Part shown: positions 1 to 64,000 of the stretch, one piece after another
Layout of the letters: the number at the start of each line of letters is the position of its first letter
Position numbering within the stretch: the stretch's first letter is position 1
The notes under the pieces: model-generated
Seen by the model: the letters and a program-made list of their open reading frames with translations, nothing else
Told to the model about the DNA's origin: nothing
The model's database searches: none
Origin: Candidatus Sungiibacteriota bacterium
GTDB taxonomy: Bacteria; Patescibacteriota; Minisyncoccia; Sungbacterales; HO2-52-23
Length of the DNA stretch: 64,000 nucleotides
Assembly (NCBI GenBank): GCA_016180435.1
Contig: JACPBG010000002.1
Span: 144,682 to 208,681, forward strand
Direction of reading: 5' to 3'
Translations under genes and position numbers: made by a program

Positions 1-1221
1 GAAAAATTATTGGGTTCGGGTTGTACGGCAATCAGCACTCCAGCCGGTCAAACCCAGCGGGGTTGCCGTCTCAATGCCGAGAAAGCAGTGTGTCATGCAT
101 TGGTGGGACTTGGATGTGTTGTTTCGCCGCCTTCACCTCCCGGCGTTTGGACCTCGGTAGGTACTATGACAACCAAGCGTCTTGAACACAGTATGACAGT
201 GCTTCCCAACGGCAAAGTACTTATTGCTGGAGGACAAACCGAAAATGGATTTGCTTCCGGCGCAACTACCTCGGCAGAGCTCTTTGACCCCGCAACCAAT
301 ACTTTTACGCGTACCGGAACCATGTTTCTTCCTCGCCGAGCACATACCGCAACTCTCCTGCCAAATGGGAAAGTTCTCATGGCAGGCGGCTGGGACGGCA
401 TAGATCCTGCGTCGTACATAGCCACGGAGCTTTATGATCCTGCATCCGGAACTTTTTCATTTATCGGGAATATGACCCATACCCGCCATTGGCATACCGC
501 GACTCTGCTCCAAGACGGTACAGTGCTTCTTATCGGAGGGGAAGGAAATATCAATGAAACCCTGGCATCCGCGGAACTGTTTAACTCAAATACGAATACA
601 TTTTCAAGTGTCGGATCTATGAGTACGGTACGGCGGTTTCATGCTGCCATGCTCCTTCGAGACGGGCGCGTGCTTGTTTCGGGAGGTAATGGCGCGGGCG
701 GTGTCGGATTCCCGAATCTTTTGAACGCGGAGATTTATAACCCGCTCACACAAACATTCGAAGCACCGATTCAGCTTGTTGCCGCACGGCTCCGCCATAC
801 CGCCACCTTGCTTCCGGATGCTTCCGTATTTCTGGCGGGCGGGTTGGCATTTTCGTTCACCCCCACTGCGGAACGTTTTAAGCCAGTTATATCGCAATTT
901 GAAGCTGTCTCGGGAGAGATGCTGACCAATCGAAATTCGCATACTGCGTTATCCCTTTCTGACGGACGCGTATTTATTATCGGTGGGAAAACTCCTCCAG
1001 GTATACCCATACCGGATGTAGAGCTATATGATTCTGGTCAAGATGCATTTCAGTTAACCGGAAATATGCATATTTCCCGTACTTCCTTTCCCGGCAATGC
1101 TTCTTTTGCGGTGATGCTTGCCGATGGACGAATATTTGCTGCCGGAGGAGCAGCAGACATTGATTTTACAAATGCATTTATTACGATCACGGATACTGCG
1201 GAGGTATTTATGCCGGATTAA
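1..1221 (+). CDS. Kelch-repeat beta-propeller protein, 5'-truncated at the window edge; its first ~40 codons copy the C-terminal end of an S8 peptidase domain
   Basis: Reading frame is open from nt 1 (track ORF 10..1221). Repeated units LPNGKVLIAGG, LPNGKVLMAGG, LQDGTVLLIGG, LRDGRVLVSGG, LSDGRVFIIGG, LADGRIFAAGG are typical of Kelch/galactose-oxidase propellers. The segment RGCRLNAEKAVCHALVGL (nt ~55-112) is near-identical to nt ~53455-53515, at the end of the S8 domain of the 52013..54289 protein. Confidence 0.6.
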   Translation, partial: EKLLGSGCTAISTPAGQTQRGCRLNAEKAVCHALVGLGCVVSPPSPPGVWTSVGTMTTKRLEHSMTVLPNGKVLIAGGQTENGFASGATTSAELFDPATNTFTRTGTMFLPRRAHTATLLPNGKVLMAGGWDGIDPASYIATELYDPASGTFSFIGNMTHTRHWHTATLLQDGTVLLIGGEGNINETLASAELFNSNTNTFSSVGSMSTVRRFHAAMLLRDGRVLVSGGNGAGGVGFPNLLNAEIYNPLTQTFEAPIQLVAARLRHTATLLPDASVFLAGGLAFSFTPTAERFKPVISQFEAVSGEMLTNRNSHTALSLSDGRVFIIGGKTPPGIPIPDVELYDSGQDAFQLTGNMHISRTSFPGNASFAVMLADGRIFAAGGAADIDFTNAFITITDTAEVFMPD

Positions 1222-1290
1222 ATATTCTTGGTCTTCGTTAATCTTTCGGTTAGTTTTTCGAATAAATTAATAAAATTGGATATAGATATC

Positions 1291-3750
1291 ATGCAAATTT
1301 TATTTTCCCATCCTTCTTTTATCATGTTCGGTGTTGCACTCACTGTATTTGCGGCCTTATTTTTGTTGCGCTCCCTGCTTTTGAAAAAGGGACTTATCTC
1401 CCGTTCGTTAAACCTTGAACTCTTGCTGGTGCGTTTTCCGCCGCCGCCATCTATCGGTCCGTCCCAACAGGAGCCATCGCTCCAGCAAGTTCGCGAAAAG
1501 ATCGCTTTGATGGAGCAGTTATATGTTCAGCTTTCATATATAAAGGATTCGTGGTTTCACTCATTATTATACGGCGAGCCGTCAATTGCCATGGAACTTA
1601 CCATTCCGCATATCGGGGAGGAAATTACTTTTTACGTGGCTGTGCCGCGCCGATTTGGACAGGCCGTGGAGAAAGTGATCCATGGAACTTTTCCCGAAGC
1701 GCATGTGGAGCCGTCACGCGACTACAATATTTTTCATCCGGATGGGGCAACGGCTGCGTCCCGTATGATGTTGCGCCCGAATATTTTTTATCCCATTCGT
1801 ACTTACCAAAAATTGGAAGGGGATCCCCTGCGCGCGATTACCAATGTTTTTACCAAACTTGCGCGGGAGGGGGAGGGCGCGGCTTTGCAGGTGGTGGCGC
1901 GTCCGGCGCATTATAAATGGCGGCGGCGCCTGCGTGAGCGGGCGCATAAAATGCAGGAAGGAGAAAGATACGAGGAAGATAAATTAATGCGCGTTTTGAA
2001 AACAGTGATAGATACGGCCAGCGAGGCGGCCAAAACCGAGCAGGATAAGCCCAAAGAGCAAAAGCGCCTTACTCCGCTTGAAGAGGAAATGTTAAAATCT
2101 CTTGAATCCAAGGCCGGTAAAGCCCTTTTTGAAGCGAATATACGCCTGGTGGCATCTGCTCCGACCGAGCGCCGGGCGCGGGAAATTTTGGATGCCCTGG
2201 AAGCCGCTTTTGGACAATTTGAAGACCCGAATCTTGATGCGTTTCGTAGTGAGCGGCCATCCGGATCGGCATTTAAAAATTTAGTATTTAATTTCTCGTT
2301 CCGCAATTTTGACGATAAAAAATATTCGGTTTTAAGCGTAGAAGAATTAACTTCAATTTTTCATTTCCCGAACGTGGCGTTGGAAACGCCCAAAGTAAAA
2401 TCTTTGAAAGCGCGCGAGGCGCCTCCGCCGCCCAATCTCTCTCCGGACGGGCTGCTTTTGGGTTACAATCTTTTCCGCGGAACTTCATCGGATGTGCGTC
2501 TCCTGGAAGATGATCGCCGAAGGCATTTATACGTTATCGGACAGACCGGCACCGGAAAAACAGCGTTTTTAAAAAATCTGGTGGTGCAGGACATTGAAGA
2601 CGGCCACGGGGTATGTTTTATCGATCCGCATGGCGATACGGTCGAGGAACTGCTCGGCATGATCCCGCGCCATCGCCTGCAGGATGTGATTTATTTTAAT
2701 CCCGGAGACGTGGCGCGTCCTTTGGGATTGAATATGCTTGAATACGACTCCAACTATCCGGAACAAAAAACATTTATCGTCAATGAGCTTTTCGGAATTT
2801 TCCAGAAATTATACGGCGCGGTTCCCGAGGCGCTGGGTCCTATGTTTGAGCAATATTTCCGGAATGCCACCATGCTGGTCATGGACGACCCGGCGTCCGG
2901 AAATACTCTGCTTGAAATTTCCCGTGTTATGTCGGATAAAACATTTCGCGATCTTAAAATTTCGCGCGCCAAAAATATCATAGTTAAAAATTTTTGGACC
3001 CAGATCGCGGAAAAAGCCGGCGGAGAAGGGGAACTTCGCAATATGGTCCCTTATATCACCTCTAAATTTGACGTATTTTTGGCAAACGAGATTATGCGGC
3101 CGATCGTGGCGCAGGAAAAATCATCATTCAACTTTCGTGAAGTTATGGATAGCGGGAAAATTTTATTAGTTAATCTTTCCAAGGGGCGTTTGGGCGATAT
3201 TAATTCTGCCTTGATCGGGCTTATTATAGTAGGAAAAATAACCATGGCTGCGCTTTCGCGCACCGATGTGGCGGATCCGGAGCGGCGCCGGGATTTTTAT
3301 CTATATATAGACGAATTTCAAAACGTTACCACGGATTCGATTGCCACTATTTTTGCCGAGGCCCGCAAATATCGGCTGAATCTGATTGTGGCGCATCAGT
3401 ATATCAAGCAGTTGACCGATAACATTCGGAATGCGGTTTTCGGAAATGTGGGATCGCAGGTGGCGTTTCGCATTGGTTCGGATGACGGAGAATTCATGGA
3501 AAAACAATTTATTCCGGTTTTTAAAGCCGCGGACTTGCTGAATGTGGATAATTATAACTGTTATGTTAAACTTCTTTTAAGGGGACAAACCGCGCCCCCG
3601 TTCAGTTTAAAGACCTATCCTCCGAAAAAAGGCAATGCGGAGATAGCTGCGGTGGTCAAGGAAATTTCCCGCACTAAATTCGGCCGTCCCCGCGAAGAAA
3701 TTGAGAAAGAAATTATGGAGAAACATGAGAGTCAGCTAATCAACGAATAA
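1291..3750 (+). CDS. TraG/TraD/VirD4-family (type IV coupling protein-like) P-loop ATPase with an N-terminal TM segment
   Basis: ATG at 1291 lies in frame within track ORF 1228..3750. Hydrophobic N-terminus FIMFGVALTVFAALFLL. Walker A YVIGQTGTGKTAF. Walker B-like LYIDEFQNV followed by LNLIVAHQYIKQL, matching the DEF...QS/HQ..QL pattern of TraG/VirD4 family proteins. Confidence 0.6.
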   Translation: MQILFSHPSFIMFGVALTVFAALFLLRSLLLKKGLISRSLNLELLLVRFPPPPSIGPSQQEPSLQQVREKIALMEQLYVQLSYIKDSWFHSLLYGEPSIAMELTIPHIGEEITFYVAVPRRFGQAVEKVIHGTFPEAHVEPSRDYNIFHPDGATAASRMMLRPNIFYPIRTYQKLEGDPLRAITNVFTKLAREGEGAALQVVARPAHYKWRRRLRERAHKMQEGERYEEDKLMRVLKTVIDTASEAAKTEQDKPKEQKRLTPLEEEMLKSLESKAGKALFEANIRLVASAPTERRAREILDALEAAFGQFEDPNLDAFRSERPSGSAFKNLVFNFSFRNFDDKKYSVLSVEELTSIFHFPNVALETPKVKSLKAREAPPPPNLSPDGLLLGYNLFRGTSSDVRLLEDDRRRHLYVIGQTGTGKTAFLKNLVVQDIEDGHGVCFIDPHGDTVEELLGMIPRHRLQDVIYFNPGDVARPLGLNMLEYDSNYPEQKTFIVNELFGIFQKLYGAVPEALGPMFEQYFRNATMLVMDDPASGNTLLEISRVMSDKTFRDLKISRAKNIIVKNFWTQIAEKAGGEGELRNMVPYITSKFDVFLANEIMRPIVAQEKSSFNFREVMDSGKILLVNLSKGRLGDINSALIGLIIVGKITMAALSRTDVADPERRRDFYLYIDEFQNVTTDSIATIFAEARKYRLNLIVAHQYIKQLTDNIRNAVFGNVGSQVAFRIGSDDGEFMEKQFIPVFKAADLLNVDNYNCYVKLLLRGQTAPPFSLKTYPPKKGNAEIAAVVKEISRTKFGRPREEIEKEIMEKHESQLINE

Positions 3751-3840
3751 CGAATCCAATACGAATTTACGAATAAACGAATGGTTCGATACTGCTCACC
3801 ATAAATTCGTATATTCGTAAGCCATTCGTAATTCGTAGAT
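3751..3840. repeat. ACGAAT/ATTCGT-rich imperfect palindrome (family copy 1), beginning CAACGAATAACGAAT across the stop codon of the upstream gene
   Basis: Left arm acgaataacgaatccaatacgaatttacgaataaacgaatgg approximately pairs with right arm ccataaattcgtatattcgtaagccattcgtaattcgt. The same CAACGAATAACGAAT motif recurs at 26744 and 41981. The 3' end ATTCGTAGATA...ATTATG resembles the 3' end of the nrdD-splitting copy. Confidence 0.6.
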
Positions 3841-3849
3841 AAAGTTATT

Positions 3850-4452
3850 ATGATTTCTAAACTTGATTATAGTATCGCCGCCCTGATAGGATTTTTAGCC
3901 GGAGTTTTTTTGATCCCCACGCTTATTAACGTGGGATTGCGCACTCAATGGATTTTAATGATCATTCCGCTTGTGATTCCGCCGGTGTTTGCTTTGGGTG
4001 TGTGGATTTCCGGCATACTTGCGCGCCGACTCGCTTTTATGGCGCAGTTCGGAAAATTTGTGGCCGTCGGGTTTTTGAATACTGCGATTGATTTTGGGAT
4101 TTTGAATTTATTGAGTATGGCCACTGGCATTACTTCCGGGTTTGTGATCGGCGGCGTGAATGCCCCGGGTTTTGCAGTTGCCGTCATAAATAGTTATTTC
4201 TGGAATCAGTTGTGGGTTTTCAAAGGCAAGAATGCTGGAGAGGGAATGTTCCATGATTTTCCAAAGTTTTTGACTGTTATGCTGATCGGACTTGCTATAA
4301 ATAGCGGCATAATTTTTGCGCTGACAACATATATCATGCCTCCCTTCGGATTGGGGGAAACTTTGTGGCTTAATGTTTCTAAGGCGTTTGCCACCATATT
4401 TGTCCTGGTTTGGAATTTTCTCGGCCTCAAGTTTTTGGTTTTCAGACCGTAA
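3850..4452 (+). CDS. GtrA-like polytopic membrane protein
   Basis: Several TM helices. The segment FGKFVAVGFLNTAIDFGILNLL matches the GtrA-family signature KFxxVGxxxTxIDxxxLxxL. Confidence 0.5.
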   Translation: MISKLDYSIAALIGFLAGVFLIPTLINVGLRTQWILMIIPLVIPPVFALGVWISGILARRLAFMAQFGKFVAVGFLNTAIDFGILNLLSMATGITSGFVIGGVNAPGFAVAVINSYFWNQLWVFKGKNAGEGMFHDFPKFLTVMLIGLAINSGIIFALTTYIMPPFGLGETLWLNVSKAFATIFVLVWNFLGLKFLVFRP

Positions 4453-4603
4453 GTGTTTTTCTCGGCGGTTTTTTTGGTTGTGGGAATAGGTCGACAGGAG
4501 TCGGCGACGTTCTAACGGGGTAAACCATAATTCAATCTCTCTTTGCGTTATTCCTGTTGCCGTGTTAGGGTCGGGACAGAGTTCTTTTCATCGCGGTGTT
4601 TTT

Positions 4604-5308
4604 ATGGTCAGGTTGATATCGGTTTTGGTACTGTTCTCAACAAGTTTTATCTTCACAGATTCATACGCCCTTCAAGATCGCTCGTTGAAAGCCGGAGTTT
4701 ATTATATGTGGCGGGATGATCCTTTTGCCGTTAAAGCCGGAGAAGAGAATGTTTTGCGCGCAAAATTACGCCAAGAAGTTTCCAGCGCCTTTTCGCGTTT
4801 GGGATCCGGCATTGACATATCTTTTGTAAAAGTTCTGCCCGAAATTCAATTTGATTATCTGGTTTTAGGAAAGGGGGAGATCCGTGGAATATCTCCACGT
4901 TCATTTTTCCTGGCCGCGCGTTCGAATGAAGATGTTTTGCTTGATTTAGAAAGCGTGGATTTCTTATTTGTTTTTACCTGGGATTTTATCATACAGCGCT
5001 GGATGGATTCGGGTTTGGTCGAAATTGATTCACAAGAGAGTATTATAGGCGCGGTGTATGTTTCCTTGGGCGGTATCACGGAACATGGCGGCAAAATTTC
5101 TCTGATCCGTTTTGATGAAGACGCCATGCTTTTGCAAAACCGCATTATGCACGAATCGGGACACCTTTTGGGGCTTGCTGATAAAGATAAGGTGCTTTGC
5201 AAATTCAGTTTGACGATCATGTGTTGGCCGGTAAAGCCGCAAATGGAGATAGGGGATGAGATCAAGATCCGTTTGAATGAATATATAGCAGAAAAACCGC
5301 TTCCTTAG
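4604..5308 (+). CDS. Secreted HExxH-motif protein, putative zinc metallopeptidase
   Basis: ATG at 4604 (MVRLISVLVLFSTSFIF, signal-like) lies in frame within track ORF 4562..5308. IMHESGHLLGLADKD resembles a HExxHxxGxxD metzincin-like site. No other homology recognised. Confidence 0.4.
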   Translation: MVRLISVLVLFSTSFIFTDSYALQDRSLKAGVYYMWRDDPFAVKAGEENVLRAKLRQEVSSAFSRLGSGIDISFVKVLPEIQFDYLVLGKGEIRGISPRSFFLAARSNEDVLLDLESVDFLFVFTWDFIIQRWMDSGLVEIDSQESIIGAVYVSLGGITEHGGKISLIRFDEDAMLLQNRIMHESGHLLGLADKDKVLCKFSLTIMCWPVKPQMEIGDEIKIRLNEYIAEKPLP

Positions 5309-5325
5309 GAATGGGTTTGTAATTT

Positions 5326-5357
5326 AAAAGACCCTCTCGGGTCTTTTTTATTTTTTT
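5326..5357 (+). terminator. Rho-independent terminator (GACCC-tctc-GGGTC stem followed by a T-run), overlapping a TAATAT -10-like box just upstream of dnaX
   Basis: aaaagaccctctcgggtcttttttatttttttatt lies directly after the 4604..5308 CDS. Confidence 0.6.
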
Positions 5358-5378
5358 ATTTGTGGTAATATCATTGGG

Positions 5379-6587
5379 ATGAGCGAATTGGTTTTATATA
5401 GAAAATATCGTCCGCGCGAATTTGACGAGGTCGTGGGGCAGGATCATGTGGTGGATTCTTTGCAAAATGCGTTTCGCACTAACCGCGTGGCGCATGCTTA
5501 TTTATTTTCCGGTCCGCGCGGAGTGGGCAAAACCACGGTGGCTCGGTTGATTGCCAAGGCCTTAAATTGTGCCAATTTGTCCAAAATTTCTGGAGGAAAT
5601 TTTGTCGACAAATTGAGCATCTCGCCGAAGCCGCATGGCGGCGAAGGCGGATTACCTATGCCCTGCAACGCGTGCGATTCTTGCCGTGATTTTAATGAAG
5701 GCCGGGCGCTGGATGTGATTGAAATCGATGCGGCATCCAGCCGCGGGATTGATGATATTCGGGAGCTCCGCGAAGGAGTGCGTTTTGTTCCAACCCGCAG
5801 TAAATTCAAAACCTATATTATTGACGAAACCCACATGCTGACCAAAGAGGCGTTCAATGCGCTTTTAAAAACCCTGGAGGAACCGCCTGGCCACGCCGTA
5901 TTTGTGCTCGCCACCACCGAACTTGATAAAGTTCCGGCAACTATTGTTTCGCGCACCCAGCACTATGATTTCCGCAGGCCGTCGGTTGCGCAAATTGCCG
6001 AGCGCCTTGCGGGCATTGCTAAAAAAGAAGGAGTGGCGCTTGATCAGGATGCTGCGCGTTTAATTGCGCTTGCGGCCGAGGGTTCCATGCGCGATGGGGA
6101 ATCCATTTTGGGTCAAATCATGGCCGCGGAAGATAAAAAAATAACCCGGGTTGAGGTTGAGCGAATTTTAGGGCTTCCCAAGCGTGAGGCGGCCAAGCGT
6201 ATGTTTGAATTGATTGCCGAAAAAGACGCATCATCAGCCCTTTCGCTTATTCAGGAACTGCATGATGCCGGGCACGATTTGCAGTATTTTTCCAAATTGC
6301 TATTGCAGTATTTCCGCAACGCGCTTTATTTAAAAACCGATCCTGAGCTTTTACGTTTCGTGGAAAATGAATTGTTGCCGGATGAGATTGAGGCGATCAA
6401 AGTGCATCTTACAAGTTATGCCGTTGCTGATCTTGCCAGAGGCGCGGATGTGATTTTTTCTAACCTCCAATCCTTCAAAAAATCACCAATCCCGCAACTT
6501 CCGCTTGAACTTACGGTGCTGGAACTTATGGGTGGAAGAGGGGAGAAGATAGAATCCGTTACGCTGTATCAGACCAAGCCGAAATAA
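5379..6587 (+). CDS. dnaX: DNA polymerase III subunit gamma/tau, short form
   Basis: YRPREFDEVVGQDHVVDSLQNAFRTNRVAHAYLFSGPRGVGKTTVARLIAKALNC shows the clamp-loader Walker A. Zn module C-x2-C-x2-C (CNACDSC). SRC-like motif and the IIDETHML box are present. Confidence 0.9.
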   Translation: MSELVLYRKYRPREFDEVVGQDHVVDSLQNAFRTNRVAHAYLFSGPRGVGKTTVARLIAKALNCANLSKISGGNFVDKLSISPKPHGGEGGLPMPCNACDSCRDFNEGRALDVIEIDAASSRGIDDIRELREGVRFVPTRSKFKTYIIDETHMLTKEAFNALLKTLEEPPGHAVFVLATTELDKVPATIVSRTQHYDFRRPSVAQIAERLAGIAKKEGVALDQDAARLIALAAEGSMRDGESILGQIMAAEDKKITRVEVERILGLPKREAAKRMFELIAEKDASSALSLIQELHDAGHDLQYFSKLLLQYFRNALYLKTDPELLRFVENELLPDEIEAIKVHLTSYAVADLARGADVIFSNLQSFKKSPIPQLPLELTVLELMGGRGEKIESVTLYQTKPK

Positions 6588-6597
6588 TTTATAACAC

Positions 6598-6655
6598 AAA
6601 AATGTCATACTTACAAACTTGAGAATGTTGGTATGTTAAGGGTGTGCTGAATAGT
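6598..6655 (+). pseudogene. hsdS-derived fragment: a ~50-nt copy of the inter-TRD region of hsdS lying just downstream of dnaX
   Basis: acacaaaaatgtcatacttacaaacttgagaatgttggtatgtt matches hsdS nt ~17105-17155, with a 22-nt exact core atacttacaaacttgagaatgt. It would encode HTYKLENVGML versus HTYKLENVRMF in hsdS. Confidence 0.45.
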
Positions 6656-6681
6656 GTTCGAGCTTGTCGAGAACATACCTT

Positions 6682-6795
6682 ATGCGCAAACGCTATAAAA
6701 AGAAACGGCATAGTTGCGCGCTTTGTAAACCCCATAAAATGGGAGGAGATCACCGTTGGAAGGGGAAAGAGCTTGCTGGCTTGAAAGTATTTGAA
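6682..6795 (+). CDS. Possible 36-aa basic CxxC...H small protein (MRKRYKKKRHSCALCKPHKMGGDHRWKGKELAGLKSI); may be non-coding
   Basis: Short ATG-initiated ORF between the hsdS fragment and tRNA-Gln. Lys/Arg-rich with a C-x2-C-x2-H-x5-H pattern. Too short to validate. Confidence 0.2.
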
Positions 6796-6824
6796 AAAGA
6801 AAAGAATAGTTTTTTATAAATATT

Positions 6825-6898
6825 GCCGGGTCGTCTAACGGTAGGACAGCGGCCTTTGAAGCCGTGAATGAGGGTCCGATTCCTTCCCCGGCAGCCAT
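6825..6898 (+). tRNA. tRNA-Gln (anticodon UUG), CCA encoded
   Basis: Manual fold: acceptor TGCCGGG/CCCGGCA (7 bp), D arm GTC-TAACGGTAG-GAC, anticodon arm GCGGC-CTTTGAA-GCCGT with UUG at positions 34-36, 4-nt variable loop, T arm GAGGG-TCCGATT-CCTTC, discriminator G, then CCA. The T-loop TCCGATT is slightly atypical. Confidence 0.7.
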
Positions 6899-7150
6899 CC
6901 TGTGACCCCTACCGAGACGGGTCATGCGCCACAAGCGCTGGCCCGTCAAGGTAGCAGGGAAACGCGGATTCTGGCAAGATGTAACCCATCTTGTACTCGC
7001 AGTTTTGGAGAGAAATTCAAAGTATTTCCACGAGTCGCAAAACTCGTCACCACCACGTCATACCGGCTGAGCGCTCGCCTCGCTGAAGCTTGGCGCAGCG
7101 GGCCGTATTCAAGAACGAAAAGTCCGTCCTTCGACAAGCTCAGGGCGGCT
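6899..7150 (+). repeat. Noncoding element R1 (~240 nt), homologous to R2 at 17877..18120; a possible structured RNA or island-boundary repeat
   Basis: Shares CC(T/G)ACCGAGACGGGT (6908-6922 versus 17882-17896) and an exact 17-mer CCTTCGACAAGCTCAGG (7128-7144 versus 18099-18115) at nearly the same spacing (216 versus 213 nt). The interior is diverged but alignable. Overlapping small ORFs are in different frames in the two copies. Confidence 0.45.
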
Positions 7151-7223
7151 TTTCGTTTAAAAAATGGCCTTATACAATAAGTTGCCCTTGATTTTGAAAA
7201 GTGCTATTATGGCATTATTAAAC

Positions 7224-7261
7224 GTTTCACTTTTTCTACAATATGGTAGAAAAAGTGAAAC
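7224..7261. promoter_or_regulatory. Perfect 16-bp inverted repeat (GTTTCACTTTTTCTAC-aatatg-GTAGAAAAAGTGAAAC) upstream of abiEi; candidate operator
   Basis: A perfect palindrome about 130 nt upstream of the AbiEi start. It is preceded by TTGCCC-17nt-TATTAT promoter-like hexamers at ~7186-7214. Confidence 0.35.
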
Positions 7262-7393
7262 GGGTAATTTTTACCCAGCTAGAGGTTCGGAATTGGACGT
7301 TGATTTAAAATAAGATATAAAGCGAAAACGGCTTACGCCCTGCATTATAAGTTAAAGAAAGACGACTTTAAACCTCTGACTGGGCTTACTAAT

Positions 7394-8020
7394 ATGGCCA
7401 AGAAATTACAAAGAATAGAAGTTGAAGAAAAGCTTAAAAACCTCGGGCTTACAGTGTTTACGCCCCGGGAATTTCAAGGCATCTTTGGTGTGTCAAAAAA
7501 ATCCGTTTCCATGTTTATTTTAAACAATGTAAAAAGCGGTTTATTTGTGAAATTGCGCAATAATTTTTACGCAATCAAAGACAGTAATCCCGATTATTTT
7601 TTTATTGCCAATAAATTATATCAGCCCTCGTATGTATCTCTGGAAACCGCCTTATCGCATTATAAAATTATTCCCGAGGTGGTTTACGGCACTTCTTCTA
7701 TTACCACCAAAGCGCCTCGGGAATTCAAAACTCCGCTAGGCAATTTCACCTACCGGCACATTAAAACCGAAGCATTCACGGGTTATCGGCTGCAAGAAAT
7801 TGACCGATATAATGCGCTGTTTGCAGAACCGGAGAAGGCCCTGGCGGATTATTTATATTTTGTCGACCTTAAAAAGACATCGCTCAATGACCGGTTAAAA
7901 TTAAAGAGTATAAATAAGCCCAAATTGATTGAATATGCCAAGTTGTTTAAACGTAAAAGCATATTCAAACTTATCAATCAAATTTATGCTGACTCGCGCC
8001 AACCTCGAACAATTTACTAA
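7394..8020 (+). CDS. AbiEi-like antitoxin/transcriptional regulator (type IV TA/Abi system)
   Basis: N-terminal wHTH-like segment; GLFVKLRNNFYAI fits the AbiEi G.l.rl.rG.Y.l pattern. Overlaps the downstream AbiEii nucleotidyltransferase gene. Confidence 0.55.
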   Translation: MAKKLQRIEVEEKLKNLGLTVFTPREFQGIFGVSKKSVSMFILNNVKSGLFVKLRNNFYAIKDSNPDYFFIANKLYQPSYVSLETALSHYKIIPEVVYGTSSITTKAPREFKTPLGNFTYRHIKTEAFTGYRLQEIDRYNALFAEPEKALADYLYFVDLKKTSLNDRLKLKSINKPKLIEYAKLFKRKSIFKLINQIYADSRQPRTIY

Positions 8021-8720
8021 GCAATCCCAAACCAAGCTGGAAAATGTTGTCAGGGAATACTGCCAGCATTTGTTTTTGTCGTATTTGTATCAACAGCCGG
8101 GTTCTGAACGGCTGCTTTTTAAAGGCGGCACGGCCCTGCGTATCATTTTTCATAGTCCACGTTATTCCGAAGACCTCGATTTTACCGCAATTAAAATTAC
8201 CCGACATGAAGTTGAGGAACTTTTCGTTAATACTTTGGCGAACATAGAAAAAACCGGTATCCATGTCGGGTTTACAGAAGCCAAGCGGACAGCAGGCGGG
8301 TATTTGGGAATAATTGAGTTTAATATTTATGGCAAAATAGTTGAAGTTTATTTTGAAGTTTCTTTGCGAAATGGCAGGAGTATTGCCGGGGTTAGGCAGT
8401 TTATTGAGAACGATTATATTCAACCCTATACCTTAGTATCTTTATCCAAAGAAATTCTTGTGCAAGGAAAGCTGGCAGCACTTACGGCCCGGCACAAGCC
8501 CAGGGATTTTTACGATTATTTTTTTCTCCTGTCGGGCAATTATCCTGTTGTAAAAGAAAAAGGAAATCTTATCAGGGCTCTTAAGCTGTTGCGGGAGTCA
8601 AAAATTAATTTTCGCGTTGAACTGCGGGAATTTTTGCCGGCAAGCCACTTAATGCATTTGCGGAACTTCAAAAAAATTTTGGAACAAAAAATTCTGGATT
8701 TTATGGGCAAAAAATCATGA
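7986..8720 (+). CDS. AbiEii/AbiGii-family nucleotidyltransferase toxin (DUF1814)
   Basis: LLFKGGTALRIIFHSPRYSEDLDFTA matches the family signature KGGTAL....R.SeDiDf. Internal ATG at 7986 (MLTRANLEQ) within track ORF 7929..8720. Stop TGA overlaps the next start (ATGA). Confidence 0.75.
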   Translation: MLTRANLEQFTKQSQTKLENVVREYCQHLFLSYLYQQPGSERLLFKGGTALRIIFHSPRYSEDLDFTAIKITRHEVEELFVNTLANIEKTGIHVGFTEAKRTAGGYLGIIEFNIYGKIVEVYFEVSLRNGRSIAGVRQFIENDYIQPYTLVSLSKEILVQGKLAALTARHKPRDFYDYFFLLSGNYPVVKEKGNLIRALKLLRESKINFRVELREFLPASHLMHLRNFKKILEQKILDFMGKKS

Positions 8721-8866
8721 AAACTTCCAATTTGCTTAATTGTCATCCGAACACTTTGCGGCAGTGGGATAGGAAAGGTATTTTAGTTGCCGTGCGTTTC
8801 GGCGAGCGAAAAGACCGGCGTTATCGGAAGGAAGACATCCTCAAACTAATTTCCAAGCAAAAATGA
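8717..8866 (+). CDS. Small MerR/excisionase-family HTH protein (49 aa)
   Basis: MKTSNLLNCHPNTLRQWDRKGILVAVRFGERKDRRYRKEDILKL fits the HTH_17 pattern (hp.TirrW.r.G.l.a.R...g.RRY...di). ATGA overlaps with both the upstream AbiEii stop and the downstream radC start. Not in the ORF track (<60 aa). Confidence 0.6.
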   Translation: MKTSNLLNCHPNTLRQWDRKGILVAVRFGERKDRRYRKEDILKLISKQK

Positions 8867-9531
8867 AAATAAAGGATTTACCAAAATCAGATAGGCCGCG
8901 AGAGAAGCTTGTGGCTAAAGGAGCCGAGAATCTTAAGGACTCGGAGCTTTTGGCTATTCTTTTGCGGACCGGCAAAGCTGGGAAAAATGTCATTGAAATC
9001 GCTTCGCAGATTTTAGCCAAGCATTCCAAAAAGCGGCTCTTGCAAATGACCTATCAGGACCTGGTAAAAATCGGCGGCATTGATTCGGCAAAGGCCACAA
9101 CGCTTCTGGCCGCCTTTGAGCTCGCAAAACGCGCCCTGGAAGTGAATGACACGAATTTACCGACCATCGTTACCCCTAAAGATGTCGTGGCTCAACTGGC
9201 CGAGTTGCGCAATAACAAAAAAGAACATTTCATTGCTTTGTACCTCAACGCCAGAAACCAACTGGTTCATAAAGAAACAATTTCAATGGGTACCTTGAAT
9301 GCCAACCTAGTCCATCCTCGAGAAGTTTTTGAACCGGCACTTAAGCATTCGGCCGCCAGCATTATGGTTGCGCATAATCATCCTTCCGGTGATTCAAAGC
9401 CGTCGGAGGACGATTTGGAAATAACAAAGAGATTAGTAGAAGCTGGCAAGTTGATGGGGATTGAAGCAGTAGACCACATTATTATTACCAAAAACACCTA
9501 TCTTAGCTTCAGAGGAGAACGTTTGATTTAA
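8863..9531 (+). CDS. radC: RadC-like JAB/MPN-domain protein
   Basis: HhH N-terminal region; JAMM motif HNHPSGDSKPSEDD near the C-terminus. Confidence 0.85.
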   Translation: MKIKDLPKSDRPREKLVAKGAENLKDSELLAILLRTGKAGKNVIEIASQILAKHSKKRLLQMTYQDLVKIGGIDSAKATTLLAAFELAKRALEVNDTNLPTIVTPKDVVAQLAELRNNKKEHFIALYLNARNQLVHKETISMGTLNANLVHPREVFEPALKHSAASIMVAHNHPSGDSKPSEDDLEITKRLVEAGKLMGIEAVDHIIITKNTYLSFRGERLI

Positions 9532-9535
9532 ACCT

Positions 9536-11905
9536 ATGCCCAACTTTTCTAAAAAAGAATTTTCCGAGCAGGATATTTGTTCAAAATTCATTCTTCCGGC
9601 GCTTACAAACGCCGGCTGGGATTTACAGAAGCAAATCCGCGAGCAGTATAGCTTTACCGCCGGTCGGATTATCGTGCGCGGCAAAACCGTTTTTCGCGGG
9701 GAGAAAAAACGCGCCGATTTTGTTTTATATCATCGCGGCCATCTCCCGCTCGCAATTATTGAGGCCAAGGATAATAAACATCCCGTCGGCGCCGGAATGC
9801 AGCAGGCACTTGAATATGCCGAAGCGCTTGATATTCCTTTTGTCTATAGCGGGAATGGCGACGCGTTTCTTGAGCATGACCGCCTTGTGAAAACTGAGCC
9901 CATTGAAAACGAGCTCCCATTAAACGAATTCCCGTCTCCAGACGCGCTTTACAGCCGTTATGTGAAAGCTAAAGGACTTGCCGCCGAGCAGGAAAAAGTA
10001 ATCAGTCAGGATTATTATCAGGAGATTGACGGCAAGTCGCCCCGCTACTTCCAGCAGGTTGCGATTAACCGCGCCACCGAAGAAATCGTCAAAGGTAAAA
10101 ACCGTCTGCTTTTGGTGATGGCCACCGGCACCGGCAAAACCTACGCCGCGTTTCAAATCATCTGGCGTTTGTGGAAAGCCGGAGTTAAAAAGCGGATTCT
10201 CTTTCTGGTGGACCGCAACATTTTGGCTGATCAGCCGATTATGAATGACTTCCGACATTTTGGCGACAAGATGACTAAAATTCAGCATCGCCAAGTTGAT
10301 AAGTCATACGAAGTGTATCTTGGTTTGTATCAGGGGCTAACCGGAATGGAAGAAGAAAAAAACATATTCAAGCAGTTTTCACCGGACTTCTTTGATTTGG
10401 TTATTGTTGACGAGTGTCATCGCGGAGCGGCGCGCGAAGACGCTTCTTGGAGAGAAATTCTTGATTATTATAAAAGCGCCACCCAAATCGGTTTAACCGC
10501 CACTCCCAAGGAAACTGCCGATATTTCAACCCAAACCTATTTCGGCGAACCGGTATATACCTATTCGCTCCGGCAGGGCATTGAAGACGGCTTTCTTGCG
10601 CCCTACAAAGTTATTCGCGTTACTTTGGATAGAGACGCGGAAGGATATCGCCCCACGGCTGGCGAGGTTGATAAATATGGCAACCCACTGCCTGATCAGA
10701 TTTTCGGCCAGAGCGATTTTGACCGCAAGCTTGTGCTGGAAGAGCGCTCAAAAGTCGTTGCGCAAAAAATTACCGAATATCTCAAAGCCACTGACAGGAT
10801 GCAAAAGACCATAGTATTTTGCGTGGACACCGAGCACGCCGACCGCATGCGTAAAGAACTTGTGAACGCTAATGCCGATCTCGTGAGTGAGCACCCGAAT
10901 TATGTCGTTCGCATCACCGGCAACGACGAGCACGGCGTAAAAGAACTTGATAAATTCATTGATCCCGAAAGCCCGTATCCAGTTATCGCCACCACTTCAA
11001 AGCTTCTTACCACTGGCGTAGATACCCAAACCGTCAAACTAATTGTCATTGACCAGAATATCAACTCAATCATTGAATTCAAGCAGATTATCGGCCGCGG
11101 CACGCGCGTGCGCGAGGATTACGGCAAGATGTTTTTTACCATTATGGATTTTCGCGGCGCGACCGAGCTCTTTGCCGACCCGAAATTTGACGGCGATCCG
11201 GTGGTCATTTACAAAACCAAAGAAAAAGGGCCGATTGTGCCGCCCGAAGAAAAAGACGGAGGAACAGAAATCGGCCCCGAGGAGAAACCCATTATTGAAT
11301 ACGGCCCGCCGGGAACCGGCGTCGGCATCGTCCGCGACGAGCCGAAAAAATATTACCCCTTGGGCGTGGAAGTGAAAATAATCCACGAGCGCGTGCAGTA
11401 TATGGACGAGCGCGGCAAACTTATCACCGAATCGCTCAAGGACTACACCAAGCGAAACATTCTGCAAAGCTACGCATCGCTCAACGACTTTTTAACCGCC
11501 TGGACTAAGACCGAACAAAAAGAAGCAATCCTCAAAGAGCTTGAAGATCGCGGTGTATTTTTTGCCGAGCTTTCTGCCGAAGTCGGCCGGGACTTGGACA
11601 CCTTTGACCTTGTCTGCCATGTGGCTTGGGGCAAAAAGCCGCTCACGCGCAGCGAGCGGGCGGAAAAGGCGCGCAAAAAAGATTACTTTGCTAAATACGA
11701 AGGCAAGGCGCGCGAAGTTATTGAGGCGCTCCTCGCTAAATACGCCGATCAGGGCATCACCGCCATTGACGACATCGGCGACTTGCAGGTTTCGCCGTTT
11801 GACCAATTCGGCACGCCGTACCAAATCGTCAATGACATCTTCGGCGGCCGCGAAAAATACCTCACGGCAGTTAAAGAGGTCCAGCAGGCGCTCTACGTGG
11901 GTTAG
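9536..11905 (+). CDS. hsdR: Type I restriction enzyme R subunit
   Basis: HsdR N-terminal PD-(D/E)xK nuclease (FILPALTNAGWD...ADFVLY...IEAKD). Helicase motif I LLLVMATGTGKT and motif II VIVDECHRG. hsdM and hsdS lie downstream. Confidence 0.85.
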   Translation: MPNFSKKEFSEQDICSKFILPALTNAGWDLQKQIREQYSFTAGRIIVRGKTVFRGEKKRADFVLYHRGHLPLAIIEAKDNKHPVGAGMQQALEYAEALDIPFVYSGNGDAFLEHDRLVKTEPIENELPLNEFPSPDALYSRYVKAKGLAAEQEKVISQDYYQEIDGKSPRYFQQVAINRATEEIVKGKNRLLLVMATGTGKTYAAFQIIWRLWKAGVKKRILFLVDRNILADQPIMNDFRHFGDKMTKIQHRQVDKSYEVYLGLYQGLTGMEEEKNIFKQFSPDFFDLVIVDECHRGAAREDASWREILDYYKSATQIGLTATPKETADISTQTYFGEPVYTYSLRQGIEDGFLAPYKVIRVTLDRDAEGYRPTAGEVDKYGNPLPDQIFGQSDFDRKLVLEERSKVVAQKITEYLKATDRMQKTIVFCVDTEHADRMRKELVNANADLVSEHPNYVVRITGNDEHGVKELDKFIDPESPYPVIATTSKLLTTGVDTQTVKLIVIDQNINSIIEFKQIIGRGTRVREDYGKMFFTIMDFRGATELFADPKFDGDPVVIYKTKEKGPIVPPEEKDGGTEIGPEEKPIIEYGPPGTGVGIVRDEPKKYYPLGVEVKIIHERVQYMDERGKLITESLKDYTKRNILQSYASLNDFLTAWTKTEQKEAILKELEDRGVFFAELSAEVGRDLDTFDLVCHVAWGKKPLTRSERAEKARKKDYFAKYEGKAREVIEALLAKYADQGITAIDDIGDLQVSPFDQFGTPYQIVNDIFGGREKYLTAVKEVQQALYVG

Positions 11906-11944
11906 TTGACAATCGCTTGACAATCAAATATAGATTGCTTTACA

Positions 11945-13012
11945 ATGAAGTTGCTTATGACAAATAAGGACAAAATCTTGCAATTGATTGAACAGAAAGG
12001 GAAGATTACGGCGCGTGAGATTACGGAGGTAACTGGCGTATCTCGTCAGTACGTCAATCTTGTGATTTCCGGTCTTGTTGCAGAAGACAAGGTGGTCAAG
12101 CTTGGGGGAACCCGGGGCGCTTTTTATGTTTCAAAAGCATATATCGCTAAACACCCGGAGATTGTTCCTAATACTTTAAAGAAAAGGTACATCAATAAGT
12201 CGCTCGAAGAGCACAAGGTCTTTCTAGAGATAGAGGATAAATTGTCGCAACTTAAAGATCTGCCTGAAAATGTGCGGAGTATTTTTACGTTCGCATTTTC
12301 CGAGATGTTCAATAACGCGATTGAACATTCCGCATCAAGAATTATTTCGGTGGAAGTAACGTTGCGGGGAGAATTTCTATCATTCATTGTAAACGATGCC
12401 GGTGTTGGCGTATTTCGCAACATTATAAAAAAACGGAATCTTAAATCGGAAATAGAAGCGATTCAGGACTTATTGAAAGGAAAAACTACAACCATGCCGA
12501 GAACACACTCTGGAGAAGGAATTTTTTTTACTTCCAAGGCGGGAGATATGTTTACTTTGGACAGCTTTGGCCAGATGCTCATTATTAACAATCTTACGAA
12601 TGACATTTCCGCGCGCCATGCGTCTGCCGTCAAACGCGGCACGCGGGTTATTTTTAGGATTAAAACTGACTCCGATCGCCATCTAAACGATGTTTTTAAA
12701 AAATATACCAACATCAACGATGACAGCGATTACGGTTTTGATAAGACCGAGATACGGGTAAAACTCTATACTTCGGGCGGCGTCCATATCTCTCGTTCGC
12801 AGGCGCGCAGGATTTTGGAGGGGCTTGAAAAGTTTAAGATAATCCTGCTGGATTTTGAGAACGTACCCCTGGTAGGGCAGGCGTTTGTGGATGAAATATA
12901 TCGTGTATTTCAAAATGCGCATCCGAATATTCTAATTCAGGAAGAAAATATGTCGGAAGGCGTGAAGTTTATGGTGGAGCGAGCGAAAAATGAAGCGAAG
13001 AAATCAAAATAA
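11945..13012 (+). CDS. HTH + GHKL-type ATPase (anti-sigma-factor-kinase-like) + DUF4325/STAS-like domain protein, embedded between hsdR and hsdM
   Basis: N-terminal wHTH (KITAREITEVTGVSRQYVNLVISGL). GHKL N-box EMFNNAIEH and G1 box VNDAGVGVF. C-terminal ILLDFENVPLVGQAFVDEIYRVF matches the DUF4325 signature. Confidence 0.55.
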   Translation: MKLLMTNKDKILQLIEQKGKITAREITEVTGVSRQYVNLVISGLVAEDKVVKLGGTRGAFYVSKAYIAKHPEIVPNTLKKRYINKSLEEHKVFLEIEDKLSQLKDLPENVRSIFTFAFSEMFNNAIEHSASRIISVEVTLRGEFLSFIVNDAGVGVFRNIIKKRNLKSEIEAIQDLLKGKTTTMPRTHSGEGIFFTSKAGDMFTLDSFGQMLIINNLTNDISARHASAVKRGTRVIFRIKTDSDRHLNDVFKKYTNINDDSDYGFDKTEIRVKLYTSGGVHISRSQARRILEGLEKFKIILLDFENVPLVGQAFVDEIYRVFQNAHPNILIQEENMSEGVKFMVERAKNEAKKSK

Positions 13013-13037
13013 ATATTTATAGTGAGCTTATCGAACT

Positions 13038-14516
13038 ATGTCCAACATCCAATCAGTCATCAAAAACATCCAAGATATCATGCGTAAAGACGCGGGCGTG
13101 GATGGCGACGCCCAGCGGCTCTCCCAGCTTGTCTGGATGCTTTTCCTGAAAATTTTTGATGACCAGGAGCGCGAGCGCGAGCTTATCAATCCCAAATATC
13201 GCTCACCCTTGCCCGAGGATCTCCGCTGGCGCAACTGGGCAGGCGACCCGGAAGGAATGACCGGCGACGGGCTTCTGGAATTCGTCAACAACAAGCTTTT
13301 CAAACGGCTGAAGGATTTGTCTTTTGACGAGAGCGAAGACCCTCGGGCTTTTATCGTTCGCGAGGTGTTTGCCGACAGCTACAACTATATGAAGTCCGGC
13401 ACCCTTATCCGGCAGGTCATTAACAAAATAAACGAAATTGATTTTAATAAAGCCGACGACCGTCACGCCTTCAACGACCTCTACGAACATCTGCTCAAAG
13501 AGCTCCAAAGCGCGGGCAACGCAGGGGAGTATTACACGCCCCGGCCGCTCACGCGTTTTGTGGTAGAGATGGTTTCCCCTAAACTTGGCGAAAAGGTGCT
13601 GGATCCGGCCTGCGGCACCGGCGGATTTTTGATTGACACTCTGGAATACATCCGTAAGCAGGAAATAAAAACCGCGGCGGATGAAAAGAAACTCCAAAGC
13701 CAAATACAAGGAGTAGAACTCAAGTCGCTACCATATTTATTAGCTACGACAAATATGATTTTGCACGGCGTGGACACGCCAAAGCATTTGCGCCATGGCG
13801 ACATGCTTTCCCAACCATTGCGGGAATATGGGCCGAAAGATCGCGTTGATGTGATTGTGGCCAATCCGCCATTTGGAGCCGATGTCAAAGATGGCATAGA
13901 GAAAAACTTTCCGACCGAATTCCGCACCCGCGAAACTGCCGACCTCTTTTTGGTACTTTTTATTCATCTTTTAAAACCAAACGGCCGCGCCGGCATCGTG
14001 CTTCCCGATGGCTCGCTTTTCGGCGAGGGCGTTAAAACCGCCATCAAGAAAAAACTCCTTGAAGAGTGCAATGTGCATACCATTGTCCGCCTGCCGCAAG
14101 GCGTGTTTAATCCGTACGCCGGAGTAAACACCAACCTAATTTTCTTCACCAAAGGCGAACCCACCAAAGAAATCTGGTACTACCAGCTTCCGCTCCCCGA
14201 AGGCGTCAAACAATACACCAAAAACCGCTGCATCACAGACGCAGATTTTGATCAAGTTAGAGAGTGGTGGAATAAAAGAAAGGATAATGCGCTTGCCCCG
14301 TTAGAGGCCGCGAGGGCTCGCAGCGTGTCTTCGCCTCTAATGGGGTGGAAAGTATCAATCAAACAAATCCAAGAACGAAACTACAATCTGGACTTCAAAA
14401 ACCCGAACGGCAATGCAAAACTCGTCCACAAAGACCCGAAAGAAGTTTTGGAGAGCATCGCCAAAACCGAATTCCACATTGCCAAAATTTTGGAGGAGAT
14501 AAAGAAAGAGATATGA
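13038..14516 (+). CDS. hsdM: Type I R-M N6-adenine DNA methyltransferase subunit
   Basis: SAM motif I VLDPACGTGGFL and motif IV VIVANPPFG. Contains an in-frame 50-nt palindromic repeat near its 3' end. Confidence 0.9.
   Translation: MSNIQSVIKNIQDIMRKDAGVDGDAQRLSQLVWMLFLKIFDDQERERELINPKYRSPLPEDLRWRNWAGDPEGMTGDGLLEFVNNKLFKRLKDLSFDESEDPRAFIVREVFADSYNYMKSGTLIRQVINKINEIDFNKADDRHAFNDLYEHLLKELQSAGNAGEYYTPRPLTRFVVEMVSPKLGEKVLDPACGTGGFLIDTLEYIRKQEIKTAADEKKLQSQIQGVELKSLPYLLATTNMILHGVDTPKHLRHGDMLSQPLREYGPKDRVDVIVANPPFGADVKDGIEKNFPTEFRTRETADLFLVLFIHLLKPNGRAGIVLPDGSLFGEGVKTAIKKKLLEECNVHTIVRLPQGVFNPYAGVNTNLIFFTKGEPTKEIWYYQLPLPEGVKQYTKNRCITDADFDQVREWWNKRKDNALAPLEAARARSVSSPLMGWKVSIKQIQERNYNLDFKNPNGNAKLVHKDPKEVLESIAKTEFHIAKILEEIKKEI
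14296..14345. repeat. Small palindromic element (CCCCGTTAGAGGC ... GCCTCTAATGGGG) lying inside the hsdM reading frame
   Basis: 13-nt inverted termini with one mismatch enclose a GC-rich core cgcgagggctcgcagcgtgtcttc. The termini match the CCCCGTTAGAG/CTCTAACGGGG family at 24074 and 49561. The hsdM frame stays open through it (peptide ALAPLEAARARSVSSPLMGW). Confidence 0.5.
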
Positions 14517-16015
14517 AAAATATTTTGTCTTTAAACGCAAAAGAAGCTCGGAAATTCTTTCTTAAGCACGAAAGTTATTGTAATTTTGACTTACCGCCCT
14601 ATTTCAAGTTTGATAGTATTCTAAACGACCTGTCTAATACTCTTAAAAACACGAACTTATCTAATTTTTATTCGTCAACAAAAAAGCCGTGGGACTTTGA
14701 AGATGTTAATTACAGATTAACAAGTAACAAAGACGGGAAATATGCGTGGCGACCACTTCAACTTATACATCCGGCCTTGTATGTAAACCTAGCTCATATC
14801 ATCACTGAACCAAAGAACTGGAAGGACTTGAAAGCTCGCTTTACTTTTCTAATGAGGGAAAGTCGCAATATTGAGTGTGAGGGTCTGCCAGTGATTTCTT
14901 CTTACTATAGAAAAGACCGAGCAGCACAAATAATCCACTGGGTAGATAAAGTGGAAAAAAAATCTATCAAGTATGCTCTCGCATACGATTATGTACTACA
15001 CACGGATATCACTGATTGTTACGGAGCAATATATACACACTCGATATCGTGGGCGCTACACGATAAAAGTGTCGCCAAAGACAGGCGTCATGATGATTCT
15101 CTGTGTGGTAATAAGATCGATAGACAACTGCAAGCCATGTCAAATGGTCAAACGAACGGCATTCCGCAGGGTAGCGTCCTCATGGATTTTATTGCTGAGT
15201 TGGTTTTGTGCTATGCGGACAGCTTGCTTGCACAACAAATTTCTACCATTAAAAAGTCAGAATACCGCATTATCAGATACAGGGACGACTATAGAATTTT
15301 TACGAACCATTCACAGATTGCAGAACAAATAATGAAAGAGCTTACCGATGTTCTACATAATTTAGGATTAAAAATAAGTTCCTCAAAAACCAAAGGGACG
15401 GATAAAGTAGTACATTCATCAATCAAAGAGGACAAATTGTATTGGTTTGCGCATGGACGTAATCATGATAAATTGCTCCACGAACTACTCAACATATCTT
15501 TGTTTGCGGAGAGTTTTCCTAATTCAGGTCAATTAACGATCCTGCTTAATAGCGTTTATTATAGAATAATAGATTTGTATAGAAAGGATATAAAAGAAGA
15601 TATCACAGCCCTTATTAGTGTTGCGGTTGATATTGCGTATAAAAATCCGAGGGTTTATCCAATCGCGACTGCAATCATTAGTAAGCTTATAGACTTTCTT
15701 CCAAAATCCAAAAGAGAAAAGGCAATCCAAAAAATATTACAGAGATTCAAAAAACTTCCTAACACTGGGATAATGCAAATTTGGCTGCACAGGATAACGG
15801 TTAAGCTTGGTGGAAATTATGACCATTCCGAAAGATTGTGCACAAAAGTAGTAGATCCAAACGTGAAGATTTGGAATTCTGATTGGCTGAAGACAATGCT
15901 TCGTAGAAAAATTGATATTTGTAATGTAATTGACGCAGATGAACTTATAAAGATTGGAGCCGTGATCGGTAAAGATGAGGTTGAACTATTCAAGGTTACC
16001 GACTACTCATATTAA
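14512..16015 (+). CDS. Reverse transcriptase (Abi/UG-class, defence-associated type) encoded between hsdM and hsdS
   Basis: RT motifs LHTDITDCYGAIYTHSI (motif 1-like), NGIPQGSVLMDFIAELVL (motif 4, QG) and RIIRYRDDYRIF (motif 5, YxDD). ATG at 14512 overlaps the hsdM stop (ATGA). The track's longer ORF (14345) begins inside hsdM. Confidence 0.7.
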
Positions 16016-16019
16016 AATT

Positions 16020-16526
16020 ATGCCCTACCCAACAAAAAAATTAGGAGAGAACATAGAAGACAAATCAAAAGATAGTAGAATTCTTTTTTCAATTTTAACT
16101 GGACGAAATTCGCATATATTGACTATCGTTATCGTTGGGCATTTGCTAACAGAACATCTTTTGGACAAAATTATTACTGCTAAATTTAAAAATAAGAGAA
16201 GTAACCCGAAGGAGAGTTTTTCACAAAAACTTGAGCTTCTTTATCCAATGTGGCTACCTCTATTTATTTATAAAAACATAAAACTTTTAAATGAAAGCAG
16301 AAATGACATAGCGCACAATTTGGGAAGTATTGATTATAAGCCGTTTATTTATACGCATCGGGGAGAAAAGAAAATTGTTAAAATTCCAAAAAGAAAAAAT
16401 GAAGAAAAGTTTTATTTCCGAGAACTTATCAATACCGTATTGTTTGATTTAGTAAATTATTCGTCTGATACTTTAGGTATTTCCAACGACATAGATTTAA
16501 ATATTATCTTTCGTCAGAAAAACTAA
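16020..16526 (+). CDS. Small HEPN-like (Rx4H) protein whose N-terminus duplicates the hsdS N-terminus; candidate partner of the RT
   Basis: ESRNDIAHN contains an R-x4-H HEPN-type motif. The first 10 codons (MPYPTKKLGE) and ~25 nt (ctacccaacaaaaaaa...ggaga) duplicate the hsdS start at 16528. Internal ATG in track ORF 15975..16526. Confidence 0.4.
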   Translation: MPYPTKKLGENIEDKSKDSRILFSILTGRNSHILTIVIVGHLLTEHLLDKIITAKFKNKRSNPKESFSQKLELLYPMWLPLFIYKNIKLLNESRNDIAHNLGSIDYKPFIYTHRGEKKIVKIPKRKNEEKFYFRELINTVLFDLVNYSSDTLGISNDIDLNIIFRQKN

Positions 16527-16527
16527 T

Positions 16528-17796
16528 ATGTCTACCTACCCAACAAAAAAACTCGGAGAAGTATTGGATTACGAACAACCCGGGAAGTATATCGTAAATT
16601 CCAAGAATTACAGTAACGACTATAAAACGCCGGTTTTAACAGCTGGTAAAACTTTTATATTGGGAAATACAGATGAAAAAGAAAACGTATTCCCATCTGA
16701 AAAGTTACCGGTAATAATTTTTGATGATTTTACTACTACTATAAAATTTGTTGATTTTCCCTTTAAGGTTAAGTCTTCGGCAATGAAGATTTTGCATGCT
16801 AAAAAAGGTGTAGCAGATATCAAATATTTATTTTATTTAATGCAAACCATAGAACTCAATCATGCAACGCATAAACGATATTGGATATCAGAATTTTCTC
16901 AATTAGAAATCCCTCTCCCGCCGCTTTCAGAGCAGAAGAAAATCGTGACGAGGTTGGAAGGGTTGCTGAAGAAAATTAAGGAGGCCAAGCGCTTGCGCGC
17001 CGAAGCGCAAGAAGCCGCCCAAAACCTCCTCCCCGCCGAACTCCACCGCATCTTCACTCAACAGGATTCTTATTCTCTAATTCGCGCGAATAAGCGAATA
17101 GTTGGAAAACTTACCACAACACACAAACAACATACTTACAAACTTGAGAATGTAAGGATGTTTAATAAGTCCGCCTCCGTTAAAACTTCGGCGGATAAAT
17201 GGGAAGAAAAAGAGTTGGGAGAAATTTGCGAATTGAATCCAAAAAAATCAGAAATAAAAGATAAGGCAGACGATTTTCTTGTTTCTTTTGTTCCAATGTC
17301 TGCTGTTGATGAATACTTGCAAGCGATCGTATTATTGCAGGAACGAAGTCTGGGTGAAGTGAGAAAGGGCTATACTTATTTTAAAAATGGCGATGTTTTG
17401 TTTGCAAAAATTACTCCGTGCATGGAAAATGGGAAAGTCGCTATCGCAAGGAATTTAAAAAACAGCATTGGTTTTGGCACTACGGAATTTCATGTTTTTC
17501 GGGCAAAAAAGAAAGTTTTGCCGGAATGGATTCATTATATTATCGGTCAGCCGTCTTTCCGGGAAATTGCCAAAACCAGAATGACCGGAAGTGCGGGACA
17601 AAAGCGAGTGCCAGTGCAATTTCTAGAAAAATTTAAAATCCCGCTCCCGCCCGTTGCGGAGCAGAAAAAAATCGTGTCGCGGCTGGACTCGCTTTCCGAA
17701 AAAATCAAAAACCTGCGAGAGTATCAGAAAGACACCAAGTCCAACATGCAAAACTTGGAGCGATCTATACTGTATAAAGCATTTGAGAGCAAATAG
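16528..17796 (+). CDS. hsdS: Type I R-M specificity subunit
   Basis: Two TRDs, each followed by the conserved coiled region (LPPLSEQKKIVTRLEGLLKKIKEAKRL and LPPVAEQKKIVSRLDSLSEKIKNLRE). Confidence 0.85.
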   Translation: MSTYPTKKLGEVLDYEQPGKYIVNSKNYSNDYKTPVLTAGKTFILGNTDEKENVFPSEKLPVIIFDDFTTTIKFVDFPFKVKSSAMKILHAKKGVADIKYLFYLMQTIELNHATHKRYWISEFSQLEIPLPPLSEQKKIVTRLEGLLKKIKEAKRLRAEAQEAAQNLLPAELHRIFTQQDSYSLIRANKRIVGKLTTTHKQHTYKLENVRMFNKSASVKTSADKWEEKELGEICELNPKKSEIKDKADDFLVSFVPMSAVDEYLQAIVLLQERSLGEVRKGYTYFKNGDVLFAKITPCMENGKVAIARNLKNSIGFGTTEFHVFRAKKKVLPEWIHYIIGQPSFREIAKTRMTGSAGQKRVPVQFLEKFKIPLPPVAEQKKIVSRLDSLSEKIKNLREYQKDTKSNMQNLERSILYKAFESK

Positions 17797-17876
17797 TCGT
17801 CACGCCCCCGATATTAAGAAACGGAACACGAGACACCCCTTTTATAGTGTTCCGTTTATCCCATTTTGTTCAAAAA

Positions 17877-18210
17877 TAGCCCCGACCGAGACGGGTTAGG
17901 GGAGTAGCAAAAGGAGAGTCAAAAAGGCCCTAAGATACCTTATAGGCGGTCGTTCCAGACCGAAGTGGCCAGCAGCTTTTGACTATGCGAACTCAAAATT
18001 TTCAAATGAGAGGGTTCTCTCAACCACAGACCGTCAAAATGCCAAAAAGTTATTCCATGAGCTTGTCGAAGGGCAACTTTTGGGCTTATATATGTATGCC
18101 TTCGACAAGCTCAGGCAATAAAATTATAGTTTTCGGACGGTCTGTACGCCTCAACAAAATTTTCCACGACTTTTTGGGTTCAAAGCAAATCGCTTGCGAG
18201 CGCAAAACGT
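17877..18210 (+). repeat. Noncoding element R2, homologous to R1; contains a perfect 14-bp hairpin and an outer 10-bp inverted repeat
   Basis: Shared end motifs with R1 (see R1). GAGCTTGTCGAAGG (18058-18071) pairs with CCTTCGACAAGCTC (18099-18112). ACAGACCGTC (~18028) pairs with GACGGTCTGT (~18135). The hsdS terminator hairpin AAACGGAACAC...GTGTTCCGTTT lies just upstream. Confidence 0.45.
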
Positions 18211-18246
18211 GTGTGGGCTAGTTATTATTTGGTATATACTTTATTT

Positions 18247-19104
18247 ATGGAAGAAGCTCCATTTTCGCCAGAAATTCAACCATATAAAAAACCCGTTGAA
18301 GTCGGCGACACCAATAAAATATATTACGATCCCAGTCATCCGGACGTTTTAATCCGCATACCAATAGATAAGGAATCCAAATTTCTTGAAACCAATCCTA
18401 AACTCATCGGAATTGCCGAGAAGATTTATCGTCGTCTCGATGAAATGGGAAAGAGTTTAGACATCGACGTAGCCGATCACCAATTTATTTTAGCGAAAGA
18501 GACGAGCGATGCTCCAGTCAAGCCGATGCTCCTCGCCAAGCGGATTGAGGGCAATCCGCTTGTACCTGTCGACAAAAATAATCTCAAAACTCTTGAAGCA
18601 TTAAGTCGCATTGCTCAACTTGGACATAAATATTTAAATTGGATTGAATCAAATCGACCAAAATCAGTAGTGACTGATGTATTTCGACCAGATCAATATA
18701 TTGCTCATCCCGGAGAAACAGAAGAAACGCATGACAAGCTAACGCTAGTCGACATTGAGCCAAGATTAAAAGATCGCGATCTAGGGATAAAATTTATTGA
18801 TCATGAACTTGGGATGTTAGTCGGCCCATTGCGTAACTCTGCGCATAACGATATTTTTAATTTGTACATGCACCACGCATTCCGTACGCTAAAGCGGAAC
18901 CGTCGCCGCATCGAAATAGGAAGTCTTATTAATATTATTGTTAAAGCACCAGAGTTATACCAACGGATGTCTGAAGATTTTTTAGCTGGCAGAGATACTA
19001 TTTTTACATCTCAGGAGCAACAGGAAATAAAAGATAGGCTACTCAACGCCCCACTGATTGTTAATCAAGAATTACTGAGAAAGTTTGGGATCGAAAAAAT
19101 TTAA
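18247..19104 (+). CDS. Hypothetical protein
   Basis: Long ORF with internal ATG (MEEAPFS) in track ORF 18211..19104. No recognisable motifs. Confidence 0.5.
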   Translation: MEEAPFSPEIQPYKKPVEVGDTNKIYYDPSHPDVLIRIPIDKESKFLETNPKLIGIAEKIYRRLDEMGKSLDIDVADHQFILAKETSDAPVKPMLLAKRIEGNPLVPVDKNNLKTLEALSRIAQLGHKYLNWIESNRPKSVVTDVFRPDQYIAHPGETEETHDKLTLVDIEPRLKDRDLGIKFIDHELGMLVGPLRNSAHNDIFNLYMHHAFRTLKRNRRRIEIGSLINIIVKAPELYQRMSEDFLAGRDTIFTSQEQQEIKDRLLNAPLIVNQELLRKFGIEKI

Positions 19105-19378
19105 GACCATTGCACAAATGAAAAGAATTTAAAGGCGGCGCGTTAGTTTTCAACTGGCACAAAATTCGGCGGAGGAACCCCAGAAGCAGAACGCTTTGCG
19201 TTTGCTACGGGGCAAGAAGCGAGGGCGGGCAAAAATTCCTTCCCCCCAACCCCCTTCTTTTTTGCCCGCCCGAGCAAAAATTATCAAAAGTCGGTGTCCG
19301 GATTTTCGCGAAAAAAAGTTCGGATTTTGTTCAAGACAGACAGATTTCTAGTGAGCCCTACCGAAAAGGGCAAAAACC

Positions 19379-20116
19379 ATGAAAGAATCAGTTGAGCAAA
19401 TCAAAACCAAAGAAGCTGTGCCGAAGCATATTATAGTTGAACTGGGCCCTGGAGACCGTCCATTGGTGTGGAGATTGAGTCGGGATGGGAAAGCGCGATA
19501 TAAAGCGAGAGGCGAGACGCTTTTTAATGTCAATCCTGGTGATACATTCTTTGCAGTAGATCTTCCTCCAGATGAAAGTTTAGACGTTTTTCGGTTCCAT
19601 ATCCAAAAGGGAACTTGGGATCCAGTAGAGCAAAGAATGAAAAGTCATCTGCTGGAAATCAAAGAGCATTTAAACAAATTTTTACCAAAAGGAGCAAAAG
19701 GAGAAGTACTGCATGCAGATGGTCAACGACTTCCATTTATTGATGGTCAAGTAGACGTATTATTTATGTCGAATGTTATTGGCGGTCATATAAGGGGCGA
19801 TGAATTGGGTGGTTTCAAAGCAAATCAGAGGCGTATTTTAAGAGAGAAACAGAATCTTATCAAAGAAGCAAAAAGAGTTTTAAAAACCGGAGGCAAACTT
19901 ATTCTTGAAGAAGAATACGCACCCGCTGAAAATGTAAAAGCGGCTTGGAAAAAGGTAGTAGAAGATTTAAAAAATGATCCGGATTTTACTGCCCGAGATT
20001 TATTTGACAATGGAAACGGAGTACCCGTACTTGAACTAACTAAAAAGGAGTTAGACCAAGACCCATCAATAGGGAGAAAGAATGATCTCCAAGGAAGCTC
20101 TAATGTGCTTCATTAG
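19379..20116 (+). CDS. Putative class I SAM-dependent methyltransferase
   Basis: IIVELGPGD (motif I-like), LHADGQRLPFIDGQVDVLF (post-I/II) and LKTGGKLILEE (motif III-like) in the usual order. Confidence 0.5.
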   Translation: MKESVEQIKTKEAVPKHIIVELGPGDRPLVWRLSRDGKARYKARGETLFNVNPGDTFFAVDLPPDESLDVFRFHIQKGTWDPVEQRMKSHLLEIKEHLNKFLPKGAKGEVLHADGQRLPFIDGQVDVLFMSNVIGGHIRGDELGGFKANQRRILREKQNLIKEAKRVLKTGGKLILEEEYAPAENVKAAWKKVVEDLKNDPDFTARDLFDNGNGVPVLELTKKELDQDPSIGRKNDLQGSSNVLH

Positions 20117-20196
20117 GTGGGATTCCAGACCATGGCAGTTAGCACGCGTATGCTAAGTCAGGTGATCGAGGTATATGGGATTAAAGGGCAAAAAAC

Positions 20197-20631
20197 ATGA
20201 TTGAACAACAAAGACCAAAAGTAGGAGTTGGCGTAATGATTTTGAAGGGCGGCAAGATTTTACTCGGTAAGCGTAAAGGTTCGCATGGCGAGGGAGAGTT
20301 TGCGTTTCCGGGCGGACATTTGGAATATATGGAATCTTTTGCGGATTGCGCTCGGCGCGAAGTGAGCGAGGAATGTGGTATTGAAATTGAAAATATCCGT
20401 TTTCAGTATTTAGCAAATATTACAAAGTATGCGCCGAAACACTATGCACATATCGGCCTTATGGCAGATTGGAAAAGTGGCGAACCGAAAGTTCTTGAAC
20501 CGGAAAAGGCAGAACTGTGGGGTTGGTACGATATGGACAATTTGCCTCAGCCGATTTTCGAAATGTGCAAGTTGGCTGTTCAATGCTACAAGACCGGAAA
20601 GAATTATTTGGATGTTTCTGATCTGAAGTAG
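20197..20631 (+). CDS. Nudix hydrolase
   Basis: Nudix box GGHLEYMESFADCARREVSEECGI (Gx5Ex7REUxEExGU). Confidence 0.8.
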   Translation: MIEQQRPKVGVGVMILKGGKILLGKRKGSHGEGEFAFPGGHLEYMESFADCARREVSEECGIEIENIRFQYLANITKYAPKHYAHIGLMADWKSGEPKVLEPEKAELWGWYDMDNLPQPIFEMCKLAVQCYKTGKNYLDVSDLK

Positions 20632-20720
20632 CCGCCGGATCAGAGCATTAGATAATAGTCGAGTAGAATATAAATTTTTTTATTTTTGTACGATGAGAAC
20701 GGAAAACTGGTTTATCCTGC

Positions 20721-22163
20721 ATGATTTGCATGAAAAAAATAAATTATTTAATTATTGGAGGCGGAATTGCCGGAACAACCGCCGCCGAAACCATTCGCCG
20801 CCATGATCCTGTGGGAAGTATGGCCATTGTGTCGGATGAGCCGTATCGCCTGTATTCGCGGATAATGCTTTCCAAGCCGAATTTTTTTCTGGAGAAAATT
20901 CCTTTTGACCAGATTTGGCTGAAAAAAGAGTCATGGTATGCGGAAAATAACATTCAGGTGATTCTTGGGAAAAGCGCCGTAAAACTTAACCCGCAGGCCA
21001 AGATAGTTACTTTAAATACCGGGGAAGAACTGGAATATGAAAAATTGCTTTTGGCAGTTGGCGGATGCGCCCGGCGCTGGGATCTTCCGGGAGCGGAGAG
21101 GCGCGGTATTTTTTATCTGCGAACATTGGACGACGCTAAAGCAATTATGACAGCGGTTAACCCCGTTAGAACGGATACTTCGCGATTGGCCGAAGGCGGC
21201 ATTGAATCACCACCTCTTATATCTGCCTTAACCGTCGACCCGCTTCGCCATAGCTTTAGCGAGGCGAGCAGGAGTAAGCGGCGTTCTAACGGGGTAAAAA
21301 CTGCCCGACATGCGGTGGCTATTGGCGGAGGTTTTGTCAGTTTTGAAATGTGCGACATGTTGCGTTTGGCCGGAATTGACGTAACATTGCTTTTGCGGGA
21401 ATCTTATTTTTGGGAGCCGGTTCTGGACGAGACATCGGGACGCATGATCGAGGCGGCACTGGAAAAAGGCGGCGTTAAGATTATGCGGAATACCGAGGTT
21501 GGCAAAATAATCGGCCAGGATCGGGTGGAGGCAGTTGAGATTAACGGCGGAAAAAAAATCGCTTGCGATATGTTGATAGTCGGGATCGGAGTTTTTTGTC
21601 CTTTGGCCTGGCTGGAGGTCGCCGGGGTAAAAGTGGGGCGGGGGATATTGGCTAACGAGTATTTGGAAATCAATTTTCCCTATATATGGGTTGCGGGGGA
21701 CGCGGCGGAATTCAAGGATTTGATACTTGGCGAGCAGATTCAGCTTGGAAATTGGGTGAACGCGCAGATGCAGGGCAGGATAGCGGGGATGAATATGTCT
21801 GGATCCCTCGACCCGCTTCGCCCGCAAAGCGAGGCGAGCAAGCTCAGGACAAGAAAGGAGCCATTTCGCATGGTTTCGTTTTATACCACGATTGGTTTTG
21901 GCATTACCATTGCATTTGTAGGGGATGTCCGGCCGATGGAGGGCCGGACCATAATTTTGCGCGGTTCGGCCGATGCCGGATCTTACGTCCGGGTCATTGT
22001 AAAAGGCGGAGAAATAATCGGCGCCACCCTGATAAATCGCACCCAGGAGCTTGGACCAATTTCCAAACTGATTGAAAAGGACTTTAAAATCGCGGGGCGC
22101 GAAAAAGAGCTTGCGGACACATCTTTTGATCTGAAAAAATTGATTGAGAATTTGAAATCATAA
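20721..22163 (+). CDS. FAD/NAD(P)-dependent pyridine-nucleotide-disulfide-type oxidoreductase carrying two in-frame repeat insertions
   Basis: FAD Rossmann YLIIGGGIAGTTAAETI; second Rossmann HAVAIGGGFVSFEMCDML; C-terminal GDAAEF. Between them lie atypical inserts NPVRTDTSRLAEGGIESPPLISALTVDPLRHSFSEASRSKRRSNGVKTAR and SLDPLRPQSEASKLRTRK, encoded by GC-rich repeats. Confidence 0.7.
   Translation: MICMKKINYLIIGGGIAGTTAAETIRRHDPVGSMAIVSDEPYRLYSRIMLSKPNFFLEKIPFDQIWLKKESWYAENNIQVILGKSAVKLNPQAKIVTLNTGEELEYEKLLLAVGGCARRWDLPGAERRGIFYLRTLDDAKAIMTAVNPVRTDTSRLAEGGIESPPLISALTVDPLRHSFSEASRSKRRSNGVKTARHAVAIGGGFVSFEMCDMLRLAGIDVTLLLRESYFWEPVLDETSGRMIEAALEKGGVKIMRNTEVGKIIGQDRVEAVEINGGKKIACDMLIVGIGVFCPLAWLEVAGVKVGRGILANEYLEINFPYIWVAGDAAEFKDLILGEQIQLGNWVNAQMQGRIAGMNMSGSLDPLRPQSEASKLRTRKEPFRMVSFYTTIGFGITIAFVGDVRPMEGRTIILRGSADAGSYVRVIVKGGEIIGATLINRTQELGPISKLIEKDFKIAGREKELADTSFDLKKLIENLKS
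21234..21295. repeat. GC-rich hairpin repeat (CGACCCGCTTCGCC...AGCGAGGCGAGCAGG) plus a TTCTAACGGGG half-site, inside the oxidoreductase CDS
   Basis: Shares CGACCCGCTTCGCC and AGCGAGGCGAGCA with the second copy at 21807-21843. gcgttctaacggggtaa also occurs at 4510 and 27718. Confidence 0.5.
21807..21843. repeat. Second copy of the GC-rich hairpin repeat inside the oxidoreductase CDS
   Basis: ctcgacccgcttcgcccgcaaagcgaggcgagcaagc is in frame and encodes a non-conserved 18-aa insert. Confidence 0.5.
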
Positions 22164-22170
22164 TAATTTT

Positions 22171-23397
22171 ATGACCCACAGAATTGATTCTAAACATTTG
22201 GATGCGATTATTATAGGAGCCGGACCCGCCGGAGGATCGGCGGCCAGGGAGCTTGCCAAACGAGGCAAGAAAGTTCTTTTAATTGAGCAATCGCATGAAA
22301 TTGGCGAGCCGAATTATTCAACAGCCGGGACCCCCAAGGAAACAGTTGAAGATTTTGATTTGCCCTCCGATATTCTTTCGTCCTCGTGGAATAAAATCAT
22401 GCTGGCTACGCCCCGGACGCAAGCTGTTTGGTCGTTTCCGGAGACGATGGGATATGTTCTTGATTTTGCCGGGCTTAAAAAATTTTTAGCCAAAGACGCA
22501 GCGGAAAACGGAGCGGAAATTTTGGTTGGGACTTCCGTAAAGGAGTTTATTGACGCCGGAGAAAAGATGATCGGCGTACGGTATCATGGTGTTTTCGGCG
22601 ACGGCGAAGCGTTGGCGGACGTTATTATAGATGCAACCGGACATCACGAGTTTTCCAACACATTATTGAAATTGAATCGCATTCAATCGGGTTCTTTGGC
22701 GCAAGCCATGGAGTATTTGATGACCAATCCACGCGCGCAGCTCAAAGACACTCTGGCCACATTTTGGGGGTCCGAGTATGCTCCCCATGGATATGCATGG
22801 TCTTTTCCGATGGATAACGGGAAAGAGGCCAAAGTTGGCATTTGCCAATATTCATATGATGAGAATAAAGGTGATCTTAAGAATTCGCTGGAACGGTTTG
22901 TGGATTCACTGCCTTATTTTAAAGAAATGGAACCGATCGAAATTCATGCCGGAGCAGCGCATGTAGACGGCGGCGTTGCGTGCCACATTTTCAAAAATGT
23001 AATGCTCATAGGAGATGCCGCTCACCAAATTAATCCGTTGGGAGGGGAGGGCATACGGCATTCGTTGCGGGCCGGACGTATTGCTGCTGATGCCATCGCA
23101 CGTTCTTTAGAAAATGGCGTTTGCGATCAATCTATGCTGAAACAAACATATGAATCAGAGTGGAAAAAGGAATTTGGCCGGGCTTGGCGCCTTTCCTATA
23201 TACTTAGCGGGATTTTATATAATCTGGAAGATGAATTATTGGATAAGCTGGTGAAAGTTATTGAAAGAATATTGCCTCAAGATATGTTTGAGATCGGGTT
23301 TCATTATGATTATTCCCGCGCGATGAAATATCCCGGGCTAATTTCTTTACTGCCGTCCGCTATAAAAAATTTTTTGAAAAAATGGCAGTCATTTTAA
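22171..23397 (+). CDS. Geranylgeranyl-reductase-family FAD-dependent oxidoreductase
   Basis: DAIIIGAGPAGGSAARELAKRGKKVLLIE (FAD binding) and GDAAHQINPLGGEGI (the GDAAG..P.tGEGI signature of the GG reductase family). Confidence 0.6.
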   Translation: MTHRIDSKHLDAIIIGAGPAGGSAARELAKRGKKVLLIEQSHEIGEPNYSTAGTPKETVEDFDLPSDILSSSWNKIMLATPRTQAVWSFPETMGYVLDFAGLKKFLAKDAAENGAEILVGTSVKEFIDAGEKMIGVRYHGVFGDGEALADVIIDATGHHEFSNTLLKLNRIQSGSLAQAMEYLMTNPRAQLKDTLATFWGSEYAPHGYAWSFPMDNGKEAKVGICQYSYDENKGDLKNSLERFVDSLPYFKEMEPIEIHAGAAHVDGGVACHIFKNVMLIGDAAHQINPLGGEGIRHSLRAGRIAADAIARSLENGVCDQSMLKQTYESEWKKEFGRAWRLSYILSGILYNLEDELLDKLVKVIERILPQDMFEIGFHYDYSRAMKYPGLISLLPSAIKNFLKKWQSF

Positions 23398-23612
23398 AAG
23401 ATGAGCAGATTACGGCTGAGGCGTTTTGTTTTATCAGCAATGGGAGGGCGAATAACGCTACAATAATAAACCTCCCACAAGCAAGCATATGGGCGGTTGA
23501 GGGTGTTTGATTTTAGACAATGGGAGATCCGCCAGAGGCGGATACAATAAGAAAAGGTAATATGTGTATTTTAGGCAAAAAACAATAGACCTTTTGCACA
23601 AGTTGGCAGACC

Positions 23613-23641
23613 TTGACGGATTTTGTGAGTGCGGCATACTA
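23613..23641 (+). promoter_or_regulatory. Sigma70-like promoter candidate (TTGACG-17nt-ATACTA) with a strong AAGGAGG RBS at 23662 ahead of the cytochrome c gene
   Basis: Hexamers with 17-nt spacing; Shine-Dalgarno aaggagggg lies 6 nt before the ATG at 23674. Confidence 0.3.
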
Positions 23642-23673
23642 AGATTAGTACCTAGTATATTAAGGAGGGGAAC

Positions 23674-24015
23674 ATGAAGGGCGTATTATTGATTATTGGT
23701 TTTCTGGCCGCAGTGTTGTTGTTTGCGGATAGGGGAATAGCCGCTGGTAAGCAGGATGGCAAGGCGCTTTATTCCGCAAAGTGTTCCGGCTGTCATGGCG
23801 CCGACGGCAAAGGAAACGCCGCTTTGGCTACTGCGCTAAGTGCGGATCCGGGAGCAATGGATTTGACCAAGAAAGATGTGAAGGATGTTAAAAAGCGTAG
23901 CAACCAGGATCTTTCCTGCGTTATCAAAAACGGCAAAGGTAAAATGCCGGCGGTGACAGGCCTAAGCGACGCTGAAATTACGGCAGTCATTAAGTATGTG
24001 CGTTCTTTGAAGTAA
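23674..24015 (+). CDS. Class I c-type cytochrome (mono-haem) with signal peptide
   Basis: Signal peptide MKGVLLIIGFLAAVLLFA. Haem motif CSGCH. Distal Met candidate in GKGKMPAV. Confidence 0.75.
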   Translation: MKGVLLIIGFLAAVLLFADRGIAAGKQDGKALYSAKCSGCHGADGKGNAALATALSADPGAMDLTKKDVKDVKKRSNQDLSCVIKNGKGKMPAVTGLSDAEITAVIKYVRSLK

Positions 24016-24073
24016 TCGATCACCATCTTTTTTATCATACCGCCGAATTTCGGCGGATTTTTTAGTGGGTGGA

Positions 24074-24174
24074 CCCCGTTAGAGATTTAACCAACGATAA
24101 AACATGGGTTACGAGTTATCCCGCAGTCAGGCATGCTCCTACCGGCGTAGTTTCGTTCCGCATCTCTAACGGGG
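24074..24174. repeat. MITE-like element with terminal inverted repeats CCCCGTTAGAGATTTA ... ATCTCTAACGGGG
   Basis: 13-nt perfect terminal inverted repeats enclosing ~75 nt. The same termini occur at 49561..49657, with variants at 14296, 38812 and 57156. Confidence 0.6.
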
Positions 24175-24264
24175 TGGATAAGTTTTGTTGTATTAGAATT
24201 ATATGTAGGTTATATTTAAAATATCAAGAAGGTCGAATAGTTATAAATAATCGGCACTTTAATT

Positions 24265-24666
24265 ATGACAAATCAAAAAATTATTGAGTGGGTGTTGCGG
24301 ATTGCGGTGGCCGGTGAATTCATTGGTCATGGCGCATTTGCCCTGCAAGGCAAAAAGGACTGGATCGGGTGGTTTGCCCAATTTGGGATTTCCGATGCCG
24401 GGACCGCCACGCAACTGCTTCTTCTTTTAGGAGCCGTAGATGTTGCATTAGGGATTTTAATTTTGATTAAACCGGTTCGCGTTGCGCTTCTGTGGATGGT
24501 ATTTTGGGGTTTCTGGACAGCGCTTTTGCGTCCGCTGGTTGGAATGCCGGTCTGGGATTTTGTGGAACGTTGGGCGAATTGGGGAGCGCCCCTGGCGCTT
24601 CTATTGCTTATCGGGTGGCCTAAGAGCTGGAGTGAATGGCTTTTTGATAATAAAGAAACAACGTAA
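24265..24666 (+). CDS. Small polytopic membrane protein (DoxX-like)
   Basis: Four predicted TM helices; LRIAVAGEFIGHGAFAL resembles the DoxX family. Stop overlaps the nrdD start (TAATG). Confidence 0.4.
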   Translation: MTNQKIIEWVLRIAVAGEFIGHGAFALQGKKDWIGWFAQFGISDAGTATQLLLLLGAVDVALGILILIKPVRVALLWMVFWGFWTALLRPLVGMPVWDFVERWANWGAPLALLLLIGWPKSWSEWLFDNKETT

Positions 24667-26738
24667 TGATTCCCTTTATACCATTTAGAACAATCAAAAA
24701 ACGGGACGGAAGAATCGTTCCTTTTGACCCGTATAAAATTTCAAACGCCATTGAAAAAGCCGGAATTGCTACCGGTGAATTCGGGCGCGCCACTGCGGAA
24801 AAACTTATGCAAAGGGTGCTCTGGCAGGTGGAACATATGCCCGCAAATTATCTTCCGACCGTGGAGGAGGTTCAGGATATAGTCGAGGATGTCCTGTTAA
24901 GCTCTTTTTATAAAAAAACCGCCAAGTCGTATATTTTGTATCGCGATCAGCACGCCAAACTTCGCGATATGGTATCAACCGCCGAGGTGGATCTTATGGA
25001 ACGATACCTCGGTTTGGCTGATTGGCAGGTTCAGGAAAACAGCAATATGACCTATTCCCTGCAGGGCCTTAATAATTATGTTTCCTCCGAAATAAGCAAA
25101 GTGTACTGGTTGAATAAAATTTATCCCCCGGAAGTTGCGCGGACCCATCAGAGAGGGGACTTTCATATTCATGATTTAAACGTACTTTCGGTATATTGCG
25201 TGGGATGGGATCTGCATGATTTGCTGGCCCAGGGGTTTCGCGGGACCCGCGGGAAAATAGAAAGTAAGCCAGCTAAACATTTTCGTAGCGCTTTGGGGCA
25301 GGTTACCAATTTTTTCTATACTCTGCAGGGAGAAGCGGCCGGGGCGCAGGCGTTTTCAAACTTTGATACGCTACTGGCGCCGTTTATACGCTACGATAAA
25401 TTATCTTACGCCGAGGTGCGCCAAGCCATGCAGGAATTTGTTTTTAATATTAACGTGCCGACCCGGGTCGGATTCCAGACGCCTTTTACCAATGTAACCA
25501 TTGATCTGCAGGTGCCGAAAATGTATGCGGGCATGCCGGTCATAATCGGAGGAGCATATCAGAAAGAATTATACGGCGAGTTTCAAGGCGAGATGGATAT
25601 GTTTAACCGCGCGTTTCTTGAAATAATGATGGAAGGTGACGCGCGCGGCCGGATTTTTACGTTTCCCATTCCGACTTATAACATCACCAAGGGATTTGAC
25701 TGGAAAAATGAAAATATTGATATGTTGTGGCAGGTGGCTGCTAAATACGGGATTCCTTATTTTGCCAATTTTGTGAATTCAGATATGTCGCCGGATGACG
25801 CGCGTTCCATGTGCTGCCGCTTGCGCCTGGATATGCGCATGCTTGAGAAGCGCGGCGGGGGTCTTTTTGGAGCGCACCCGCTTACCGGATCCATTGGCGT
25901 GGTTACCATAAATATGCCGCGGCTGGGATATTTATCTCAAAACAAAGAAGAGTTTATGGAAAGATTAGAGCGCCTGATGGAACTTGGCAAAGAAAGTTTG
26001 GAGATTAAACGTAAAGCCCTGGATAGATTTACTGAAGGCAATCTTTATCCCTATTCCAAATTTTATCTGCGGGACATCAAAGAGCGTTTTGGCAATTACT
26101 GGGAAAATCATTTCTCTACCATTGGCCTGGTGGGCATGAATGAGGCATGTTTGAATTTATTGGGAAAGACAATTGCGGATCCGGAAGGCCATGAATTTGC
26201 CGCCGCGGTTCTTGATTTTATGAGAGAAAAGCTTTTATCTTTTCAGCAAGAAACCGGGCATAACTACAATTTGGAAGCCACACCGGCCGAAGGAACCGCT
26301 TATCGCCTCGCGCGCCTGGATAAAGAAACGCATCCGGAAATAATTTGCGCTAATGAAACTAAATGGAGAAGCGGAGCCAAGCCCTTTTATACTAATTCCA
26401 CTAATTTACCGGTGAATTATACCGATGATATTTTTGAGGCGTTTGATTTGCAGGATTCATTGCAGATAAAATATACCGGCGGGACGGTATTGCACGGATT
26501 TTTAGGTGAGCGCATGCCCTCGGGCGAGGCGGTTAAGCATTTGGTTAGAAAAGTGGTGGAAAATTACCGGCTTCCGTATTTTACCATTACCCCTACTTTC
26601 AGCATCTGTCCGGTACACGGGTATCTTGCGGGCGAGTACGAATATTGTCCGCGCTGTGATGAAGAAATGGGGTATAATTCAGAATTACAAAATGCATCGC
26701 CAAATCAAAGTCAGCCATTATTTTCAAAGGTCGGATAA
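24666..26738 (+). CDS. nrdD: Anaerobic ribonucleoside-triphosphate reductase, catalytic body (ATP cone to Zn ribbon), truncated before the glycyl-radical domain by an insertion
   Basis: ATP cone (IKKRDGRIVPFDPYKISNAIEKA); class III RNR core; Zn site CPVHGY...CPRC. The frame then runs into inserted sequence (EEMGYNSELQNASPNQSQPLFSKVG) and stops. The RVVGYY glycyl-radical motif is found only in the downstream mini-ORF. Confidence 0.9.
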   Translation: MIPFIPFRTIKKRDGRIVPFDPYKISNAIEKAGIATGEFGRATAEKLMQRVLWQVEHMPANYLPTVEEVQDIVEDVLLSSFYKKTAKSYILYRDQHAKLRDMVSTAEVDLMERYLGLADWQVQENSNMTYSLQGLNNYVSSEISKVYWLNKIYPPEVARTHQRGDFHIHDLNVLSVYCVGWDLHDLLAQGFRGTRGKIESKPAKHFRSALGQVTNFFYTLQGEAAGAQAFSNFDTLLAPFIRYDKLSYAEVRQAMQEFVFNINVPTRVGFQTPFTNVTIDLQVPKMYAGMPVIIGGAYQKELYGEFQGEMDMFNRAFLEIMMEGDARGRIFTFPIPTYNITKGFDWKNENIDMLWQVAAKYGIPYFANFVNSDMSPDDARSMCCRLRLDMRMLEKRGGGLFGAHPLTGSIGVVTINMPRLGYLSQNKEEFMERLERLMELGKESLEIKRKALDRFTEGNLYPYSKFYLRDIKERFGNYWENHFSTIGLVGMNEACLNLLGKTIADPEGHEFAAAVLDFMREKLLSFQQETGHNYNLEATPAEGTAYRLARLDKETHPEIICANETKWRSGAKPFYTNSTNLPVNYTDDIFEAFDLQDSLQIKYTGGTVLHGFLGERMPSGEAVKHLVRKVVENYRLPYFTITPTFSICPVHGYLAGEYEYCPRCDEEMGYNSELQNASPNQSQPLFSKVG

Positions 26739-26871
26739 AAAATCAACGAATAACGAATCATACGCGAATATGCGAATTTATAGTGAGCCTGTCGAACTAT
26801 TCGTTAATTCGCTTCATATTCGCTATTCGTTGATATCGCAGAATGAAAAATAAAACTCGTCAGCGCTGTGA
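26651..26871. mobile_element. 212-bp insertion in nrdD flanked by a 9-bp direct repeat GCGCTGTGA (26651-26659 and 26863-26871); it carries a stop, the ACGAAT palindrome and an outward ATG
   Basis: Removing the insert and one repeat copy restores ...YCPRCEVYSRVVGYYRPVEQWNEGKQAEFVERKEYD, a contiguous NrdD C-terminus. The interior contains the CAACGAATAACGAAT...ATTCGTTGATAT palindrome (26739-26842) and TTTATAGTGAGCCTGTCGAACTAT, which also occurs at 13017-13040. Confidence 0.7.
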
Positions 26872-27010
26872 GGTTTATTCGCGGGTGGTGGGATATTACC
26901 GGCCGGTGGAACAGTGGAACGAGGGCAAGCAGGCGGAATTTGTGGAGCGCAAGGAATATGATGTTCGGTGTGCTGCCGAAAAAAATGAGGTAGGCGCCCA
27001 AACCGTATGA
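26843..27010 (+). CDS. Stand-alone NrdD glycyl-radical domain mini-ORF (55 aa), created by the insertion and translationally coupled to nrdG
   Basis: MKNKTRQ (element-derived) followed by RCEVYSRVVGYYRPVEQWNEGKQAEFVERKEYDVRC, with the glycyl-radical motif RVVGY. Stop TGA overlaps the nrdG ATG (ATGA). Below the ORF-track size cut-off. Confidence 0.7.
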   Translation: MKNKTRQRCEVYSRVVGYYRPVEQWNEGKQAEFVERKEYDVRCAAEKNEVGAQTV

Positions 27011-27699
27011 CATTCGGCGGTTGGCAGAAAATAAGCTTGCTTGATTTCCCCGGCAAGATTTCATCCATTCTTTTTACCAACGGATGCGTGTTCCGTTGCA
27101 GTTTTTGTTACAACCCGGGATTGGTGGAGCCGCCATTTAAAACAGTGATAAGTGAGGAAACCGTCCTTAAGTATTTGGCGGAGCGCGCCAATGTCTTGGA
27201 AGGAGTGGTCATAACCGGCGGCGAGCCGACTATTCACGCTGACCTCCCGGAATTTTTGAAAAAAATTAAATTACTTGGATATCCGGTAAAACTTGATACC
27301 TGCGGTTACTTGCCGCATGTTTTGGAGCGTCTGATCGGAGAAAAATTGATTGACTATGTTGCTATGGATATTAAGGCGCCTTTGGCAAAATATGCGGCTA
27401 TAACCCGGGTTCCGGTTAACCCGGATTTTATCTCAAAAAGTATCAATATCATTATGTCCTCCGGGATTCCGTATGAATTTAGGTCAACTTTAGTGGAGGG
27501 TGTTCATAACGCCGAAGATATAGTTCGGATGGCGCAAATGATTTTAGGGGCGGATATGTATTATCTCCAGTTGTTTCGGACGTCCCCAGTTCTGCTAAAT
27601 CCGGATTTTTTATCCAAACGAGCTCCATTGCGCAGTCAGTTGGAAGTTGCGGCTGATCGATGCCGGCTGTATGTCAAGCGCTGCGAAATCCGCGGATAA
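27007..27699 (+). CDS. nrdG: Anaerobic ribonucleotide reductase activating enzyme (radical SAM)
   Basis: CVFRCSFCYNP (CxxxCxxC radical-SAM cluster) near the N-terminus; GGEPT SAM-binding motif; adjacent to nrdD. Confidence 0.85.
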   Translation: MTFGGWQKISLLDFPGKISSILFTNGCVFRCSFCYNPGLVEPPFKTVISEETVLKYLAERANVLEGVVITGGEPTIHADLPEFLKKIKLLGYPVKLDTCGYLPHVLERLIGEKLIDYVAMDIKAPLAKYAAITRVPVNPDFISKSINIIMSSGIPYEFRSTLVEGVHNAEDIVRMAQMILGADMYYLQLFRTSPVLLNPDFLSKRAPLRSQLEVAADRCRLYVKRCEIRG

Positions 27700-27849
27700 C
27701 TTTGACAGGAATTGATGGCGTTCTAACGGGGTTAAGAGTGCATAACTTAATTTGATTCGTCTTTTTGGGGATAGTATGCTAAAAACAGATTATATAATTA
27801 AGTCCGAACCGTCCCTTTTTCAAAGGGGCGTGGGGATTTTTTACTAACT

Positions 27850-30800
27850 ATGAAAAGAACAACATTTTTAATATGCATCGCCCTTGGTGCGGCGGCGTTT
27901 TTATTTATTTCTAATTCTGCCATGGCTGTCGGGGATAGCGGGGAAGCGGCTGATACGGCTTTGCAGGGCATACGGGAGCAGTTTGCGCAACTTCAGCAAG
28001 AATTCGGGATTTTGCGCTCAACCTCTCTTTTGGATGCGGCGGCATTTCAGCGGTTTCTTAATAAGTTAAACGCCATAAAGAATACTCTCTCTGATTTAAA
28101 GAAAAGCGTTAAAGATAAAGAGCCGGCGGCAATTGCCGGTTATGCTAAGAAATCTACGGATGTTGTAAAAGAAATCAAAAATGAGGTTTCGCGGGGTGTT
28201 TCCGGCGCGGATGTTAAAGAACTTCAGGAAACCCTAAAGAATTTTCCGGAGGTATATCCCGAGGGTCTTGCCACCGGATTTTTCGGTCCGGCCACCGAGA
28301 GTGCGGTTAAAAAACTTCAGAAAAAACTTGGTCTTGAAGAAAGCGGTAAGTTTGATAAAAAAACTAAAGAGAATTTAAATTCCATTCTGCATGCGGTTGA
28401 TAAGAAAAAGCCGCCCAAAATTTCTGAAGTTACGCCGGACTCGGGACAAGCCGGAATTACCATGGCCATCACCGGCAAAGGATTTACCGAAGAGGATAAT
28501 GCCATTTTTGTCCGCGGGAAAACAGTTCTCAAGGGTCTTTCCTCCAAGGAAGGAGGAACCAGTATTTCTTTCGTTATGCCTTCAGATATGTATGTTGTAT
28601 GTCCGGTTGGTCCGGACTCTAAAAAAGCATGCCCAATTAAAGTGGTTAATTCCAACGGAATTTCAAACGCCCGCCCTTTTAAATTAACCGGTATCCAGTT
28701 GCCGGCTCCGATTGATCCGTCCCTGCCGCCTGCTCCGGAACCCGCGCCCGCACCCGCACCGACTCCGGCTCCAACGCCCATACCAACGCCAACACCTGCT
28801 CCGACGCCCGAAGCAACTCCAATACCCACACCAACTCCGCCCCCCACTCCGGTAATTTTAAATCTCGATCCGCCCAAAGGCATTGTGGGCAGCGGAGTTA
28901 AAGTAATCGGCAGCGGATTTACAGCTAACAATAACACTCTTAATTTTGCCGGAACGGAAATTACCGGTCTGTCATCTTCTGACGGCACGACTCTTAATTT
29001 TACCGTTCCATCAAGCTCGCTCTGCAGTATAGGAAAAACCTGTCCGGTGCATGTTAAAAATGTAAACGGAACCTCAAATCCATCCTCTTTTCTTCTGGTT
29101 CAGGCCATAACGCCGGTAAATGTCGGCGCTCCCAACGGCGGCGAGACATATGTCCAGGGATTAAAATACACTTTGCGCTGGTCCGGAGGAACTGACCGGG
29201 TACAAATTATTCTGGTTAGCGAAAATGCGGCTAGCGGTTCTGATCCGTCAGAATTTATTGTCGGTTGGATCGCAACTTCAACTGTTCCATCCGGATCAAT
29301 AGTGTGGGATGCGCGCTCGGTTTGCACTTTGGACGGCATTTGTATCAAAGTTGAACCGGGGAAATATAAAATTCTTGCGCTTTCTGAAGATGAACTTGGT
29401 TTCTTAACAATCTGGGATGATATTGCTGATCAGGCCGGGAATTGGGATGTGAGCGACGGGGCATTTACGATTCATCCCGAAGCATCCATAACTCTTTATA
29501 TTCCGAACGGAGGCGAATCCTACACCGTGGGGTATCAGATGATCTTCTGTTTTGATACATATAATATATTGAGTAAAAAAGTTACGATTGAACTTTGGAA
29601 GGGCGGAAAGTTTTATCGGACCATATTTCAGGAATATAACCTTGCGACCGAAATCGGTTCTTATGCCAATCGCTGGATAATTCCTACGGATGTTGAACCC
29701 GGATACGACTATCAAGTAAAAATTTATGATCCCGATCTCCCTCAAGTTTATGACATGAGCGACAGATTCTTTTATATTCGCAGCGTTCCTTCTTACATTC
29801 GCCTCTATTCTCCGAATGGTGGAGAAAAATGGGTGCAAGAATTCAAGGGGCAGGTTTATTGGTACGGATCTAATCTTCCGAGCCAGGCAGTTACCGTAAA
29901 TCTTTTGAAAGGGGGGGCATTTTTCAAGAATATTGCCACCAATCTTCCTCAAAAGTATTCCTGGTCCGATCAAATTTATTCTTCCGGGAGTTTTTCGTAC
30001 GACACCGCGGTAACGGCTGATCTTCCGGTGGGCAGCGATTATCAGATTGAAATTTTGGATTCGGCAAGTTCCACCATCCGGGATGTGAGCGATGCCGTGT
30101 TCAGCGTGGTTGCACTGCCGGATAAAATTACGACTACCGTGAGAGTTTTGGATTATCACACTAAAACCCCTTTTATCAATCAGAGTTCTTGGGTGTATGA
30201 CTCCGGAAGAAGCAAGCTGATTACTACCGATCAGAACGGCGAACTATCGGTTACGGCCACGACATCGGATATAATAAAGGGCTATTACAGCGGATTTTTT
30301 CTGCAGCCGACCTGTTTCGAATATAAATCTATCAATGTTTATCGTGATACCTACGGTCTCTATACTTACGTCAATATTTTCCCATTCATAGGGCCTTCAA
30401 GATCATACCGCGTGTATTCCGGCGATAATAACGTTGGAGATACGCCCTTTTGGCAGATGACCAATCTTAGATTAAGTTCGGATATTCCGGCACGCAGCAG
30501 TTTGTATTATAGGGATACCGCAACCGGCAAGGCCGTTAATTGGTATGGCACCGGTTCGAGCTTTACCGCAGGAGCTAATTATGGGAATGCCCTTCCTTCG
30601 GCTCTGGATGTTTGGGCGCGTATTGAGGATTTAGCCGGAAACCTTATGTACTCGCCTTACAAACATATTCTTGCCGGGACATGCCCCGGGCCGCAGGTTT
30701 TGTCTGTGACCGATGCCACGCCTCGTTGGGAGCCATATCCGGTTAATGTTTCGATGCCGTATATTTATCCGCTTGTCGGGCGGAGTGTGAAAGCAGATGT

Positions 30801-33096
30801 TACAGCCAGCGGGGGAGCGGCTCCATATGAGTGGAATGTGCCGTTCGGTTCTCTTCCTCCGGATCTTATCTTAAGCCCCAGCGGTACGTTTTCTGGAACT
30901 ACAACCGAAGCCGGATTTTTTAACTCTATAGTCAAGGTTAAGGATTCGAAGGGCGTTAGCAATGTGATTGATTTTTCTCCGTTAATCTACAATAAGGATT
31001 GGACCATTCCGCCAACGATTAGAATTAACTCTCCGAATCCGCGTCTGCAAATATATCAAGGCGGGGGAATGGGGATCGGTTGGTATACCTATAGCATCCC
31101 CGCTAAAAAGGTGGCGATCGATCTTCTAAAAGGCGGAACACTGTATCGCAATATTAATCCCGGATTTACTATGAATGCCACCTCATCATATGGATATTAT
31201 TACTGGAAGATGCCGATTGACATTCCCGAAGGGCTTGATTATGCGATTAGAGTTTCAGATGCGTCAAACCCGGCGGTTTTTGGCCAGGTCGGCCAAATGC
31301 AGATTGTGAGCAGTATCGGAACTTCTTGGTACCAGAGTTCTATCTGGACTTGGAATGGATTAAGCTATACCATAACTCCCGCTTATAGCCAGTACCTTTC
31401 TTTCCGATTCGCTACTTCAAGTTTGCCCGATATTGAAGGATTCCGGCTCTATGAAAAGCGTCCCGGAGATACAAATTTTAATCTTGCCGCAAGCTTTATT
31501 GATCCTTCGCTTTGCCTGGCGTTTAAAGGCGGGTTGAAATCCGGGGTCTGGACCTTGAGTTTTTATTGTACCGGCGCCAATGATGTCTGGACCATCCGGC
31601 GGGACTACGCGCCCCTTTCTTCATATCCGGTTGGAGCGTATGAATATTATGTTGCCAGCGTGGATCATTACGGTGTTGAATCGGAGCCGATTGCGCGACT
31701 GCGTCAATATGCGCTTGAGAGGGTGACGGTTCTTTCGCCGACATCAGCCGACTCGCCACTCGCAACATCAGAGCCCATGATTCGCTGGACCGTTCCCAAA
31801 GATTGGCCCGGCACTATGGATAAGTATTTCACGGTTTATGTCAGGGATGCGATAACTAACGCTCAGGTAAGTTATGCCGGGACTCTAGTGGGTCCATGGG
31901 ATGAAGTAGGATACAGAAAGTACGAATCGGCGTGTGGAACAGTTTCCTGTTGGTATCCTTCCAAGGAACTTGACCTTACTAAAAAATATACGGTTGAAGT
32001 CGGGGGGTCTACCGGCATCTTTGACCAGAATTTGCTTTCGCGCGTAAGCTACATAGCCATGAGCGCGGGAACCAGCACTTTCTGGTTTGAACAATATATG
32101 CCTCCGCCTCCGGTTAGTATCACAACCGAAAGTCTGCCGACATCCATGATATCTACTTCGTATAACGCCGCGCTGGCCGCAACCGGCGGCGTAGCTCCTT
32201 ATAGATGGAGCTTGGTTTCCGGAGCGCTTCCGGCCGGATTCACGCTCTATGCCGATGGAAGAATATACGGCTGGTCCAGCCAGCAGGGTATTTTCAAATT
32301 CACGGCGCAAGTTACTGACTCACTCGGCGGAACAGCCATCAAAGATTTGTGGATTGAAATAAAGCCGGAAATCGGAGCGTATTGGAGCGGAGGATACGGG
32401 ATAAACCCTCTATATACGCAATACATGAGATTTGGATATACGAAGCCGGCAGATGTGACTGCGTTCAAGCTGTATCAAAAAATTCCGGGTGAAACTTCTT
32501 TTAAAGCCGTTGGAACATTTTCCGGAATTTCCGAAACTTGCGGCGCTAATTTCAGCCCCACCGATTCATTATGGCGCCTATATTTTGCCTGCGGCACCTC
32601 CTATCGTTACTGGCAAGCAAGCTTAAAAAACAGTTATGCGGCTTCATACTTTCCGGTCGGTGAATATGATTATTATCTGACAGCCCTTGGCAGTGGCGGG
32701 GCGGAGGTAAATATTACTCCGGTCATAAAACTCTTCGCGCTTGATCGAACAATGATTATGAGTCCGACTGAAGCACAGTCACCGACTGTTGCCGCGCCGA
32801 AGTTTGAATGGACTGTTGCCCAAACCGGATGGCCATCCGGGGTAACTCCGGCGTATTATACCATGATATTCCCGGAAGGATCCTCTAGCTATGTCTATTA
32901 TAAATGGACATACGGCAAGGTTGGCGTACCAACTGCATCTTATGTCTATGACGGTACTACTCCGTTTGATCCGGCCAAAAAATATATAGTGAATATCCAA
33001 AATTACAGTCAAACAGTTCTTGATCCCGCGTCATTTACCAAGATTTCCTATATCTCAATGCTTGATGCGGTGTCACGTTTCTGGATCAGCCCTTAA
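27850..33096 (+). CDS. Giant secreted cell-surface protein (1748 aa): signal peptide, PG-binding-like domain, IPT/Ig-like domains, PT-rich linker, Kre9/KNH-like PNGGE domains, putative Ig domains
   Basis: Signal peptide MKRTTFLICIALGAAAFLFISNSAMA. VSGADVKELQETLKNFPEVYPEGLATGFFGPATESAVKKLQKKLGL resembles PG_binding_1. PAPEPAPAPAPTPAPTPIPTPTPAPTP linker. Repeated PNGGE(S/T)Y..G modules. APYEWNVPFGSLPPDLILSPSGTFSGT is cadherin/dystroglycan-like. Confidence 0.75.
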   Translation: MKRTTFLICIALGAAAFLFISNSAMAVGDSGEAADTALQGIREQFAQLQQEFGILRSTSLLDAAAFQRFLNKLNAIKNTLSDLKKSVKDKEPAAIAGYAKKSTDVVKEIKNEVSRGVSGADVKELQETLKNFPEVYPEGLATGFFGPATESAVKKLQKKLGLEESGKFDKKTKENLNSILHAVDKKKPPKISEVTPDSGQAGITMAITGKGFTEEDNAIFVRGKTVLKGLSSKEGGTSISFVMPSDMYVVCPVGPDSKKACPIKVVNSNGISNARPFKLTGIQLPAPIDPSLPPAPEPAPAPAPTPAPTPIPTPTPAPTPEATPIPTPTPPPTPVILNLDPPKGIVGSGVKVIGSGFTANNNTLNFAGTEITGLSSSDGTTLNFTVPSSSLCSIGKTCPVHVKNVNGTSNPSSFLLVQAITPVNVGAPNGGETYVQGLKYTLRWSGGTDRVQIILVSENAASGSDPSEFIVGWIATSTVPSGSIVWDARSVCTLDGICIKVEPGKYKILALSEDELGFLTIWDDIADQAGNWDVSDGAFTIHPEASITLYIPNGGESYTVGYQMIFCFDTYNILSKKVTIELWKGGKFYRTIFQEYNLATEIGSYANRWIIPTDVEPGYDYQVKIYDPDLPQVYDMSDRFFYIRSVPSYIRLYSPNGGEKWVQEFKGQVYWYGSNLPSQAVTVNLLKGGAFFKNIATNLPQKYSWSDQIYSSGSFSYDTAVTADLPVGSDYQIEILDSASSTIRDVSDAVFSVVALPDKITTTVRVLDYHTKTPFINQSSWVYDSGRSKLITTDQNGELSVTATTSDIIKGYYSGFFLQPTCFEYKSINVYRDTYGLYTYVNIFPFIGPSRSYRVYSGDNNVGDTPFWQMTNLRLSSDIPARSSLYYRDTATGKAVNWYGTGSSFTAGANYGNALPSALDVWARIEDLAGNLMYSPYKHILAGTCPGPQVLSVTDATPRWEPYPVNVSMPYIYPLVGRSVKADVTASGGAAPYEWNVPFGSLPPDLILSPSGTFSGTTTEAGFFNSIVKVKDSKGVSNVIDFSPLIYNKDWTIPPTIRINSPNPRLQIYQGGGMGIGWYTYSIPAKKVAIDLLKGGTLYRNINPGFTMNATSSYGYYYWKMPIDIPEGLDYAIRVSDASNPAVFGQVGQMQIVSSIGTSWYQSSIWTWNGLSYTITPAYSQYLSFRFATSSLPDIEGFRLYEKRPGDTNFNLAASFIDPSLCLAFKGGLKSGVWTLSFYCTGANDVWTIRRDYAPLSSYPVGAYEYYVASVDHYGVESEPIARLRQYALERVTVLSPTSADSPLATSEPMIRWTVPKDWPGTMDKYFTVYVRDAITNAQVSYAGTLVGPWDEVGYRKYESACGTVSCWYPSKELDLTKKYTVEVGGSTGIFDQNLLSRVSYIAMSAGTSTFWFEQYMPPPPVSITTESLPTSMISTSYNAALAATGGVAPYRWSLVSGALPAGFTLYADGRIYGWSSQQGIFKFTAQVTDSLGGTAIKDLWIEIKPEIGAYWSGGYGINPLYTQYMRFGYTKPADVTAFKLYQKIPGETSFKAVGTFSGISETCGANFSPTDSLWRLYFACGTSYRYWQASLKNSYAASYFPVGEYDYYLTALGSGGAEVNITPVIKLFALDRTMIMSPTEAQSPTVAAPKFEWTVAQTGWPSGVTPAYYTMIFPEGSSSYVYYKWTYGKVGVPTASYVYDGTTPFDPAKKYIVNIQNYSQTVLDPASFTKISYISMLDAVSRFWISP

Positions 33097-33118
33097 AGAA
33101 TTTAAGTGAGGCTAAACC

Positions 33119-33739
33119 TTGATAGTAAACTATCGAGGTTTAGCCTCTATAAGTAAGCATATGGCATTTCCTCTTAATTTTTCTTATTCACCCCCATCTA
33201 GTGTTCGCCAGTTATCGCCCGGCAAAGCCGCACTTGTTTTGTTAGGAATAGGCATTCTGGGCGCAGGGCTTACAACTTTTTTGGGTATTCCTATGCTGAT
33301 GAATGCTACGGCAAGTCAAAGTTGGCCAGCGGTTGAAGGCGTGATCAAGATATCGGAATTTACCACTAACCGGGATCGTGATGACGGAGGTGTAACTTAT
33401 GGGGCGAGCATTGTTTATGACTACACGGTTAAGGGCACGGTTTATAGCGGATCTAATGTTCACTTCGGCCAATATAGCACGAGCGACCCCAGTTACGGCC
33501 GCGGCCTGGTGAATCGTTATCCGGTGGGGGAGCAGATAAATGTTTATTATGATCCGAATGATCCCTCGATTTCAGTATTGGAACCCGGCGCCGGGTGGAG
33601 CAGTTTTATGGTAGTGGGTATAGGGGCGCTTTTTACTCTTTTAGGATTTATTGGCGGTTTTTTCCAGTTTAAAAAATATAAGCGGGGAGAACCATTCGCC
33701 TCACAACCTGCTTCTGTCTCGCCCACAATTAGTAATTAA
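33119..33739 (+). CDS. DUF3592-family membrane protein
   Basis: N-terminal TM (ALVLLGIGILGAGLTTFLGIPML); central W..VEG.I...........YG.SIVYDYTVKGTVYSG....YPVGEQINVYYDPNDPSISVL pattern; C-terminal TM. Confidence 0.5.
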   Translation: MIVNYRGLASISKHMAFPLNFSYSPPSSVRQLSPGKAALVLLGIGILGAGLTTFLGIPMLMNATASQSWPAVEGVIKISEFTTNRDRDDGGVTYGASIVYDYTVKGTVYSGSNVHFGQYSTSDPSYGRGLVNRYPVGEQINVYYDPNDPSISVLEPGAGWSSFMVVGIGALFTLLGFIGGFFQFKKYKRGEPFASQPASVSPTISN

Positions 33740-33774
33740 ATTGTGCCGATCTAACGGGGTGGATAACTTTATGG

Positions 33775-34416
33775 GTGTTTTCGGGCGAGAATTGGTACCA
33801 TGAAGAAATGGAAAACAAAAATAACATTATTATAATTTTGGTCATATTGTTGCTTGCGGCAGCGGGGGCGGCGGTTTATTTTGCCCAAAAAGGCCCGGTT
33901 ATCATAGGCGGTCAGGCCGGGGTGGAGGTTTGCGGAATTTTGCCGGTATTTACGGGCCAGCTTGACTCCGGTTCCGGCAGTTCGCCGCCATCCTTCATCG
34001 CTCAGGACATCTGCCATATGGTTTTTGCCAATGAGAAGAGCGATGTCGCGATTTGCGGGAAAGTTAAAACTCCGGAATTAAAAGGCCAGTGCTATTCCAT
34101 GCTTGCGATCAAAAGCGGGGGAACGGAGGCCTGCGAGAATGCTCCGGCAGATGCCCGCGACCGGTGCTATTCGCAAGTTGCCGAAAGAATGGGCGATCCT
34201 AAAGCGTGTGAGCAGATTAAACTTGCCAATGAACGCGATAATTGTCTTTCAAATTATGCTTCACGAATAGGAGATGGAGCGCTTTGTAAAAAAATAACGA
34301 ACATTAACCAGCGCGATAATTGTTATATGAATACTGCGCGCAATGATTCTTCCCTATGCAATAGCGTTTCCAATATAAATATGCGTCAGGATTGCTTGAG
34401 GAATATCGGGCGTTAA
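33775..34416 (+). CDS. Membrane-anchored secreted Cys-rich repeat protein
   Basis: TM/signal NIIIILVILLLAAAGAAVYFA, then at least six repeats of C-x9-12-(R/N)D-x-C spacing (CENAPADARDRCY, CEQIKLANERDNCL, CKKITNINQRDNCY, CNSVSNINMRQDCL). Confidence 0.5.
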   Translation: MFSGENWYHEEMENKNNIIIILVILLLAAAGAAVYFAQKGPVIIGGQAGVEVCGILPVFTGQLDSGSGSSPPSFIAQDICHMVFANEKSDVAICGKVKTPELKGQCYSMLAIKSGGTEACENAPADARDRCYSQVAERMGDPKACEQIKLANERDNCLSNYASRIGDGALCKKITNINQRDNCYMNTARNDSSLCNSVSNINMRQDCLRNIGR

Positions 34417-34622
34417 AGCAGTTCTTTGAACTCCGCGTCGGTTAATCCCGCATCTTTTATGATGCTTTTAAGAGTGTATGGATTTAAGCGGTTATGGTGA
34501 GGAATGGTAATTTTTCTGGTGCCGTTGGTCATGCCGATATGTTTACTATTTTTAGAAATCCCAAAATTAGCTTTTTCAAAAGCTTTTACCGCGTGATCCG
34601 AAGAGATATCCGTAAAAAGCAT
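34413..34622 (-). CDS. hicA: HicA mRNA-interferase toxin
   Basis: KAFEKANFGISKNSKHIGMTNGTRKITIPHHNRLNPYTLKSIIKDAGL matches the HicA/YcfA pattern (k.lek.GF......sHH.....g...tiP.H...l..gtlksIlkqaGl). Confidence 0.7.
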   Translation of the reverse strand: MLFTDISSDHAVKAFEKANFGISKNSKHIGMTNGTRKITIPHHNRLNPYTLKSIIKDAGLTDAEFKELL

Positions 34623-34625
34623 GAA

Positions 34626-34826
34626 TTACGCAAACGCTACCTCAACTTCTTTTACCGCTGCCCCATTGAGCTCTTCTTTCTCCATTTCTAAATATGTTAA
34701 AATGGCATCTTTGATATTTTCTAAAGCTTCTTGTTCGGTATCTCCTTGGCTATGGCAACCCGGGAGCGCTGGCACATGTACATCGTACCCATAGTCGCTT
34801 TTTCTTAAAATTACAGAGTATTTCAT
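34626..34826 (-). CDS. hicB: HicB antitoxin
   Basis: MKYSVILRKSDYGYDVHVPALPGCHSQGDTEQEALENIKDAILTYLE is a HicB/UPF0150 fold signature. Internal ATG of track ORF 34626..34895; 3 nt upstream of hicA. Confidence 0.7.
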   Translation of the reverse strand: MKYSVILRKSDYGYDVHVPALPGCHSQGDTEQEALENIKDAILTYLEMEKEELNGAAVKEVEVAFA

Positions 34827-34931
34827 TGGTTTGATCTTAGCATACTCAATTGTAGAAATCAATAAGCGTACACTTAATTGCAGCGTTGCGCGCACACATA
34901 GCGCAAAAGCAGAGTTTGCAATAATTATTAG

Positions 34932-35795
34932 ATGTTTAAGACTATTTTAATCATCTTTTTGGTTCTTGCGGCAGTCGGCGTCGCGGGCGGCAGTTATTAT
35001 TATTTTGAGGTTTATTCGCCGGAGAAATATGCCGGTGCAGTTTTATCGCTTTATCAAAAGCTGGAAAGCGCTGGCTTGGAGCCCGACGCTTCATCTTTGA
35101 AAAATGCATCCGACTACGAAAACGCCCTTAGAGTTTTAAATGAAAAAATTTCGCTCCTAAATTCCATCAAAAGTGATCTGGCTGCGGTAGAGGTTCCGAA
35201 GCGCATGGAAAATTTTCAGAATGAGTTTATGAATTATATCGATTTTTTGCTCCCACGGCATGAACATGCCAAAGATCTTGCCGAATTTTTAAGCAGCGCC
35301 AATGTATTGCATGAAGCATTTGAGGCGTTGGATGAGCAGCGAGCGCCGTCATCACCCACGCAGCCGGCTGCTGATTTTCAAGAATTGTTTGCCAAACGTT
35401 TTTCCAAAATACAATCTGCCGGGCGCGAATTTGCCCGCAAAGAGGTTGAAGTCGTTACCGATCCATCCTTTTCCGAGCTGAAAACACTATGGGAGGGAGC
35501 CAGTCCCGGTTTTGATTTGGTGCTTAAAAAAATATCGCAATTAAATCCGAAATTGCCGGCGAGCCAAATGATGAATAATTTATTCACTCCTTCCGAGCAA
35601 AAACAACTTGATTCCTATACCCCCAAAGTAGAGGGACTTTCAAAAAAGCTTGACGATTTGGTTAAAAAATACCAGGCTTATGATATCTTGGCATTCAAGT
35701 ACTTTCCTGATTCAACTTCGGCCGAGGCCAGCGAACGCTCGCTTAAATTTTATAACACCCTGCAAGAGCTTAAAGCAAAATACGGAACAAGATAA
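34932..35795 (+). CDS. Hypothetical N-terminally anchored protein
   Basis: Single N-terminal TM (ILIIFLVLAAVGVAGGSYYYF), then a hydrophilic helical body. No motifs recognised. Confidence 0.5.
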   Translation: MFKTILIIFLVLAAVGVAGGSYYYFEVYSPEKYAGAVLSLYQKLESAGLEPDASSLKNASDYENALRVLNEKISLLNSIKSDLAAVEVPKRMENFQNEFMNYIDFLLPRHEHAKDLAEFLSSANVLHEAFEALDEQRAPSSPTQPAADFQELFAKRFSKIQSAGREFARKEVEVVTDPSFSELKTLWEGASPGFDLVLKKISQLNPKLPASQMMNNLFTPSEQKQLDSYTPKVEGLSKKLDDLVKKYQAYDILAFKYFPDSTSAEASERSLKFYNTLQELKAKYGTR

Positions 35796-35812
35796 AAGTT
35801 TAAGATAAAATT

Positions 35813-36877
35813 ATGTTCACGAAATTATATACAGAAAAAATGCAAATTGTCGGTTTAGTTGCGCTGATAATTTTAGCGGGACTCGTTGTCTGGAGATACC
35901 CAATGTTGCAGACCGCAAGCATTATTTCTCCGATAAGCGGTGAGACATTCCGTTCTGATCAGTTGATGGAAATACGATGGACCCCGGGTAATCCCGGAAT
36001 CCGGATGATTGAACTTGTTCCTCAATCCGGCTCACTCATAACGATTTACCAGACATCCGTATTTGCTTATCCAATTACGGATACGAGCGGATCATTCAGT
36101 TTTGTGCCATCCGCGCGCGGGGTGCCTCCGGGCCAGTATCACATCCGGATTTATAATGCCAATTCAAGCGATTATTCGGTAACTACCAATCCCATCCGTA
36201 TTGTATTGCCGCAATCTCCTATGGTTCCGGTGGTTGTGCAAAGCCCTAATGGGGGAGAGACATATGCCTTGGGCGGCCCGATTAAAATTTCCTGGAGCGG
36301 CGGAAAAAATAAGGTATGGGTCGGTATTGCCAAGGCCGAATATTTTGTGGGAGGGACTTATCCTTTGATGGCGTTTATTACTAAAGATGCCGCTCCGAAT
36401 GGATCTTTGATGTGGGACGGCAAACTTTGCGTTTTGCCTGGTGATTGTAGGCCGGTAACTTATTGGCAACCGGATGGATCCGTTAAAGTCGTGGTTGTTT
36501 CCGAAAACGCGGATGGAGATTATTGCACCCAGTCCCCGGATCGGCCGTGCAACATAGATGCAAGCGACGGTCCGTTTGCGGTTAAGTCCGCAACTGTTGC
36601 GCCATCGCCTGCGCCGTTAACACCCAAACCCACTGCGGTTATCCCGACTCCGTTTATAGCGCGTCCTAAACCAACAACCGTTCCTGCGCCAACAATCAAA
36701 CCAAAATCAGTCCAGCCCACCCGGCCCGGTAGCGGAAAAGATAATAATTTACCGTCCGAAGTTCAAAGAAATCCGATAATTTCTGATGATAATATGGTAC
36801 CTGACTTCAATCCGCCCGAACGGCCGGGGATTTTAGGCAGAATTTGGGGAACACTCCGTTTCTGGCTGGGTTTTTAA
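35813..36877 (+). CDS. Secreted protein with Kre9/KNH-like PNGGE domain and Pro/Thr-rich C-terminal tail
   Basis: TM/signal QIVGLVALIILAGLVVW. SPNGGETYALGGPIKISWSGG is paralogous to modules in the 27850 protein. PSPAPLTPKPTAVIPTPFIARPKPTTVPAPTIKPK tail. Confidence 0.55.
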   Translation: MFTKLYTEKMQIVGLVALIILAGLVVWRYPMLQTASIISPISGETFRSDQLMEIRWTPGNPGIRMIELVPQSGSLITIYQTSVFAYPITDTSGSFSFVPSARGVPPGQYHIRIYNANSSDYSVTTNPIRIVLPQSPMVPVVVQSPNGGETYALGGPIKISWSGGKNKVWVGIAKAEYFVGGTYPLMAFITKDAAPNGSLMWDGKLCVLPGDCRPVTYWQPDGSVKVVVVSENADGDYCTQSPDRPCNIDASDGPFAVKSATVAPSPAPLTPKPTAVIPTPFIARPKPTTVPAPTIKPKSVQPTRPGSGKDNNLPSEVQRNPIISDDNMVPDFNPPERPGILGRIWGTLRFWLGF

Positions 36878-38214
36878 TCATTACAGATATATTGAGATAA
36901 ATAGGGGGCATCCTCCCTAAAGCAATCCTTGAAATTTTCAAGGAATTTTTCTTTTTCCGAAGGTATGAGGAAAACATAAAGCGGCTTTGGAAAATTTTTC
37001 AGAAAATCTATTTTTTCTTCGCGCGATCCGATGGAAAATGAAACCCATTCCTGTACTGTGTGCGTGTCGTGCAGCATTCCCGGGGCGACAACTCTATTTT
37101 GACTCCATCCTTGAACCCAGGGTGCCAGCGGAGTGGATGTAAGGATCGCGGCGTTATTCGGAACGATCTGCCGGATATTTTCAAGTTCTTCAAGGTCTGG
37201 GCCTGACACCAGCGGCCGGAGATTTTGGATCCGGCCATATAAATTCAGCAAAACCCAAAGAGGCAATAAGATCACGAGCACTAAGTGGATCAGCTTAATT
37301 TTCGTAAGGCGGCTTCTGGGCATGTTGTTGAGCAGATTTTTAAAGCCAAGCGCCGACGCCACAACTATTATGATGTCAGTAAATATAAATATTCTTTCAT
37401 AAAACGGCAGGAAAAAGATGGGAAAGGCCGCGGCCACGATAAAAAGCGCCACTGCGGTAGAGCGCGGGTTGTCATAGAAAAAACCTTTTACACCCCATAA
37501 TGCCATTAAAAATAAAGGGAGAGATAACAGGGCATATTCTTTCCAGCCCATAAATACCGCAACCGGAGCGCTTAAATAATCCGGCAGTGAATCCGAGTGC
37601 AGATATAAAAACGCGAGCATGGTTCCCGTAAGCACTGCGGCCGTAAGCGCGCGGCGTTTATGGTTAAGTATAAGATATACTGCCAGAGTCAAAAGAAAAA
37701 TAATGCCGGTAGTGTGGTGGCTGAAAGCGATTAGGATTCCGAATGGCACTGCCAGGTGCGAATTTCGTTCCAGCATTAAAAATGTTATCAGAATGAGCGG
37801 AATTGCAAATGCGCTTTTAAAAAGCATGTACCAATAGGCGGTATATTGGACCGGTGAGGCGATAAGAAAAATAGCCGCGAGTATTCCGCTGCGGTTTCCG
37901 AAGCGCTGCCGCACGAAAAAAAATAGCGCCACCGGTTGTATGATAAAAAGGAATAAATATCCTCCATAAAGTATAATATCGGGCGTAAATTTAAACAGGC
38001 GAATTATATCAAGAAATATGCGCGGAGTCAGTGCGTTTTCTCCAAAACCCGGAACCGGGGTGTTTGGAAAAGAAGTAAACGGCTGTATAACATAGCGCCG
38101 GTAAAATCCGGTGTCATATCCCAAAGGATGCGGACCAAAGATTAAAAACGGAACAAGATGGATTATCAGGGATAATGCAGCCAGAAAAATTATTGTGTTC
38201 CGGGTGTTTATCAT
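36874..38214 (-). CDS. Polytopic membrane protein, possibly a GT-C-fold glycosyltransferase
   Basis: At least 10 predicted TM helices. N-terminal periplasmic loop GYDTGFYRRY. Internal ATG (MINTRN) of track ORF 36874..38313. Convergent 4-nt overlap with the 35813 gene. Confidence 0.45.
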   Translation of the reverse strand: MINTRNTIIFLAALSLIIHLVPFLIFGPHPLGYDTGFYRRYVIQPFTSFPNTPVPGFGENALTPRIFLDIIRLFKFTPDIILYGGYLFLFIIQPVALFFFVRQRFGNRSGILAAIFLIASPVQYTAYWYMLFKSAFAIPLILITFLMLERNSHLAVPFGILIAFSHHTTGIIFLLTLAVYLILNHKRRALTAAVLTGTMLAFLYLHSDSLPDYLSAPVAVFMGWKEYALLSLPLFLMALWGVKGFFYDNPRSTAVALFIVAAAFPIFFLPFYERIFIFTDIIIVVASALGFKNLLNNMPRSRLTKIKLIHLVLVILLPLWVLLNLYGRIQNLRPLVSGPDLEELENIRQIVPNNAAILTSTPLAPWVQGWSQNRVVAPGMLHDTHTVQEWVSFSIGSREEKIDFLKNFPKPLYVFLIPSEKEKFLENFKDCFREDAPYLSQYICND

Positions 38215-38552
38215 TTTTTCATTATAGCAAAATATACGGCAATTCGCTGATTGTGGATAGTTGGATTTGGTTAGTTTTCCGCCAGCGCTTATACTATATA
38301 AGACCTCCTGCATAATAAGCTTTCGTGACGAAATTTCAGAATTTTGTGCGAAAACGGCGAAGCGCGAGGCGGCATATATGGCATATATACGCCAACGAGC
38401 GATGAACCGTTTGCTTCTGCCTTCTTGGCAGAAGCCGGGGAAATTCTTAACGCTCGCACGGCTTTGCCGGCTCGCTAAATTTCCCGCGAATCACTGCATG
38501 ATTCGCCCCAAATTCTGAAATTGCAGTAGAAATGTTATTTTGCAGGAGGTCT

Positions 38553-38810
38553 ATGGTAGTGGAAGAGCCATCCTCTAAAAAAACGCTTTATATCAGTATT
38601 GTCGCGGCCCTCATTCTAATCGGAGGGATTATTTGGTATTGGTCGCAAAAGAGTGCTCCAGAACCGGTTGAACCGGCGGGCGCGGTTGGAGCGGCCGAGA
38701 CGTTGAGCGAATCGGTTCCGGAAATAAAAACCAATCTGGGGGAAAAAGTCCCGGAAGTAAATCCACTGGATCGGGCCAATCCGTTCAAATATAAAAATCC
38801 GTTAAGATAA
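38553..38810 (+). CDS. Small N-terminally anchored hypothetical protein
   Basis: MVVEEPSSKKTLYISIVAALILIGGIIWYW has one TM helix. Stop lies 1 nt before the MITE-like element. Confidence 0.3.
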   Translation: MVVEEPSSKKTLYISIVAALILIGGIIWYWSQKSAPEPVEPAGAVGAAETLSESVPEIKTNLGEKVPEVNPLDRANPFKYKNPLR

Positions 38811-38811
38811 T

Positions 38812-39042
38812 CCCGTTAGAAGCCGCGATCGCATATCGGGATTTAAATACCGTTAAATATTTCGAGTTTAATATAAATAATAACAAAGCAGATTGTATTA
38901 GTTGATCGCGATCCCGGTACCACAAATCCTGTCGGATTTGGCTACGGGACAAGTATGATCAAAACAAAGATTATTTTAAGCATGTCTCGCCCCGTAGTCA
39001 CCAAGTGTACGAGGTGTACTATCGGGGTCTGCTTCTAACGGG
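38812..39042. repeat. MITE-like element (CCCGTTAGAAGCCGCGATCGC ... CTGCTTCTAACGGG) directly abutting the ATG of the 39043 gene
   Basis: The first 26 nt are identical to the copy at 57156. It ends ...tctgcttctaacggg immediately before the ATG at 39043, and carries a ~115-nt extra internal segment relative to the 57156 copy. Confidence 0.6.
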
Positions 39043-41970
39043 ATGAAGACCTTAATAACAGTAAATCGAAAATTATTGCTGGCCATCTTATTTTTAGTGA
39101 GCGTAGCATTTACCGAAGCCGGGGCGACTGCCAACGACTCTTCCATAACTCTTAAAAAACCCCCGGGCGCGGAACGATTTATTTTGACCATTAACGATCC
39201 TGATGGAATTCAGGAGTTTTCGCTTTCTCCGGCCGCGCAATTCCGTTACGGCGGAATGTTGAGCGGCTGCAATAAGTCATTTTCGATTAAGGATGTATCC
39301 TTCAATGACCCGGCTGATTTTACGCCCAAGATGCCTGCCTATGTTATTGATTGTCAGAACAATACTCTGGAGCTTGAAATTTTTACTCCGGTTAAAGGGA
39401 TAGCTAAAAGTGTTGCGGTAAAAAAAGAAGCTCCGGCGCCGTCCCCGACGCCTGTAGAGAATTTAGAACTTAGAACCGAGAACTTAGCAAAACTTCCCGA
39501 AAAAAAGGGGCCTTTGTTGGCCGAAGACATTCGGTATCCGGTGCCCGAATTGGGAAATTGCCAAAGCGAGGCCGAATGCCGTTCGTATTGCGATAATGTT
39601 AATCACGCTAAGGAGTGCCTGGCATTTGCCAAGAAATATAATCTGATTTCAGCAGGAGAAGCCCAGGAAGCGGCTGATAAATTCCTTAATGTTAAAAATG
39701 GCCCCGGCGGCTGCAATTCCTGGTCTTCTTGCGAAAATTATTGCAATTCAATTGATCATCTGGATGCATGTATTACTTTTGCCGAGGAGACCGGTTATTA
39801 TTCCGGCGATAAATTGGCCGAGGCCCGAAAATTTCAAGGCCTGATAAAATCCGGGGAGAAATTTCCCGGAGGATGCCGCGATCGGAACTCCTGTGAAATT
39901 TATTGCGGCGACCCCAATCATATGGAAGAATGTTTGGATTTTGCCGAAAAAAGCGGCTTTATGCCCAAAGAGGAAATAGCGGAGGCCAGAAAATTCATGG
40001 CTTTAATGCGTAAAGGCGAGAGCCCGGGCGGATGCACCTCCAAAGAACAATGTGAAAAATATTGTTTTGAAGAAGATCATATGAATGAGTGTATTGATTT
40101 CGGTCTGAAAGCGGGAGTTATGACCGAGGAGGAGGCAGTAATGGCCCGAAAAGTTGGAGGAAAAGGTCCGGGCGGATGCCGCAGTAAAACGCAATGCGAT
40201 GCGTATTGCGAAGAACATTCCGAGGAGTGCTTTAATTTTGCCAAGGAGCATGGATTGATGAGTGAAAAAGACCTGGAACGAATGAGCAAGGGAATGGAAC
40301 AGTTCCGCGCTAATCTTGAAAAAATGCCTCCGGAAGCAGTTCAGTGTCTTGAGGATGCTATCGGCGAAGAAAATTTTGAGAAAATCAAAAATGGACAGCC
40401 GATTTTTGATAGAAGCATGGAAGGAAAAATGAAATCCTGTTTTGGACGGATGAGCGCCGATTTCAGTAAAAAGTTAGAGAAGCTCCCGCCCCAAGCCACG
40501 CAATGCATTAAAGATGCGGTGGGGGAAGAAGGACTGCAAAAATTACAAAGCGGAGAATTCGGCGAAGATCTTAATTTTGAATCATTGGAAGGATGTTTTA
40601 AGGCATTGCAGCAATCGTTGGGCGGAGGAGGTAATTTTAGCAAAGGCGGATTTGAGGGCCCCGGCGGATGCAAAAGCATGGAAGAATGCGTAGAGTATTG
40701 TACTGCCCATCATGAGGAGTGTGCGGGTTTTAGTCCTCCGGGTGGAGGCGGCGGAGGATTTCAGCGGGGTGATGGAGGATTTCAGGGCGGTGGACCGGGA
40801 GGATGCAGGAGCGAGGAAGAATGCCGGTCTTATTGCGAGGAACATCCGGATGAATGTGGCGGCGGGGGCGGTATGGGCGGTGGCGGCAGTAATGGTGTAA
40901 ATACGGGCGGTGGATTTAACGGACCCGGCGGCTGCGCTTCTATAGAGGGATGCATCGTATATTGCCGATCGCATACGGAAGATCGCGAATGCCGGGCTTA
41001 TACAGGCGGCGGAGAAGGGGGCGCGGGTTTTTCCGGTCCGGGCGGCTGTGCATCCATAGAGGATTGCGTGAGATATTGCCAAGCGCATTTTCAAGATCAA
41101 GAGTGCCAAGCCTACATAGGAGGCGGTGGCGGCGGGGGAGGAAACATTGGCGGCAATTCGCCAAGTTGCGCTCCGGCGCCTTTGGGCTTAGTCAGTTGGT
41201 GGAAAGGGGAATCAAGCGCGCAAGACAGTGCTGACGGAAATAGCGGAGCTCTTTCCGGAGGAGCTGGTTTTGCTGATGACGGAAAAGTCGGGAAGGCGTT
41301 TAAATTTAATAAAGGCAGCGTCAATATCGGAAATCCCGCTAATCTGAATTTCGGGACCGGGCCATTTTCTTTGGAGGCCTGGTTTCGCTGGGACGGCGGA
41401 GAAGGCGTAAATAATATCATCCGAAAATCAAACTATCCTTCCAGCGGCCCCGGATCGGGATATTGGTTCAGGGTAGGCAATGGAACCCTGGAATTTTCGA
41501 TTGGAGAAACTACCCAATCCGAAGGCCAGACCATTATTACCGCGCCCGTGGCTTCCGGAGTTTGGCATTATGCCGTTGGCACGAAAGATGATTCCGGCGG
41601 CGTTAAGTTATATGTGGATGGCGAGTCCCGGGGAACTATCCTGCGGTCTGCTCCCGGTACGCAATCAACAAGTGATGATCAGTTTACACTCGGATCATGG
41701 CGGGCGAGCTCCGAATTTTTTTCCGGCCTGATCGATGAGGTTTCCGTATATAACCGAGCGCTTAACGCGTCAGAAGTCCAGGCCATTTTCAATGCGGGTA
41801 ATGCGGGTAAATGCTCTGTTCAGTCAAGTCCCGCGCCAATTCCTCCGCCCGGCGGCCAAATCCCTCCGGAATATTGTTCATATTTTACAGCCGTACCAAG
41901 TTGTTCCTATGTTGGTCCGGCGGGATCGCAAGATTATAATTACTGCAAGCAGTGTTTTCCGGATAAATAA
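39043..41970 (+). CDS. Secreted Cys-rich repeat protein (8x ~45-aa C4H modules), Gly-rich spacers, C-terminal concanavalin/LamG-like domain
   Basis: Signal peptide MKTLITVNRKLLLAILFLVSVAFTEA. Repeats GPGGCNSWSSCENYCNSIDHLDACITFAEETGY, PGGCRDRNSCEIYCGDPNHMEECLDFAEKSGF and others. GGGG runs. C-terminal LIDEVSVYNRALNASEVQAIF fits Laminin_G_3. Confidence 0.7.
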   Translation: MKTLITVNRKLLLAILFLVSVAFTEAGATANDSSITLKKPPGAERFILTINDPDGIQEFSLSPAAQFRYGGMLSGCNKSFSIKDVSFNDPADFTPKMPAYVIDCQNNTLELEIFTPVKGIAKSVAVKKEAPAPSPTPVENLELRTENLAKLPEKKGPLLAEDIRYPVPELGNCQSEAECRSYCDNVNHAKECLAFAKKYNLISAGEAQEAADKFLNVKNGPGGCNSWSSCENYCNSIDHLDACITFAEETGYYSGDKLAEARKFQGLIKSGEKFPGGCRDRNSCEIYCGDPNHMEECLDFAEKSGFMPKEEIAEARKFMALMRKGESPGGCTSKEQCEKYCFEEDHMNECIDFGLKAGVMTEEEAVMARKVGGKGPGGCRSKTQCDAYCEEHSEECFNFAKEHGLMSEKDLERMSKGMEQFRANLEKMPPEAVQCLEDAIGEENFEKIKNGQPIFDRSMEGKMKSCFGRMSADFSKKLEKLPPQATQCIKDAVGEEGLQKLQSGEFGEDLNFESLEGCFKALQQSLGGGGNFSKGGFEGPGGCKSMEECVEYCTAHHEECAGFSPPGGGGGGFQRGDGGFQGGGPGGCRSEEECRSYCEEHPDECGGGGGMGGGGSNGVNTGGGFNGPGGCASIEGCIVYCRSHTEDRECRAYTGGGEGGAGFSGPGGCASIEDCVRYCQAHFQDQECQAYIGGGGGGGGNIGGNSPSCAPAPLGLVSWWKGESSAQDSADGNSGALSGGAGFADDGKVGKAFKFNKGSVNIGNPANLNFGTGPFSLEAWFRWDGGEGVNNIIRKSNYPSSGPGSGYWFRVGNGTLEFSIGETTQSEGQTIITAPVASGVWHYAVGTKDDSGGVKLYVDGESRGTILRSAPGTQSTSDDQFTLGSWRASSEFFSGLIDEVSVYNRALNASEVQAIFNAGNAGKCSVQSSPAPIPPPGGQIPPEYCSYFTAVPSCSYVGPAGSQDYNYCKQCFPDK

Positions 41971-42015
41971 ATCGTCAACGAATAACGAATTTTTTTACGA
42001 ATATAACGAATTTGT
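41971..42015. repeat. Partial ACGAAT-repeat element (copy 3; CGGATAAATAAATCGTCAACGAATAACGAAT...) supplying the stop region of the upstream gene
   Basis: Shares GGATAAA(W)AAATC(G)TCAACGAATAACGAAT with the nrdD-splitting copy (26730-26760). Only the left arm is present. Confidence 0.4.
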
Positions 42016-42025
42016 TCTACTTTAT

Positions 42026-42057
42026 GAAGTCCGACTTCCTGCGGGAAGTCGGACTTC
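42026..42057 (+). terminator. Perfect 14-bp hairpin GAAGTCCGACTTCC-tgcg-GGAAGTCGGACTTC after the Cys-rich/LamG gene
   Basis: Same architecture and loop as the hairpin at 49520-49550 (GAAACCGAGTTTCC-tgc-GGAAACTCGGTTTC). No clear T-run follows. Confidence 0.4.
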
Positions 42058-42226
42058 TGGTTTCCGGCTCCCCCTCGTTATTTAAACGGCGGAACTGTGC
42101 ATAACTTGACTATGGCGTACCGGACATATAAATCCTATAATAAAAGCAATTATTAATTATATTTTTATACATTATTTGCGGAATTCCATGGGTTTACCCA
42201 CGGGCTTCTAATTTTTTAAAAAAGTT

Positions 42227-45200
42227 ATGCACAATATCAAACGATTATTTACCCCGTTACTTGATTGTGGAGTATGGAACCTTACGGAAAATATGAACGA
42301 CCATTGCGACAAACCAGCAGTAAGACCGCGGGGTATTCAAGTAATGGGGTTTTTACCCGCGATTTTTGCCGGCGTTTTTTTAATTTTAGCCGGTCCGGCC
42401 CAGGCCGCTATCAGTATTGCCGCTCCGCCGATTGACGCCATATTTGGAGATAAAACCGCCGGCGGAGGATCATATATGCCTTTGATGAAATTTCAGTTAA
42501 ACCAGTCCTCGGGTTCGGATACGCTGTCAAGCGTCCGGGTCGCGATTTACTCAACCACCACGCCCAATAACTTAACCACCGGAGAGATCAATAAACTTTA
42601 TCTTTTCAAAGAATCCGGCGCGCATTTTGATTTTCAGCCGGGTGAAGATATTCAGGTTAACACCGGTGCTAACGAAGTTACGGATCCGGCCACCAGCACC
42701 GCCGTAACCATTACCGTGGACGCGGATAAAAATACGGTGGGCACGTCCCCCACGGAATATTATATAGTAGGCCGCGCCACTACGAGTGCCGCAACTGCGG
42801 CGGGTAAAATTACCAATGGACATGCGCTCTACGCCACAACCTCCGCTAATTGGCTTACAACTTCGGCCGTATCCCTGGGAAGTGAATTTATCGGACAGCG
42901 AAAAATCACGCTGGAGCAGTCAGCGGCTTTGAAGATCAGCGAGGTGCGTTTGGGCACCACCGGCAATGCCGGTAATGAGTTCATTGAACTTTATAATACA
43001 TCTGATTTTCCGGTTGATTTGTCGCTTTTGCCTTTGAACCTTTATATTTTTGATGCCTCCGGCGGCGCGGGATTAAAGTCCCTGACTTATTTTAAAAAAA
43101 TCATTCCGGCCAAAGGGTTTTTCCTGATTGCCTCCGAAACCAATTATAGCGGAGCCACGCCTCCGGATGCGGTTTATACCACGTTTTCCGGAAATACTTT
43201 GATCTCCGATACCGGATTAGCCATAGCCACTTCCAGCGCCGTAGCCAATGCCACCAGTTCGGATATTGATCGGATTGCCTGGGGCGCCCAGCCCGCGGCC
43301 AATGCCGAGGGAACGGCTCTGGCTGATCTTGCGGCAGACAGGAGTTATGAGCGCAAAGCAAGCACCACCTCGACCAATGCCACTATGGCGCCGGGAGGAA
43401 TAGATGCCGGTAAAGGCAATGGCCATGATGTGGATGCCAACAGCACGGATTTTGTGGAACAAACCGGCGCCGGAGTTAATCCGCAAAATTCGTCAAGTCC
43501 GCATGAGTTTTCTTTTGGCGGCGGGGTGATTGATTCGGAAAAGCCCTTTGTAGGCGGATCATATCCTGGTCCGAATCAGACTGGAGTTCCGGTGGACATG
43601 CCTTTTATCGGTTTTGGATTTAATAAGGTTGTGGCAACCGGCACCATTATTTCGGCTACTGCCACCTCAACCGTAACTCTTACTGCTGCCGGGTCCGGCA
43701 CCAATCTTTGCACCAGCGTATCGTATAATCCCTTTCCGTCTAATTTTGAGCCGCCGGCCAAATGTAATCTATCGGCCCAGTTATTGATCAGCACCACTTA
43801 TACTTTTACGGTGGCAACTTCTGTGGCAGATCTTTCCGGAAATGCATTGGATCAAGATTCGTTTTTAGCCGGAAATCAGGCGCATCAATTTACCTTTAGT
43901 ACCGGCGGAGCCGGACAGACCATTACCAATACCATTCCGCCGGCAGTAACAGGCACTAATCCATTTCCCGGAGGCATTAATATCCCGACCAATATTGCCA
44001 AAATTTCCGTAAAATTCAGCCAGTCCACCATGGATACGTCAACTCTGAATGCAACCAACATTACCTTATCGGGTGCGACGCTTTCGGGATTTTCGTTCGA
44101 TGCCACTACAAGTTTATTGTCTATTGTTCCGAGTTCTCTGGTGGCGAATACAAGTTATACTTTGACCGTGGGTACGGGCGTAAAGAACTTAAACGGGATT
44201 TTTATGCCCGGACCGTATATAACCACTTTTAAAACCGGAGGGGGCGCGGATTATACGGCTCCGAATGTGGTTGGGGTTTTGCCCACTCCCGGCACTACGC
44301 TTCCTTTGAATGCGGTTGATTTTGTTTTTTCCACGGATGATCATCTTGATCCATCCACTGCAACATCCGGCGCCGTAACCTTGTCTTTCGGCGGGTCTAA
44401 TCTGCCCGGTGCTGTAAGTTATGATTCAGTGGCCAAAGAAGGGCATTTTACCGCAACCAATCCTTTGCTGGCCGGCGCGGCAAACAATCTTGTTTTGACG
44501 CTGGTGGGCGGAGCGTTAAAAAATATTACCGGTTCAACAACTGCGGCAGTTGTACGCGCCTGGTCAACCGAAGGCGCCAATTCGGACTCTACCGGACCGA
44601 CCGTTATTTTTGCCAATTCCGATCCGTTCGGTCTGGCCGTAACATTTAATGAGGCCGTGAAAGAAACCGATGCGAAGACATTGGCAAACTACAGTTTAAC
44701 TGTCGGCGGATCCTCTTTGCCGTTAAGCAGTTTTGCCGGACATACGATTTCATATGATGTTTCCCGCCGGACTTCAAAAATTTCCGGAGTGTTTTTGTCC
44801 CCGGGCGCGGTATTTAATATCAGCGCATCCAATATCCGCGATATTTCGGGAAACGCAATGTCCGGATCATCCGCCGCCACAAGTACCGTTATGACCGGCG
44901 CGGCCTCCGGTGGATTCCTGGGACCCGGTGAGTCAACCGGAAATTACGGTCCGGATATCAAGGATTTTTCGTCATCCGGCATTGGTTTTATGCCGGGCAC
45001 GAGAGTCATGCCGATTAACGCCTTTATTTCAGCCAGCACTACCTATGGATTTGAACTTCCCTTATCTAAACAAATTTCAGCTAACGGCACGATTGTAATC
45101 ACTTTTCCTTCAAGTTCGGATTTCGGGGTGTGCTGTGCTGCTACCAGTTCCGCATCCAACCCTTTTATTTCCGAGCAAAACAAAGACATAAACGGTCCGG

Positions 45201-48200
45201 GGGACGGGCTCATTGGCATAAAAACCATTACCAAAGATACGACTGCCAAGACCATTACTTTAACTTTGGATACGGCCACGCGTTCGGAATTGGGAGATAC
45301 GCATGACTTTTTGCGCTTGGCGTTAAATGACATTAAAAATCCCTCGGTTCCCAAAGGCATAGACAGTTCCGGATATGCTCTGGATATAAAAACCAAAAGT
45401 TCAGCCGGCGCTATTCTGGAAACATTTACTTCCAATCCGATCTTTGTTTCCGGCGGAGCAGTGGGAGGATCGGCCACCACCACGATCAGGGGCAAAATTT
45501 CAGGGGATAGCGAGAATTTAGCCGGAGTTTCGGTGCGCATAATGTCTCCGCAAATCGGGATGCTGGAATCAACCACGGATGCCAATGGCGATTACCAGTT
45601 CTTGAATGTGCCGGTCAATGATCAGATTTCAAGCTTTGGCGGGGCCGGGGCGGAATATTTCTTTTTTACCGATCCCTTTATTGATCCGACCAATACCGCC
45701 ACGGACTTTTTTGGCAATCCCCAGCCGATTCCCATACGCGCAACCTCAACCAGTATTGTTACCCAGAATTTAACTCTGACCCCGACAACGCAGGCCGTGA
45801 ATTTCACTGTAAAAATTACCGGAAATAATTTAACTAATGCGATTTTCAAAGTCGGGGAGTCGGTGGATGTTTTTGCCGGCGGGCCATCCAAATTCGTGGT
45901 AAAGACCGTTTCAACGAGCGCCACGAATTATAGCGCTACTACTCTTACAACCATGCCTATTCCTCAAACCAACGGAATTTGGGGCATTGGCTTGGGTCCG
46001 GCTATGCCCAAAGGCATGGGTAGTATGAATTTCGGTCCTCCGCCCTCGCCCCTATGGGTTGTGCCCAAGCCGGTTGAAGTTGAAGTTAGCGGATGTCCGG
46101 ATGCGTGTACATCTACCATTAATGGAAGCACGGCAACGTCCTATACGTTTACAGTTTCAGTTGCTAACCGTCCGATCACCGGAATTTTAAAAGACGGATC
46201 AGGCAATGTGATTTCCGGAGCCGAAGTGTTTGCCTTTTCTCCGGCAGCCGGCATTGGCAATCACATTCAGACCGCGCCCAATGGAGTATTTACGGTTTTG
46301 GTGACCGACGGTTCATTTAATGTGGGAGCCTTTATTCCGGGAATCGGAAGTTCATCTGAAATTCCGGTAACAGTCAACGCCTCCGGAGTATTTGTGAACG
46401 GTTCCACAACCGCATCCACCGGCGCTACGGGCGCCAATCCGTTTGTTTTGACTATTAAAAAGCCGAGTTTCACCATTACCGGTCGGGTGAGCGACGGTTC
46501 CAGTGCCGTATCCAATGCTCCGGTGTTCTCGTATCGCACTGATGCGCCCGGACACGCGGATGCGGTTACCGATTCTTCCGGAAATTATACTTTATATGTG
46601 GATAACGGCACCTGGAAAGTGAATGCGTTTGTGCCGGGATTTGGTCCAGCCGGGGAGCAGACCGCGACTATCAGCGGATCTTCCAAGTCCGGAGTAAATT
46701 TCTCGCCTTCCACCTCGGTTACTTTCCGCACCATAACCGGAATTGTGTTTGAATCCGCGGATGCTGCGATTGCCACTTCCACCGAAGGAGTTTCCGGAGT
46801 TGTAGTTCGGGTATCCGGCGCCAATGGCACGAATGAGGCCTTGACCGGATCAGACGGCACTTTTACGATCCGCGTTCCGTCCGGATCCTACAATATCGTG
46901 GATATTTTCAAGCCCGGTTATGGCAGAATTCCTCCGCTAAATCATGCGCTGTCCGCTATTGGCGCAATTGACGTATCAAGCGGAAATGCTTACCAGCCGA
47001 TCCGCATAAATTCGCGCAGCACCGTTACCATAACGGTAAAAGATTCAAGCGGCAGTCCGCTTACCGTATCCAAGGCATTCATTGACCTTTTTGACGCCAA
47101 TAAGAACTTTGGAAATCATGCGGTAATTACCAATGGCACCACCACCACGATCCAAATTTCGCAAGGAGCATCTTCAACCATACGCGCCTTTGTGGAAGGA
47201 GTTCCTCAAGCCAATGTTTCGGTGGCATCCGATGCCGGCGCCGGGACTTTGGTACTGTCCGGGGTTTTGGAAGTAAACGCCGCAACCGAAGCCATAAAGA
47301 TTACGGTAAATACCAATACTGCGGCTTTGCATTCGGTTTCCGGAACGGTTTATGCCGGATCGGTTGCCGCGGGCAATGAATTGGCGGATGCCTGGGTGCA
47401 GTTTGTGGATTCTTCCAATAACGTGCATTTCGGAACTCAAGCAACTTCTTCCGGAATATATTCTTTGCGCGTGGCCAGCAGTACCTATCAAGTAGCGGCC
47501 ATGAAACCCGGATACATCAGCACTCCCGCATCCATTACTATAAATGCCGCAACTTCCAGCACACATGTTGTAGTGGTCCAGGCCGCCTCCAGCATCAAAG
47601 GATCAATCACGGCCGGGGGATCAGCTGCTTCGGGTGCTTTTGTCTGGGCGGAGAAACTTGGCGGAGGATTTGCATCCAGCCGCACTGATACGTCCGGAAC
47701 ATATACCCTAACCGTGGATTCCGGCCAGTGGAAAGTATTTGCCGCGGCTGAAGGGTACACCAAGGCCGCTTATTCTTCCAATCCGGCATCAGCCGGCGCC
47801 AGCGGCATAGATATTGCCCTGACTTCTCTGGCCAGCAGTATTAGTTCAACTTTGGTTACGTCTAATACTTTTTCGGATAATTCAACCGGAGTTTTGTCCG
47901 ATTCCACTTTGGGGGTTAAAGTGTCGCTTGATTCTGGGGCGCTCGGATCAGCCGGAACCAATGCCTATGTTACGGCTAAAGAAACCTCCAATGTTCCCGA
48001 GACCCTTGATACCAATATCATCGGCGATAAAGGAATTGATATTGATGCGGTAAACGGATCAAGCGCAGTTACTAAACTGCAAACCGGCAAAAGCGCTGAA
48101 ATTACCATGAATTATACTAAGACCGAACTTGCCGCAGACGGAATTGATACTACGGACGAAGTTGCGGCTCTGAAAGTTGTGAGCTGGAGCGATGATAAAA

Positions 48201-49477
48201 AGTCCTGGGAATCGCTGACCACTGTCGCGACATATAAAGATGCGGACGGCAATCCGGTGGCAACACCAACGTCCAATCTTTCCAATGTGACCAGCGTTGA
48301 TTTCACTACCGTCGGCGCATCTCACTTTTCCGAATACGCCTTGTCATCTCCGACCAATTCCGATGCTCCGGCCATTCCCACCGGACTTGCGGTTAGCGAC
48401 AGCGGTACCACCGCCACCCTTACTTGGACCGCTAACACCGAATCGGATTTGTCCGGATACTTTATTTATCGTGATACCACTGCGGCCGGATCTTTCCCGC
48501 AACTTGCGCAGGTTGGCGCGGTAACCACTTATTCCAGCACCGGACTTACGGCGGGCCAGACATATTATTATAAGATTTCCGCTTTTGATACGGCCAGTAA
48601 CGAATCAGCTGCCAGCGCATCCAAATATGTTACGATTGCTCCGTCATCCGGAGGTTCAAGCAGCGGCGGTGGAGCAAGCGGCGGCGGCGGAGGCGGAGGA
48701 GGTGTTTCTTCGGTATCTGTATCTACACCCACGCCTACGCCCACATCCACACCCACACCTATTTCTGCATTAACATCAGTTACAACACCAGCGCCTTTTG
48801 CAGTAGCATCGCCTCCGGCGTCTGTTGTCGCTAAACCATCCGCGGTTGCCATAGCCGCATCCCCGGTATTTAACTCGGATCTTGAGTTTGGCATGCGCGG
48901 GGAGGATGTCAGGCGTTTGCAGGAATTGTTGCGGCAAGACCCGGAAATTTATCCGGATGGAATTGTGAGCGGATATTTCGGCCCCTTGACCGCGCAGGCC
49001 GTAAGAAAATTCCAGGAAAAATACGGGCTTCCGGCGGTGGGAAGAGTTGGACCGCTAACCCGAGAAAAATTGAGCAGAGCATTTGGGCAAAGCGTACCTG
49101 CGCCTGAAGTTGCTAAGCCCTCTTCGGTCGCCGTATCCGCATCCCCGGTATTTAACTCGGATCTTGAACCCGGTATGCGCGGGGAGGATGTCAGGCGTTT
49201 GCAGGAATTATTGCGGCAAGACCCGGAAATTTATCCGGATGGAATTGTGAGCGGATATTTCGGCCCCTTGACCGCGCAGGCAGTCAGGCGTTTCCAAATA
49301 AAGCATGGTCTGCCATCTCCCGGGCGGGTAGGGCCGCAAACCAGAACTAAACTTCAAGAGGCGTTCGGCGGCGCATCATCACTTTCTGCTCCGTTGGTTT
49401 CTCCCGATGAACGTATCCGTGAATTACAGGAAAAACTCCGCTTGCTTCAGGAACAAGTTCAAAAGCTCCTGCGTTAA
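42227..49477 (+). CDS. Giant secreted cell-surface protein (2416 aa): Big/Ig-like, CarboxypepD_reg-like, FN3, Gly/Ser and PT linkers, two C-terminal peptidoglycan-binding domains
   Basis: Probable start MGFLPAIFAGVFLILAGPAQA (~42347). Repeated Ig-like segments. SGNYTLYVDNGTWKV and SGIYSLRVASSTYQV are CarboxypepD_reg-like. FN3 (LTWTANTESDLSGYFIYRD...TYYYKISAFDTASNES). GGSSSGGGASGGGGGGGGVS and TPTPTPTSTPTP linkers. Tandem GEDVRRLQELLRQDPEIYPDGIVSGYFGPLTAQAVRKFQ PG-binding domains. Confidence 0.75.
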   Translation: MHNIKRLFTPLLDCGVWNLTENMNDHCDKPAVRPRGIQVMGFLPAIFAGVFLILAGPAQAAISIAAPPIDAIFGDKTAGGGSYMPLMKFQLNQSSGSDTLSSVRVAIYSTTTPNNLTTGEINKLYLFKESGAHFDFQPGEDIQVNTGANEVTDPATSTAVTITVDADKNTVGTSPTEYYIVGRATTSAATAAGKITNGHALYATTSANWLTTSAVSLGSEFIGQRKITLEQSAALKISEVRLGTTGNAGNEFIELYNTSDFPVDLSLLPLNLYIFDASGGAGLKSLTYFKKIIPAKGFFLIASETNYSGATPPDAVYTTFSGNTLISDTGLAIATSSAVANATSSDIDRIAWGAQPAANAEGTALADLAADRSYERKASTTSTNATMAPGGIDAGKGNGHDVDANSTDFVEQTGAGVNPQNSSSPHEFSFGGGVIDSEKPFVGGSYPGPNQTGVPVDMPFIGFGFNKVVATGTIISATATSTVTLTAAGSGTNLCTSVSYNPFPSNFEPPAKCNLSAQLLISTTYTFTVATSVADLSGNALDQDSFLAGNQAHQFTFSTGGAGQTITNTIPPAVTGTNPFPGGINIPTNIAKISVKFSQSTMDTSTLNATNITLSGATLSGFSFDATTSLLSIVPSSLVANTSYTLTVGTGVKNLNGIFMPGPYITTFKTGGGADYTAPNVVGVLPTPGTTLPLNAVDFVFSTDDHLDPSTATSGAVTLSFGGSNLPGAVSYDSVAKEGHFTATNPLLAGAANNLVLTLVGGALKNITGSTTAAVVRAWSTEGANSDSTGPTVIFANSDPFGLAVTFNEAVKETDAKTLANYSLTVGGSSLPLSSFAGHTISYDVSRRTSKISGVFLSPGAVFNISASNIRDISGNAMSGSSAATSTVMTGAASGGFLGPGESTGNYGPDIKDFSSSGIGFMPGTRVMPINAFISASTTYGFELPLSKQISANGTIVITFPSSSDFGVCCAATSSASNPFISEQNKDINGPGDGLIGIKTITKDTTAKTITLTLDTATRSELGDTHDFLRLALNDIKNPSVPKGIDSSGYALDIKTKSSAGAILETFTSNPIFVSGGAVGGSATTTIRGKISGDSENLAGVSVRIMSPQIGMLESTTDANGDYQFLNVPVNDQISSFGGAGAEYFFFTDPFIDPTNTATDFFGNPQPIPIRATSTSIVTQNLTLTPTTQAVNFTVKITGNNLTNAIFKVGESVDVFAGGPSKFVVKTVSTSATNYSATTLTTMPIPQTNGIWGIGLGPAMPKGMGSMNFGPPPSPLWVVPKPVEVEVSGCPDACTSTINGSTATSYTFTVSVANRPITGILKDGSGNVISGAEVFAFSPAAGIGNHIQTAPNGVFTVLVTDGSFNVGAFIPGIGSSSEIPVTVNASGVFVNGSTTASTGATGANPFVLTIKKPSFTITGRVSDGSSAVSNAPVFSYRTDAPGHADAVTDSSGNYTLYVDNGTWKVNAFVPGFGPAGEQTATISGSSKSGVNFSPSTSVTFRTITGIVFESADAAIATSTEGVSGVVVRVSGANGTNEALTGSDGTFTIRVPSGSYNIVDIFKPGYGRIPPLNHALSAIGAIDVSSGNAYQPIRINSRSTVTITVKDSSGSPLTVSKAFIDLFDANKNFGNHAVITNGTTTTIQISQGASSTIRAFVEGVPQANVSVASDAGAGTLVLSGVLEVNAATEAIKITVNTNTAALHSVSGTVYAGSVAAGNELADAWVQFVDSSNNVHFGTQATSSGIYSLRVASSTYQVAAMKPGYISTPASITINAATSSTHVVVVQAASSIKGSITAGGSAASGAFVWAEKLGGGFASSRTDTSGTYTLTVDSGQWKVFAAAEGYTKAAYSSNPASAGASGIDIALTSLASSISSTLVTSNTFSDNSTGVLSDSTLGVKVSLDSGALGSAGTNAYVTAKETSNVPETLDTNIIGDKGIDIDAVNGSSAVTKLQTGKSAEITMNYTKTELAADGIDTTDEVAALKVVSWSDDKKSWESLTTVATYKDADGNPVATPTSNLSNVTSVDFTTVGASHFSEYALSSPTNSDAPAIPTGLAVSDSGTTATLTWTANTESDLSGYFIYRDTTAAGSFPQLAQVGAVTTYSSTGLTAGQTYYYKISAFDTASNESAASASKYVTIAPSSGGSSSGGGASGGGGGGGGVSSVSVSTPTPTPTSTPTPISALTSVTTPAPFAVASPPASVVAKPSAVAIAASPVFNSDLEFGMRGEDVRRLQELLRQDPEIYPDGIVSGYFGPLTAQAVRKFQEKYGLPAVGRVGPLTREKLSRAFGQSVPAPEVAKPSSVAVSASPVFNSDLEPGMRGEDVRRLQELLRQDPEIYPDGIVSGYFGPLTAQAVRRFQIKHGLPSPGRVGPQTRTKLQEAFGGASSLSAPLVSPDERIRELQEKLRLLQEQVQKLLR
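48857..49295 (+). repeat. Tandem duplication (~282-nt period, two copies about 95% identical over ~155 nt) encoding two peptidoglycan-binding domains at the C-terminus of the giant protein
   Basis: gcatccccggtatttaactcggatcttga...gatatttcggccccttgaccgcgcaggc is repeated at 48857 and 49139. Confidence 0.6.
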
Positions 49478-49482
49478 AATAT

Positions 49483-49550
49483 AAAAACTAAGTTTCCAAA
49501 CGGGAACTTAGTTTTTATCGAAACCGAGTTTCCTGCGGAAACTCGGTTTC
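49483..49550 (+). terminator. Two consecutive hairpins after the giant gene: a rho-independent terminator (AAAAACTAAGTTTCC-aaac-GGGAACTTAGTTTTT) followed by a perfect 14-bp hairpin
   Basis: First stem runs into a T-run (49483-49516). Second is GAAACCGAGTTTCC-tgc-GGAAACTCGGTTTC (49520-49550). Confidence 0.55.
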
Positions 49551-49560
49551 TTAGTTTTTG

Positions 49561-49657
49561 CCCCGTTAGAGATTTATAGAATATCGAACCCAGTTAAGAA
49601 AAAAATCATATTTTCATCTATATAGTTGGGTCTTGTCGCTCCATATCTCTAACGGGG
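49561..49657. repeat. MITE-like element with terminal inverted repeats CCCCGTTAGAGATTTA ... ATATCTCTAACGGGG
   Basis: Terminal inverted repeats identical to the copy at 24074..24174. AT-rich interior. Lies between the terminators of the giant gene and the 3' end of the minus-strand gene 49675..50187. Confidence 0.6.
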
Positions 49658-49674
49658 TTTGCTGCAAGCATCAA

Positions 49675-50187
49675 TTATTTAATAATTGTTCCAATTCGTA
49701 TAATCAGGGCAGCTAGCGCATTAGTCACTACGGTTTGATATATGGGAGACAGGTGATAATATTCCGAAAAATATACGGCCGCACTGGCAGTAATTAGAAA
49801 CATTATCCAAATATGGGCAAAAAGTTCTCCCCAACGCCGTCTGATTTGACGGCCGCGCCTGCGTTCTATTTCTTTTACCACCACATACACCCCCAGCGCC
49901 CCTAAATACGGTTCCGATAGGGTATCAACGATATAGGGAATGGAACGAGGCAGTTGGCGTTCAAAGAAAAATACCAGGACGATCGCGGCCAGATAAAGAT
50001 AAGTAAAAATGCTTAATGCATAATAGAGAAGATCCACGAGATTGTCCCGCAGGTATTGTTTCAATGCCGTTTGAACCCTCTCCAGGAGAGGTTCTTCGCG
50101 CATAATAAAATCGTCATTATTGAATTGTATCCCCCCTCTGAAAAAGAGGAGTTCTGTCCACCAAGCCATATCAAGGTCCTTCTCCAA
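49675..50187 (-). CDS. Hypothetical polytopic membrane protein
   Basis: Four predicted TM helices (YYALSIFTYLYLAAIVLVFFF; HIWIMFLITASAAVYF; VVTNALAALIIRIGTII). Confidence 0.45.
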   Translation of the reverse strand: MEKDLDMAWWTELLFFRGGIQFNNDDFIMREEPLLERVQTALKQYLRDNLVDLLYYALSIFTYLYLAAIVLVFFFERQLPRSIPYIVDTLSEPYLGALGVYVVVKEIERRRGRQIRRRWGELFAHIWIMFLITASAAVYFSEYYHLSPIYQTVVTNALAALIIRIGTIIK

Positions 50188-50535
50188 ACTGGATCTTGAT
50201 ATAACTTGGAAAATTCTTGGCGTAAACCCCGCACATTCCCATCCTTACGCAGATTTTTGTCAGTTGTTATCCAAAGGTTTTGCAGTGCTTTTCCACCGCC
50301 TTATGACTAAAAATCCCCCTCTTCTGCGCGAAAGCGTAAAAGAAGGGGATGTCAAAGGGCTTGACAGATCCTCCGATACATAGCATTTCTACAAAAATAA
50401 GTTGTGAAAAGTGCGGTATATTTGCGGTATTTCCTCCTTCTATATTCATTATACCACGATTTATAAAATAGTTAAATTCTACAATGTGGAAAAGGTGGAA
50501 AGAATATATATTTTTATCATGGTAAAATATAAGTC

Positions 50536-50799
50536 ATGGCGAATTCCATAACCCTTGAAGTGTTGGCGTCTCCGGGATGCCATGTTTGCCGGACTTTTGA
50601 GGAATTCTGGCATTCTATTGAAAAGGATTGGCCCGGCGTTGCGTTCCGTAAGCTGGATATAACCGAGCCGGAGGGGCAGGAAATGGCGCAAAAATATATG
50701 ATTTTATCATCGCCGGGAATCGTTATAAACGGCGAACTTTGGGCTAGCGGAGGATTTGACCGCGATAAATTCATTGCGAAATTAAAGGAACTTTCGTAA
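50536..50799 (+). CDS. Thioredoxin-fold CxxC protein (Thioredoxin_3/glutaredoxin-like)
   Basis: ASPGCHVCRTFEEFW has a CxxC active site at a beta-alpha junction. 87 aa with a thioredoxin-like secondary-structure pattern. Confidence 0.6.
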   Translation: MANSITLEVLASPGCHVCRTFEEFWHSIEKDWPGVAFRKLDITEPEGQEMAQKYMILSSPGIVINGELWASGGFDRDKFIAKLKELS

Positions 50800-50801
50800 A
50801 C

Positions 50802-52016
50802 ATGGAATGTATAAAAGGGAAAGTCAAAAAACATCAAATTATCTCTGCGTTAGCCGTTGGCGGCATCGCATTTGCCGCTTTGAATTTTAATAATCCGCCG
50901 CTCTTTACTGATTTGAGCGGCTTCGTTCTTTTCGCCCAAGAAGAAATTAAACTTGAACAGGGTGTTCAGGTATCAAGCGGAGACCTCGGTTCTAACGGAA
51001 AAATAGACATTGAAAAAGACGTTATCGTAAACGGCAATCTTTTTGCCAAAGAAATCTCCATAGACAAAAATTCAACAATAAACGGCGATGCCTCGTTTAA
51101 CAAATTAAAACTTCATAAAGAAGCTCAAATTCTTGGAACGCAAACCAGACCGATACAACTTCCCGTAGCTAACTTACCGGAAATAACGCCTTTTAACATC
51201 GGCACGCAGAATTTCAATTTCACCGGCGCGACAAATACTCTTTTTGCCGGAAACTATCGCGACATTGTGATTGGAAAAAATAGCCGCCTTGTACTCGACG
51301 GCGGCACTTATAATCTTCGCAAACTGGAACTTAAAGACGGAGCTATTTTAATTTTCAACGCCTCAACTACCCTTAATATTCAATTCAAACTTCGTGGAAA
51401 AGATCATGTTTCCATTCTCCCTGGCCTAAATATCAAGCCCGACGACCTTAAAATCAATTATTTGGGTATCCGGCCAAAGAAAGAAAAAATCGAGAAAGAA
51501 GATGATGACAACGAAATTGAATCAGAAATGGATAGCCAAGAAAAGAAAGACCACAAAGCCGGGAAAATAGGCCGTCCCGTAGTATTCGGCAAAAATTCAT
51601 TTCTGAATTTCAAACTCCTGGCGCCCAAGGCTAAAGTTAAGATTGAAAAAGAATCAACCCTGCGAGGGCAGGTTCTTGCGAGGAAGATTAGGATAGGGAA
51701 GGATGGGGTTTTGAGCAGAGAACAAACGGGATTCAGTATCGCAAGGCCGGAAGATATTATCACTGATCCTGACGGCGGCGTTTATCCAATCAATGAGTTA
51801 TTGATTTCTTTAACGCCGGAAGCGACTATTTTAGATGCTCAAGCTATAGCCATAAGCATAAGCGGCCGAATTATTGGCATTGTTTCTTCGATTAATCTTT
51901 ATCAAATTGAGATTCCCGTAGGATCAATCCAAGAGTTAGAAAATTTGATTAGCATGTTACGGAGCAACTCTAAGGTCGATGGGGTATTTAGAAATTTTGT
52001 CATAGAAATGCAATGA
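50802..52016 (+). CDS. Membrane-anchored hypothetical protein with a beta-helix-like repeat region (bactofilin-like pattern) and an acidic stretch; translationally coupled to the S8 protease gene
   Basis: N-terminal TM ISALAVGGIAFAALNF. VSSGDLGSNGKIDIEKDVIVNGNLFAKEISIDKNSTINGDASF has periodic G/N/D-h-x-h. KEKIEKEDDDNEIESEMDSQEKKDHK. Stop overlaps the next ATG (ATGA at 52013). Confidence 0.45.
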   Translation: MECIKGKVKKHQIISALAVGGIAFAALNFNNPPLFTDLSGFVLFAQEEIKLEQGVQVSSGDLGSNGKIDIEKDVIVNGNLFAKEISIDKNSTINGDASFNKLKLHKEAQILGTQTRPIQLPVANLPEITPFNIGTQNFNFTGATNTLFAGNYRDIVIGKNSRLVLDGGTYNLRKLELKDGAILIFNASTTLNIQFKLRGKDHVSILPGLNIKPDDLKINYLGIRPKKEKIEKEDDDNEIESEMDSQEKKDHKAGKIGRPVVFGKNSFLNFKLLAPKAKVKIEKESTLRGQVLARKIRIGKDGVLSREQTGFSIARPEDIITDPDGGVYPINELLISLTPEATILDAQAIAISISGRIIGIVSSINLYQIEIPVGSIQELENLISMLRSNSKVDGVFRNFVIEMQ

Positions 52017-54289
52017 ACGCTCATTTCATAAAAAAAACTTTATTTAACGTGGGGGTATTAGTATTGTCTTTAATCAGTGGTTTCGTTATTACATTTTTAT
52101 CCGTTTGGGTTCCGTTGGATGGACCACAAATAGGCACTATCAACTGTGGTTTTCCATCCGGCTTGCCGTTTTCTTTCCGAGGTACTTGGAAATATCTCTC
52201 CGGACCGCCGCATCCTCTTTGTGCATTGGCTTTTGATTCGATTGCTTGGATGGCGGATATAATTTTTTGGGCAGGGGTTATATATTTGATTTCAGTTCTT
52301 CTAAAAAAAGCCGCTAAACATTTTCGTATTATATTGAACGAGGGTAGGATTATTGCTATTTTGATTATTTTTATATTAGTTCTTTTGGTTGTATTGATAC
52401 GAAATACTAATGCTCAATCCGCTGGCAGATTTGATTTGAAAAATCTGAGAGACCAAAATCCTCTTTTAACAAAAGCGTATGATATTATACGGCTTCAAGA
52501 AGCATGGGAAAAAATTATACAATCCAATTTCACTTCGTTTGTGGCAGTGATCATAGGAATTATGGATACGGGTGTTGATCCAGATCACCAAGAATTTAAT
52601 GGGCCACAAGTAAATTTGGGTTCATTTACCCGTTCGGTATTATTTGATTTCGATCCGGGTGGTCACGGCACACAGATAGCGGGGATTATTGGCGCAAATA
52701 ATGTTTTGGGAACCGCCACTCTACCCTTAAATAGTCCGCAAATGAACGGAATTTTATCAGGCGTTCTTAACGAAAATAACTATGTATTAGAGATAAGACA
52801 GATAGGCGGGCAAATTCAAATTTCCGCATTTGCGGCTATCGAATCTGTCATTCGCCGTAATGCACAAAGCGTTAATATGAGTTTCGGTGGAGCGCTTTGT
52901 GATGCCTTGTCCATTTTTAGCGATAGGGGATGTTATAAGACAGCGGTAGAATTCACTGATGCTTTTAGTAGTTATAAACGACTTTTTCAGCAGGCGTCTA
53001 GTACTATTTTTGTTGCGGGTGCGGGTAATGATAACTTTGATGCGTCTCAGTCTTTGCCTGGCGCTTTAAGTTTATTGAGTAATGTCATAACCGTTGGTGC
53101 TACTGATTTAGATGATAAAAGAGCGGTATTTGTTTCTCCTGAAAAAAGCAATTTTGGTTCTGTGGTGAACATCTCTGCCCCGGGTAAAAATGTTTATGCT
53201 CCAAAACCGGGCGGTGATTATGACAAACCGGACGTAATTAATGGTGAGGCGGTGGGCGGTTTCTCCGGCACCTCCGCCTCGGCTCCTATGGTTACGGGAG
53301 TCGCGGGATTAATCAAGGCTATAAAGCCAAGTCTTTCTCCTGCAGAAATCAAACAAATCCTTACCGAGTCCGCAGATCCGATTACCGCAAGCACTACGGA
53401 CGAAATAGATAAGAAGTTGGGATCGGCTTGTAATGACGGCAGGCCGGGTTTTCGTGGCTGCCGCCTTAATGCCGAGAAAGCAGTGTGTCATGCGTTGGTC
53501 GGGTTAGATTGCGTTCCACCGCCTCCTTTGGAAGAGGGGTTCATAGTGTTTGTTTTTCCGAAAATTGGCATTCCTACTAAATTGATTCGTATCACAGCAG
53601 ATGGAACTAAAACAGATATATTTGATTTCGGTAAACGTATTTCTGGTGATGGAGTAGTTGTAGACAGCAATGGTGATTTTATCGTACTTGCTACAAATGA
53701 ATTGTTGCGAATAACAGCCGAGGGTGTAGCAACGCGTATCTTCGGTGATAACATCCCTGTTGGCACGAGATGTGGACTTGCAATTGATTTTAACGGCAAT
53801 TTTATAGTTGTGGCAAATTCAGTACTATCTCGGATTACTCCTGAAGGAATACAGACCGAGATATTTAGATTTCCGCCCGAAACAGAACCCAGGGGTATAG
53901 CGGTCGCACTAAATGGAGATTTTATTGTTGCTGAGGCATTTCCCGACGATCGGTTAGTACGAATAACGCCATCAGGTATTCTCAGCGAGATTGTGAGTTT
54001 TAAACCCGAGAATAATCCTACGGGCGTATCAATTGATGCTAACGGTGATTTCATAGTTGCTATTCAGAGCCAAAGTAAGCTTTATCGGGTAAGCCCAGAT
54101 GGAATGCGTACGGAAATTCTTCATTTTGGTTTATTCCCTGAATGTGTAGTGATCGATAGAAATGGCGATTTTATTATTACAGAATTTGGTACTAACATAC
54201 TTTCCAGAATTACACGACAAGGTGTGCGAATCCCGCTAGTTAAATTTGATCCACAACAACTAGGTTTTGGTGTGACGATTGCCCCATAA
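52013..54289 (+). CDS. Membrane-anchored subtilisin-like (S8) serine peptidase fused to a C-terminal NHL-like beta-propeller
   Basis: N-terminal TM helices. Catalytic Asp VAVIIGIMDTGVD, His GGHGTQIAGIIGA, Ser GTSASAPMVTGVAGL. Six to seven C-terminal repeats containing NGDFI(V/I) and RIT(P/A)(E/D)G. Confidence 0.8.
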   Translation: MNAHFIKKTLFNVGVLVLSLISGFVITFLSVWVPLDGPQIGTINCGFPSGLPFSFRGTWKYLSGPPHPLCALAFDSIAWMADIIFWAGVIYLISVLLKKAAKHFRIILNEGRIIAILIIFILVLLVVLIRNTNAQSAGRFDLKNLRDQNPLLTKAYDIIRLQEAWEKIIQSNFTSFVAVIIGIMDTGVDPDHQEFNGPQVNLGSFTRSVLFDFDPGGHGTQIAGIIGANNVLGTATLPLNSPQMNGILSGVLNENNYVLEIRQIGGQIQISAFAAIESVIRRNAQSVNMSFGGALCDALSIFSDRGCYKTAVEFTDAFSSYKRLFQQASSTIFVAGAGNDNFDASQSLPGALSLLSNVITVGATDLDDKRAVFVSPEKSNFGSVVNISAPGKNVYAPKPGGDYDKPDVINGEAVGGFSGTSASAPMVTGVAGLIKAIKPSLSPAEIKQILTESADPITASTTDEIDKKLGSACNDGRPGFRGCRLNAEKAVCHALVGLDCVPPPPLEEGFIVFVFPKIGIPTKLIRITADGTKTDIFDFGKRISGDGVVVDSNGDFIVLATNELLRITAEGVATRIFGDNIPVGTRCGLAIDFNGNFIVVANSVLSRITPEGIQTEIFRFPPETEPRGIAVALNGDFIVAEAFPDDRLVRITPSGILSEIVSFKPENNPTGVSIDANGDFIVAIQSQSKLYRVSPDGMRTEILHFGLFPECVVIDRNGDFIITEFGTNILSRITRQGVRIPLVKFDPQQLGFGVTIAP

Positions 54290-54325
54290 ATTGGTTTGAC
54301 ACCCACCTATGTGGCATCATAAATT

Positions 54326-54760
54326 ATGAATTTTTTATCGAAAATTAATCCGGAGTGGCCTTTGCGCCTTGGCCTTGGTATAATGTATTTGTATTCGGGT
54401 TATGATCTGATGTTAAACCCCAGTGCCTGGATTTGGGCTGTGCCCTGGTGGTTTTCAAAAATAGTAACTTTTTTAATGCCGCTTGATTCTTATTTACGAT
54501 TGCAGGGCGCAGGAGAGTTTATTATGGGAGTTTTGTTTCTGGCCCCATTAGAATTAATTTTAACGGGGCGAGCGTGGTTTTCTATCAGACATGTATTACG
54601 GGTTGTTTCTATACTGGCGGTGATTGAGCTTGTTGGCATACTTATTTTTACGGGGATTGGGCCGATTACCTTTCGTGATATCGGGCTTTTGGGAGGGGCG
54701 ATTGCGCTCTTAGTTATGACGTTTTCTACCCAAAGAGAAATTTCAGGTAAAGTCGAATAA
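54326..54760 (+). CDS. Small DoxX-like polytopic membrane protein
   Basis: LRLGLGIMYLYSGYDLMLNP with four TM helices; similar topology to the 24265 protein. Confidence 0.4.
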   Translation: MNFLSKINPEWPLRLGLGIMYLYSGYDLMLNPSAWIWAVPWWFSKIVTFLMPLDSYLRLQGAGEFIMGVLFLAPLELILTGRAWFSIRHVLRVVSILAVIELVGILIFTGIGPITFRDIGLLGGAIALLVMTFSTQREISGKVE

Positions 54761-54850
54761 TATTTATTGTTCGAGCGGGTCGAGAACTTACATTATCCCA
54801 TGATACTTCTCGACTTCACCCCGGTTTGCTCGAAGAATAATTAAAAATTT

Positions 54851-57037
54851 ATGGAACAAAATATTACATCTACGCAGGGCGGGGCACTGCCACCAACATC
54901 AGCCGAATCCGCCGAGCATGAAAAATCAGTAAGATTAAAAATCGGGCTGTTCGGGTTTTTCTTGTTTATTGTTTTCGTGGTGGGTCTCTTTTGGATGGCC
55001 ACAACCCCTGAATTGACCGTGGGATTAACGCTTTCATTCATTGCCGGCCTTTCCATGATTTTTCTGCCCTGCACCCTGCCACTGGCTTTTGTCATAGTGC
55101 CACTCACTATGGGAAAAGATCCGAAAAAGGGTCTTTTTATGGCGCTTTCTTTTACTCTGGGGCTCACGATCACCCTTTCTTTATACGGGGTATTTATTGC
55201 AGCAGCCGGCAAGGCTTTTGGTCTAAAATCAGACGCTGAAGTTTATGCGGTGCTCCTAGGGGGACTGGCTGCATTTATTTTTGGATTATCCGAAGTTGGA
55301 CTGATAAATTTTAAGCTTCCCTCGTATTCCGGAAAATTCCCGGATTTTATCCAGCGCCGCAAGGATTATATGAAGACCTTTTTACTCGGATTGTTGCTTG
55401 GCAATGCCGGTGTGGGGTGCCCGAATCCCGCTTTCTACGTGCTTCTCGGATATATTGCAACTACGGGCGATCTATTTAACGGATGGTTTCTGGGCTTTGT
55501 TCACGGGATGGGGCGTTCAGTCCCGCTTATCTTCCTGGCGATTCTTGGCACCTTGGGGGTAAACGCTCTCTCGGGTGTGGCCCGCCACAAAGAGGGCATT
55601 GGGAAAGTAATGGGATGGATGCTATTGATAATCGGCGCATATCTGCTCACTTTCGGCATTTTTGGCCATGACTGGTTTATTGCTTCAGGTACTCATGGCG
55701 CATGGGAGCAATTTGTAGTCAATATTTCGGGCGAGCGGTTCGGTGAGACCATACTACAGCACGAACACCCGCTCGTTGATATTCCTGATTTTATTAAGTA
55801 TGGGAATTTATTTTTTCTGGGGCTTTTGGCGATAACGATTCTCACCTCATTTATTTTCAGGCATCCAACGCGCCGCACAATTGTTTGGCTTTCTATAACA
55901 TATATCGCCATTGCTCTTGTTATTGGTAATTCAACCGGCTGGACATTTACGGTTCCGCCACCCTTGGGTCATTCCATGGCGATGCCGGAAGGCACTGGAG
56001 GAGCGCACGATGACGAACATGGAGGCGCAATATATCATGAAGAAGGAGAAGTTAAATCCGGCCCGGCTGTTAATTTAAACATCACGCCAGTTCCTTTCAG
56101 AACCGGCCAAGCGCAAAAACTTGATTTCTTTGTAAATGAAAAGCCTGGGAATATTCCCATTCCGGCAGAAAATTTAGAAATTGAGCATGAAAAACTGATG
56201 CATGTAATAGGAGTTCGGAGCGACTTAAACGAATTTTTCCATATCCATCCTTCACCCTCCCAACTTTTGGGACAGGTTGGAGATGCGAAGCAGTCCCAAA
56301 AGTTAGGAGGGCAAGCCTCCCAAGCCGAAGAGGGACATTTTACGGCAGATTACATTTTTTCCAATCCAGGACTTTATAAAATCTGGTCGGAAATTAAGAG
56401 CGATGGCGTTAATTATTCTTTTGACTATCCGGAAATTTCGGTTGAAGGCGAGGGCGAGAAATATAGAAAGGAGATATTTTTTGGAATTTCGCAAATTGTC
56501 GGCAATTATCAGGTTGTATTGCATAAAGACGAGCTGGCGAAAGGCATAAATTCCGCGCTTAATTTTGAAATTCACGATAGCCTGGGGCGTGAGATAGAGG
56601 TTGAGCCGTACCTGGACGCCGATATGCATCTCACGCTTATTAAAGATGACTGGAAGCAGTTTATACATACTCATCCGGCTGGAGATGCCGGGCATGATGA
56701 TGAGCATGGTATGTTAACGCCCGGTTTGTTTTTAATCGCCAGCGCAAATGGCGGAGACGACCATAATGATCAGATGGAAGCGAGCAGCGTATCAGCGCAC
56801 GGCATTTCTTTCAGGGTGGTATTTCCGGAGGCAGGGCTTTATAAGGTTTTTGCCCAGTTTCGTCCCCAAGGCATTGATCTGCCCCAAGATGAGGCCCTGA
56901 CTGCAAGTTTTTGGATTAAAGTTGAGGAAAAAGCACCCCCTGTTTTATCCGGCTGGTGGATTAATCTTACCTGGTCGCTTGCCGCAATTGTTGTTTTGAG
57001 CGTTTTGGTGAAAAAATATTTGAAGGTAAAGCAGTGA
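54851..57037 (+). CDS. CcdA/DsbD-type thiol-disulfide transmembrane domain fused to a large His-rich extracytoplasmic domain (putative metal-binding), with a C-terminal TM
   Basis: FIAGLSMIFLPCTLPLAFVIVP matches the CcdA conserved Cys-in-TM motif (fLaGllSFLSPCvLPLlP); six or more TM. C-terminal ~420 aa carry GGAHDDEHGGAIYHEEGE, FFHIHPSPS, FIHTHPAGDAGHDDEHG. Confidence 0.55.
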   Translation: MEQNITSTQGGALPPTSAESAEHEKSVRLKIGLFGFFLFIVFVVGLFWMATTPELTVGLTLSFIAGLSMIFLPCTLPLAFVIVPLTMGKDPKKGLFMALSFTLGLTITLSLYGVFIAAAGKAFGLKSDAEVYAVLLGGLAAFIFGLSEVGLINFKLPSYSGKFPDFIQRRKDYMKTFLLGLLLGNAGVGCPNPAFYVLLGYIATTGDLFNGWFLGFVHGMGRSVPLIFLAILGTLGVNALSGVARHKEGIGKVMGWMLLIIGAYLLTFGIFGHDWFIASGTHGAWEQFVVNISGERFGETILQHEHPLVDIPDFIKYGNLFFLGLLAITILTSFIFRHPTRRTIVWLSITYIAIALVIGNSTGWTFTVPPPLGHSMAMPEGTGGAHDDEHGGAIYHEEGEVKSGPAVNLNITPVPFRTGQAQKLDFFVNEKPGNIPIPAENLEIEHEKLMHVIGVRSDLNEFFHIHPSPSQLLGQVGDAKQSQKLGGQASQAEEGHFTADYIFSNPGLYKIWSEIKSDGVNYSFDYPEISVEGEGEKYRKEIFFGISQIVGNYQVVLHKDELAKGINSALNFEIHDSLGREIEVEPYLDADMHLTLIKDDWKQFIHTHPAGDAGHDDEHGMLTPGLFLIASANGGDDHNDQMEASSVSAHGISFRVVFPEAGLYKVFAQFRPQGIDLPQDEALTASFWIKVEEKAPPVLSGWWINLTWSLAAIVVLSVLVKKYLKVKQ

Positions 57038-57039
57038 TG

Positions 57040-57150
57040 CCAATCCGATGCAAATTTAATGCCAATTTGGCGAATTGCGAATATTCGCATAATTAGCAAT
57101 TTGTAGATTAGCATTTCATTTGTAGATTTGCATCATTGCGCGTTAGCGAA
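57040..57150. repeat. GCGAAT/ATTCGC-rich palindromic spacer related to the ACGAAT family
   Basis: ttggcgaattgcgaatattcgcataattagc...gcgcgttagcgaatgaat resembles the nrdD-element segment acgcgaatatgcgaattt. Confidence 0.35.
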
Positions 57151-57155
57151 TGAAT

Positions 57156-57271
57156 CCCGTTAGAAGCCGCGATCGCATATCAAGATATAAAAATCATTGT
57201 GAATTACCAATTAAATATAAATTATAAACATAGTAAATCGCATCAATTGATCGCGATCTGCTTCTAACGGG
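57156..57271. repeat. MITE-like element (CCCGTTAGAAGCCGCGATCGC ... GATCGCGATCTGCTTCTAACGGG) directly abutting the ATG of the cupredoxin gene
   Basis: ~21-nt terminal inverted repeats. Same family as 38812..39042, with 26/26 identity at the 5' end. Ends immediately before the ATG at 57272. Confidence 0.6.
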
Positions 57272-57709
57272 ATGAATAAATACGCCATCTTAATTATAAT
57301 AGGTGTCCTGATTATCGGTTTCGGTGTTTTTTACCGCGCGTTTTTGTTGTCGGATGAGGCCAAGCCGGTAACAACCGGAAAAGTTCGCGAAGTGACAATC
57401 ATCGCCAAAAAAAACGAATGGCGGTTTGTGCCGGAAGTTATTGAAGCCGAGCGCGGGGATAAGATTGTGATAACCGCGGTGAATGAGGATGATTATGACC
57501 ACGGGATTGCCATTGACGCTTTTGGGCAATCCCAAAGAATGCCGGCGCGTTCCACCATAAAAATGGAATTTGTAGTAACCCAGGAAGGGGAGTTCCCGTT
57601 TTATTGCTCGGTGCCTTGCGGAGAAGGGGATGTGGACGGGAAACATAGGACCCATTTTGATATGATAGGGAAGTTGGATGTAAAAAGTGTGGTGAGTTCA
57701 ACGCAGTGA
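57272..57709 (+). CDS. Membrane-anchored cupredoxin-domain protein with a CuA-like ligand pattern
   Basis: N-terminal TM YAILIIIGVLIIGFGVFY. C-terminal FYCSVPCGEGDVDGKHRTHFDM fits C-x3-C-G-x-H-x2-M as in CuA/COX2-type cupredoxins; an upstream His lies in DDYDHGIAID. Confidence 0.55.
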   Translation: MNKYAILIIIGVLIIGFGVFYRAFLLSDEAKPVTTGKVREVTIIAKKNEWRFVPEVIEAERGDKIVITAVNEDDYDHGIAIDAFGQSQRMPARSTIKMEFVVTQEGEFPFYCSVPCGEGDVDGKHRTHFDMIGKLDVKSVVSSTQ

Positions 57710-57765
57710 CGCTCGCGCTATGATTTTAAAACACGTTCAGCCGCCCAGCGGCGGCTTCACTAAGC

Positions 57766-57892
57766 ATCCGGCGCGCGCCGAGCACTCAATTTATCTTAAA
57801 AATAGTTCCCGAGCTTGGTCGAGGGACTACCTTTAAAGAAGTAGGCACGGCATCAATAATTTGAGTGCTCGGACCATGCCGCGCGCCTCCTG
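57766..57892. repeat. Long inverted repeat (CCGGCGCGCGCCGAGCACTCAATTT ... AATTTGAGTGCTCGG..GCGCGCGCC) in the intergenic region after the cupredoxin gene
   Basis: ~20-bp arms separated by ~60 nt. Could be a terminator or structured-RNA stem. No function assigned. Confidence 0.35.
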
Positions 57893-58434
57893 ATTGTTTT
57901 AAAATCACAGCGCTTCGCTTTTGTCGAATTCATTAAGGGAAGAAGGTGGGTTTTCTGTATGTATAAAAAATCAGCGGCAGGGCCGCTGGGGATTAGATAG
58001 GACTATTTTGACCAGGAGTGTATGGCAGCAGCTTCCAGCTGGGTATCAATTTCTTGAAGGTCCATTCTGGAAGCCCATTCAAATTTTACTCTTAACCCGC
58101 ATTCTTGGCAAAAAAGTACGGCGGCATGTCGCCCGTCCTGTAAATGTCTTCCGAGGCGGAAATTCATGATTGTATGGATATATTCTGTGGAAACGGGTTC
58201 CGGCGTGCATTGATGTGATGCATGCAGGATCCTGTCCGGTCCGGCTTGAACATGCAACAATCCGTCTATAAAGTTATACGTCGTTCCGAGATGGGTTAGA
58301 TTCACAAAACCTCCGAAAAATAAAAAGGTCAATGAATAAAGGTTAGCATAGCGTAATAAGTTTTGTCAACCCTAAATTTGACGTAACGGACAGAGAAGAT
58401 TATAATAAAATTATAATGGATTAAGCTAAAAACT

Positions 58435-58677
58435 ATGACCCAAAAAGTATTAAAGGTGGGAAGTTCTATGGCGCTTACTGTACCCAAAAAATTAGCCGAG
58501 GAGTTGGGATGGAGGGCGGGCGACAGCGTGGCGGTAAAAGGAGATCCGAAACAACATCGGGTAATTTATTATTCTCCGCGTAAGCCGCTTTCCGGGAATG
58601 ATCAAAGAATTGCTGAACTCGGATACCGTTTTATTCAAAATTACCGGCGGGATCTAGAATCCTTGGCCAAAAAATAA
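58435..58677 (+). CDS. AbrB/MazE/SpoVT-family antitoxin
   Basis: LKVGSSMALTVPKKLAEELGWRAGDSVAV is a swapped-hairpin AbrB-type DNA-binding motif. Sits immediately upstream of a Doc toxin gene. Confidence 0.65.
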   Translation: MTQKVLKVGSSMALTVPKKLAEELGWRAGDSVAVKGDPKQHRVIYYSPRKPLSGNDQRIAELGYRFIQNYRRDLESLAKK

Positions 58678-58688
58678 TTCATTCCATT

Positions 58689-59078
58689 GTGAAATATCTT
58701 TCTTGTGAACAGATTTTATTGCTTCATTCCATGGCAATTGATGAAACCGGTGGTATGCACGGTGTCCGTGACATGAATGCCATTTTGGCGTTGGTTGATT
58801 TGTCTAAACAGAAAGCATTTGGGCAGGAACTTTATAAAGGAGTTTTCCTTAAAACTGCGGTATATGTAAGAAATATTATCTCAAGTCACCCATTTCTTGA
58901 TGGAAATAAAAGAACGGCAATGGTGGTGGCGGGAGTATTTCTCGAAGAAAATGGGTATAAAATTGTGGCCGAAGAGGGTGAGATTGAAAAGTATGCGATT
59001 GATGTAGCTATTGGCAATAGGGATTTAGAATGGATGTCCACGTGGTTTAAAAAACATGCGGAGAAAATGAAGAAATAG
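58689..59078 (+). CDS. doc: Doc (death-on-curing) Fic-fold toxin
   Basis: Doc-type motif HPFLDGNKRTAMV (HxFx(D/N)GNKR). GTG start. 129 aa. Confidence 0.8.
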   Translation: MKYLSCEQILLLHSMAIDETGGMHGVRDMNAILALVDLSKQKAFGQELYKGVFLKTAVYVRNIISSHPFLDGNKRTAMVVAGVFLEENGYKIVAEEGEIEKYAIDVAIGNRDLEWMSTWFKKHAEKMKK

Positions 59079-59105
59079 TTGGTTTTGATTGACCGCCGTT
59101 AGGAT

Positions 59106-59306
59106 ATGAATTATAATTATTTTATGACCACCCAAACTTTAGAGAAATTAATAAAAATAGAAAAAGAACTTCTGAAAGTTAAAAAAGAAGGCAGTTTTTT
59201 GTCCTTTAAAGCCCCTATCTCTTTAAGGGGCATGTTTAAAGGCGTGAAAATTGCGGGAAAAGATATTAAAGCTGCAAAAAAGTCACTATTTAAGATCGTG
59301 CCTTAA
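59106..59306 (+). CDS. Small Lys-rich hypothetical ORF
   Basis: Track ORF only; no motifs; may not be coding. Confidence 0.2.
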   Translation: MNYNYFMTTQTLEKLIKIEKELLKVKKEGSFLSFKAPISLRGMFKGVKIAGKDIKAAKKSLFKIVP

Positions 59307-59514
59307 AAATTATGTATTACGTTGTCGATACACATACTTTTTTTCTAAAGACAATGAGATTAAAGAGTTCTACCCAAAGACTATTTGGTAGTTTTTGTTT
59401 AAAATAAAAAATCAGCGGAAAAGTCCGCTGATGGGCTAAAAGAAATCAGGATCGGATAACGTCGGAGATTTTTGGTTAATCGGAAAGCAGGCGGATTGAA
59501 AGACCACTTTTGAG

Positions 59515-60036
59515 CTAAAGTTTTTGTTTCGCTGCTAAAATCCAATCATATAATTTTTCGAAAAACGGCCCGAACGGTGTTTGTTTAATCTCTAGTGAGA
59601 CCGGAATTTCGAACGAGACGGGCGCTGTCCCCTTAATCGGAATTGCCGAGTTGAGCGGAACTGTAACGACCGTATCTACCGGAACAGCAGTATCAATGGG
59701 TACGCGCAGTGTAATCTCTTGTCCAAGTATCGGAATAGTCACTGGGACATTGACTATAGTCAGGATTGGAACCGAAACCTTGATGGGTATTTTAAAAGTA
59801 TCTTTTATCGGCACTTGCATAGAAAAAGGTATTTCTTCTTGTATGTTAATCCGGGTTGTTATGGTTTGGTTCTGTATATCTTTGATAACTTGAGCTAAAT
59901 TACTTAGCGGGCCCCGGGCGGCTTTACGCAGTCCGTTAATAAAAACAAAGAGATAAACATTCAAAGCTAAAGAAAATAATAAAACCGCCCAGAGAAGCCA
60001 ATAATCCCATGGCCGGTTAAATTTATTAGTATCCAT
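59515..60036 (-). CDS. N-terminally anchored hypothetical protein with Val/Pro/Ile-rich repeats
   Basis: TM WDYWLLWAVLLFSLALNVYLFVFI, then repetitive (V/I)P(I/V)xxT motifs (KVSVPILTIVNVPVTIPILGQEITLRVPIDTAVPVDTVVTVPL). Confidence 0.45.
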   Translation of the reverse strand: MDTNKFNRPWDYWLLWAVLLFSLALNVYLFVFINGLRKAARGPLSNLAQVIKDIQNQTITTRINIQEEIPFSMQVPIKDTFKIPIKVSVPILTIVNVPVTIPILGQEITLRVPIDTAVPVDTVVTVPLNSAIPIKGTAPVSFEIPVSLEIKQTPFGPFFEKLYDWILAAKQKL

Positions 60037-60080
60037 ACCTGTTATTGTATCATATTTGTGTTAAGATTTGTATAAGGCAT

Positions 60081-60140
60081 ATGACTAAATTAGTTCTCAA
60101 AGTTAAAGGTATGCAGAGTGGCTCGCCATTACGCATTTGA
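60081..60140 (+). pseudogene. Remnant 5' duplicate of copA (MTKLVLKVKGMQSGSPLRI*), truncated
   Basis: atgactaaattagttctcaaagttaaaggtatgca parallels the copA start atgactaaacttgtcttaaaagtaaaaggaatgca (MTKLVLKVKGMHCASCS) 324 nt downstream. Confidence 0.45.
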
Positions 60141-60190
60141 AACACGATTCGCCCTGTCCAGCGCAGGGCTCACTAAGGGTCGGCGAAATT

Positions 60191-60207
60191 TTTGCGCTTT
60201 GCGCAAA
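60191..60207. promoter_or_regulatory. Palindrome TTTGCGC-ttt-GCGCAAA upstream of copA; candidate metal-regulator operator
   Basis: A perfect 7-bp inverted repeat about 200 nt upstream of the copA ATG, between the copA remnant and copA. Confidence 0.3.
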
Positions 60208-60404
60208 CCAAGCCCCGTCACCAAAATTTTGACCGTTTCTGTGCCGTCTTAAATAAGCTGGCGAGATGTACTATGTGTTTCTCAACAAATGTTCACCTCT
60301 ACTTGGATGGAAACGAAAGCGGCAGTCAAAATTTGGTGCGGGGCAAGCAAATTTCGCCTCCCATTGTTTCAAATGCGCAATAAGCTCGCCGATGGTTTTA
60401 AAAT

Positions 60405-62912
60405 ATGACTAAACTTGTCTTAAAAGTAAAAGGAATGCACTGCGCATCTTGTTCAATTCTGATTGATAAACTGATCGGGAAGCAGGCCGGCGTGCAGTCC
60501 ATTAAAACAAGTTATGGCGCGGAAAAGACCGCGATTGAATTTGATGAGGTAAAAATCCCGCTTACTAAAATTGACGAACTGATAAATCAGCTTGGGTATG
60601 ATTTAATCCGGCCGGATGAGCAAGGGTCAACCGCCGCCGAGGAAGAGAAAAAAGAAGCCAAGCAAATCGAAGAATCGCGCCGCCGGGTGAAGGCCGCATT
60701 TTTATTGGCATTCCCCATAATTTTATATTACATGTTAATTCACATGTTTAATGTTACGCATGTGCATGAGCTTTTTGATTTTTTGAATCAGCGTGCGCCT
60801 TTGCTTACAGGATCCGGGTTTTTTGGATACGGGTCGTATGCCACAAGCTATTTTTTCTGGATTATAGCTCAGCCCCTGAAATTCTTAACCGGATTTTTGG
60901 TGGATGTCTCTAACCCGCCATTCCGGATTGATCTCAATTATTTCTATTGGGCATTATCTACTCCGATTCAGTTTATTATCGCCTGGCCGTTTTATCGGAA
61001 TTCCTTTACCGCCATTCGGGTGGGTTCGGCCAATATGGACGTATTGGTCGCGCTTGGCACATCAGCTGCCTATTTTTACTCCATGATTGGCTTTCTATTT
61101 TTTAACATTGACCATCCGTTTTGGGAGTCATCGGCCGCGCTGCTCTTTTTCATTTTACTCGGTAGATATTTTGAAGCGGTAGCCAAAGGTAGAGCATCGC
61201 AGGCTATCAAAGAACTTCTGAAATTGGAAGCCAAAGAAGCGCATATCATGCGGGACGGAGCCGAGGTTACGGTTCCGCTGGATCAGCTTAAAAAAGACGA
61301 TATTATAGTGGTTCGTCCGGGCGAGAAAATTCCGGTGGACGGTCTAATAATTGAGGGCAAAACCCATATTGACGAGAAGGTGGTTACCGGGGAATCCATG
61401 CCGGTGGGAAAAGGAGTGGGGGAGGAGGTGATTGGCGCTACCATAAATCAGGAGGGTTTGATCAAGTTTAAAGCCACGAAAGTCGGAAAAGAAACTCTGC
61501 TCTACCAAATTATCCAAATGGTAGAAGAGGCCCAAGCATCTCGCGCTCCCATTCAGAACTTGGTGGATAAAATTTCCGAATACTTTGTGCCGGCGGTTGT
61601 GGTATTTGCGGTAATAGTTTTCTCAACCTGGTATTTTTTTCTGATTCCGGATGATCTGCGATCAGCTCTTACTAAAATGATCGCGGTTTTGGTGATTTCC
61701 TGCCCCTGCGCCATGGGTCTTGCCACGCCCACGGCTTTGATCGTTGGCATTGGCCGCGCGGCAAAATTTGGAATAATTTTGAAAGGCGGGGAGGCGCTGG
61801 AGAAAGCCTATAGGATTACGGCGGTTGCGCTTGATAAAACAGGCACTTTAACCATTGGAAAGCCGGTGGTTACCGATTTTATGGCATTGGGCGGCATGGA
61901 TGAGCGCGAGGCGCTTTTGCTCTCGGCGTCCGTGGAACAGGGCTCCGAACATCCGCTGGCGCGCGCGGTGATTGAGAAAGGAAAGGAAAAACTTGGTTCT
62001 CTGCCGGAGGTGAAGGACTTTGAGGCGGTCTCCGGATACGGAGTAAAAGGCTCGGTGAACGGCATTGAGATCGGAGTGGGGAATTCGGCTTTTATGGAAA
62101 AATTAGGAATATCCATAGAGGAATGGCGCCATAAATTTGAGGAATTGCAGGGTCAGGCCAAAACCACGGTTTTTGCCGTGAAAAAAGACGGGGATAGATG
62201 GCGCGCTATGGCTTTAATCGCCATGGCAGATACCCTAAAGCCCTTTGCCAAAGAGGCGATTGCCGAACTTAAAAAAATGAAGAAAGAAATCATTATGATT
62301 ACCGGCGATAACCCGAAAACAGCGCATGCGATTGCGCGCGAAATCGGGATTGATCGCGTGCTCGCGGAAGTAAAGCCCCAGGAAAAAGCGGATGTAATTA
62401 AAAAATTGCAAGCCGAGGGCAAGTCGGTTGCCATGGTGGGGGACGGGATAAATGATTCTCCGGCGCTCGCGCAGGCAGATATCGGGATTGCCGTTGGGTC
62501 GGGTACGGATGTGGCGGTGCAGACCGGAGAAATAATTTTGGTAAAAGACGATTTGCGGGATGTGGTAACATCCATTCAGCTGTCGGGAAAAACCATTAAA
62601 AAAGTGTGGCAAAATCTTTTCTGGGCGTTTTTCTATAACGTCCTGGCAATTCCGGTGGCTGCCGGGTTTCATCTTTTCTTTACCACGCAAATTCTCACCT
62701 CGCATATTTTTGGGCGTCCGGCCGAGTGGACTTTAGGGTTGCAGAAATTGGGCGGCTTGGGCAAAGCGCTTTTCAATCTTTCCCAATCCACGCTCCGTCC
62801 CGAAATTGCCGGTTTTGCCATGGCGTTTTCTTCGGTGTCGGTGGTTACCAATTCCTTATTGCTTCGCCGTTATGTGCCGCCTATGGAAAAAGTTATTGAG
62901 GCTAAATCTTAA
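60405..62912 (+). CDS. copA: Copper-translocating P1B-type ATPase
   Basis: N-terminal HMA domain with GMHCASCS. TM CPC motif ISCPCAMGLATP. Phosphorylation site DKTGTLT. ATP-binding GDGINDSPAL. HP motif SEHPLA. Confidence 0.9.
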   Translation: MTKLVLKVKGMHCASCSILIDKLIGKQAGVQSIKTSYGAEKTAIEFDEVKIPLTKIDELINQLGYDLIRPDEQGSTAAEEEKKEAKQIEESRRRVKAAFLLAFPIILYYMLIHMFNVTHVHELFDFLNQRAPLLTGSGFFGYGSYATSYFFWIIAQPLKFLTGFLVDVSNPPFRIDLNYFYWALSTPIQFIIAWPFYRNSFTAIRVGSANMDVLVALGTSAAYFYSMIGFLFFNIDHPFWESSAALLFFILLGRYFEAVAKGRASQAIKELLKLEAKEAHIMRDGAEVTVPLDQLKKDDIIVVRPGEKIPVDGLIIEGKTHIDEKVVTGESMPVGKGVGEEVIGATINQEGLIKFKATKVGKETLLYQIIQMVEEAQASRAPIQNLVDKISEYFVPAVVVFAVIVFSTWYFFLIPDDLRSALTKMIAVLVISCPCAMGLATPTALIVGIGRAAKFGIILKGGEALEKAYRITAVALDKTGTLTIGKPVVTDFMALGGMDEREALLLSASVEQGSEHPLARAVIEKGKEKLGSLPEVKDFEAVSGYGVKGSVNGIEIGVGNSAFMEKLGISIEEWRHKFEELQGQAKTTVFAVKKDGDRWRAMALIAMADTLKPFAKEAIAELKKMKKEIIMITGDNPKTAHAIAREIGIDRVLAEVKPQEKADVIKKLQAEGKSVAMVGDGINDSPALAQADIGIAVGSGTDVAVQTGEIILVKDDLRDVVTSIQLSGKTIKKVWQNLFWAFFYNVLAIPVAAGFHLFFTTQILTSHIFGRPAEWTLGLQKLGGLGKALFNLSQSTLRPEIAGFAMAFSSVSVVTNSLLLRRYVPPMEKVIEAKS

Positions 62913-62938
62913 AATAATATAGAGAGTAAATGTATAAA

Positions 62939-63027
62939 TGTATCTAAAATTACGCTTAAGCGTAATTTTAGATACATTTATAAAGTAGTCAGATCCTAAA
63001 ACCCGCCAGATGGCGGGTTTTAGGATC
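62939..63027 (+). terminator. Two strong hairpins after copA (TGTATCTAAAATTACGCTTAAGCGTAATTTTAGATACA and GATCCTAAAACCCGC-cagatg-GCGGGTTTTAGGATC)
   Basis: A perfect 38-nt palindrome (62939-62976) followed by a T-rich stretch, and a 15-bp stem hairpin (62992-63027). Confidence 0.5.
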
Positions 63028-63163
63028 AAAGTTCCAATGCAGTCATAAAGTAGACCATTTACGCTGTGGATAATATAATTATTTATTTAATGCATGACGT
63101 GGTACGCTTATATTAGTCGTTTTTGCATATTTATTACACACTAACAGATATTTTATCAAATCT

Positions 63164-64000
63164 ATGTCTAACAAAAAGAATATCTTTATCATAGTCGCGG
63201 CCCTTGTCATTATTAGCGGCATTTATTGGTTTTATGACGACATCATCCGGCTTTTTCCGAAAAAGCCGGTGCCGGTTCTTACGAAATCCATGCTTGCCAA
63301 AGACGTGGCGCTTACCAGCTGGAATTTTATTGATCAAAGCGCTCTGAATAAAGAACGGCGCGGTTACATAGATTTTTGGCGAACGCGGTTCATATGTAAA
63401 AAAGGCAAATGCGTTGCGGATAAAAATATGATTTTACAAAGCGATGTGCTGTCCACGTATCTTCCGCCGGCGCTTTACGTTGAGGATCTCCGGCTGTTTG
63501 CTACCGTAACCAAAGATCCGCAGTTTAACCGAAAGAGGATCGCCGAGACCCTGTTTCTTACTCTTTTGTGCGGACGCGAACCGGATGTATGCCGCCGGCA
63601 GTTTACCGCAATTGTAAATGGGGATGCGGATTATAAGAAAGTAGATCCGAATAAATTTGCCGCGCTTCTGATAGTTGATGTAGGACTCGAGCCCAAAAAT
63701 CTTTTGGCCTGGTTCCAGAAACTGGAACGTTTTATCGCCCTGGCGAAATTTACCAAAAATCCAAAACACCTTGAGGTCGCGGAAAAGGTTTTCAAAGAAG
63801 GCGAAAAAATGTATTTGGAACCGGGTTCCCCGGCATATCGGGAAGGAGATATCGCGGTAACCAGCAATAGTTGTTACAAGCCGTTGGGAGAAATTAAAAT
63901 GTATGAATTGACGCAAAATTCCATGTATCGCGATGCCGCCTTGGCTTTTGTTGATCAGTCCAAAATTTATGATCATGCCGCTGATTTATCTAAACAAAAG
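63164..64000 (+). CDS. N-terminally anchored hypothetical protein, 3'-truncated by the window end
   Basis: ATG at 63164, then 279 codons with no stop to the window end. N-terminal TM IFIIVAALVIISGIYWFY. Absent from the ORF track, probably because no stop codon lies in the window. Confidence 0.5.
   Translation, partial: MSNKKNIFIIVAALVIISGIYWFYDDIIRLFPKKPVPVLTKSMLAKDVALTSWNFIDQSALNKERRGYIDFWRTRFICKKGKCVADKNMILQSDVLSTYLPPALYVEDLRLFATVTKDPQFNRKRIAETLFLTLLCGREPDVCRRQFTAIVNGDADYKKVDPNKFAALLIVDVGLEPKNLLAWFQKLERFIALAKFTKNPKHLEVAEKVFKEGEKMYLEPGSPAYREGDIAVTSNSCYKPLGEIKMYELTQNSMYRDAALAFVDQSKIYDHAADLSKQK

Follow-up and report, generated by a model that had tools for sequence, protein, structure and literature searches.

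A reductase gene with two nested repeat inserts

The window analysed in this study is a 64-kb stretch of DNA, and the gene of interest is located at 20721..22163 on its + strand. The source is a MAG of Candidatus Sungbacteria, a CPR bacterium with a tiny genome, and the encoded protein is a 100% match to a Candidatus Sungbacteria protein; it has 480 aa when counted from the first ATG and 477 aa in the NCBI protein (P0001). Pfam assigned PF07992 (E 3e-50), PF00070 and PF14759 to it, and the scan returned only oxidoreductase families. Four small repeats lie inside the gene as two nested pairs, all of them in frame:

20721..22163, + strand: host CDS, a FAD oxidoreductase of the Pyr_redox_2 / ferredoxin-rubredoxin-reductase type (Pfam, orthologue match, Foldseek)
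21161..21294, + strand: insert 1, a MITE-like element of 134 nt with terminal inverted repeats (TIR pair; absent from orthologues P0002-P0004)
21157..21173, + strand: left flank TTAA and left terminal inverted repeat CCCCGTTAGAACG
21240..21269, + strand: unit C copy 1, 30 nt (CCGCTTCGCC ATAGCTTT AGCGAGGCGAGC), read as PLRHSFSEAS
21282..21298, + strand: right terminal inverted repeat CGTTCTAACGGGG and right flank TAAA
21804..21851, + strand: insert 2, 48 nt (16 aa), motif B split by unit C copy 2
21804-21812 and 21840-21851, + strand: the two halves of motif B, TCCCTCGAC and AAGCTCAGGACA
21813..21839, + strand: unit C copy 2, 27 nt (CCGCTTCGCC CGCAA AGCGAGGCGAGC), read as PLRPQSEAS

The original prediction had described two copies of a hairpin-prone repeat within this CDS; both are present, at 21240-21269 and 21813-21839, and neither insert breaks the frame of the ORF. 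The added segments, put at about 50 and about 18 aa, are there at somewhat smaller sizes: measured against the nearest orthologues, insert 1 with its 4-bp flank adds 138 nt or 46 aa (V146-G191), and insert 2 adds 16 aa. That the inserts derive from repeats was borne out, but their description as GC hairpins proved incomplete. About 104 of the 134 nt of insert 1 are a TIR element, in which the 30-nt unit C is a nested passenger. Insert 2, taken for a simple GC hairpin, is a 21-nt motif B, found in 13 other orthologues, with a nested 27-nt unit C. The supposed TTCTAACGGGG half-site belongs to a 17-nt inverted-repeat pair (21157-21173 / 21282-21298, 94% complementarity), of which it forms one arm.

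Insert 1 is flanked by TTAA and TAAA, which match as a direct repeat at 3/4 positions, the left one being a degenerate copy of the TAAA target. Within it, unit C copy 1 sits after GTCGAC in an internal hairpin loop; the solo end at 4490-4522 and the consensus of the TIR family have the uninterrupted GAC|AG(G)AGT at this spot. Motif B is a GC-rich hairpin motif, TCCCTCGAC|AAGCTCAGGACA, with the general form TCCYTCGAC AAGCTCAGGACA. In orthologue P0025, site 2 reads TCC TTC GAC AAG CTC AGG ACA, which is motif B without unit C, and in P0003 and P0016 this site is empty (GGA|AAA). Examples of sequences that cross the insert junctions are TVDPLRHSFSEASR, LTVDPLRHSFSEASR and SLDPLRPQSEASK, and GCGGTAAAAAC is an example of the direct join expected at an insert-free allele.

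Orthologues, selection and structure of the host protein

Alignment of orthologues agreed with the view that the loops are additions. The nearest orthologues, P0002-P0004 (82% identity), lack both inserts, and the DNA of the empty sites is seen in them. A homologous insert is found at the same codon of site 1 in P0016, a 63%-identical orthologue from another sample, motif B extends site 2 by 7 aa in 13/114 orthologues, and a composite of TIR element and unit C resembling insert 1 is present in P0135. Other short inserts occur at site 1 of P0005, P0007, P0026, P0041, P0046 and P0047. The carriers are scattered phylogenetically, and the nearest relatives of each are without the insert.

Purifying selection acts on the host gene (dN/dS 0.10 against P0003) despite its four repeat elements. 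The AF2 model of the protein has a mean pLDDT of 89.7 and matches the solved ferredoxin reductases 3lxd, 9li3 and 3fg2, of ∼405 aa, with Foldseek TM scores (target-normalised) of 0.91-0.92. Insert 1 lies immediately upstream of the NAD-binding GGGFVSFE motif, and insert 2 after helix 345-361 and before the Reductase_C domain. Residues 154-187 in insert 1 have pLDDT <50, so this region is predicted to be disordered, and residues 361-380 around insert 2 have pLDDT ∼70. The model supports an intact two-Rossmann reductase fold in which both inserts are low-confidence loops.

Insert 1 belongs to a dispersed family of TIR elements

The family is recognised by terminal inverted repeats of 12-17 nt (CCCCGTTAGAAC...GTTCTAACGGGG). 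The window has 16 occurrences of their core, TCTAACGG, where 1.4 would be expected, and it contains six complete copies (insert 1 and five others) and about five solo ends, including:

14296..14345, + strand: mini TIR element, 50 nt (CCCCGTTAGAGGC...GCCTCTAATGGGG), in frame in hsdM (13038..14516)
24074..24174, unstranded: TIR element, 101 nt, intergenic, flanks TGGA/TGGA
38811..39043, unstranded: TIR element, 233 nt, TCCCGTTAGAAG subfamily, right end adjoining the ATG of ORF 39043..41970
49561..49657, unstranded: TIR element, 97 nt, intergenic, flanks TTTG/TTTG
57155..57272, unstranded: TIR element, 118 nt, TCCCGTTAGAAG subfamily, flanks TGAA/TGAA, right end adjoining the ATG of ORF 57272..57709
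4490..4522, + strand: solo right TIR end (GTCGACAGGAGTCGGCGACGTTCTAACGGGGT), intergenic
27703-27733 and 33746-33761: further solo TIR ends, similar to 4490..4522

These elements span 50-233 nt and have no coding capacity of their own. The palindrome in hsdM, previously likened to the GC hairpin of the host gene, is a member of the TIR family instead, and the region of HsdM that holds it aligns to HsdM 3ufb with gaps. The TCTAACGG at 6834-6841 is part of the D-arm of tRNA-Gln; we took it for ordinary tRNA sequence and did not count it as a member.

A scan of representative genomes gave 17 loci, which come from six CPR lineages (Saccharibacteria, Parcubacteria, Levyi-, Sungii-, Wolfe- and Moraniibacteria) and from Nitrospirota and Gammaproteobacteria MAGs. 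In other CPR genomes, 11 family members align to insert 1, whose internal hairpins have decayed. A 13-nt TIR is invariant across 12 aligned copies, and a 12-nt TIR is unchanged from Saccharibacteria to Nitrospirota. Of 26 elements, 14 lie between perfect 4-bp direct repeats, where chance would give 1/256 for each. In the core subfamily, TAAA is found on both flanks in 10/12 aligned copies, and the right flank reads T-A/G-A-A in 12/12, with a single orientation throughout. Elsewhere, copies are in frame in a second oxidoreductase (L008), in Mur-ligase-like, DeoR-HTH, bPH_2 and PAP2 proteins and, with the host family judged by eye, in a PBP-like (L004) and a glycosyltransferase-like protein (L016); the matches in oxidoreductases all lie within GCGGTAAA (3/3). 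For the encoded peptide, an exhaustive HMMER search was effective, whereas the word-indexed protein search was too coarse, its 49-aa profile giving one match and a 73-aa query of the peptide with its flanks giving none.

RNAalifold of 12 family members found only the invariant terminal stem, with no covariation or compensatory change, so there is no case for a structured RNA. Several other identities of the TIR were rejected: an integron attC core (GTTRRRY/RYYYAAC) is unfit in core order and sequence, a promoter would need another spacing of the hexamers, and an archaeal-type BHB intron does not suit a bacterial host. Among the ten window ORFs scanned with Pfam and the Pfam lists for three sub-regions, there was no transposase or RAYT-like gene, no Y1_Tnp family and no autonomous IS with the same TIRs. 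Since these parts of the window hold no such gene, we infer mobility only from the distribution of the copies.

Unit C and motif B recur outside the host gene

Unit C is a hairpin with an 8-bp stem and a conserved T·G mismatch. The pattern CGCTTCGC-N(3-14)-GCGAGGCG is found twice in the window, against 0.00 expected from 100 shuffles, and TCGAC stands directly 5' of both copies 1 and 2. A third, variant copy and further copies of motif B lie elsewhere in the window:

7073..7101, - strand: unit C copy 3, 29 nt (CCGCTGCGCC AAGCTTC AGCGAGGCGAGC), intergenic, within an outer stem downstream of tRNA-Gln
7118..7155, + strand: terminator-like hairpin with motif B (TTCGACAAGCTCAGG) as its loop, then a T-run
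18056..18115, unstranded: motif B copies as an inverted pair, intergenic

The search for further copies was also rewarded in metagenomes, where more than 120 loci have exact arms and four (L044, L105, L122, L134) carry a unit C identical to copy 1. In contrast, the hairpin at 19219-19275, once thought akin to the repeat, is a different long-loop stem and gave no match in a fuzzy search for unit C. Lengths of 30 nt (81/122) and 27 nt (16/122) dominate, and the copy number is low, with three in the 64-kb window and usually one per metagenome contig. In the metagenome loci, unit C sits mostly at the tip of another hairpin, and its own flanks are more complementary than mismatched flank pairs (p 6e-5). 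The 5' flank has the consensus C-C-S-R-C, with C at -1 in 92/96, and the 3' flank is weak.

Long ORFs hold 43 to 45 of the 122 copies (35-37%), the higher count requiring an open frame of at least 60 aa on each side, a state found at 50% of random positions. The ten host ORFs that were checked with Pfam, which come from uncultured bacteria, encode LeuRS (three), ThrRS, LigA, RecG, RNR, DnaG, PMT and a PAS/HAMP sensor. Relative to host genes, the two orientations are equally used (21 vs 22), and all six frames are read. The even split between orientations excludes a strand-specific RNA signal. As for the hairpin-prone nature of the repeats, isolated 35-38-nt strands of copies 1 and 2 have only a small folding advantage over shuffles (z -1.1 to -1.7), but whole insert 1 has a large one (z -4.8), with a long terminal stem that joins both of its ends.

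At gathering thresholds, Rfam found only tRNA-Gln in the whole window. A literature search on the TIR sequence, the arms of unit C, the encoded peptides and the themes of MITEs in CPR and of GC hairpins gave nothing relevant. The TIR element, motif B and unit C are without a match in Rfam or in the published work searched.

Comparison with known repeats

In its small non-coding size, terminal inverted repeats, target-site duplications and multiple dispersed copies, the TIR family has the properties of MITEs. MITEs have reportedly been found in coding sequence, both as the QMITEs of Coxiella burnetii and in a review of MITEs. The family resembles Coxiella QMITEs and the Correia elements of Neisseria in size, TIRs, target duplications and copies per genome, and further in its solo ends, its copies beside gene starts and its occasional in-frame coding insertions. 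It differs from them in its fixed orientation within an asymmetric target and in the wide range over which its 12-nt TIR is invariant, and it stands without an assigned parent insertion sequence. In AT-rich organelle genomes (yeast mitochondrial, Allomyces, sponge, placozoan), mobile GC clusters or hairpins are short GC-rich palindromes that spread in AT-richer surroundings and can be in frame in protein genes; the placozoan mitochondrial hairpins are said to be described in a paper. The elements reported here differ in their bacterial host, their sequences and their nested architecture.

Rickettsia palindromic elements (RPEs) are repeats of ∼100-150 nt that are found in intergenic DNA and in frame in functional genes of a reduced-genome host, are translated as extra surface segments and have no known associated transposase (PMC3733652). 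The elements in our window are like them in being palindromic repeats in frame in functional protein genes, a likeness of behaviour only. We regard the sequences as unrelated, and the hosts are Rickettsia in one case and a CPR bacterium in the other. RPEs also differ from our elements in that the latter have TIRs, 4-bp flanking duplications, an RTAAA target, a family spread over several phyla and a second, nested mini-element. RPE-4 and RPE-6 are CGTC-tagged REPs (PMC3733652), whereas the elements here are untagged.

Unit C is a repeated imperfect palindrome within the 20-40 nt of REPs, and it resembles REPs and REPINs in being GC-rich and dispersed, in having a conserved mismatch and in being often nested in the tips of palindromes. 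A parallel is offered by the GTAG-23 REPs of Thermomicrobium roseum, which are nested in CCGSSCC(n3-4)GGSSCGG palindromes, and REPs within ORFs have also been documented (PMC3733652). REPs are defined by a GTAG/CGTC tag (PMC3733652), but the top strand of unit C starts with CCGC and ends with GAGC, and neither strand has a tag. Nor is unit C extragenic as REPs are, with up to 37% of the copies being intragenic. It differs further in its low copy number, its dominant 30/27-nt lengths, its lack of a linked RAYT and its occurrence in CPR and groundwater metagenomes. IS200/IS605-derived PATEs insert 3' of a fixed tetra- or pentanucleotide, do not duplicate the target and have subterminal hairpins at both ends. 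When compared with them, unit C is a single hairpin without separate left and right ends, and its conserved 5' flank and weak 3' flank fit a one-sided recognition of the target.

A model for the growth of the loops, and its alternatives

We consider it likely that three kinds of small selfish DNA repeat have settled in the host gene, where they would be translated as tolerated surface loops. This is based on the observed nesting, the TIRs with their direct repeats, the many copies, the absence from the nearest orthologues, the location in loops and the purifying selection on the host gene. A non-coding transposon remnant of ∼100 nt, MITE-like and with 12-17-nt TIRs and 4-bp target duplications, would have entered the gene, the main subfamily being one that inserts into RTAAA in a fixed orientation. 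Its target here would have been GCG|GTAAA|A, the Ala-Val-Lys codons ahead of the NAD-binding Rossmann motif. Motif B would have been placed in the loop after helix 345-361, and the REP-like unit C would then have joined the tip of each earlier element, on the 3' side of TCGAC, a pentanucleotide of CCSRC type. This order of events is suggested by the nesting; the composite of TIR element and unit C may instead have transposed as one piece, since a similar composite is found in P0135. Because every layer is 3n long and keeps the host frame free of stops, the ribosome would read straight through, and the 46 and 16 added residues would form disordered or loosely structured surface loops on an intact FAD/NAD fold. 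The TIR element would have been moved at the DNA level by a transposase acting in trans, possibly, as we presume from the 'CC' ends and the 4-bp duplication, of the IS1380 type. Against this, a fixed orientation in the asymmetric RTAAA is unusual for a DDE transposon with symmetric TIRs. Unit C would have been inserted as a single-stranded hairpin by an enzyme like REP/RAYT or IS200/IS605.

We would tentatively go further, to a proposal that may well prove wrong. Unit C, and perhaps motif B, could represent an undescribed class of ultra-small 27/30-nt mobile hairpin, harmless in coding sequence by virtue of its 3n length and of arms that are stop-free in six frames. By inserting at hairpin tips 3' of CCSRC, it could be spreading in essential genes of CPR (aminoacyl-tRNA synthetases, ligase, primase, RNR) and piling up as Russian-doll inserts by which protein loops grow longer. 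If true, protein loops in minimal genomes would have a general way of growing that is still in operation.

Orthologues do share segments at both positions, the finding that the original prediction had named as speaking for ancestral loops. One might therefore regard the loops as ancestral or lineage-specific low-complexity segments to which DNA elsewhere is similar by coincidence. The insert of P0016, the 7-aa extensions at site 2 and the indel-prone nature of both sites in this family are in favour. It is nonetheless very improbable that this is the explanation. The repeat origin stands because the carriers are scattered (as the identity data also suggest), their nearest relatives lack the segments, and the same DNA occurs in intergenic regions and in unrelated genes: the DNA of site 1, with its perfect 13-17-nt TIRs, aligns over its length to elements from other phyla that lie in unrelated genes and in intergenic DNA, and exact copies of motif B and unit C turn up in intergenic hairpins and in more than 120 unrelated contigs. 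The same-codon insert in P0016 and motif B at one site in scattered lineages could also have come about by recombination or by precise loss on several occasions. An assembly artefact, with chimeric joins at repeats, has even less to recommend it and is barely credible. A Logan contig of the same organism does break within unit C copy 1 (at 21246), and others end 15-30 nt from a TIR solo end (50991) or a full element (57155). However, the reading frame and the reductase homology run across both inserts, the same architecture is found in P0016, and an independent Logan contig (L143, from another SRA run and recorded in 8 samples) has 0 mismatches to the window over 21246-38328, a span that includes the right third of insert 1 and the whole of insert 2 and so confirms unit C copy 2.

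The terminal stem that brings the ends of insert 1 together, and the intervening sequences for which the rRNA genes of CPR bacteria are known, could point to removal of the inserts after transcription or translation, as a mini-intron, an RNase-processed stem, a bypass or an intein-like segment. We give this little credence. Self-splicing introns and inteins were rejected, as a relaxed Rfam search of 21100-21900 (E up to 10) gave no match, no intein or Hint family was among the Pfam families of the host protein, and lengths of 27-138 nt are far below those of group I/II introns or inteins. Moreover, all in-frame copies that were checked are 3n long without a stop in the host frame, which is predicted by translation but needless for splicing. 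Retention of the inserts for a useful role, exapted as new interaction loops of the reductase or as regulatory hairpins in the mRNA, is unlikely, yet has more to be said for it. Purifying selection persists in a gene with four elements, the TIR element is found in three oxidoreductases of the family, and the hydrogenase neighbours of the orthologues have been lost beside the window gene, so that the partner proteins of the enzyme may have changed. On the other hand, the reading frame of unit C varies over all six from host to host, which leaves no conserved peptide; the internal hairpins of the window TIR copy have decayed; its region is predicted to be disordered; and the preference for GCGGTAAA accounts for repeated insertion into oxidoreductases without selection. 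Colonisation by selfish repeats thus remains the reading that we favour.

The small, streamlined genomes of CPR/Patescibacteria are commonly regarded as poor in mobile DNA. Here, one 1.4-kb gene of housekeeping type contains four nested repeat insertions and stays under purifying selection. If the elements are mobile, they would be a source of protein-loop expansion in CPR genomes and would probably account for contig breaks in assemblies and for odd low-complexity segments and spurious ORFs in metagenomic protein sets, and the repeats would offer a handle on the enzyme that moves them. The preference for RTAAA would also explain why distant orthologues can have 'parallel' insertions at one codon, a pattern that might otherwise pass for shared ancestry.

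Two in-frame insertions in an FAD oxidoreductase

The product of ORF 20721..22163 (+), a 480-aa Pyr_redox_2 protein that also has Pyr_redox and Reductase_C domains, is identical to P0001, an NCBI protein from a Candidatus Sungbacteria MAG. Alignment to solved ferredoxin reductases leaves residues ~146-194 and 365-381 unmatched, and both segments are absent from P0002-P0004, the closest orthologues at 411 aa and 82% identity in the aligned columns. Insert 1 adds 138 nt (46 aa) and insert 2 adds 48 nt (16 aa), and the reading frame is kept in both, so that the extra in-frame loops of the original prediction are borne out. The GC-rich repeat it described is also present, with CGACCCGCTTCGCC / AGCGAGGCGAGCA exact at 21236/21258 and at 21809/21828; the window has two occurrences of the pattern CGCTTCGC-N(3-14)-GCGAGGCG (0.00 expected).

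AlphaFold2, given an alignment of 115 sequences, produced a model with a mean pLDDT of 89.7, falling below 50 at residues 154-187 and to near 70 at 361-380. Foldseek gave target-normalised TM scores of 0.88-0.92 to ferredoxin and putidaredoxin reductases of ~400-420 residues. The model suggests that the reductase fold is complete and that both inserts are excursions from it. The dN/dS of the oxidoreductase is 0.10 against P0003 (dS 1.07). Independent Logan contigs are identical to the window across 21246-38328; one of them stops within the first unit C copy and others end ~15-30 nt from TIR-family copies (solo end 50991, element 57155), as is expected of repeats.

Insert 1 belongs to a dispersed inverted-repeat family

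Insert 1 is bounded by a 17-nt terminal inverted repeat (TIR), TTAACCCCGTTAGAACG (21157-21173) and CGTTCTAACGGGGTAAA (21282-21298). The half-site described in the first copy is therefore one arm of this pair. In the window, 8 sites match the 14-mer AACCCCGTTAGAAC at <=2 mismatches (0.33 expected), and 16 match its core TCTAACGG (1.4 expected). These matches pair into further complete elements and a 50-nt mini version.

TIR-family features in the window
24074-24174: complete TIR element, from paired TIR matches
49561-49657: complete TIR element, from paired TIR matches
38811-39043: complete TIR element of a sister subfamily (TCCCGTTAGAAG), from paired TIR matches
57155-57272: complete TIR element of the same sister subfamily, from paired TIR matches
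14296-14345: 50-nt mini TIR element, in frame inside hsdM (13038..14516), TIR core CCCCGTTAGAGGC...GCCTCTAATGGGG
~4509, 27720, 33748: solo right TIR ends, unpaired matches

The mini element reads in frame as APLEAARARSVSSPLMG, the second in-frame TIR-family copy of the window, and the alignment of this hsdM region to the solved HsdM 3ufb is gapped. Both sister-subfamily elements end exactly at the ATG of downstream ORFs, with CTTCTAACGGG-ATG-AA in each; they may supply the start codon, ribosome-binding region or promoter of a 975-aa protein and a cupredoxin-like protein.

When one genome per species was scanned, 17 loci matched CCCCGTTAGAAC-N(65-95)-GTTCTAACGGGG, in MAGs of Saccharibacteria, Parcubacteria, Levyibacteriota, Sungiibacteriota, Wolfebacteria, Moraniibacteriota, Nitrospirota and Gammaproteobacteria. 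The elements span 79-105 nt, and perfect 4-bp flanking direct repeats (e.g. TAAA, TAGA, TGAA, TTGA, TGGA, TTTG) are found in 14 of the 26 elements called. Terminal inverted repeats, small size and 4-bp flanking repeats are MITE hallmarks. Twelve copies of a conserved-core subfamily align end to end with 78% mean column identity: those at the fetched loci L003, L004, L006, L009 and L018, the reverse complements of L008, L013, L016, L017 and L019, and the copies in the P0016 gene and the window. When these are oriented by internal sequence, TAAA stands on both flanks in 10/12, the right flank reads T-A/G-A-A in 12/12, and a purine (G or A) precedes the left repeat, so that the element enters RTAAA in one orientation.

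RNAalifold found only an invariant terminal stem with no compensatory changes, and Rfam gave no match for the element. A structured-RNA reading was therefore set aside and the element treated as DNA. We searched a profile of the element-encoded peptide, xPVRTGASRLADGSI..PSAIS..TADRSRRRSNGV, exhaustively against 1.84 billion representative proteins (E up to 1e-3). Of 30 matches, 17 are single full-length or near-full-length stretches. Longer proteins with the peptide inside include Mur-ligase-like, DeoR-HTH, bPH_2 membrane, PAP2 and 23S_rRNA_IVP proteins, and several have no Pfam family. Genome loci added a PBP-like and a glycosyltransferase-like host, with families judged by eye.

Unit C is nested in both inserts

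When 21240-21269 is removed, the window copy is collinear with the TIR family (104 nt). The corresponding segment of the family consensus is an internal hairpin, CGCCGAC-AGA-GTCGGCG; at this place the 4490 solo end runs on as GTCGAC|AGGAGT, and the window copy reads GTCGAC[CCGCTTCGCCATAGCTTTAGCGAGGCGAGC]AGGAGT. Unit C, here a 30-nt GC hairpin, is therefore a passenger in the loop of the element's own hairpin. P0135, an unrelated 290-aa DeoR-HTH protein, has an in-frame TIR element at residues 146-191 with a unit-C-like peptide (...SSDPLRLGHSEISRSRRSSNGV; DPLRLGHSEIS) at the internal position where the window copy has its own, so the composite may have spread as one unit; P0135 would fit a composite subfamily, or else a hotspot within the TIR element. 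In the LeuRS of L097, unit C sits in a GTCATCCCCGC...GCGGGGATCCAG hairpin (read VIPA...AGIQ) at residues ~408-430, inside the editing domain, so that here too an essential gene carries three nested layers.

Site 2 is empty in P0003 and P0016 (GGA|AAA). P0025 reads AGT TCC TTC GAC AAG CTC AGG ACA AGA there, and the window reads GGA TCC CTC GAC [27 nt] AAG CTC AGG ACA AGA. Insert 2 is therefore a 21-nt motif B (TTCGACAAGCTCAGG) split by a 27-nt unit C, again directly after TCGAC. The 0.93 Mb of fetched DNA contains 10 copies of motif B, each closed by short variable GC stems. Among the intergenic copies, the one at 7130 forms the loop of a terminator-like hairpin that follows tRNA-Gln, and those at 18056-18069 and 18102-18115 are an inverted pair. 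In the tRNA-Gln region (6824-7160), two adjacent strong hairpins follow the tRNA (DNA fold z -3.6); one is a unit C variant enclosed by an outer stem, and the next has motif B as its loop, a terminator-like stem and a T-run.

Shared sites and their origin

The original prediction held that homologous segments in orthologues would make the loops ancestral. Such segments do exist, but ancestry does not follow from them. At site 1, P0016 (63% identity over aligned columns) carries a 104-nt TIR copy at the identical codon (GCG|GTAAG CCCC...GGGG TAAA|AAC). A Sungiibacteriota genome adds a third copy (L008), in a paralogue of 29% identity, on the opposite strand and ~16 residues upstream. All three insertion sites read GCGGTAAA, and target preference is a simple explanation for the shared site. 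Recombination or repeated precise loss is a possible source of the shared insert; the window and P0016 copies have no obvious shared derived substitutions, and independent hits are favoured. At site 2, a 7-aa extension occurs in 13 of 114 orthologues, and in several of them it reads S(L/F/I)D(K/E)L(G/R)T. Its carriers are scattered: for the window protein, P0021 (neighbour at 85%), P0025 and P0027 alike, the closest relatives are without the extension.

The P0025 gene (L020:4440-4600) has a different 45-aa GC-rich insert, placed a few codons downstream of site 1, with CAGGCGGGCAGGC-type short repeats (…GQALAPGPWPLAPGRAGGQAGRRAGGQALAGQA…). The site-1 loop appears to be a hotspot for several unrelated repeat insertions.

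Unit C across metagenomes

At least 120 loci in JGI/ENA metagenomes, many from 0.1-µm groundwater fractions, match CCGCTKCGCC-N(3-12)-AGCGAGGCGAGC. Among the matches listed, unit C is 30 nt long in 81/122 and 27 nt in 16/122, with RRAGCTTC or CGCGA in most loops. Its flanks vary by locus and tend to be mutual inverted repeats, as in CCTGCCTGCCGGC|unit|AGGCAGG, GTCATTCCCGC|unit|GAAAGCGGGAATC and CCTTCGAC|unit|A(A)GGCTCAGGA; own flanks pair at -10.65 kcal/mol against -8.08 for mismatched flanks (p 6e-5). Of the two flanks, the 5' one is conserved (C at -1 in 92/96, G/A at -2, consensus CCSRC) and the 3' one only weakly so.

In the same listed matches, 45 of 122 units have an ORF running on for 60 aa or more to either side, against 50% of random 30-nt windows in the same loci; unit C is thus mildly depleted in genes, not excluded from them. 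Intragenic units take both orientations (21 vs 22) and all six frames, giving peptides such as PLRRSxSEAS, RFAxAxARR, ASPELQRGE, ARLAEAxAKR, SPRFxxGEA and LASLKLxRS. A length divisible by three is found in 89% of the units inside genes and in 77% of those between genes, so this is a property of the family and not only of survivors. Pfam identified ten hosts: LeuRS (three, two at the same linker), ThrRS, LigA, RecG, class II RNR, DnaG, PMT and a PAS/HAMP sensor, with unit C mostly in inter-domain linkers. Pfam also finds a NUDIX domain inside one CPR LeuRS (L034) and an intein with a LAGLIDADG domain in the DnaG primase (L037), two genes that are among the unit C carriers.

Possible mechanism and relation to known elements

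Nesting, terminal inverted repeats with duplications, dispersal, target motifs, location in loops and tolerance by selection are all observed. The TIR element would move by cut-and-paste or copy-in transposition, with a transposase acting in trans; its 'CC' ends and 4-bp duplication may point to IS1380-type elements. No mobilising gene was found in the ten window ORFs and three sub-regions examined with Pfam. Unit C may enter exposed hairpin tips 3' of CCSRC as a single-stranded hairpin, in a REP/RAYT- or IS200/IS605-like manner. We suggest this because REPs nest in small GC palindromes (CCGSSCC n3-4 GGSSCGG, Thermomicrobium roseum) and also lie inside ORFs (PMC3733652). Unit C is not filed as a REP, since the defining GTAG/CGTC tag is missing.

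The inserts behave most like Rickettsia RPEs and coding-region MITEs/REPs, and in this sense are a known kind of thing. The TIR element, motif B and unit C had no match in Rfam or in the literature searched. New are the CPR host group, the three sequence families, the oriented RTAAA target and the two-level nesting, together with the repeated in-frame presence of a 27/30-nt hairpin in essential genes across many uncultured bacteria.

Other features of the window

The hairpin at 19219-19275, predicted to be similar, is not related to unit C. It has a perfect 13-bp stem (GGGCGGGCAAAAA / TTTTTGCCCGCCC) and a 23-nt C-rich loop, lies downstream of ORF 18211..19104, and was not called as a terminator by a simple terminator scan. 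The 400-nt intergenic region 17800-18210, which contains the motif B inverted pair and other GC-rich segments, had no Rfam match; a decayed element or a non-coding RNA may lie there. Upstream of the oxidoreductase, at 9536-17796, is a complete type I restriction-modification locus (hsdR, a DUF4325 protein, hsdM, hsdS). In the orthologous loci L002 and L021, NiFe-hydrogenase small and large subunit genes (Oxidored_q6, NiFeSe_Hases) come next, whereas in the window the next gene (22171-23397) encodes a geranylgeranyl-reductase-like FAD protein, so the partners of the oxidoreductase may differ here.

What the first reader, a model, noticed from the sequence alone, without database searches (positions are those of the whole stretch)
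24074..24174. MITE-like family with CCCCGTTAGAG / CTCTAACGGGG inverted termini, including an in-frame copy inside hsdM
Two copies of about 100 nt (24074-24174 and 49561-49657) share perfect 13-16-nt inverted termini but have unrelated interiors. A 50-nt version with the same termini (one mismatch) lies inside the hsdM frame at 14296-14345 without breaking the frame. Half-sites (GCGTTCTAACGGGGTAA) occur at 4510, 21285 (inside the oxidoreductase CDS) and 27718. CTAACGGGGTGGATAA(C/G)TTT recurs at 24165 and 33750. This is reminiscent of Rickettsia palindromic elements that insert in-frame into genes.
Basis: seen in the sequence. Interest (0 to 1): 0.6.

Follow-up and report, generated by a model that had tools for sequence, protein, structure and literature searches.

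The report
Frame-preserving miniature transposons inside bacterial genes
The repeats are real copies of a tiny mobile DNA element, found in many uncultivated bacterial phyla, whose ends and length let it land inside protein-coding genes without breaking the reading frame.

Summary
The window comes from a Candidatus Sungbacteria (Patescibacteria) genome. It holds seven complete copies (26-233 nt) and three solo ends of an element defined only by its termini, CCCCGTTAGAG...CTCTAACGGGG.

Orthologue comparisons show clean insertions. One adds 16 aa to HsdM. A homologous copy sits at a different HsdM site in another genome. A third adds 46 aa (134 nt plus a 4-nt duplication) to an FAD oxidoreductase.

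Collection scans hit their 120-locus limit twice. Across 232 copies, 118 are flanked by exact 4-nt direct repeats with consensus YNNR. These are target-site duplications, so this is a MITE-type DNA transposon.

Lengths of 3n+2 dominate. With the 4-bp duplication they keep the reading frame, and they put both terminal stop codons into a single frame. Inside genes almost only such lengths occur, so the copies are translated, as PVRD...SNGV or PLE...LTG loops.

Interiors are unrelated between copies. Some are covarying hairpins and three are whole tRNA genes.

No transposase was found. The 4-bp duplication and CCCC ends point to an IS1380/piggyBac-like enzyme, which is inference only.

The element works like Rickettsia palindromic elements but is not a member of that family. 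No prior description was found in the library searched.

The parts
24074..24174 (.). Focal copy, 101 nt (3n+2). It is intergenic, between the cytochrome c terminator and the DoxX-nrdD genes. Flanked by the direct repeat TGGA (24070-24073 and 24175-24178).
   Evidence: Predicted to fold as a long hairpin, z = -3.9. Identical and in the same orientation in 5 independent assemblies.
49561..49657 (.). Copy of 97 nt (3n+1), intergenic, downstream of two terminator-like hairpins. Flanked by the direct repeat TTTG.
   Evidence: Fold z = -5.5.
14296..14345 (.). 50-nt copy inside hsdM (13038-14516). It is translated as ...APLEAARARSVSSPLMG... and is a net 48-nt insertion relative to empty orthologues.
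   Evidence: At least 17 homologous copies of this 50-nt subfamily occur in other genomes.
21161..21294 (.). 134-nt copy inside the FAD-dependent oxidoreductase gene (20721-22163). With a TAAA duplication it adds 138 nt, or 46 codons (NPVRT...RRSNG). It carries a nested small palindrome of a second family.
   Evidence: The inserted residues 148-193 have pLDDT of about 24 in the AF2 model.
38811..39043 (.). 233-nt copy of a variant subfamily (TCCCGTTAGAAGCCGCGATCGC...CTGCTTCTAACGGGA). Intergenic, ending at the ATG of ORF 39043-41970.
57155..57272 (.). 118-nt copy of the same variant subfamily, flanked by the direct repeat TGAA, ending at the ATG of the cupredoxin-like ORF 57272-57709.
   Evidence: Fold z = -7.1.
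54543..54568 (.). 26-nt minimal copy consisting of termini only (CCCCATTAGAATTAATTTTAACGGGG), inside ORF 54326-54760, read as APLELILTG.
4480..4520 (+). Solo right end (…GACAGGAGTCGGCGACGTTCTAACGGGG). No left partner. Its subterminal sequence resembles the right end of the 21161 copy.
27690..27731 (+). Solo right end of the same subtype, just after the stop codon of the radical-SAM activase gene.
33735..33769 (+). Solo right end plus about 10 nt of flank (GATCTAACGGGGTGGATAACTTT). It is paralogous to the right end and flank of the 24074 copy.
7274..7384 (.). Possible degenerate relative (CCCAGCTAGAGGTT...AACCTCTGACTGGG) with flanks TTTA/CTTA. Membership is uncertain.

Best explanation
These are copies of a superfamily of non-autonomous DNA transposons (MITEs).

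What defines the element. The only conserved part is an 11-13-bp terminal inverted repeat, CCCCGTTAGAG(R)(N). Everything between the two ends is free cargo of 4 to more than 200 nt. The cargo can be unrelated sequence, one or two short hairpins, or a complete tRNA gene.

How it moves (inferred). A transposase supplied in trans binds the two ends. It inserts the element at a YNNR tetranucleotide (wider preference G|YNNR|C) with a 4-bp staggered cut, which leaves a 4-bp target-site duplication. The enzyme is most likely a DDE/DDD transposase of the IS1380/piggyBac type. That assignment rests only on the duplication length and the CCCC ends.

Why it survives inside genes. Elements of length 3n+2 add 3n+6 bases once the duplication is counted, so the reading frame is kept. 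At that same length, the single stop codon in each terminus (TAG on the left, TAA on the right) falls into one and the same frame. Two of the three insertion phases, in either orientation, are therefore read through.

Such copies persist in gene-dense genomes as short hydrophilic, probably disordered loops (xPVR[DGE]...SNG[VA] or [TA]PLE...[SP]LTG). Copies of other lengths survive only between genes.

What is shown and what is inferred. Shown: insertion polymorphism, the target-site duplication, target preference, the length and frame rule, and translation-compatible survival. Inferred: the type of transposase, and cargo capture through use of any two suitably oriented ends.
For: - Motif excess in the window: 11 matches against 0.69 expected.
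- hsdM: filled and empty alleles exist, and a homologous 50-nt element sits at two different sites of orthologous genes.
- Oxidoreductase: the empty orthologue reads GCGGTCAAAACGG and the filled one GCGGTTAA[134 nt]TAAAAACTG. That is 134+4 nt with the protein context AV|KTA kept. PDB homologues also lack the segment.
- Exact 4-nt direct repeats flank 65/114 and 53/118 copies, against about 0.4% expected. Non-palindromic cases (TTTG, CTTA) rule out a longer inverted repeat as the explanation. The flank logo is G|YNNR|C.
- Lengths: 81/114 short copies are 3n+2.
- After removing the element plus one repeat in silico, 55/128 copies of length 3n+2 lie inside open reading frames, against 10/84 copies of other lengths.
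- Stop codons are depleted in 3n+2 copies even between genes: 2.14 open frames against 1.76±0.11 in shuffles. Other lengths show no depletion.
- Cargo includes tRNA-Thr twice and tRNA-Ala once.
- piggyBac elements have a 4-bp duplication, CCC ends and IS1380 as prokaryotic relatives (PMC10813416). IS1380 members capture neighbouring DNA by misrecognising ends (PMC9330008).
Against: - No transposase or autonomous element with these ends was found. The search covered the 64-kb window and about 1.65 Mb of fetched loci.
- The two hsdM copies do not show a clean duplication. Net gains are 48 and 54 nt, and both share a 7-nt left flank G(C/A)GCT(C/T)G, which a simple cut-and-paste model does not predict.
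- About half of all copies lack an exact duplication.
- The inner hairpins of the 59-68-nt subfamily keep pairing through compensatory changes at 15 of 27 pairs. A double-stranded DNA cut-and-paste model does not require that.
- The strict piggyBac target TTAA is rare here.
- Phylum labels come from metagenome bins. The one 'archaeal' contig carries a TonB gene and is probably mis-binned.
Confidence: 0.8

Rival explanations
1. The elements are primarily mobile structured-RNA modules. The conserved stem CCCCGUUAGAG/CUCUAACGGGG would be an RNA processing or protein-binding site, for example for RNase III, that releases or stabilises the enclosed RNA (hairpins, tRNAs). DNA mobility would be secondary.
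For: - All copies fold into a closing stem with strongly negative z-scores.
- In the 59-68-nt subfamily, 15 of 27 predicted pairs show compensatory double changes, and some loops are UUCG- or GNRA-like.
- Three tRNA genes sit exactly within the stem, continuing the acceptor helix.
Against: - No Rfam family matches.
- Loop sequences occur in both complementary forms at the same position (TTTG and AAAG). That fits a DNA palindrome as well as an RNA.
- Genic copies obey a strict frame rule, so they are translated and not removed.
- Templated quasi-palindrome correction during replication could produce the compensatory changes without selection (established mutational mechanism, not tested here).
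- The target-site duplications show a DNA insertion mechanism whatever the RNA role.
Confidence: 0.12
2. The elements are single-strand hairpin transposons of the IS200/IS605 (PATE) or REP/REPIN-RAYT type, moved by a HUH tyrosine transposase that recognises DNA hairpins.
For: - They are small palindromic elements with conserved hairpin structure.
- No nearby transposase was found, as with REPINs, which are served by a single-copy RAYT gene.
Against: - Exact 4-nt direct repeats that vary from copy to copy within one subfamily flank half of all copies. HUH transposition leaves no duplication (established knowledge).
- The termini are symmetric inverted repeats, not asymmetric subterminal hairpins with a fixed cleavage tetranucleotide.
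- There is no conserved GTAG-like 5' tetranucleotide.
Confidence: 0.04
3. The inverted repeats are sites for a site-specific recombinase that flips the enclosed segment. On this reading they are invertible promoters, or 'invertons', upstream of genes such as DoxX-nrdD, the 975-aa lectin-domain protein and the cupredoxin gene.
For: - Several copies sit directly upstream of genes (24074, 38811, 57155).
- Identical inverted repeats bracket unrelated DNA of 100-230 nt, as at invertons.
Against: - The focal copy is identical and in one orientation in five independent assemblies.
- Copies as short as 26-50 nt exist, and copies lie inside coding sequences.
- Target-site duplications and empty orthologous sites indicate insertion, not inversion.
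- No recombinase gene lies nearby.
Confidence: 0.02
4. The 10-11-mer is a DNA uptake sequence or an operator for an abundant DNA-binding protein. It would be over-represented by selection in place and often paired as inverted repeats, and would not be mobile.
For: - The short motif is about 80 times over-represented.
- Competence genes (ComEC, type IV pilus) are common in the same loci.
Against: - Whole units, ends plus interior, are present or absent at orthologous sites.
- The same 50-nt unit recurs in many genomes.
- Exact flanking duplications are present.
- The motif is shared by several phyla, whereas uptake sequences are lineage-specific (established knowledge).
Confidence: 0.02

Closest known systems
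Rickettsia palindromic elements (RPE; Ogata et al. 2000, as summarised in PMC10969869)
   Same: Both are small palindromic selfish DNA that inserts in frame into unrelated protein-coding genes and is translated as an extra peptide segment.
   Different: RPEs are about 100-150 bp families with conserved interiors, confined to Rickettsia. This family is defined only by 11-13-bp termini, makes a 4-bp target-site duplication, ranges from 26 to more than 230 nt and is found in several phyla. No sequence relationship was shown.
Stowaway/Tourist-type MITE superfamilies of plants, and Tn3-derived TIMEs of Pseudomonas (PMC4133298)
   Same: In all of these, many families share only a short terminal inverted repeat and a fixed duplication length. 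Interiors are unrelated, and pairs of ends can mobilise whatever lies between them.
   Different: The termini, duplication lengths (TA, TWA, 5-6 bp) and transposases all differ. None of those families is reported to follow a 3n+2 length rule or to live mainly inside genes.
IS1380 family / piggyBac superfamily transposons
   Same: Both show a 4-bp target-site duplication with T...A at its outer positions and termini beginning CCC (PMC10813416). IS1380 members capture neighbouring DNA by using surrogate ends (PMC9330008).
   Different: The strict TTAA target is rare here (consensus YNNR). No IS1380/piggyBac-type transposase, and no autonomous element with these ends, was found. The link is an inference.
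Correia/NEMIS elements of Neisseria, and ERIC, BOX and RUP elements
   Same: All are abundant bacterial MITEs that fold into long RNA hairpins when co-transcribed and can sit at gene boundaries.
   Different: Each of those is confined to one genus or family, has a conserved interior and (Correia) a TA duplication, and is only occasionally intragenic.
REPIN/REP elements served by RAYT transposases
   Same: Both are short palindromic doublets present in many copies with no transposase next to them, and hairpin structure is maintained.
   Different: REPINs have no target-site duplication, carry a conserved 5' tetranucleotide, and are extragenic and species-specific.

Membership tests
MITE (non-autonomous terminal-inverted-repeat DNA transposon) | Terminal inverted repeats | tested here: met
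   11 bp were fixed by the search pattern. Positions 12-13 pair in more than 90% of 227 copies. In the window, the two focal copies have 13 perfect bp.
MITE (non-autonomous terminal-inverted-repeat DNA transposon) | Target-site duplication of fixed length | tested here: met
   Exact 4-nt direct repeats flank 118/232 copies. In the window they are TGGA, TTTG and TGAA. The oxidoreductase empty site gives TAAA.
MITE (non-autonomous terminal-inverted-repeat DNA transposon) | Small, with no transposase gene, and present in many copies | tested here: met
   Copies are 26-233 nt. The window holds 7 copies and 3 solo ends in 64 kb. Both collection scans hit the 120-locus limit.
MITE (non-autonomous terminal-inverted-repeat DNA transposon) | Presence/absence polymorphism at orthologous sites | tested here: met
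   hsdM sites A and B. Oxidoreductase site.
MITE (non-autonomous terminal-inverted-repeat DNA transposon) | A cognate autonomous element with the same ends | tested here: inconclusive
   None was found in the window or in 1.65 Mb of loci. Whole genomes could not be searched.
IS1380/piggyBac-derived element | 4-bp target-site duplication and CC(C) termini | tested here: met
   compared with PMC10813416.
IS1380/piggyBac-derived element | TTAA target (piggyBac proper) | tested here: not met
   TTAA is 1 of 65 and 1 of 53 exact duplications. The consensus is YNNR, with TTTA, TCAA and TAAA commonest.
IS1380/piggyBac-derived element | DDD/DDE transposase of that family acting on these ends | not testable with these tools
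   No candidate gene was found. Testing needs whole-genome searches and biochemistry.
Rickettsia palindromic elements | In-frame insertion into protein-coding genes | tested here: met
Rickettsia palindromic elements | Sequence homology to RPE-1 to RPE-10, and occurrence in Rickettsia | not tested
The host here is Candidatus Sungbacteria, so membership is not claimed.
REP/REPIN-RAYT or IS200/IS605 PATE | No target-site duplication, asymmetric hairpin ends with a fixed cleavage tetranucleotide | tested here: not met
   Variable 4-nt direct repeats and symmetric termini.
Integron attC site | Order RYYYAAC ... GTTRRRY, cassette arrays next to intI | tested here: not met
   The order here is the reverse (GTTAGAG ... 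CTCTAAC). Copies are dispersed and there is no integrase.
Known structured RNA families (Rfam 15) | Match to a covariance model | tested here: not met
   Only one tRNA was found in the whole window at gathering score. Nothing meaningful appeared around the focal copy at E up to 10.

The most novel reading that the evidence does not exclude
This is a pan-bacterial MITE superfamily that has evolved to live inside protein-coding genes. The stop-codon placement of its ends and its 3n+2 length, combined with a 4-bp duplication, would make two thirds of insertions silent for the reading frame in either orientation. It would thereby keep adding short disordered loops to the proteomes of gene-dense, streamlined bacteria such as Patescibacteria. 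It would also move tRNA genes and small structured RNAs between genomes and phyla.
Probability: 0.45. Interest if true: 0.85.

Novelty: new variant of a known kind. Interest (0 to 1): 0.72.

Why it matters
Patescibacteria and the other phyla that carry the element have compact, gene-dense genomes, where ordinary transposons are expected to be costly.

A transposon that is neutral for the reading frame would explain how selfish DNA persists in such genomes. It would also be a steady source of small insertions in otherwise conserved proteins. Two such insertions occur in one oxidoreductase here, and different ones occur in different HsdM orthologues.

The practical consequences are:
- The peptide signatures PVRD...SNGV and PLE...LTG can be used to flag these insertions in predicted proteomes and in alignments. 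There they inflate apparent divergence and lower structure-prediction confidence.
- tRNA genes riding inside the element suggest a route for horizontal spread of decoding capacity.
- The element offers a defined 11-bp end and a 4-bp target with which to search for a new transposase active in uncultivated bacteria.

Tried and rejected
- **Cyanobacterial origin.** Suspected from GCGATCGC inside two copies. Only 2 HIP1 sites are present, and the proteins point to Parcubacteria.
- **Rfam matches.** None found.
- **Transposase in the window.** Pfam and NCBIfam scans of 30 ORFs found none. The 479-aa ORF next to the 233-nt copy is a polytopic membrane protein.
- **Autonomous element in 1.65 Mb of fetched loci.** I searched for long-range end pairs with duplications, for general inverted repeats around ORFs, and for proteins recurring across loci. 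Only housekeeping genes turned up.
- **Phage vector.** One hit in IMG/VR for the short class and none for the long class.
- **Empty site for the focal 24074 copy.** Neighbours of the DoxX-like gene are not syntenic in related genomes.
- **Extending the window.** Look-ups of the edge genes gave nothing or a 2.6-kb contig.
- **AlphaFold model of HsdM.** Mean pLDDT 46, uninformative. Alignment to PDB 3UFB is unreliable over the inserted segment.
- **Archaeal occurrence.** The single 'Methanosarcinales' contig carries a TonB C-terminal domain gene beside the element, so I do not claim archaea.
- **Splicing or excision at the RNA level.** Rejected because only frame-preserving lengths survive inside genes.
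- **Literature.** No paper in the library contains the motif in this context or describes such a family.

Full report

The sequences are as described. CTCTAACGGGG with at most one mismatch occurs 11 times in the window, against 0.69 expected, and none of 100 shuffles reaches that number. The 10-mer core with at most one mismatch occurs 17 times.

The sites are not scattered. They form convergent pairs, CCCCGTTAGA...TCTAACGGGG, at seven places:

| Coordinates | Length (nt) | Note |
|---|---|---|
| 14296-14345 | 50 | in hsdM |
| 21161-21294 | 134 | in the oxidoreductase gene |
| 24074-24174 | 101 | focal copy, intergenic |
| 38811-39043 | 233 | variant ends TCCC...GGGA |
| 49561-49657 | 97 | intergenic |
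| 54543-54568 | 26 | minimal copy |
| 57155-57272 | 118 | variant ends TCCC...GGGA |

There are also three solo right ends, at 4511, 27722 and 33750. All tested copies are predicted to fold into a long hairpin closed by the termini, with z-scores from -3.3 to -7.1. No Rfam family matches.

**2. Host.**

The proteins are closest to Parcubacteria. The oxidoreductase is 100% identical to a protein of a Candidatus Sungbacteria MAG with a 209,783-bp contig. The same genome segment is present in several independent assemblies of sequencing runs.

**3. Are they insertions?**

hsdM. Orthologues that are 91-94% identical over the aligned part are 476 aa long and lack 16 residues that the window protein has, NA[LAPLEAARARSVSSPLMG]WK. 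At the DNA level this is a 48-nt gain that contains the 50-nt element. Two other contigs share it.

A different pair of contigs is empty at this site. They carry a homologous element about 690 nt upstream, at a second site, with a 54-nt gain: CCCCGTTAGAGACCGCGAGGGCTCGCAGCGTG...CTCTAATGGGG. The same small unit at two positions of one gene family, with empty alleles for both, is direct evidence of mobility.

Other orthologues carry PVRD...SNG peptides at yet other positions. These peptides are the termini read in the other open frame. This last point is inferred from the peptide sequences.

Oxidoreductase. PDB homologues align to residues 6-145 and 195-475 and skip the segment between. Parcubacterial orthologues of 410-413 aa lack 46 residues.

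The empty orthologue reads GCGGTCAAAACGG. The window reads GCGGTTAA[134 nt]TAAAAACTG. That is the element plus a 4-nt duplication (TAAA, with one synonymous change in the left copy). It totals 138 nt, or 46 codons, and turns AV|KTA into AV-NPVRT...RRSNG-VKTA.

A third genome has a 104-nt version at the same site. In a moderate AlphaFold model, the inserted residues 148-193 have pLDDT of about 24 and no secondary structure. This is consistent with a tolerated loop.

**4. The family outside the window.**

A scan of JGI metagenomes for N55-85 did the same. About 2-4 chance matches were expected for the genome scan (my estimate).

The labelled genomes are many Patescibacteria (Parcubacteria, Saccharibacteria), Omnitrophota, Planctomycetota, Nitrospirota, Elusimicrobia, Verrucomicrobiales and Cloacimonadota. 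Some hits lie on contigs of 0.16-1.7 Mb, so the spread over phyla does not rest on small, possibly mis-binned contigs.

The single 'Methanosarcinales' contig has a TonB C-terminal domain gene next to the element. I treat it as mis-binned and do not claim archaea. Viral contigs hold almost none.

**5. Anatomy from 232 copies.**

- **Flanks.** 65 of 114 short and 53 of 118 long copies are flanked by exact 4-nt direct repeats. Chance expectation is 1 in 256.
- **The repeats vary within a subfamily.** For the 50-nt type they include TCAA, TGAA, TTGA, TTCA, TTTA and TCTA. They are therefore target-site duplications and not part of the element.
- **They are not a longer inverted repeat.** Non-palindromic cases such as TTTG and CTTA exclude that reading.
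- **Target consensus.** The duplication consensus is YNNR, and the wider logo is G|YNNR|C. In the window the repeats are TGGA (24074 copy), TTTG (49561) and TGAA (57155).
- **Termini and interior.** Beyond the 11 fixed bases, positions 12 and 13 still pair in more than 90% of copies but vary in sequence. Further in, there is no common sequence. Interiors are unrelated between most copies.

**6. The frame rule.**

Lengths are strongly periodic. 81 of 114 short copies are 3n+2 (47, 50, 53 ... 71). In eight of nine successive triplets of length, the 3n+2 class is the commonest.

With a 4-bp duplication, such a copy adds a multiple of three. Each terminus also has exactly one stop codon: TAG at positions 7-9 on the left and TAA in the mirrored position on the right. 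Only when L = 3n+2 do both stops fall in the same frame, leaving the two other frames open in both orientations. This follows directly from the sequence.

I removed each element and one repeat in silico and asked whether a long open frame spans the junction. This holds for 36/79 and 19/49 copies of length 3n+2, but for only 3/25 and 7/59 copies of other lengths. Inside genes, then, essentially only frame-preserving copies survive. They must be translated and not removed from the RNA.

The encoded peptides are xPVR[DGE]...SNG[VA] or [TA]PLE...[SP]LTG, and they are rich in R, G, S, D, E, K and P.

Stop codons are depleted in the interiors of 3n+2 copies, measured as open frames out of the four candidates:

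| Copy class | Observed open frames | Shuffled interiors |
|---|---|---|
| 3n+2, inside genes | 2.89 | 2.22±0.12 |
| 3n+2, between genes | 2.14 | 1.76±0.11 |
| 3n, between genes | 0.79 | 0.66±0.11 |
| 3n+1, between genes | 0.59 | 0.59±0.10 |

In the short class the 3n+2 bias also holds for intergenic copies (43 of 65). In the long class it does not (30 of 82). The evidence for an intrinsic 'design', as opposed to a filter after insertion, therefore rests on the short subfamilies and on the stop-codon depletion.

**7. Cargo and structure.**

A 59-68-nt subfamily has the closing stem plus two inner hairpins. The hairpin sequences differ completely between genomes while pairing is kept. RNAalifold finds compensatory double changes at 15 of 27 pairs.

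This points to a constraint on single-strand structure, RNA or DNA, that a plain double-strand cut-and-paste model does not need. It could also come from templated correction of quasi-palindromes during replication. I could not separate these possibilities.

Three of 61 tRNA genes in the fetched loci lie exactly between the termini, with the stem continuing the acceptor helix. These are tRNA-Thr(CGU) twice, one of them with a TAAA duplication, and tRNA-Ala(UGC) once with variant ends. One copy contains a nested 29-nt copy (L182).

**8. Mechanism.**

Terminal inverted repeats, a fixed 4-bp duplication with a symmetric target preference, and filled and empty alleles define a MITE-type DNA transposon moved in trans. 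I found no transposase:

- not in the window;
- not between long-range end pairs in 1.65 Mb of loci;
- not among proteins recurring across loci, which are housekeeping genes.

A 4-bp duplication with T...A outer bases and CCC(C) ends is the hallmark of piggyBac, whose prokaryotic relatives are the IS1380 family (PMC10813416). IS1380 members are also known to mobilise neighbouring DNA by using surrogate ends (PMC9330008). That would account for the arbitrary cargo and for the solo end plus flank that is duplicated at 33750. From my own knowledge of ISfinder, IS1380 elements make 4-5-bp duplications and begin with CC.

This assignment is an inference. The strict TTAA target is not met.

Points the model does not explain:
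- The two hsdM copies lack a clean duplication and share a 7-nt left flank.
- Only about half of all copies have an exact duplication.

**9. Rivals.**

- An invertible-promoter reading is contradicted by identical orientation in five assemblies, by 26-50-nt copies and by genic copies.
- HUH-type hairpin transposition and REP/RAYT are contradicted by the duplications.
- Uptake sequences or operators are contradicted by unit-wise presence and absence.
- RNA-level excision is contradicted by the frame rule.
- A primary RNA function remains possible as an added layer (hairpin covariation, tRNA cargo) but is not needed to explain the data.

**10. Comparison and novelty.**

Functionally, the closest analogue is the Rickettsia palindromic element, the textbook case of selfish DNA inserted in frame (PMC10969869). 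Structurally, the closest are MITE superfamilies defined only by their ends, namely plant Stowaway/Tourist and bacterial TIMEs (PMC4133298).

This family differs in four ways:
- its ends and its duplication;
- its spread over several bacterial phyla;
- the 3n+2 rule coupled to stop-codon placement;
- tRNA cargo.

Full-text searches found no description of it. That covers open-access papers and bioRxiv only. I class it as a new variant of a known kind.

**11. Verdict.**

The finding is real. The identity of the transposase and the meaning of the conserved hairpins remain open.

Noticed in passing
window 21807-21854 and 21233-21280: A second, unrelated small palindromic element (CGACCCGCTTCGCC...GCGAGGCGAGCA). 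One copy is a 48-nt, 16-aa in-frame insertion in the same oxidoreductase gene (SLDPLRPQSEASKLRT) and is absent from orthologues. The other is nested inside the 134-nt copy of the main family.
   Followed up: partly
window 14345-16015; L001 5457-7296; L005 4016-7771: The gap between hsdM and hsdS of this type I restriction-modification operon holds different cargo in different genomes. Here it is a reverse transcriptase. In L001 it is a SMODS/CD-NTase gene set. In L005 it is a PHP-SMC/AAA protein. It looks like a hotspot for defence genes.
   Followed up: no
L177 2593-2684; L229 4501-4592; L183 about 3708-3820: Complete tRNA genes (Thr-CGU twice, Ala-UGC once) lie exactly between the element termini. 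The terminal stem continues the acceptor stem, and L229 has a TAAA duplication.
   Followed up: partly
window 24145-24185 versus 33727-33770; L210 10250-10272: The right end of the focal copy, together with its flank (TTCCGCATCTCTAACGGGGTGGATAAG), recurs as a solo end at 33750. The part up to TGGA also recurs in a metagenome copy. This suggests one-ended or aberrant transposition, or that TGGA belongs to this subfamily's end.
   Followed up: partly
window 39034-39045 and 57263-57274: Both copies of the TCCC...GGGA subfamily end exactly at the predicted ATG of the downstream ORF (CTTCTAACGGGATGAA). The start codon is formed by the last base of the element and the flanking TGAA.
   Followed up: no
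window 3767-3820, 17071-17100, 26742-26834: Another set of AT-rich palindromes is built from CGAATA/TATTCG units downstream of genes. It may be a further repeat family or a set of terminators.
   Followed up: no
L170 4780-6471: Three 106-107-nt copies with related interiors lie 700-900 nt apart. Each is flanked by TAAA in the same wider context (GGGTAAA...TAAACCC), as if a gene-plus-element unit had been tandemly duplicated.
   Followed up: no
alignment A1 (hsdM orthologues P0007, P0008, P0026, P0036, P0069): Other short lineage-specific insertions lack the PVRD/PLE signature (SLGVGGASPKV, ACPEHRRG, VGPPSTSSGQA, LASTKPTGEGGWG). Further families of small in-frame insertions may exist in these genomes.
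   Followed up: no
L035 (contig JAIWAR010000050.1, labelled Methanosarcinales archaeon): The contig carries a TonB C-terminal domain gene beside the element, so it is probably a bacterial contig placed in an archaeal bin.
   Followed up: partly

Follow-up and report, generated by a model that had tools for sequence, protein, structure and literature searches.

The two elements el4 (38811-39043) and el6 (57155-57272) of the window, that is, the whole 64-kb stretch of DNA analysed here from a Candidatus Sungbacteria MAG (CPR/Patescibacteria), are very likely non-autonomous, MITE-like mobile DNA hairpins without coding capacity, which belong to a superfamily present across many uncultivated phyla. 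Their family membership, flanking repeats, empty sites, 13-bp covarying terminal stem, link to start codons and fixed orientation are shown by the evidence below. Three features of a MITE are present, namely terminal inverted repeats, target-site duplication with empty sites, and a small, non-coding, multicopy form.

Two copies at start codons and their family in the window

It had been predicted originally that the two copies share their 5' end, terminate in the same sequence followed immediately by ATG and have termini that pair with each other, and all three claims held. The identity at the 5' end covers 29 nt rather than 26 (38809-38837 equals 57153-57181; AATCCCGTTAGAAGCCGCGATCGCATATC), both 3' termini read ...CTGCTTCTAACGGG (also written GCTTCTAACGGG) directly before ATG, and RNAfold closes each of el4 and el6 with a 14-bp stem (z = -6.5 and -7.3 against shuffled sequences, respectively). 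According to Pfam and NCBIfam scans, the ATG at 39043 opens a gene for a 975-aa Laminin_G_3 protein and that at 57272 a gene for a 145-aa cupredoxin. The internal addition of about 115 nt claimed for the longer copy was also confirmed. The limits of the elements had to be corrected, since the true ends lie one base farther out (T38811...A39043 and T57155...A57272), so that each element ends with the A of the ATG. The parts of the two copies are as follows.

38811-39043, + strand: el4, long-form T..A element of 233 nt, whose terminal A is the A of the Laminin_G_3 ATG
38811-38823 and 39031-39043, + strand: 5' arm (TCCCGTTAGAAGC) and 3' arm (GCTTCTAACGGGA) of el4
38914-39028, + strand: internal segment of el4 (115 nt) that distinguishes the long from the short form and is also present in the long-form copy of another genome (L103 7262-7574)
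38807-38810 and 39044-39047, + strand: left flank ATAA and right flank TGAA of el4
57155-57272, + strand: el6, short-form T..A element of 118 nt, whose terminal A is the A of the cupredoxin ATG
57155-57167 and 57260-57272, + strand: 5' arm and 3' arm of el6
57150-57154, + strand: original start codon and left repeat copy of el6 (A+TGAA), with the right copy TGAA at 57273-57276

The left flank of el4 contains the TAA stop codon of the ORF at 38532-38810, and the repeat around this copy is imperfect (ATAA versus TGAA), which we infer to result from a secondary deletion of 8 nt. The motif GCGATCGC is present in both copies; its reading as a cyanobacterial HIP1 signature was rejected, as it occurs nowhere else in the window. 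Two further repeats were observed in the neighbourhood. A 40-nt inverted repeat (75% complementary; 38285-38324 and 38529-38568) brackets the region upstream of the small ORF that precedes el4. A separate AT-rich repeat family made of CGAAT/ATTCG units lies directly after stop codons at 3732-3775, 26735-26834 (with inverted arms at 26742-26777 and 26799-26834), 41967-41990 and 57040-57150, and one of its copies abuts el6 on the upstream side.

The two copies had been taken for a separate second family, and this part of the prediction failed. They form a sub-lineage of a superfamily that includes the CCCCGTTAGA...TCTAACGGGG copies at 14296, 21161, 24074 and 49561, and differ from the other window copies solely at the outermost base pair, which is T..A in el4 and el6 and C..G in the others. 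The ends of the superfamily can be written [C/T]CCCGTTAGA...TCTAACGGG[G/A], el4 and el6 representing the 'T..A' lineage. With 14 occurrences in the window, the 9-mer TCTAACGGG far exceeds the expectation of 0.38, and none of 100 shuffles reached this number (0/100). Altogether the window holds six complete copies, three lone 3' ends and one degenerate mini copy; those other than el4 and el6 are listed here.

14296-14345, + strand: el1, C..G-type element of 50 nt in the hsdM ORF (3' part), its own 3' end being degenerate (TCTAATGGGG)
21161-21294, + strand: el2, C..G-type element of 134 nt within an FAD oxidoreductase gene, flanked by TTAA and TAAA
24074-24174, + strand: el3, C..G-type element of 101 nt with an exact TGGA repeat on both sides, after a cytochrome c gene and its terminator
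49561-49657, + strand: el5, C..G-type element of 97 nt with an exact TTTG repeat on both sides, between convergent genes
4495-4520 (core 4511-4520), + strand: lone 3' end of the el2 subfamily (GACAGGAGTCGGCGACGTTCTAACGGGG), followed by TAAA
27706-27731 (core 27722-27731), + strand: lone 3' end of the el2 subfamily, followed by TTAA
33750-33759, + strand: lone 3' end TCTAACGGGG, followed by TGGATAAC, with a flank similar to that of el3
54543-54568, + strand: possible degenerate mini copy of 26 nt (CCCCATTAGA...TTTAACGGGG) inside the ORF at 54326-54760, for which the evidence is weak

Several features in the surroundings of these copies are recorded as separate observations. The hsdM ORF (13038-14516) is part of a defence island at 7394-17796, which comprises AbiEi/AbiEii (7394-8720), RadC (8863-9531) and a type I restriction-modification operon with hsdR (9536-11905), hsdM and hsdS (16528-17796), where a reverse-transcriptase ORF (14345-16015, RVT_1) and an ORF of unknown kind lie between hsdM and hsdS. 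A tandem duplication of 249 nt (82% identity; 48815-49345) is found within the ORF of 2416 aa at 42227-49477, and a perfect palindrome of 50 nt (62933-62982; 25-nt arms without spacer) lies just past a P-type ATPase gene (60405-62912).

Flanking repeats, empty sites and the terminal stem

Three uninterrupted orthologous sites show that the window copies el2, el4 and el6 are insertions. For el2, the two flanks overlap by exactly 4 columns when aligned on the uninterrupted ortholog L250 (82% identical), with TTAA and TAAA beside the element and a single TCAA in the ortholog, and such an exact overlap is what an insertion creating a 4-bp repeat leaves behind. The element together with the repeated flank amounts to 134+4 nt (138 nt, 46 codons), by which the frame is kept, and the insert reads ...NPVRT...RRSNG.... 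The closest FAD-dependent oxidoreductase homologues (82% identical) are without this insert, and a homologue with 63% identity (L001) has a related element at the same site as well as a second in-frame copy in an RND-MFP gene. For el4, the nearest Laminin_G_3 relative (L249) reads stop TAA-ATC-ATG and has no element. For el6, the relatives with a 93%-identical cupredoxin have the dsbD stop, 20 nt and then ATGAATAAATAC, and those with a 77%-identical cupredoxin have a 4-nt spacer followed by ATGAAC. In addition, the long-form copy in L103 holds a nested C..G element, for which el4 represents the empty site.

Two observations concern the same loci. In the homologue P0025, a low-complexity insert of 44 aa lies 5 residues past the el2 site, so that this loop of the FAD oxidoreductase accumulates insertions; a second lineage-specific insert of about 16 aa (SLDPLRPQSEASKLRT) is found in this protein at about 21800-21860 of the window. 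In the relatives without el6 (L243-L246, about 1470-1510), the cupredoxin start is preceded by CTAAAAACGGG|ATGAAT, which resembles the 3' arm TCTAACGGG|ATG and might be either a natural pseudo-site or the remnant of an old copy.

The direct repeat is a general property of the elements. It is exact over 4 bp in 71 of 135 elements, versus 4 of 135 for the next 4 nt, which served as a control, and identity over 5 nt was seen once. The consensus T-N-N-A is preceded by a purine and followed by a pyrimidine (R|T-N-N-A|Y), the commonest forms being TAAA/TTTA, TGAA/TTCA and TCAA/TTGA. Flanks that do not match each other still match TNNA far above the background of 7%; all host sequences are MAGs or metagenome contigs, and some of the flank mismatches may be assembly chimeras at repeats. 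Where copies stand in tandem, the neighbouring ends are always 4 nt apart (4/4). Furthermore, the left and right tetranucleotides co-vary among the copies of one subfamily (TGAA/TGAA, TGGA/TGGA and TGAG/TGAG). A model with a 6-bp duplication, in which the terminal C/G or T/A would be derived from the target, was rejected because the outer positions usually differ between the flanks.

Some features of the repeat are odd for a MITE moved by symmetric cut-and-paste. No palindromic tetranucleotide (TTAA, TATA, TGCA or TCGA) was found among 159 exact repeats (0/74 and 0/85), while palindromes make up 22% of the background TNNA sites; for the C..G elements, with 61 repeats of the TNNA type, p = 3e-7. 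The pair TTTA...TGAA recurs as mismatched flanks and the converse was never seen. The orientation of the tetranucleotide is fixed within subfamilies: the el4/el6 subfamily (TCCCGTTAGAAGCCGC...TGCTTCTAACGGGA; 16 copies in 14 contigs) always has TG.. repeats in a single orientation, two C..G subfamilies have TAAA in one orientation (4/4 copies each), and in the el2 subfamily the right tetranucleotide is steadier than the left (TAAA in 4/5 copies). For a bias of TAAA versus TTTA relative to the gene strand, the cases were too few to show a trend. The strict covariation of the stem pairs is odd in this respect as well. The oddities of the repeat would follow naturally if a recombinase used a joined-end site with an asymmetric overlap, or if the tetranucleotide of the donor were carried over, neither of which is proven.

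The stem was analysed in 266 distinct arm pairs. Position 1 is C-G in 141, T-A in 122 and mixed in 3; positions 11, 12 and 13 form Watson-Crick pairs in 95%, 91% and 80%, respectively, with all four pair types represented, and from position 14 on the pairing is at chance level. The terminal stem is thus exactly 13 bp long, consisting of 10 fixed and 3 covarying pairs, where the fixed part reflects the search design, since the scans demanded exact 10-mers and the conservation statistics at positions 1-10 are conditioned on that search. The covarying pairs at positions 11-13 indicate that the constraint is a 13-bp helix and not merely a protein-binding sequence repeated at both ends. The interior is variable, AT-rich and unconserved, and the median length is 95 nt for the C..G and 116 nt for the T..A elements. 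A minimal element of 26 nt (TCCCGTTAGAAAATTTTCTAACGGGA) was noticed in L066 (2989-3014) with TTTA on both sides, so a terminal stem with a 4-nt loop may suffice for mobility.

Start codons and host genes

The original prediction that these are MITEs inserting next to start codons is supported by the flanking repeats, the empty sites and the start-codon link of the T..A lineage, and can be sharpened in that the insertion lies inside the start codon and not beside it. At el6, the target TGAA lies within ATGAAT, the left flank retains ATGAA, and the terminal A together with the duplicated TG gives the ATG at 57272. Among the T..A elements from metagenomes, the terminal A followed by TG opens a long ORF in 112 of 132; in a stricter test, which required the upstream frame to be closed, this was the case for 98 of 137 T..A elements versus 22 of 144 C..G elements. 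The share of copies at start codons is therefore 72-85% of about 135 T..A elements, all in one orientation, and about 15% of the C..G elements. The left flank is still ATG in 88 of 117 T..A elements, the repeats of which are nearly all TGNN (TGAA 54, TGGA 12, TGAG 8, TGCG 5). A like tendency is seen in those C..G elements whose repeats are of the TG type, where GTG starts result (16/24). Additional copies away from start codons had been named as a refutation of the prediction; in the window these (el2 intragenic, el3 and el5 intergenic) belong only to the sister C..G lineage, not to the T..A lineage.

The orientation can also be read independently of the gene. Next to the inner end of their 3' arm, the T..A elements have a conserved (C)CT (69% and 68%), which is absent from the C..G elements, and when the elements were oriented by this internal CT marker alone, TGAA was found 36 times and TTCA twice. 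In-frame intragenic insertions make up only about 4% of the copies; the element is read through in el2, in the two copies of L001 and also in L016, L043 and L106.

It may be objected that the link to start codons reflects nothing but the preferred target and the loss of harmful insertions. Background ATGAA sites are start-like in 11%, and in 51% once sites within long ORFs are discarded as lethal. Sequence preference and survivorship thus account for much, but not all, of the share of 72-85%, with the reservation that this background may be crude. The excess (85% versus about 51%) could come from the crudeness of the background, or possibly from targeting or positive selection.

In the explanation that we propose, insertion would duplicate a 4-bp non-palindromic T-N-N-A target, and the T..A lineage would land on A|TG(A/G)A, that is, the start codon with the two bases that open the next codon (A|TGAA). 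The original ATG would remain on the left, and on the right the terminal A and the duplicated TG would rebuild an ATG, leaving the gene intact and in frame, so that the insertion would be tolerated even in very compact genomes. That this rebuilding is the reason why the copies persist, and that the gene is still expressed, is inferred.

The consequences for translation were followed from the old start codon. Reading from the old ATG gives ATG-AAT-CCC-GTT-AGA (M-N-P-V-R), and in el6 a uORF of 25 codons (57150-57227) begins at the old start codon and terminates within the element. Among 89 elements, this frame is closed within the element in 44 and by the TAA of the 3' arm, 4 nt ahead of the new ATG, in 22; in the other 23 it continues beyond, a few of these being in-frame N-terminal extensions. 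Coupling of uORF termination to the new start was rejected as a general rule, for only 22/89 copies have this arrangement. At least one copy (L232) stands at the start of a DnaX-like clamp-loader gene, as identified by eye; as this gene is apparently essential, the downstream ATG is suggested to be used and expression to survive, which remains an inference. The old Shine-Dalgarno sequence is displaced by about 100 nt upstream in three loci, judged by eye, whereas it is lacking at the copies of the window.

No promoter signal at a fixed position was recognized in the elements: the sense strand does not exceed the antisense strand in the position-specificity of its -10-like hexamers, and a promoter scan of el6 gave none on the + strand. 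The sense strand folds more stably than the antisense strand with only a weak bias (63 versus 52, p=0.07), and subterminal local hairpins occur in many T..A copies. With the Rfam 15 covariance models, the window gave one tRNA only at or above the gathering score, and nothing relevant at E<=1 around el4 or el6. The host genes of the T..A elements are functionally unrelated.

Distribution, candidate enzymes and rival explanations

The family is widespread and apparently undescribed. A scan of one genome per species with the exact pattern CCCCGTTAGA-N55-85-TCTAACGGGG gave at least 120 loci, of which about 17 are expected by chance according to our own estimate, and a scan of metagenomes with the T..A version gave at least 120 loci as well. 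True membership is broader than these exact-end scans, as variants such as TCTAATGGGG in el1 show. Judged by the record titles, the hosts belong to at least 12 phylum-level lineages, including many CPR classes, Omnitrophota, Planctomycetota, Desulfobacterota/Thermodesulfobacteriota, Nitrospirota, KSB1, WOR-3, Stahlbacteria, Cloacimonadota, Ratteibacteria, Edwardsbacteria and uncultured Gammaproteobacteria. Identical ends over such a range imply either very wide horizontal spread or a strongly constrained, unidentified enzyme. Carriage by phages is hardly supported, with a single match among 2.9 M viral contigs, and literature searches by exact sequence and keyword revealed no description of this hairpin family.

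The enzyme itself was not identified. For an autonomous partner, the analysis covered end pairs spaced 0.5-6 kb apart, lone ends beside ORFs, and the ORFs of the retrieved loci, first 760 and later 4670, clustered all against all. Neither a transposase or recombinase nor a long autonomous copy was recognized close to about 280 elements, in the window or within about 1.7 Mb of retrieved loci; the remaining parts of the genomes lie outside this search. The ORF clusters near the elements are housekeeping only (e.g. PilB/PilC, ABC ATPases and response regulators), and Pfam and NCBIfam scans of 30 window ORFs gave no transposase or recombinase. With no enzyme at hand, several candidates can be entertained, none of which is likelier than not. 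Slightly ahead is a transposase of the DDE type (IS1380- or piggyBac-like) that cuts with a 4-bp stagger. A recombinase of the site-specific kind, using the circular junction TCTAACGGG[G/A]-TNNA-[C/T]CCCGTTAGA with an asymmetric overlap, comes close behind; a circular or joined-end intermediate would read TCTAACGGGN-TNNA-NCCCGTTAGA at the junction. A single-strand HUH enzyme recognizing the hairpins is improbable, and so is an enzyme of some other kind. In a bolder reading, which is no more than a possibility, the T..A lineage would be a start-codon-directed integration system served by a structure-specific, hairpin-recognizing or site-specific enzyme, whose asymmetric overlap would contain the ATG and whose circular or joined-end site would be TCTAACGGG-A|TGAA|T-CCCGTTAGA. 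This would jointly explain the strict orientation, the heritable tetranucleotide, the absence of palindromes and the 13-bp covarying stem, and if it is true, the hairpin closing on the A of AUG might be a portable module for translational control or initiation in genomes poor in intergenic DNA.

A first rival explanation is that the T..A elements are functional cis-acting modules, mobility serving merely for their spread, with selection keeping the start-codon site and the orientation. They could act by sequestering the start codon, by bridging the old Shine-Dalgarno sequence to the new AUG, by uORF coupling or by carrying a promoter; split ribosome-binding sites are known from genes 25 and 38 of phage T4. 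Such a role is possible and compatible with the mobile-element reading as an added layer. It is favoured by the enrichment at start codons above the background of tolerated sites, the strict orientation to the gene, the (C)CT restricted to the T..A lineage, the covarying stem pairs, the DnaX-like copy that suggests surviving expression, and the uORFs ending at the TAA of the 3' arm. Against it speak the lack of a single translational arrangement (44 / 22 / 23), of a position-specific -10, of a clearly more stable sense strand and of any Rfam match, as well as the unconserved interior and the unrelated host genes. The cis-acting 5'-UTR hairpin, which was the alternative in the original prediction, is thus neither shown nor excluded, and may be a consequence of insertion or a co-opted role.

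The remaining rivals are weaker. A Y1 HUH transposase (RAYT or TnpA) could have moved the elements in single-stranded form, as hairpins of the REP/REPIN kind or derived from IS200/IS605, the 'repeat' then being the target tetranucleotide plus an element-borne copy and not a true duplication. Like REP/REPIN-RAYT and the IS200/IS605 PATEs, they are hairpin-based and non-autonomous with a tetranucleotide beside the stem, and the stem covariation, the oriented subfamily-specific tetranucleotide, the steady right TAAA of the el2 subfamily, the subterminal hairpins and the wide spread without a nearby transposase, as for single-copy RAYTs, fit as well. This origin is nevertheless unlikely, as the GTAG or CGTC tag that marks the 5' end of a REP palindrome is missing (T-N-N-A flanks surround a stem that starts with CCCC or TCCC), the left and right tetranucleotides co-vary as a real duplication predicts, terminal inverted repeats are present here and absent from IS200/IS605, whose PATEs also leave no target duplication and insert 3' of a fixed tetra- or pentanucleotide, copies lie in genes and start codons rather than being strictly extragenic, and neither a Y1 gene nor any recurrent small ORF occurs among the 4670 ORFs (>= 90 aa) near the elements, with the reservation that a RAYT could lie elsewhere in the genomes. 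Integron-type attC sites or gene-cassette boundaries would agree with the core GTTAGA/TCTAAC (matching GTTRRR/YYYAAC at the hairpin base), the conserved structure with a variable loop and the asymmetric bulge on one arm. The attC layout is 5'-RYYYAAC...GTTRRRY-3' on either strand, and here the boxes are reversed (5'-GTTAGA...TCTAAC-3', GTT belonging to the 5' and AAC to the 3' arm); moreover, the elements lie at gene starts or inside genes and not after cassette ORFs, and no intI or cassette array was found in the scanned window ORFs. This contradiction makes the attC explanation very improbable. The family therefore lacks one or more defining features of each of REP/RAYT, IS200/IS605 and attC. 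Because every host sequence is a metagenome assembly, one might suspect a chance likeness or an artefact of assembly or adapters, but this is all but ruled out by hundreds of copies from unrelated studies and assemblers, by the exact repeats and empty sites, and by the consistent link to the reading frame.

On the reading as MITE-like elements, the nearest likeness is to the Correia/NEMIS elements of Neisseria, bacterial MITEs of about 50-230 nt that likewise have no ORF, terminal inverted repeats, short target repeats, many copies, hairpin-forming transcripts and frequent placement beside genes. The present family differs from them in that no cognate IS is known, the ends are invariant over many phyla and not within one genus, 10 bp are conserved together with 3 covarying pairs, the repeat is a 4-bp non-palindromic T-N-N-A, as against TA in Correia elements, and one lineage is specialized in start codons, where it restores the ATG. 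The Rickettsia palindromic elements (RPEs), which are known only from Rickettsia, are also palindromic and tolerated in coding genes through retention of the frame, but their sequences are unrelated and they have no link to start codons, and only about 4% of the copies described here are intragenic and in frame. With piggyBac and IS1380 the family shares a 4-bp repeat of the T..A type and CCC/GGG ends. PiggyBac is known for TTAA and CCC...GGG ends, and ISfinder gives 4-5-bp repeats and 'CC' ends for IS1380, which is a lead and not a test. In contrast to these families, TTAA is never an exact repeat (0/159), the orientation bias and the stem covariation are foreign to them, and no such transposase was found in the window or the retrieved loci.

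If the reading as mobile elements is confirmed, mobile DNA can colonize the extremely compact genomes of CPR/Patescibacteria by using the roughly one thousand start codons of each genome as self-repaired safe landing sites. An AUG whose A closes a 13-bp stem and whose Shine-Dalgarno sequence is displaced would also be a natural test case for translation initiation. In MAG gene calls, the insertions appear as spurious N-terminal extensions, as GTG starts, as in-frame 'PVR...SNG' peptide inserts and as split intergenic regions. As a separate observation from the retrieved loci, the GyrA gene in a Portnoybacteria contig (L037 2852-6673) contains a large intein-like insert, as judged by eye.
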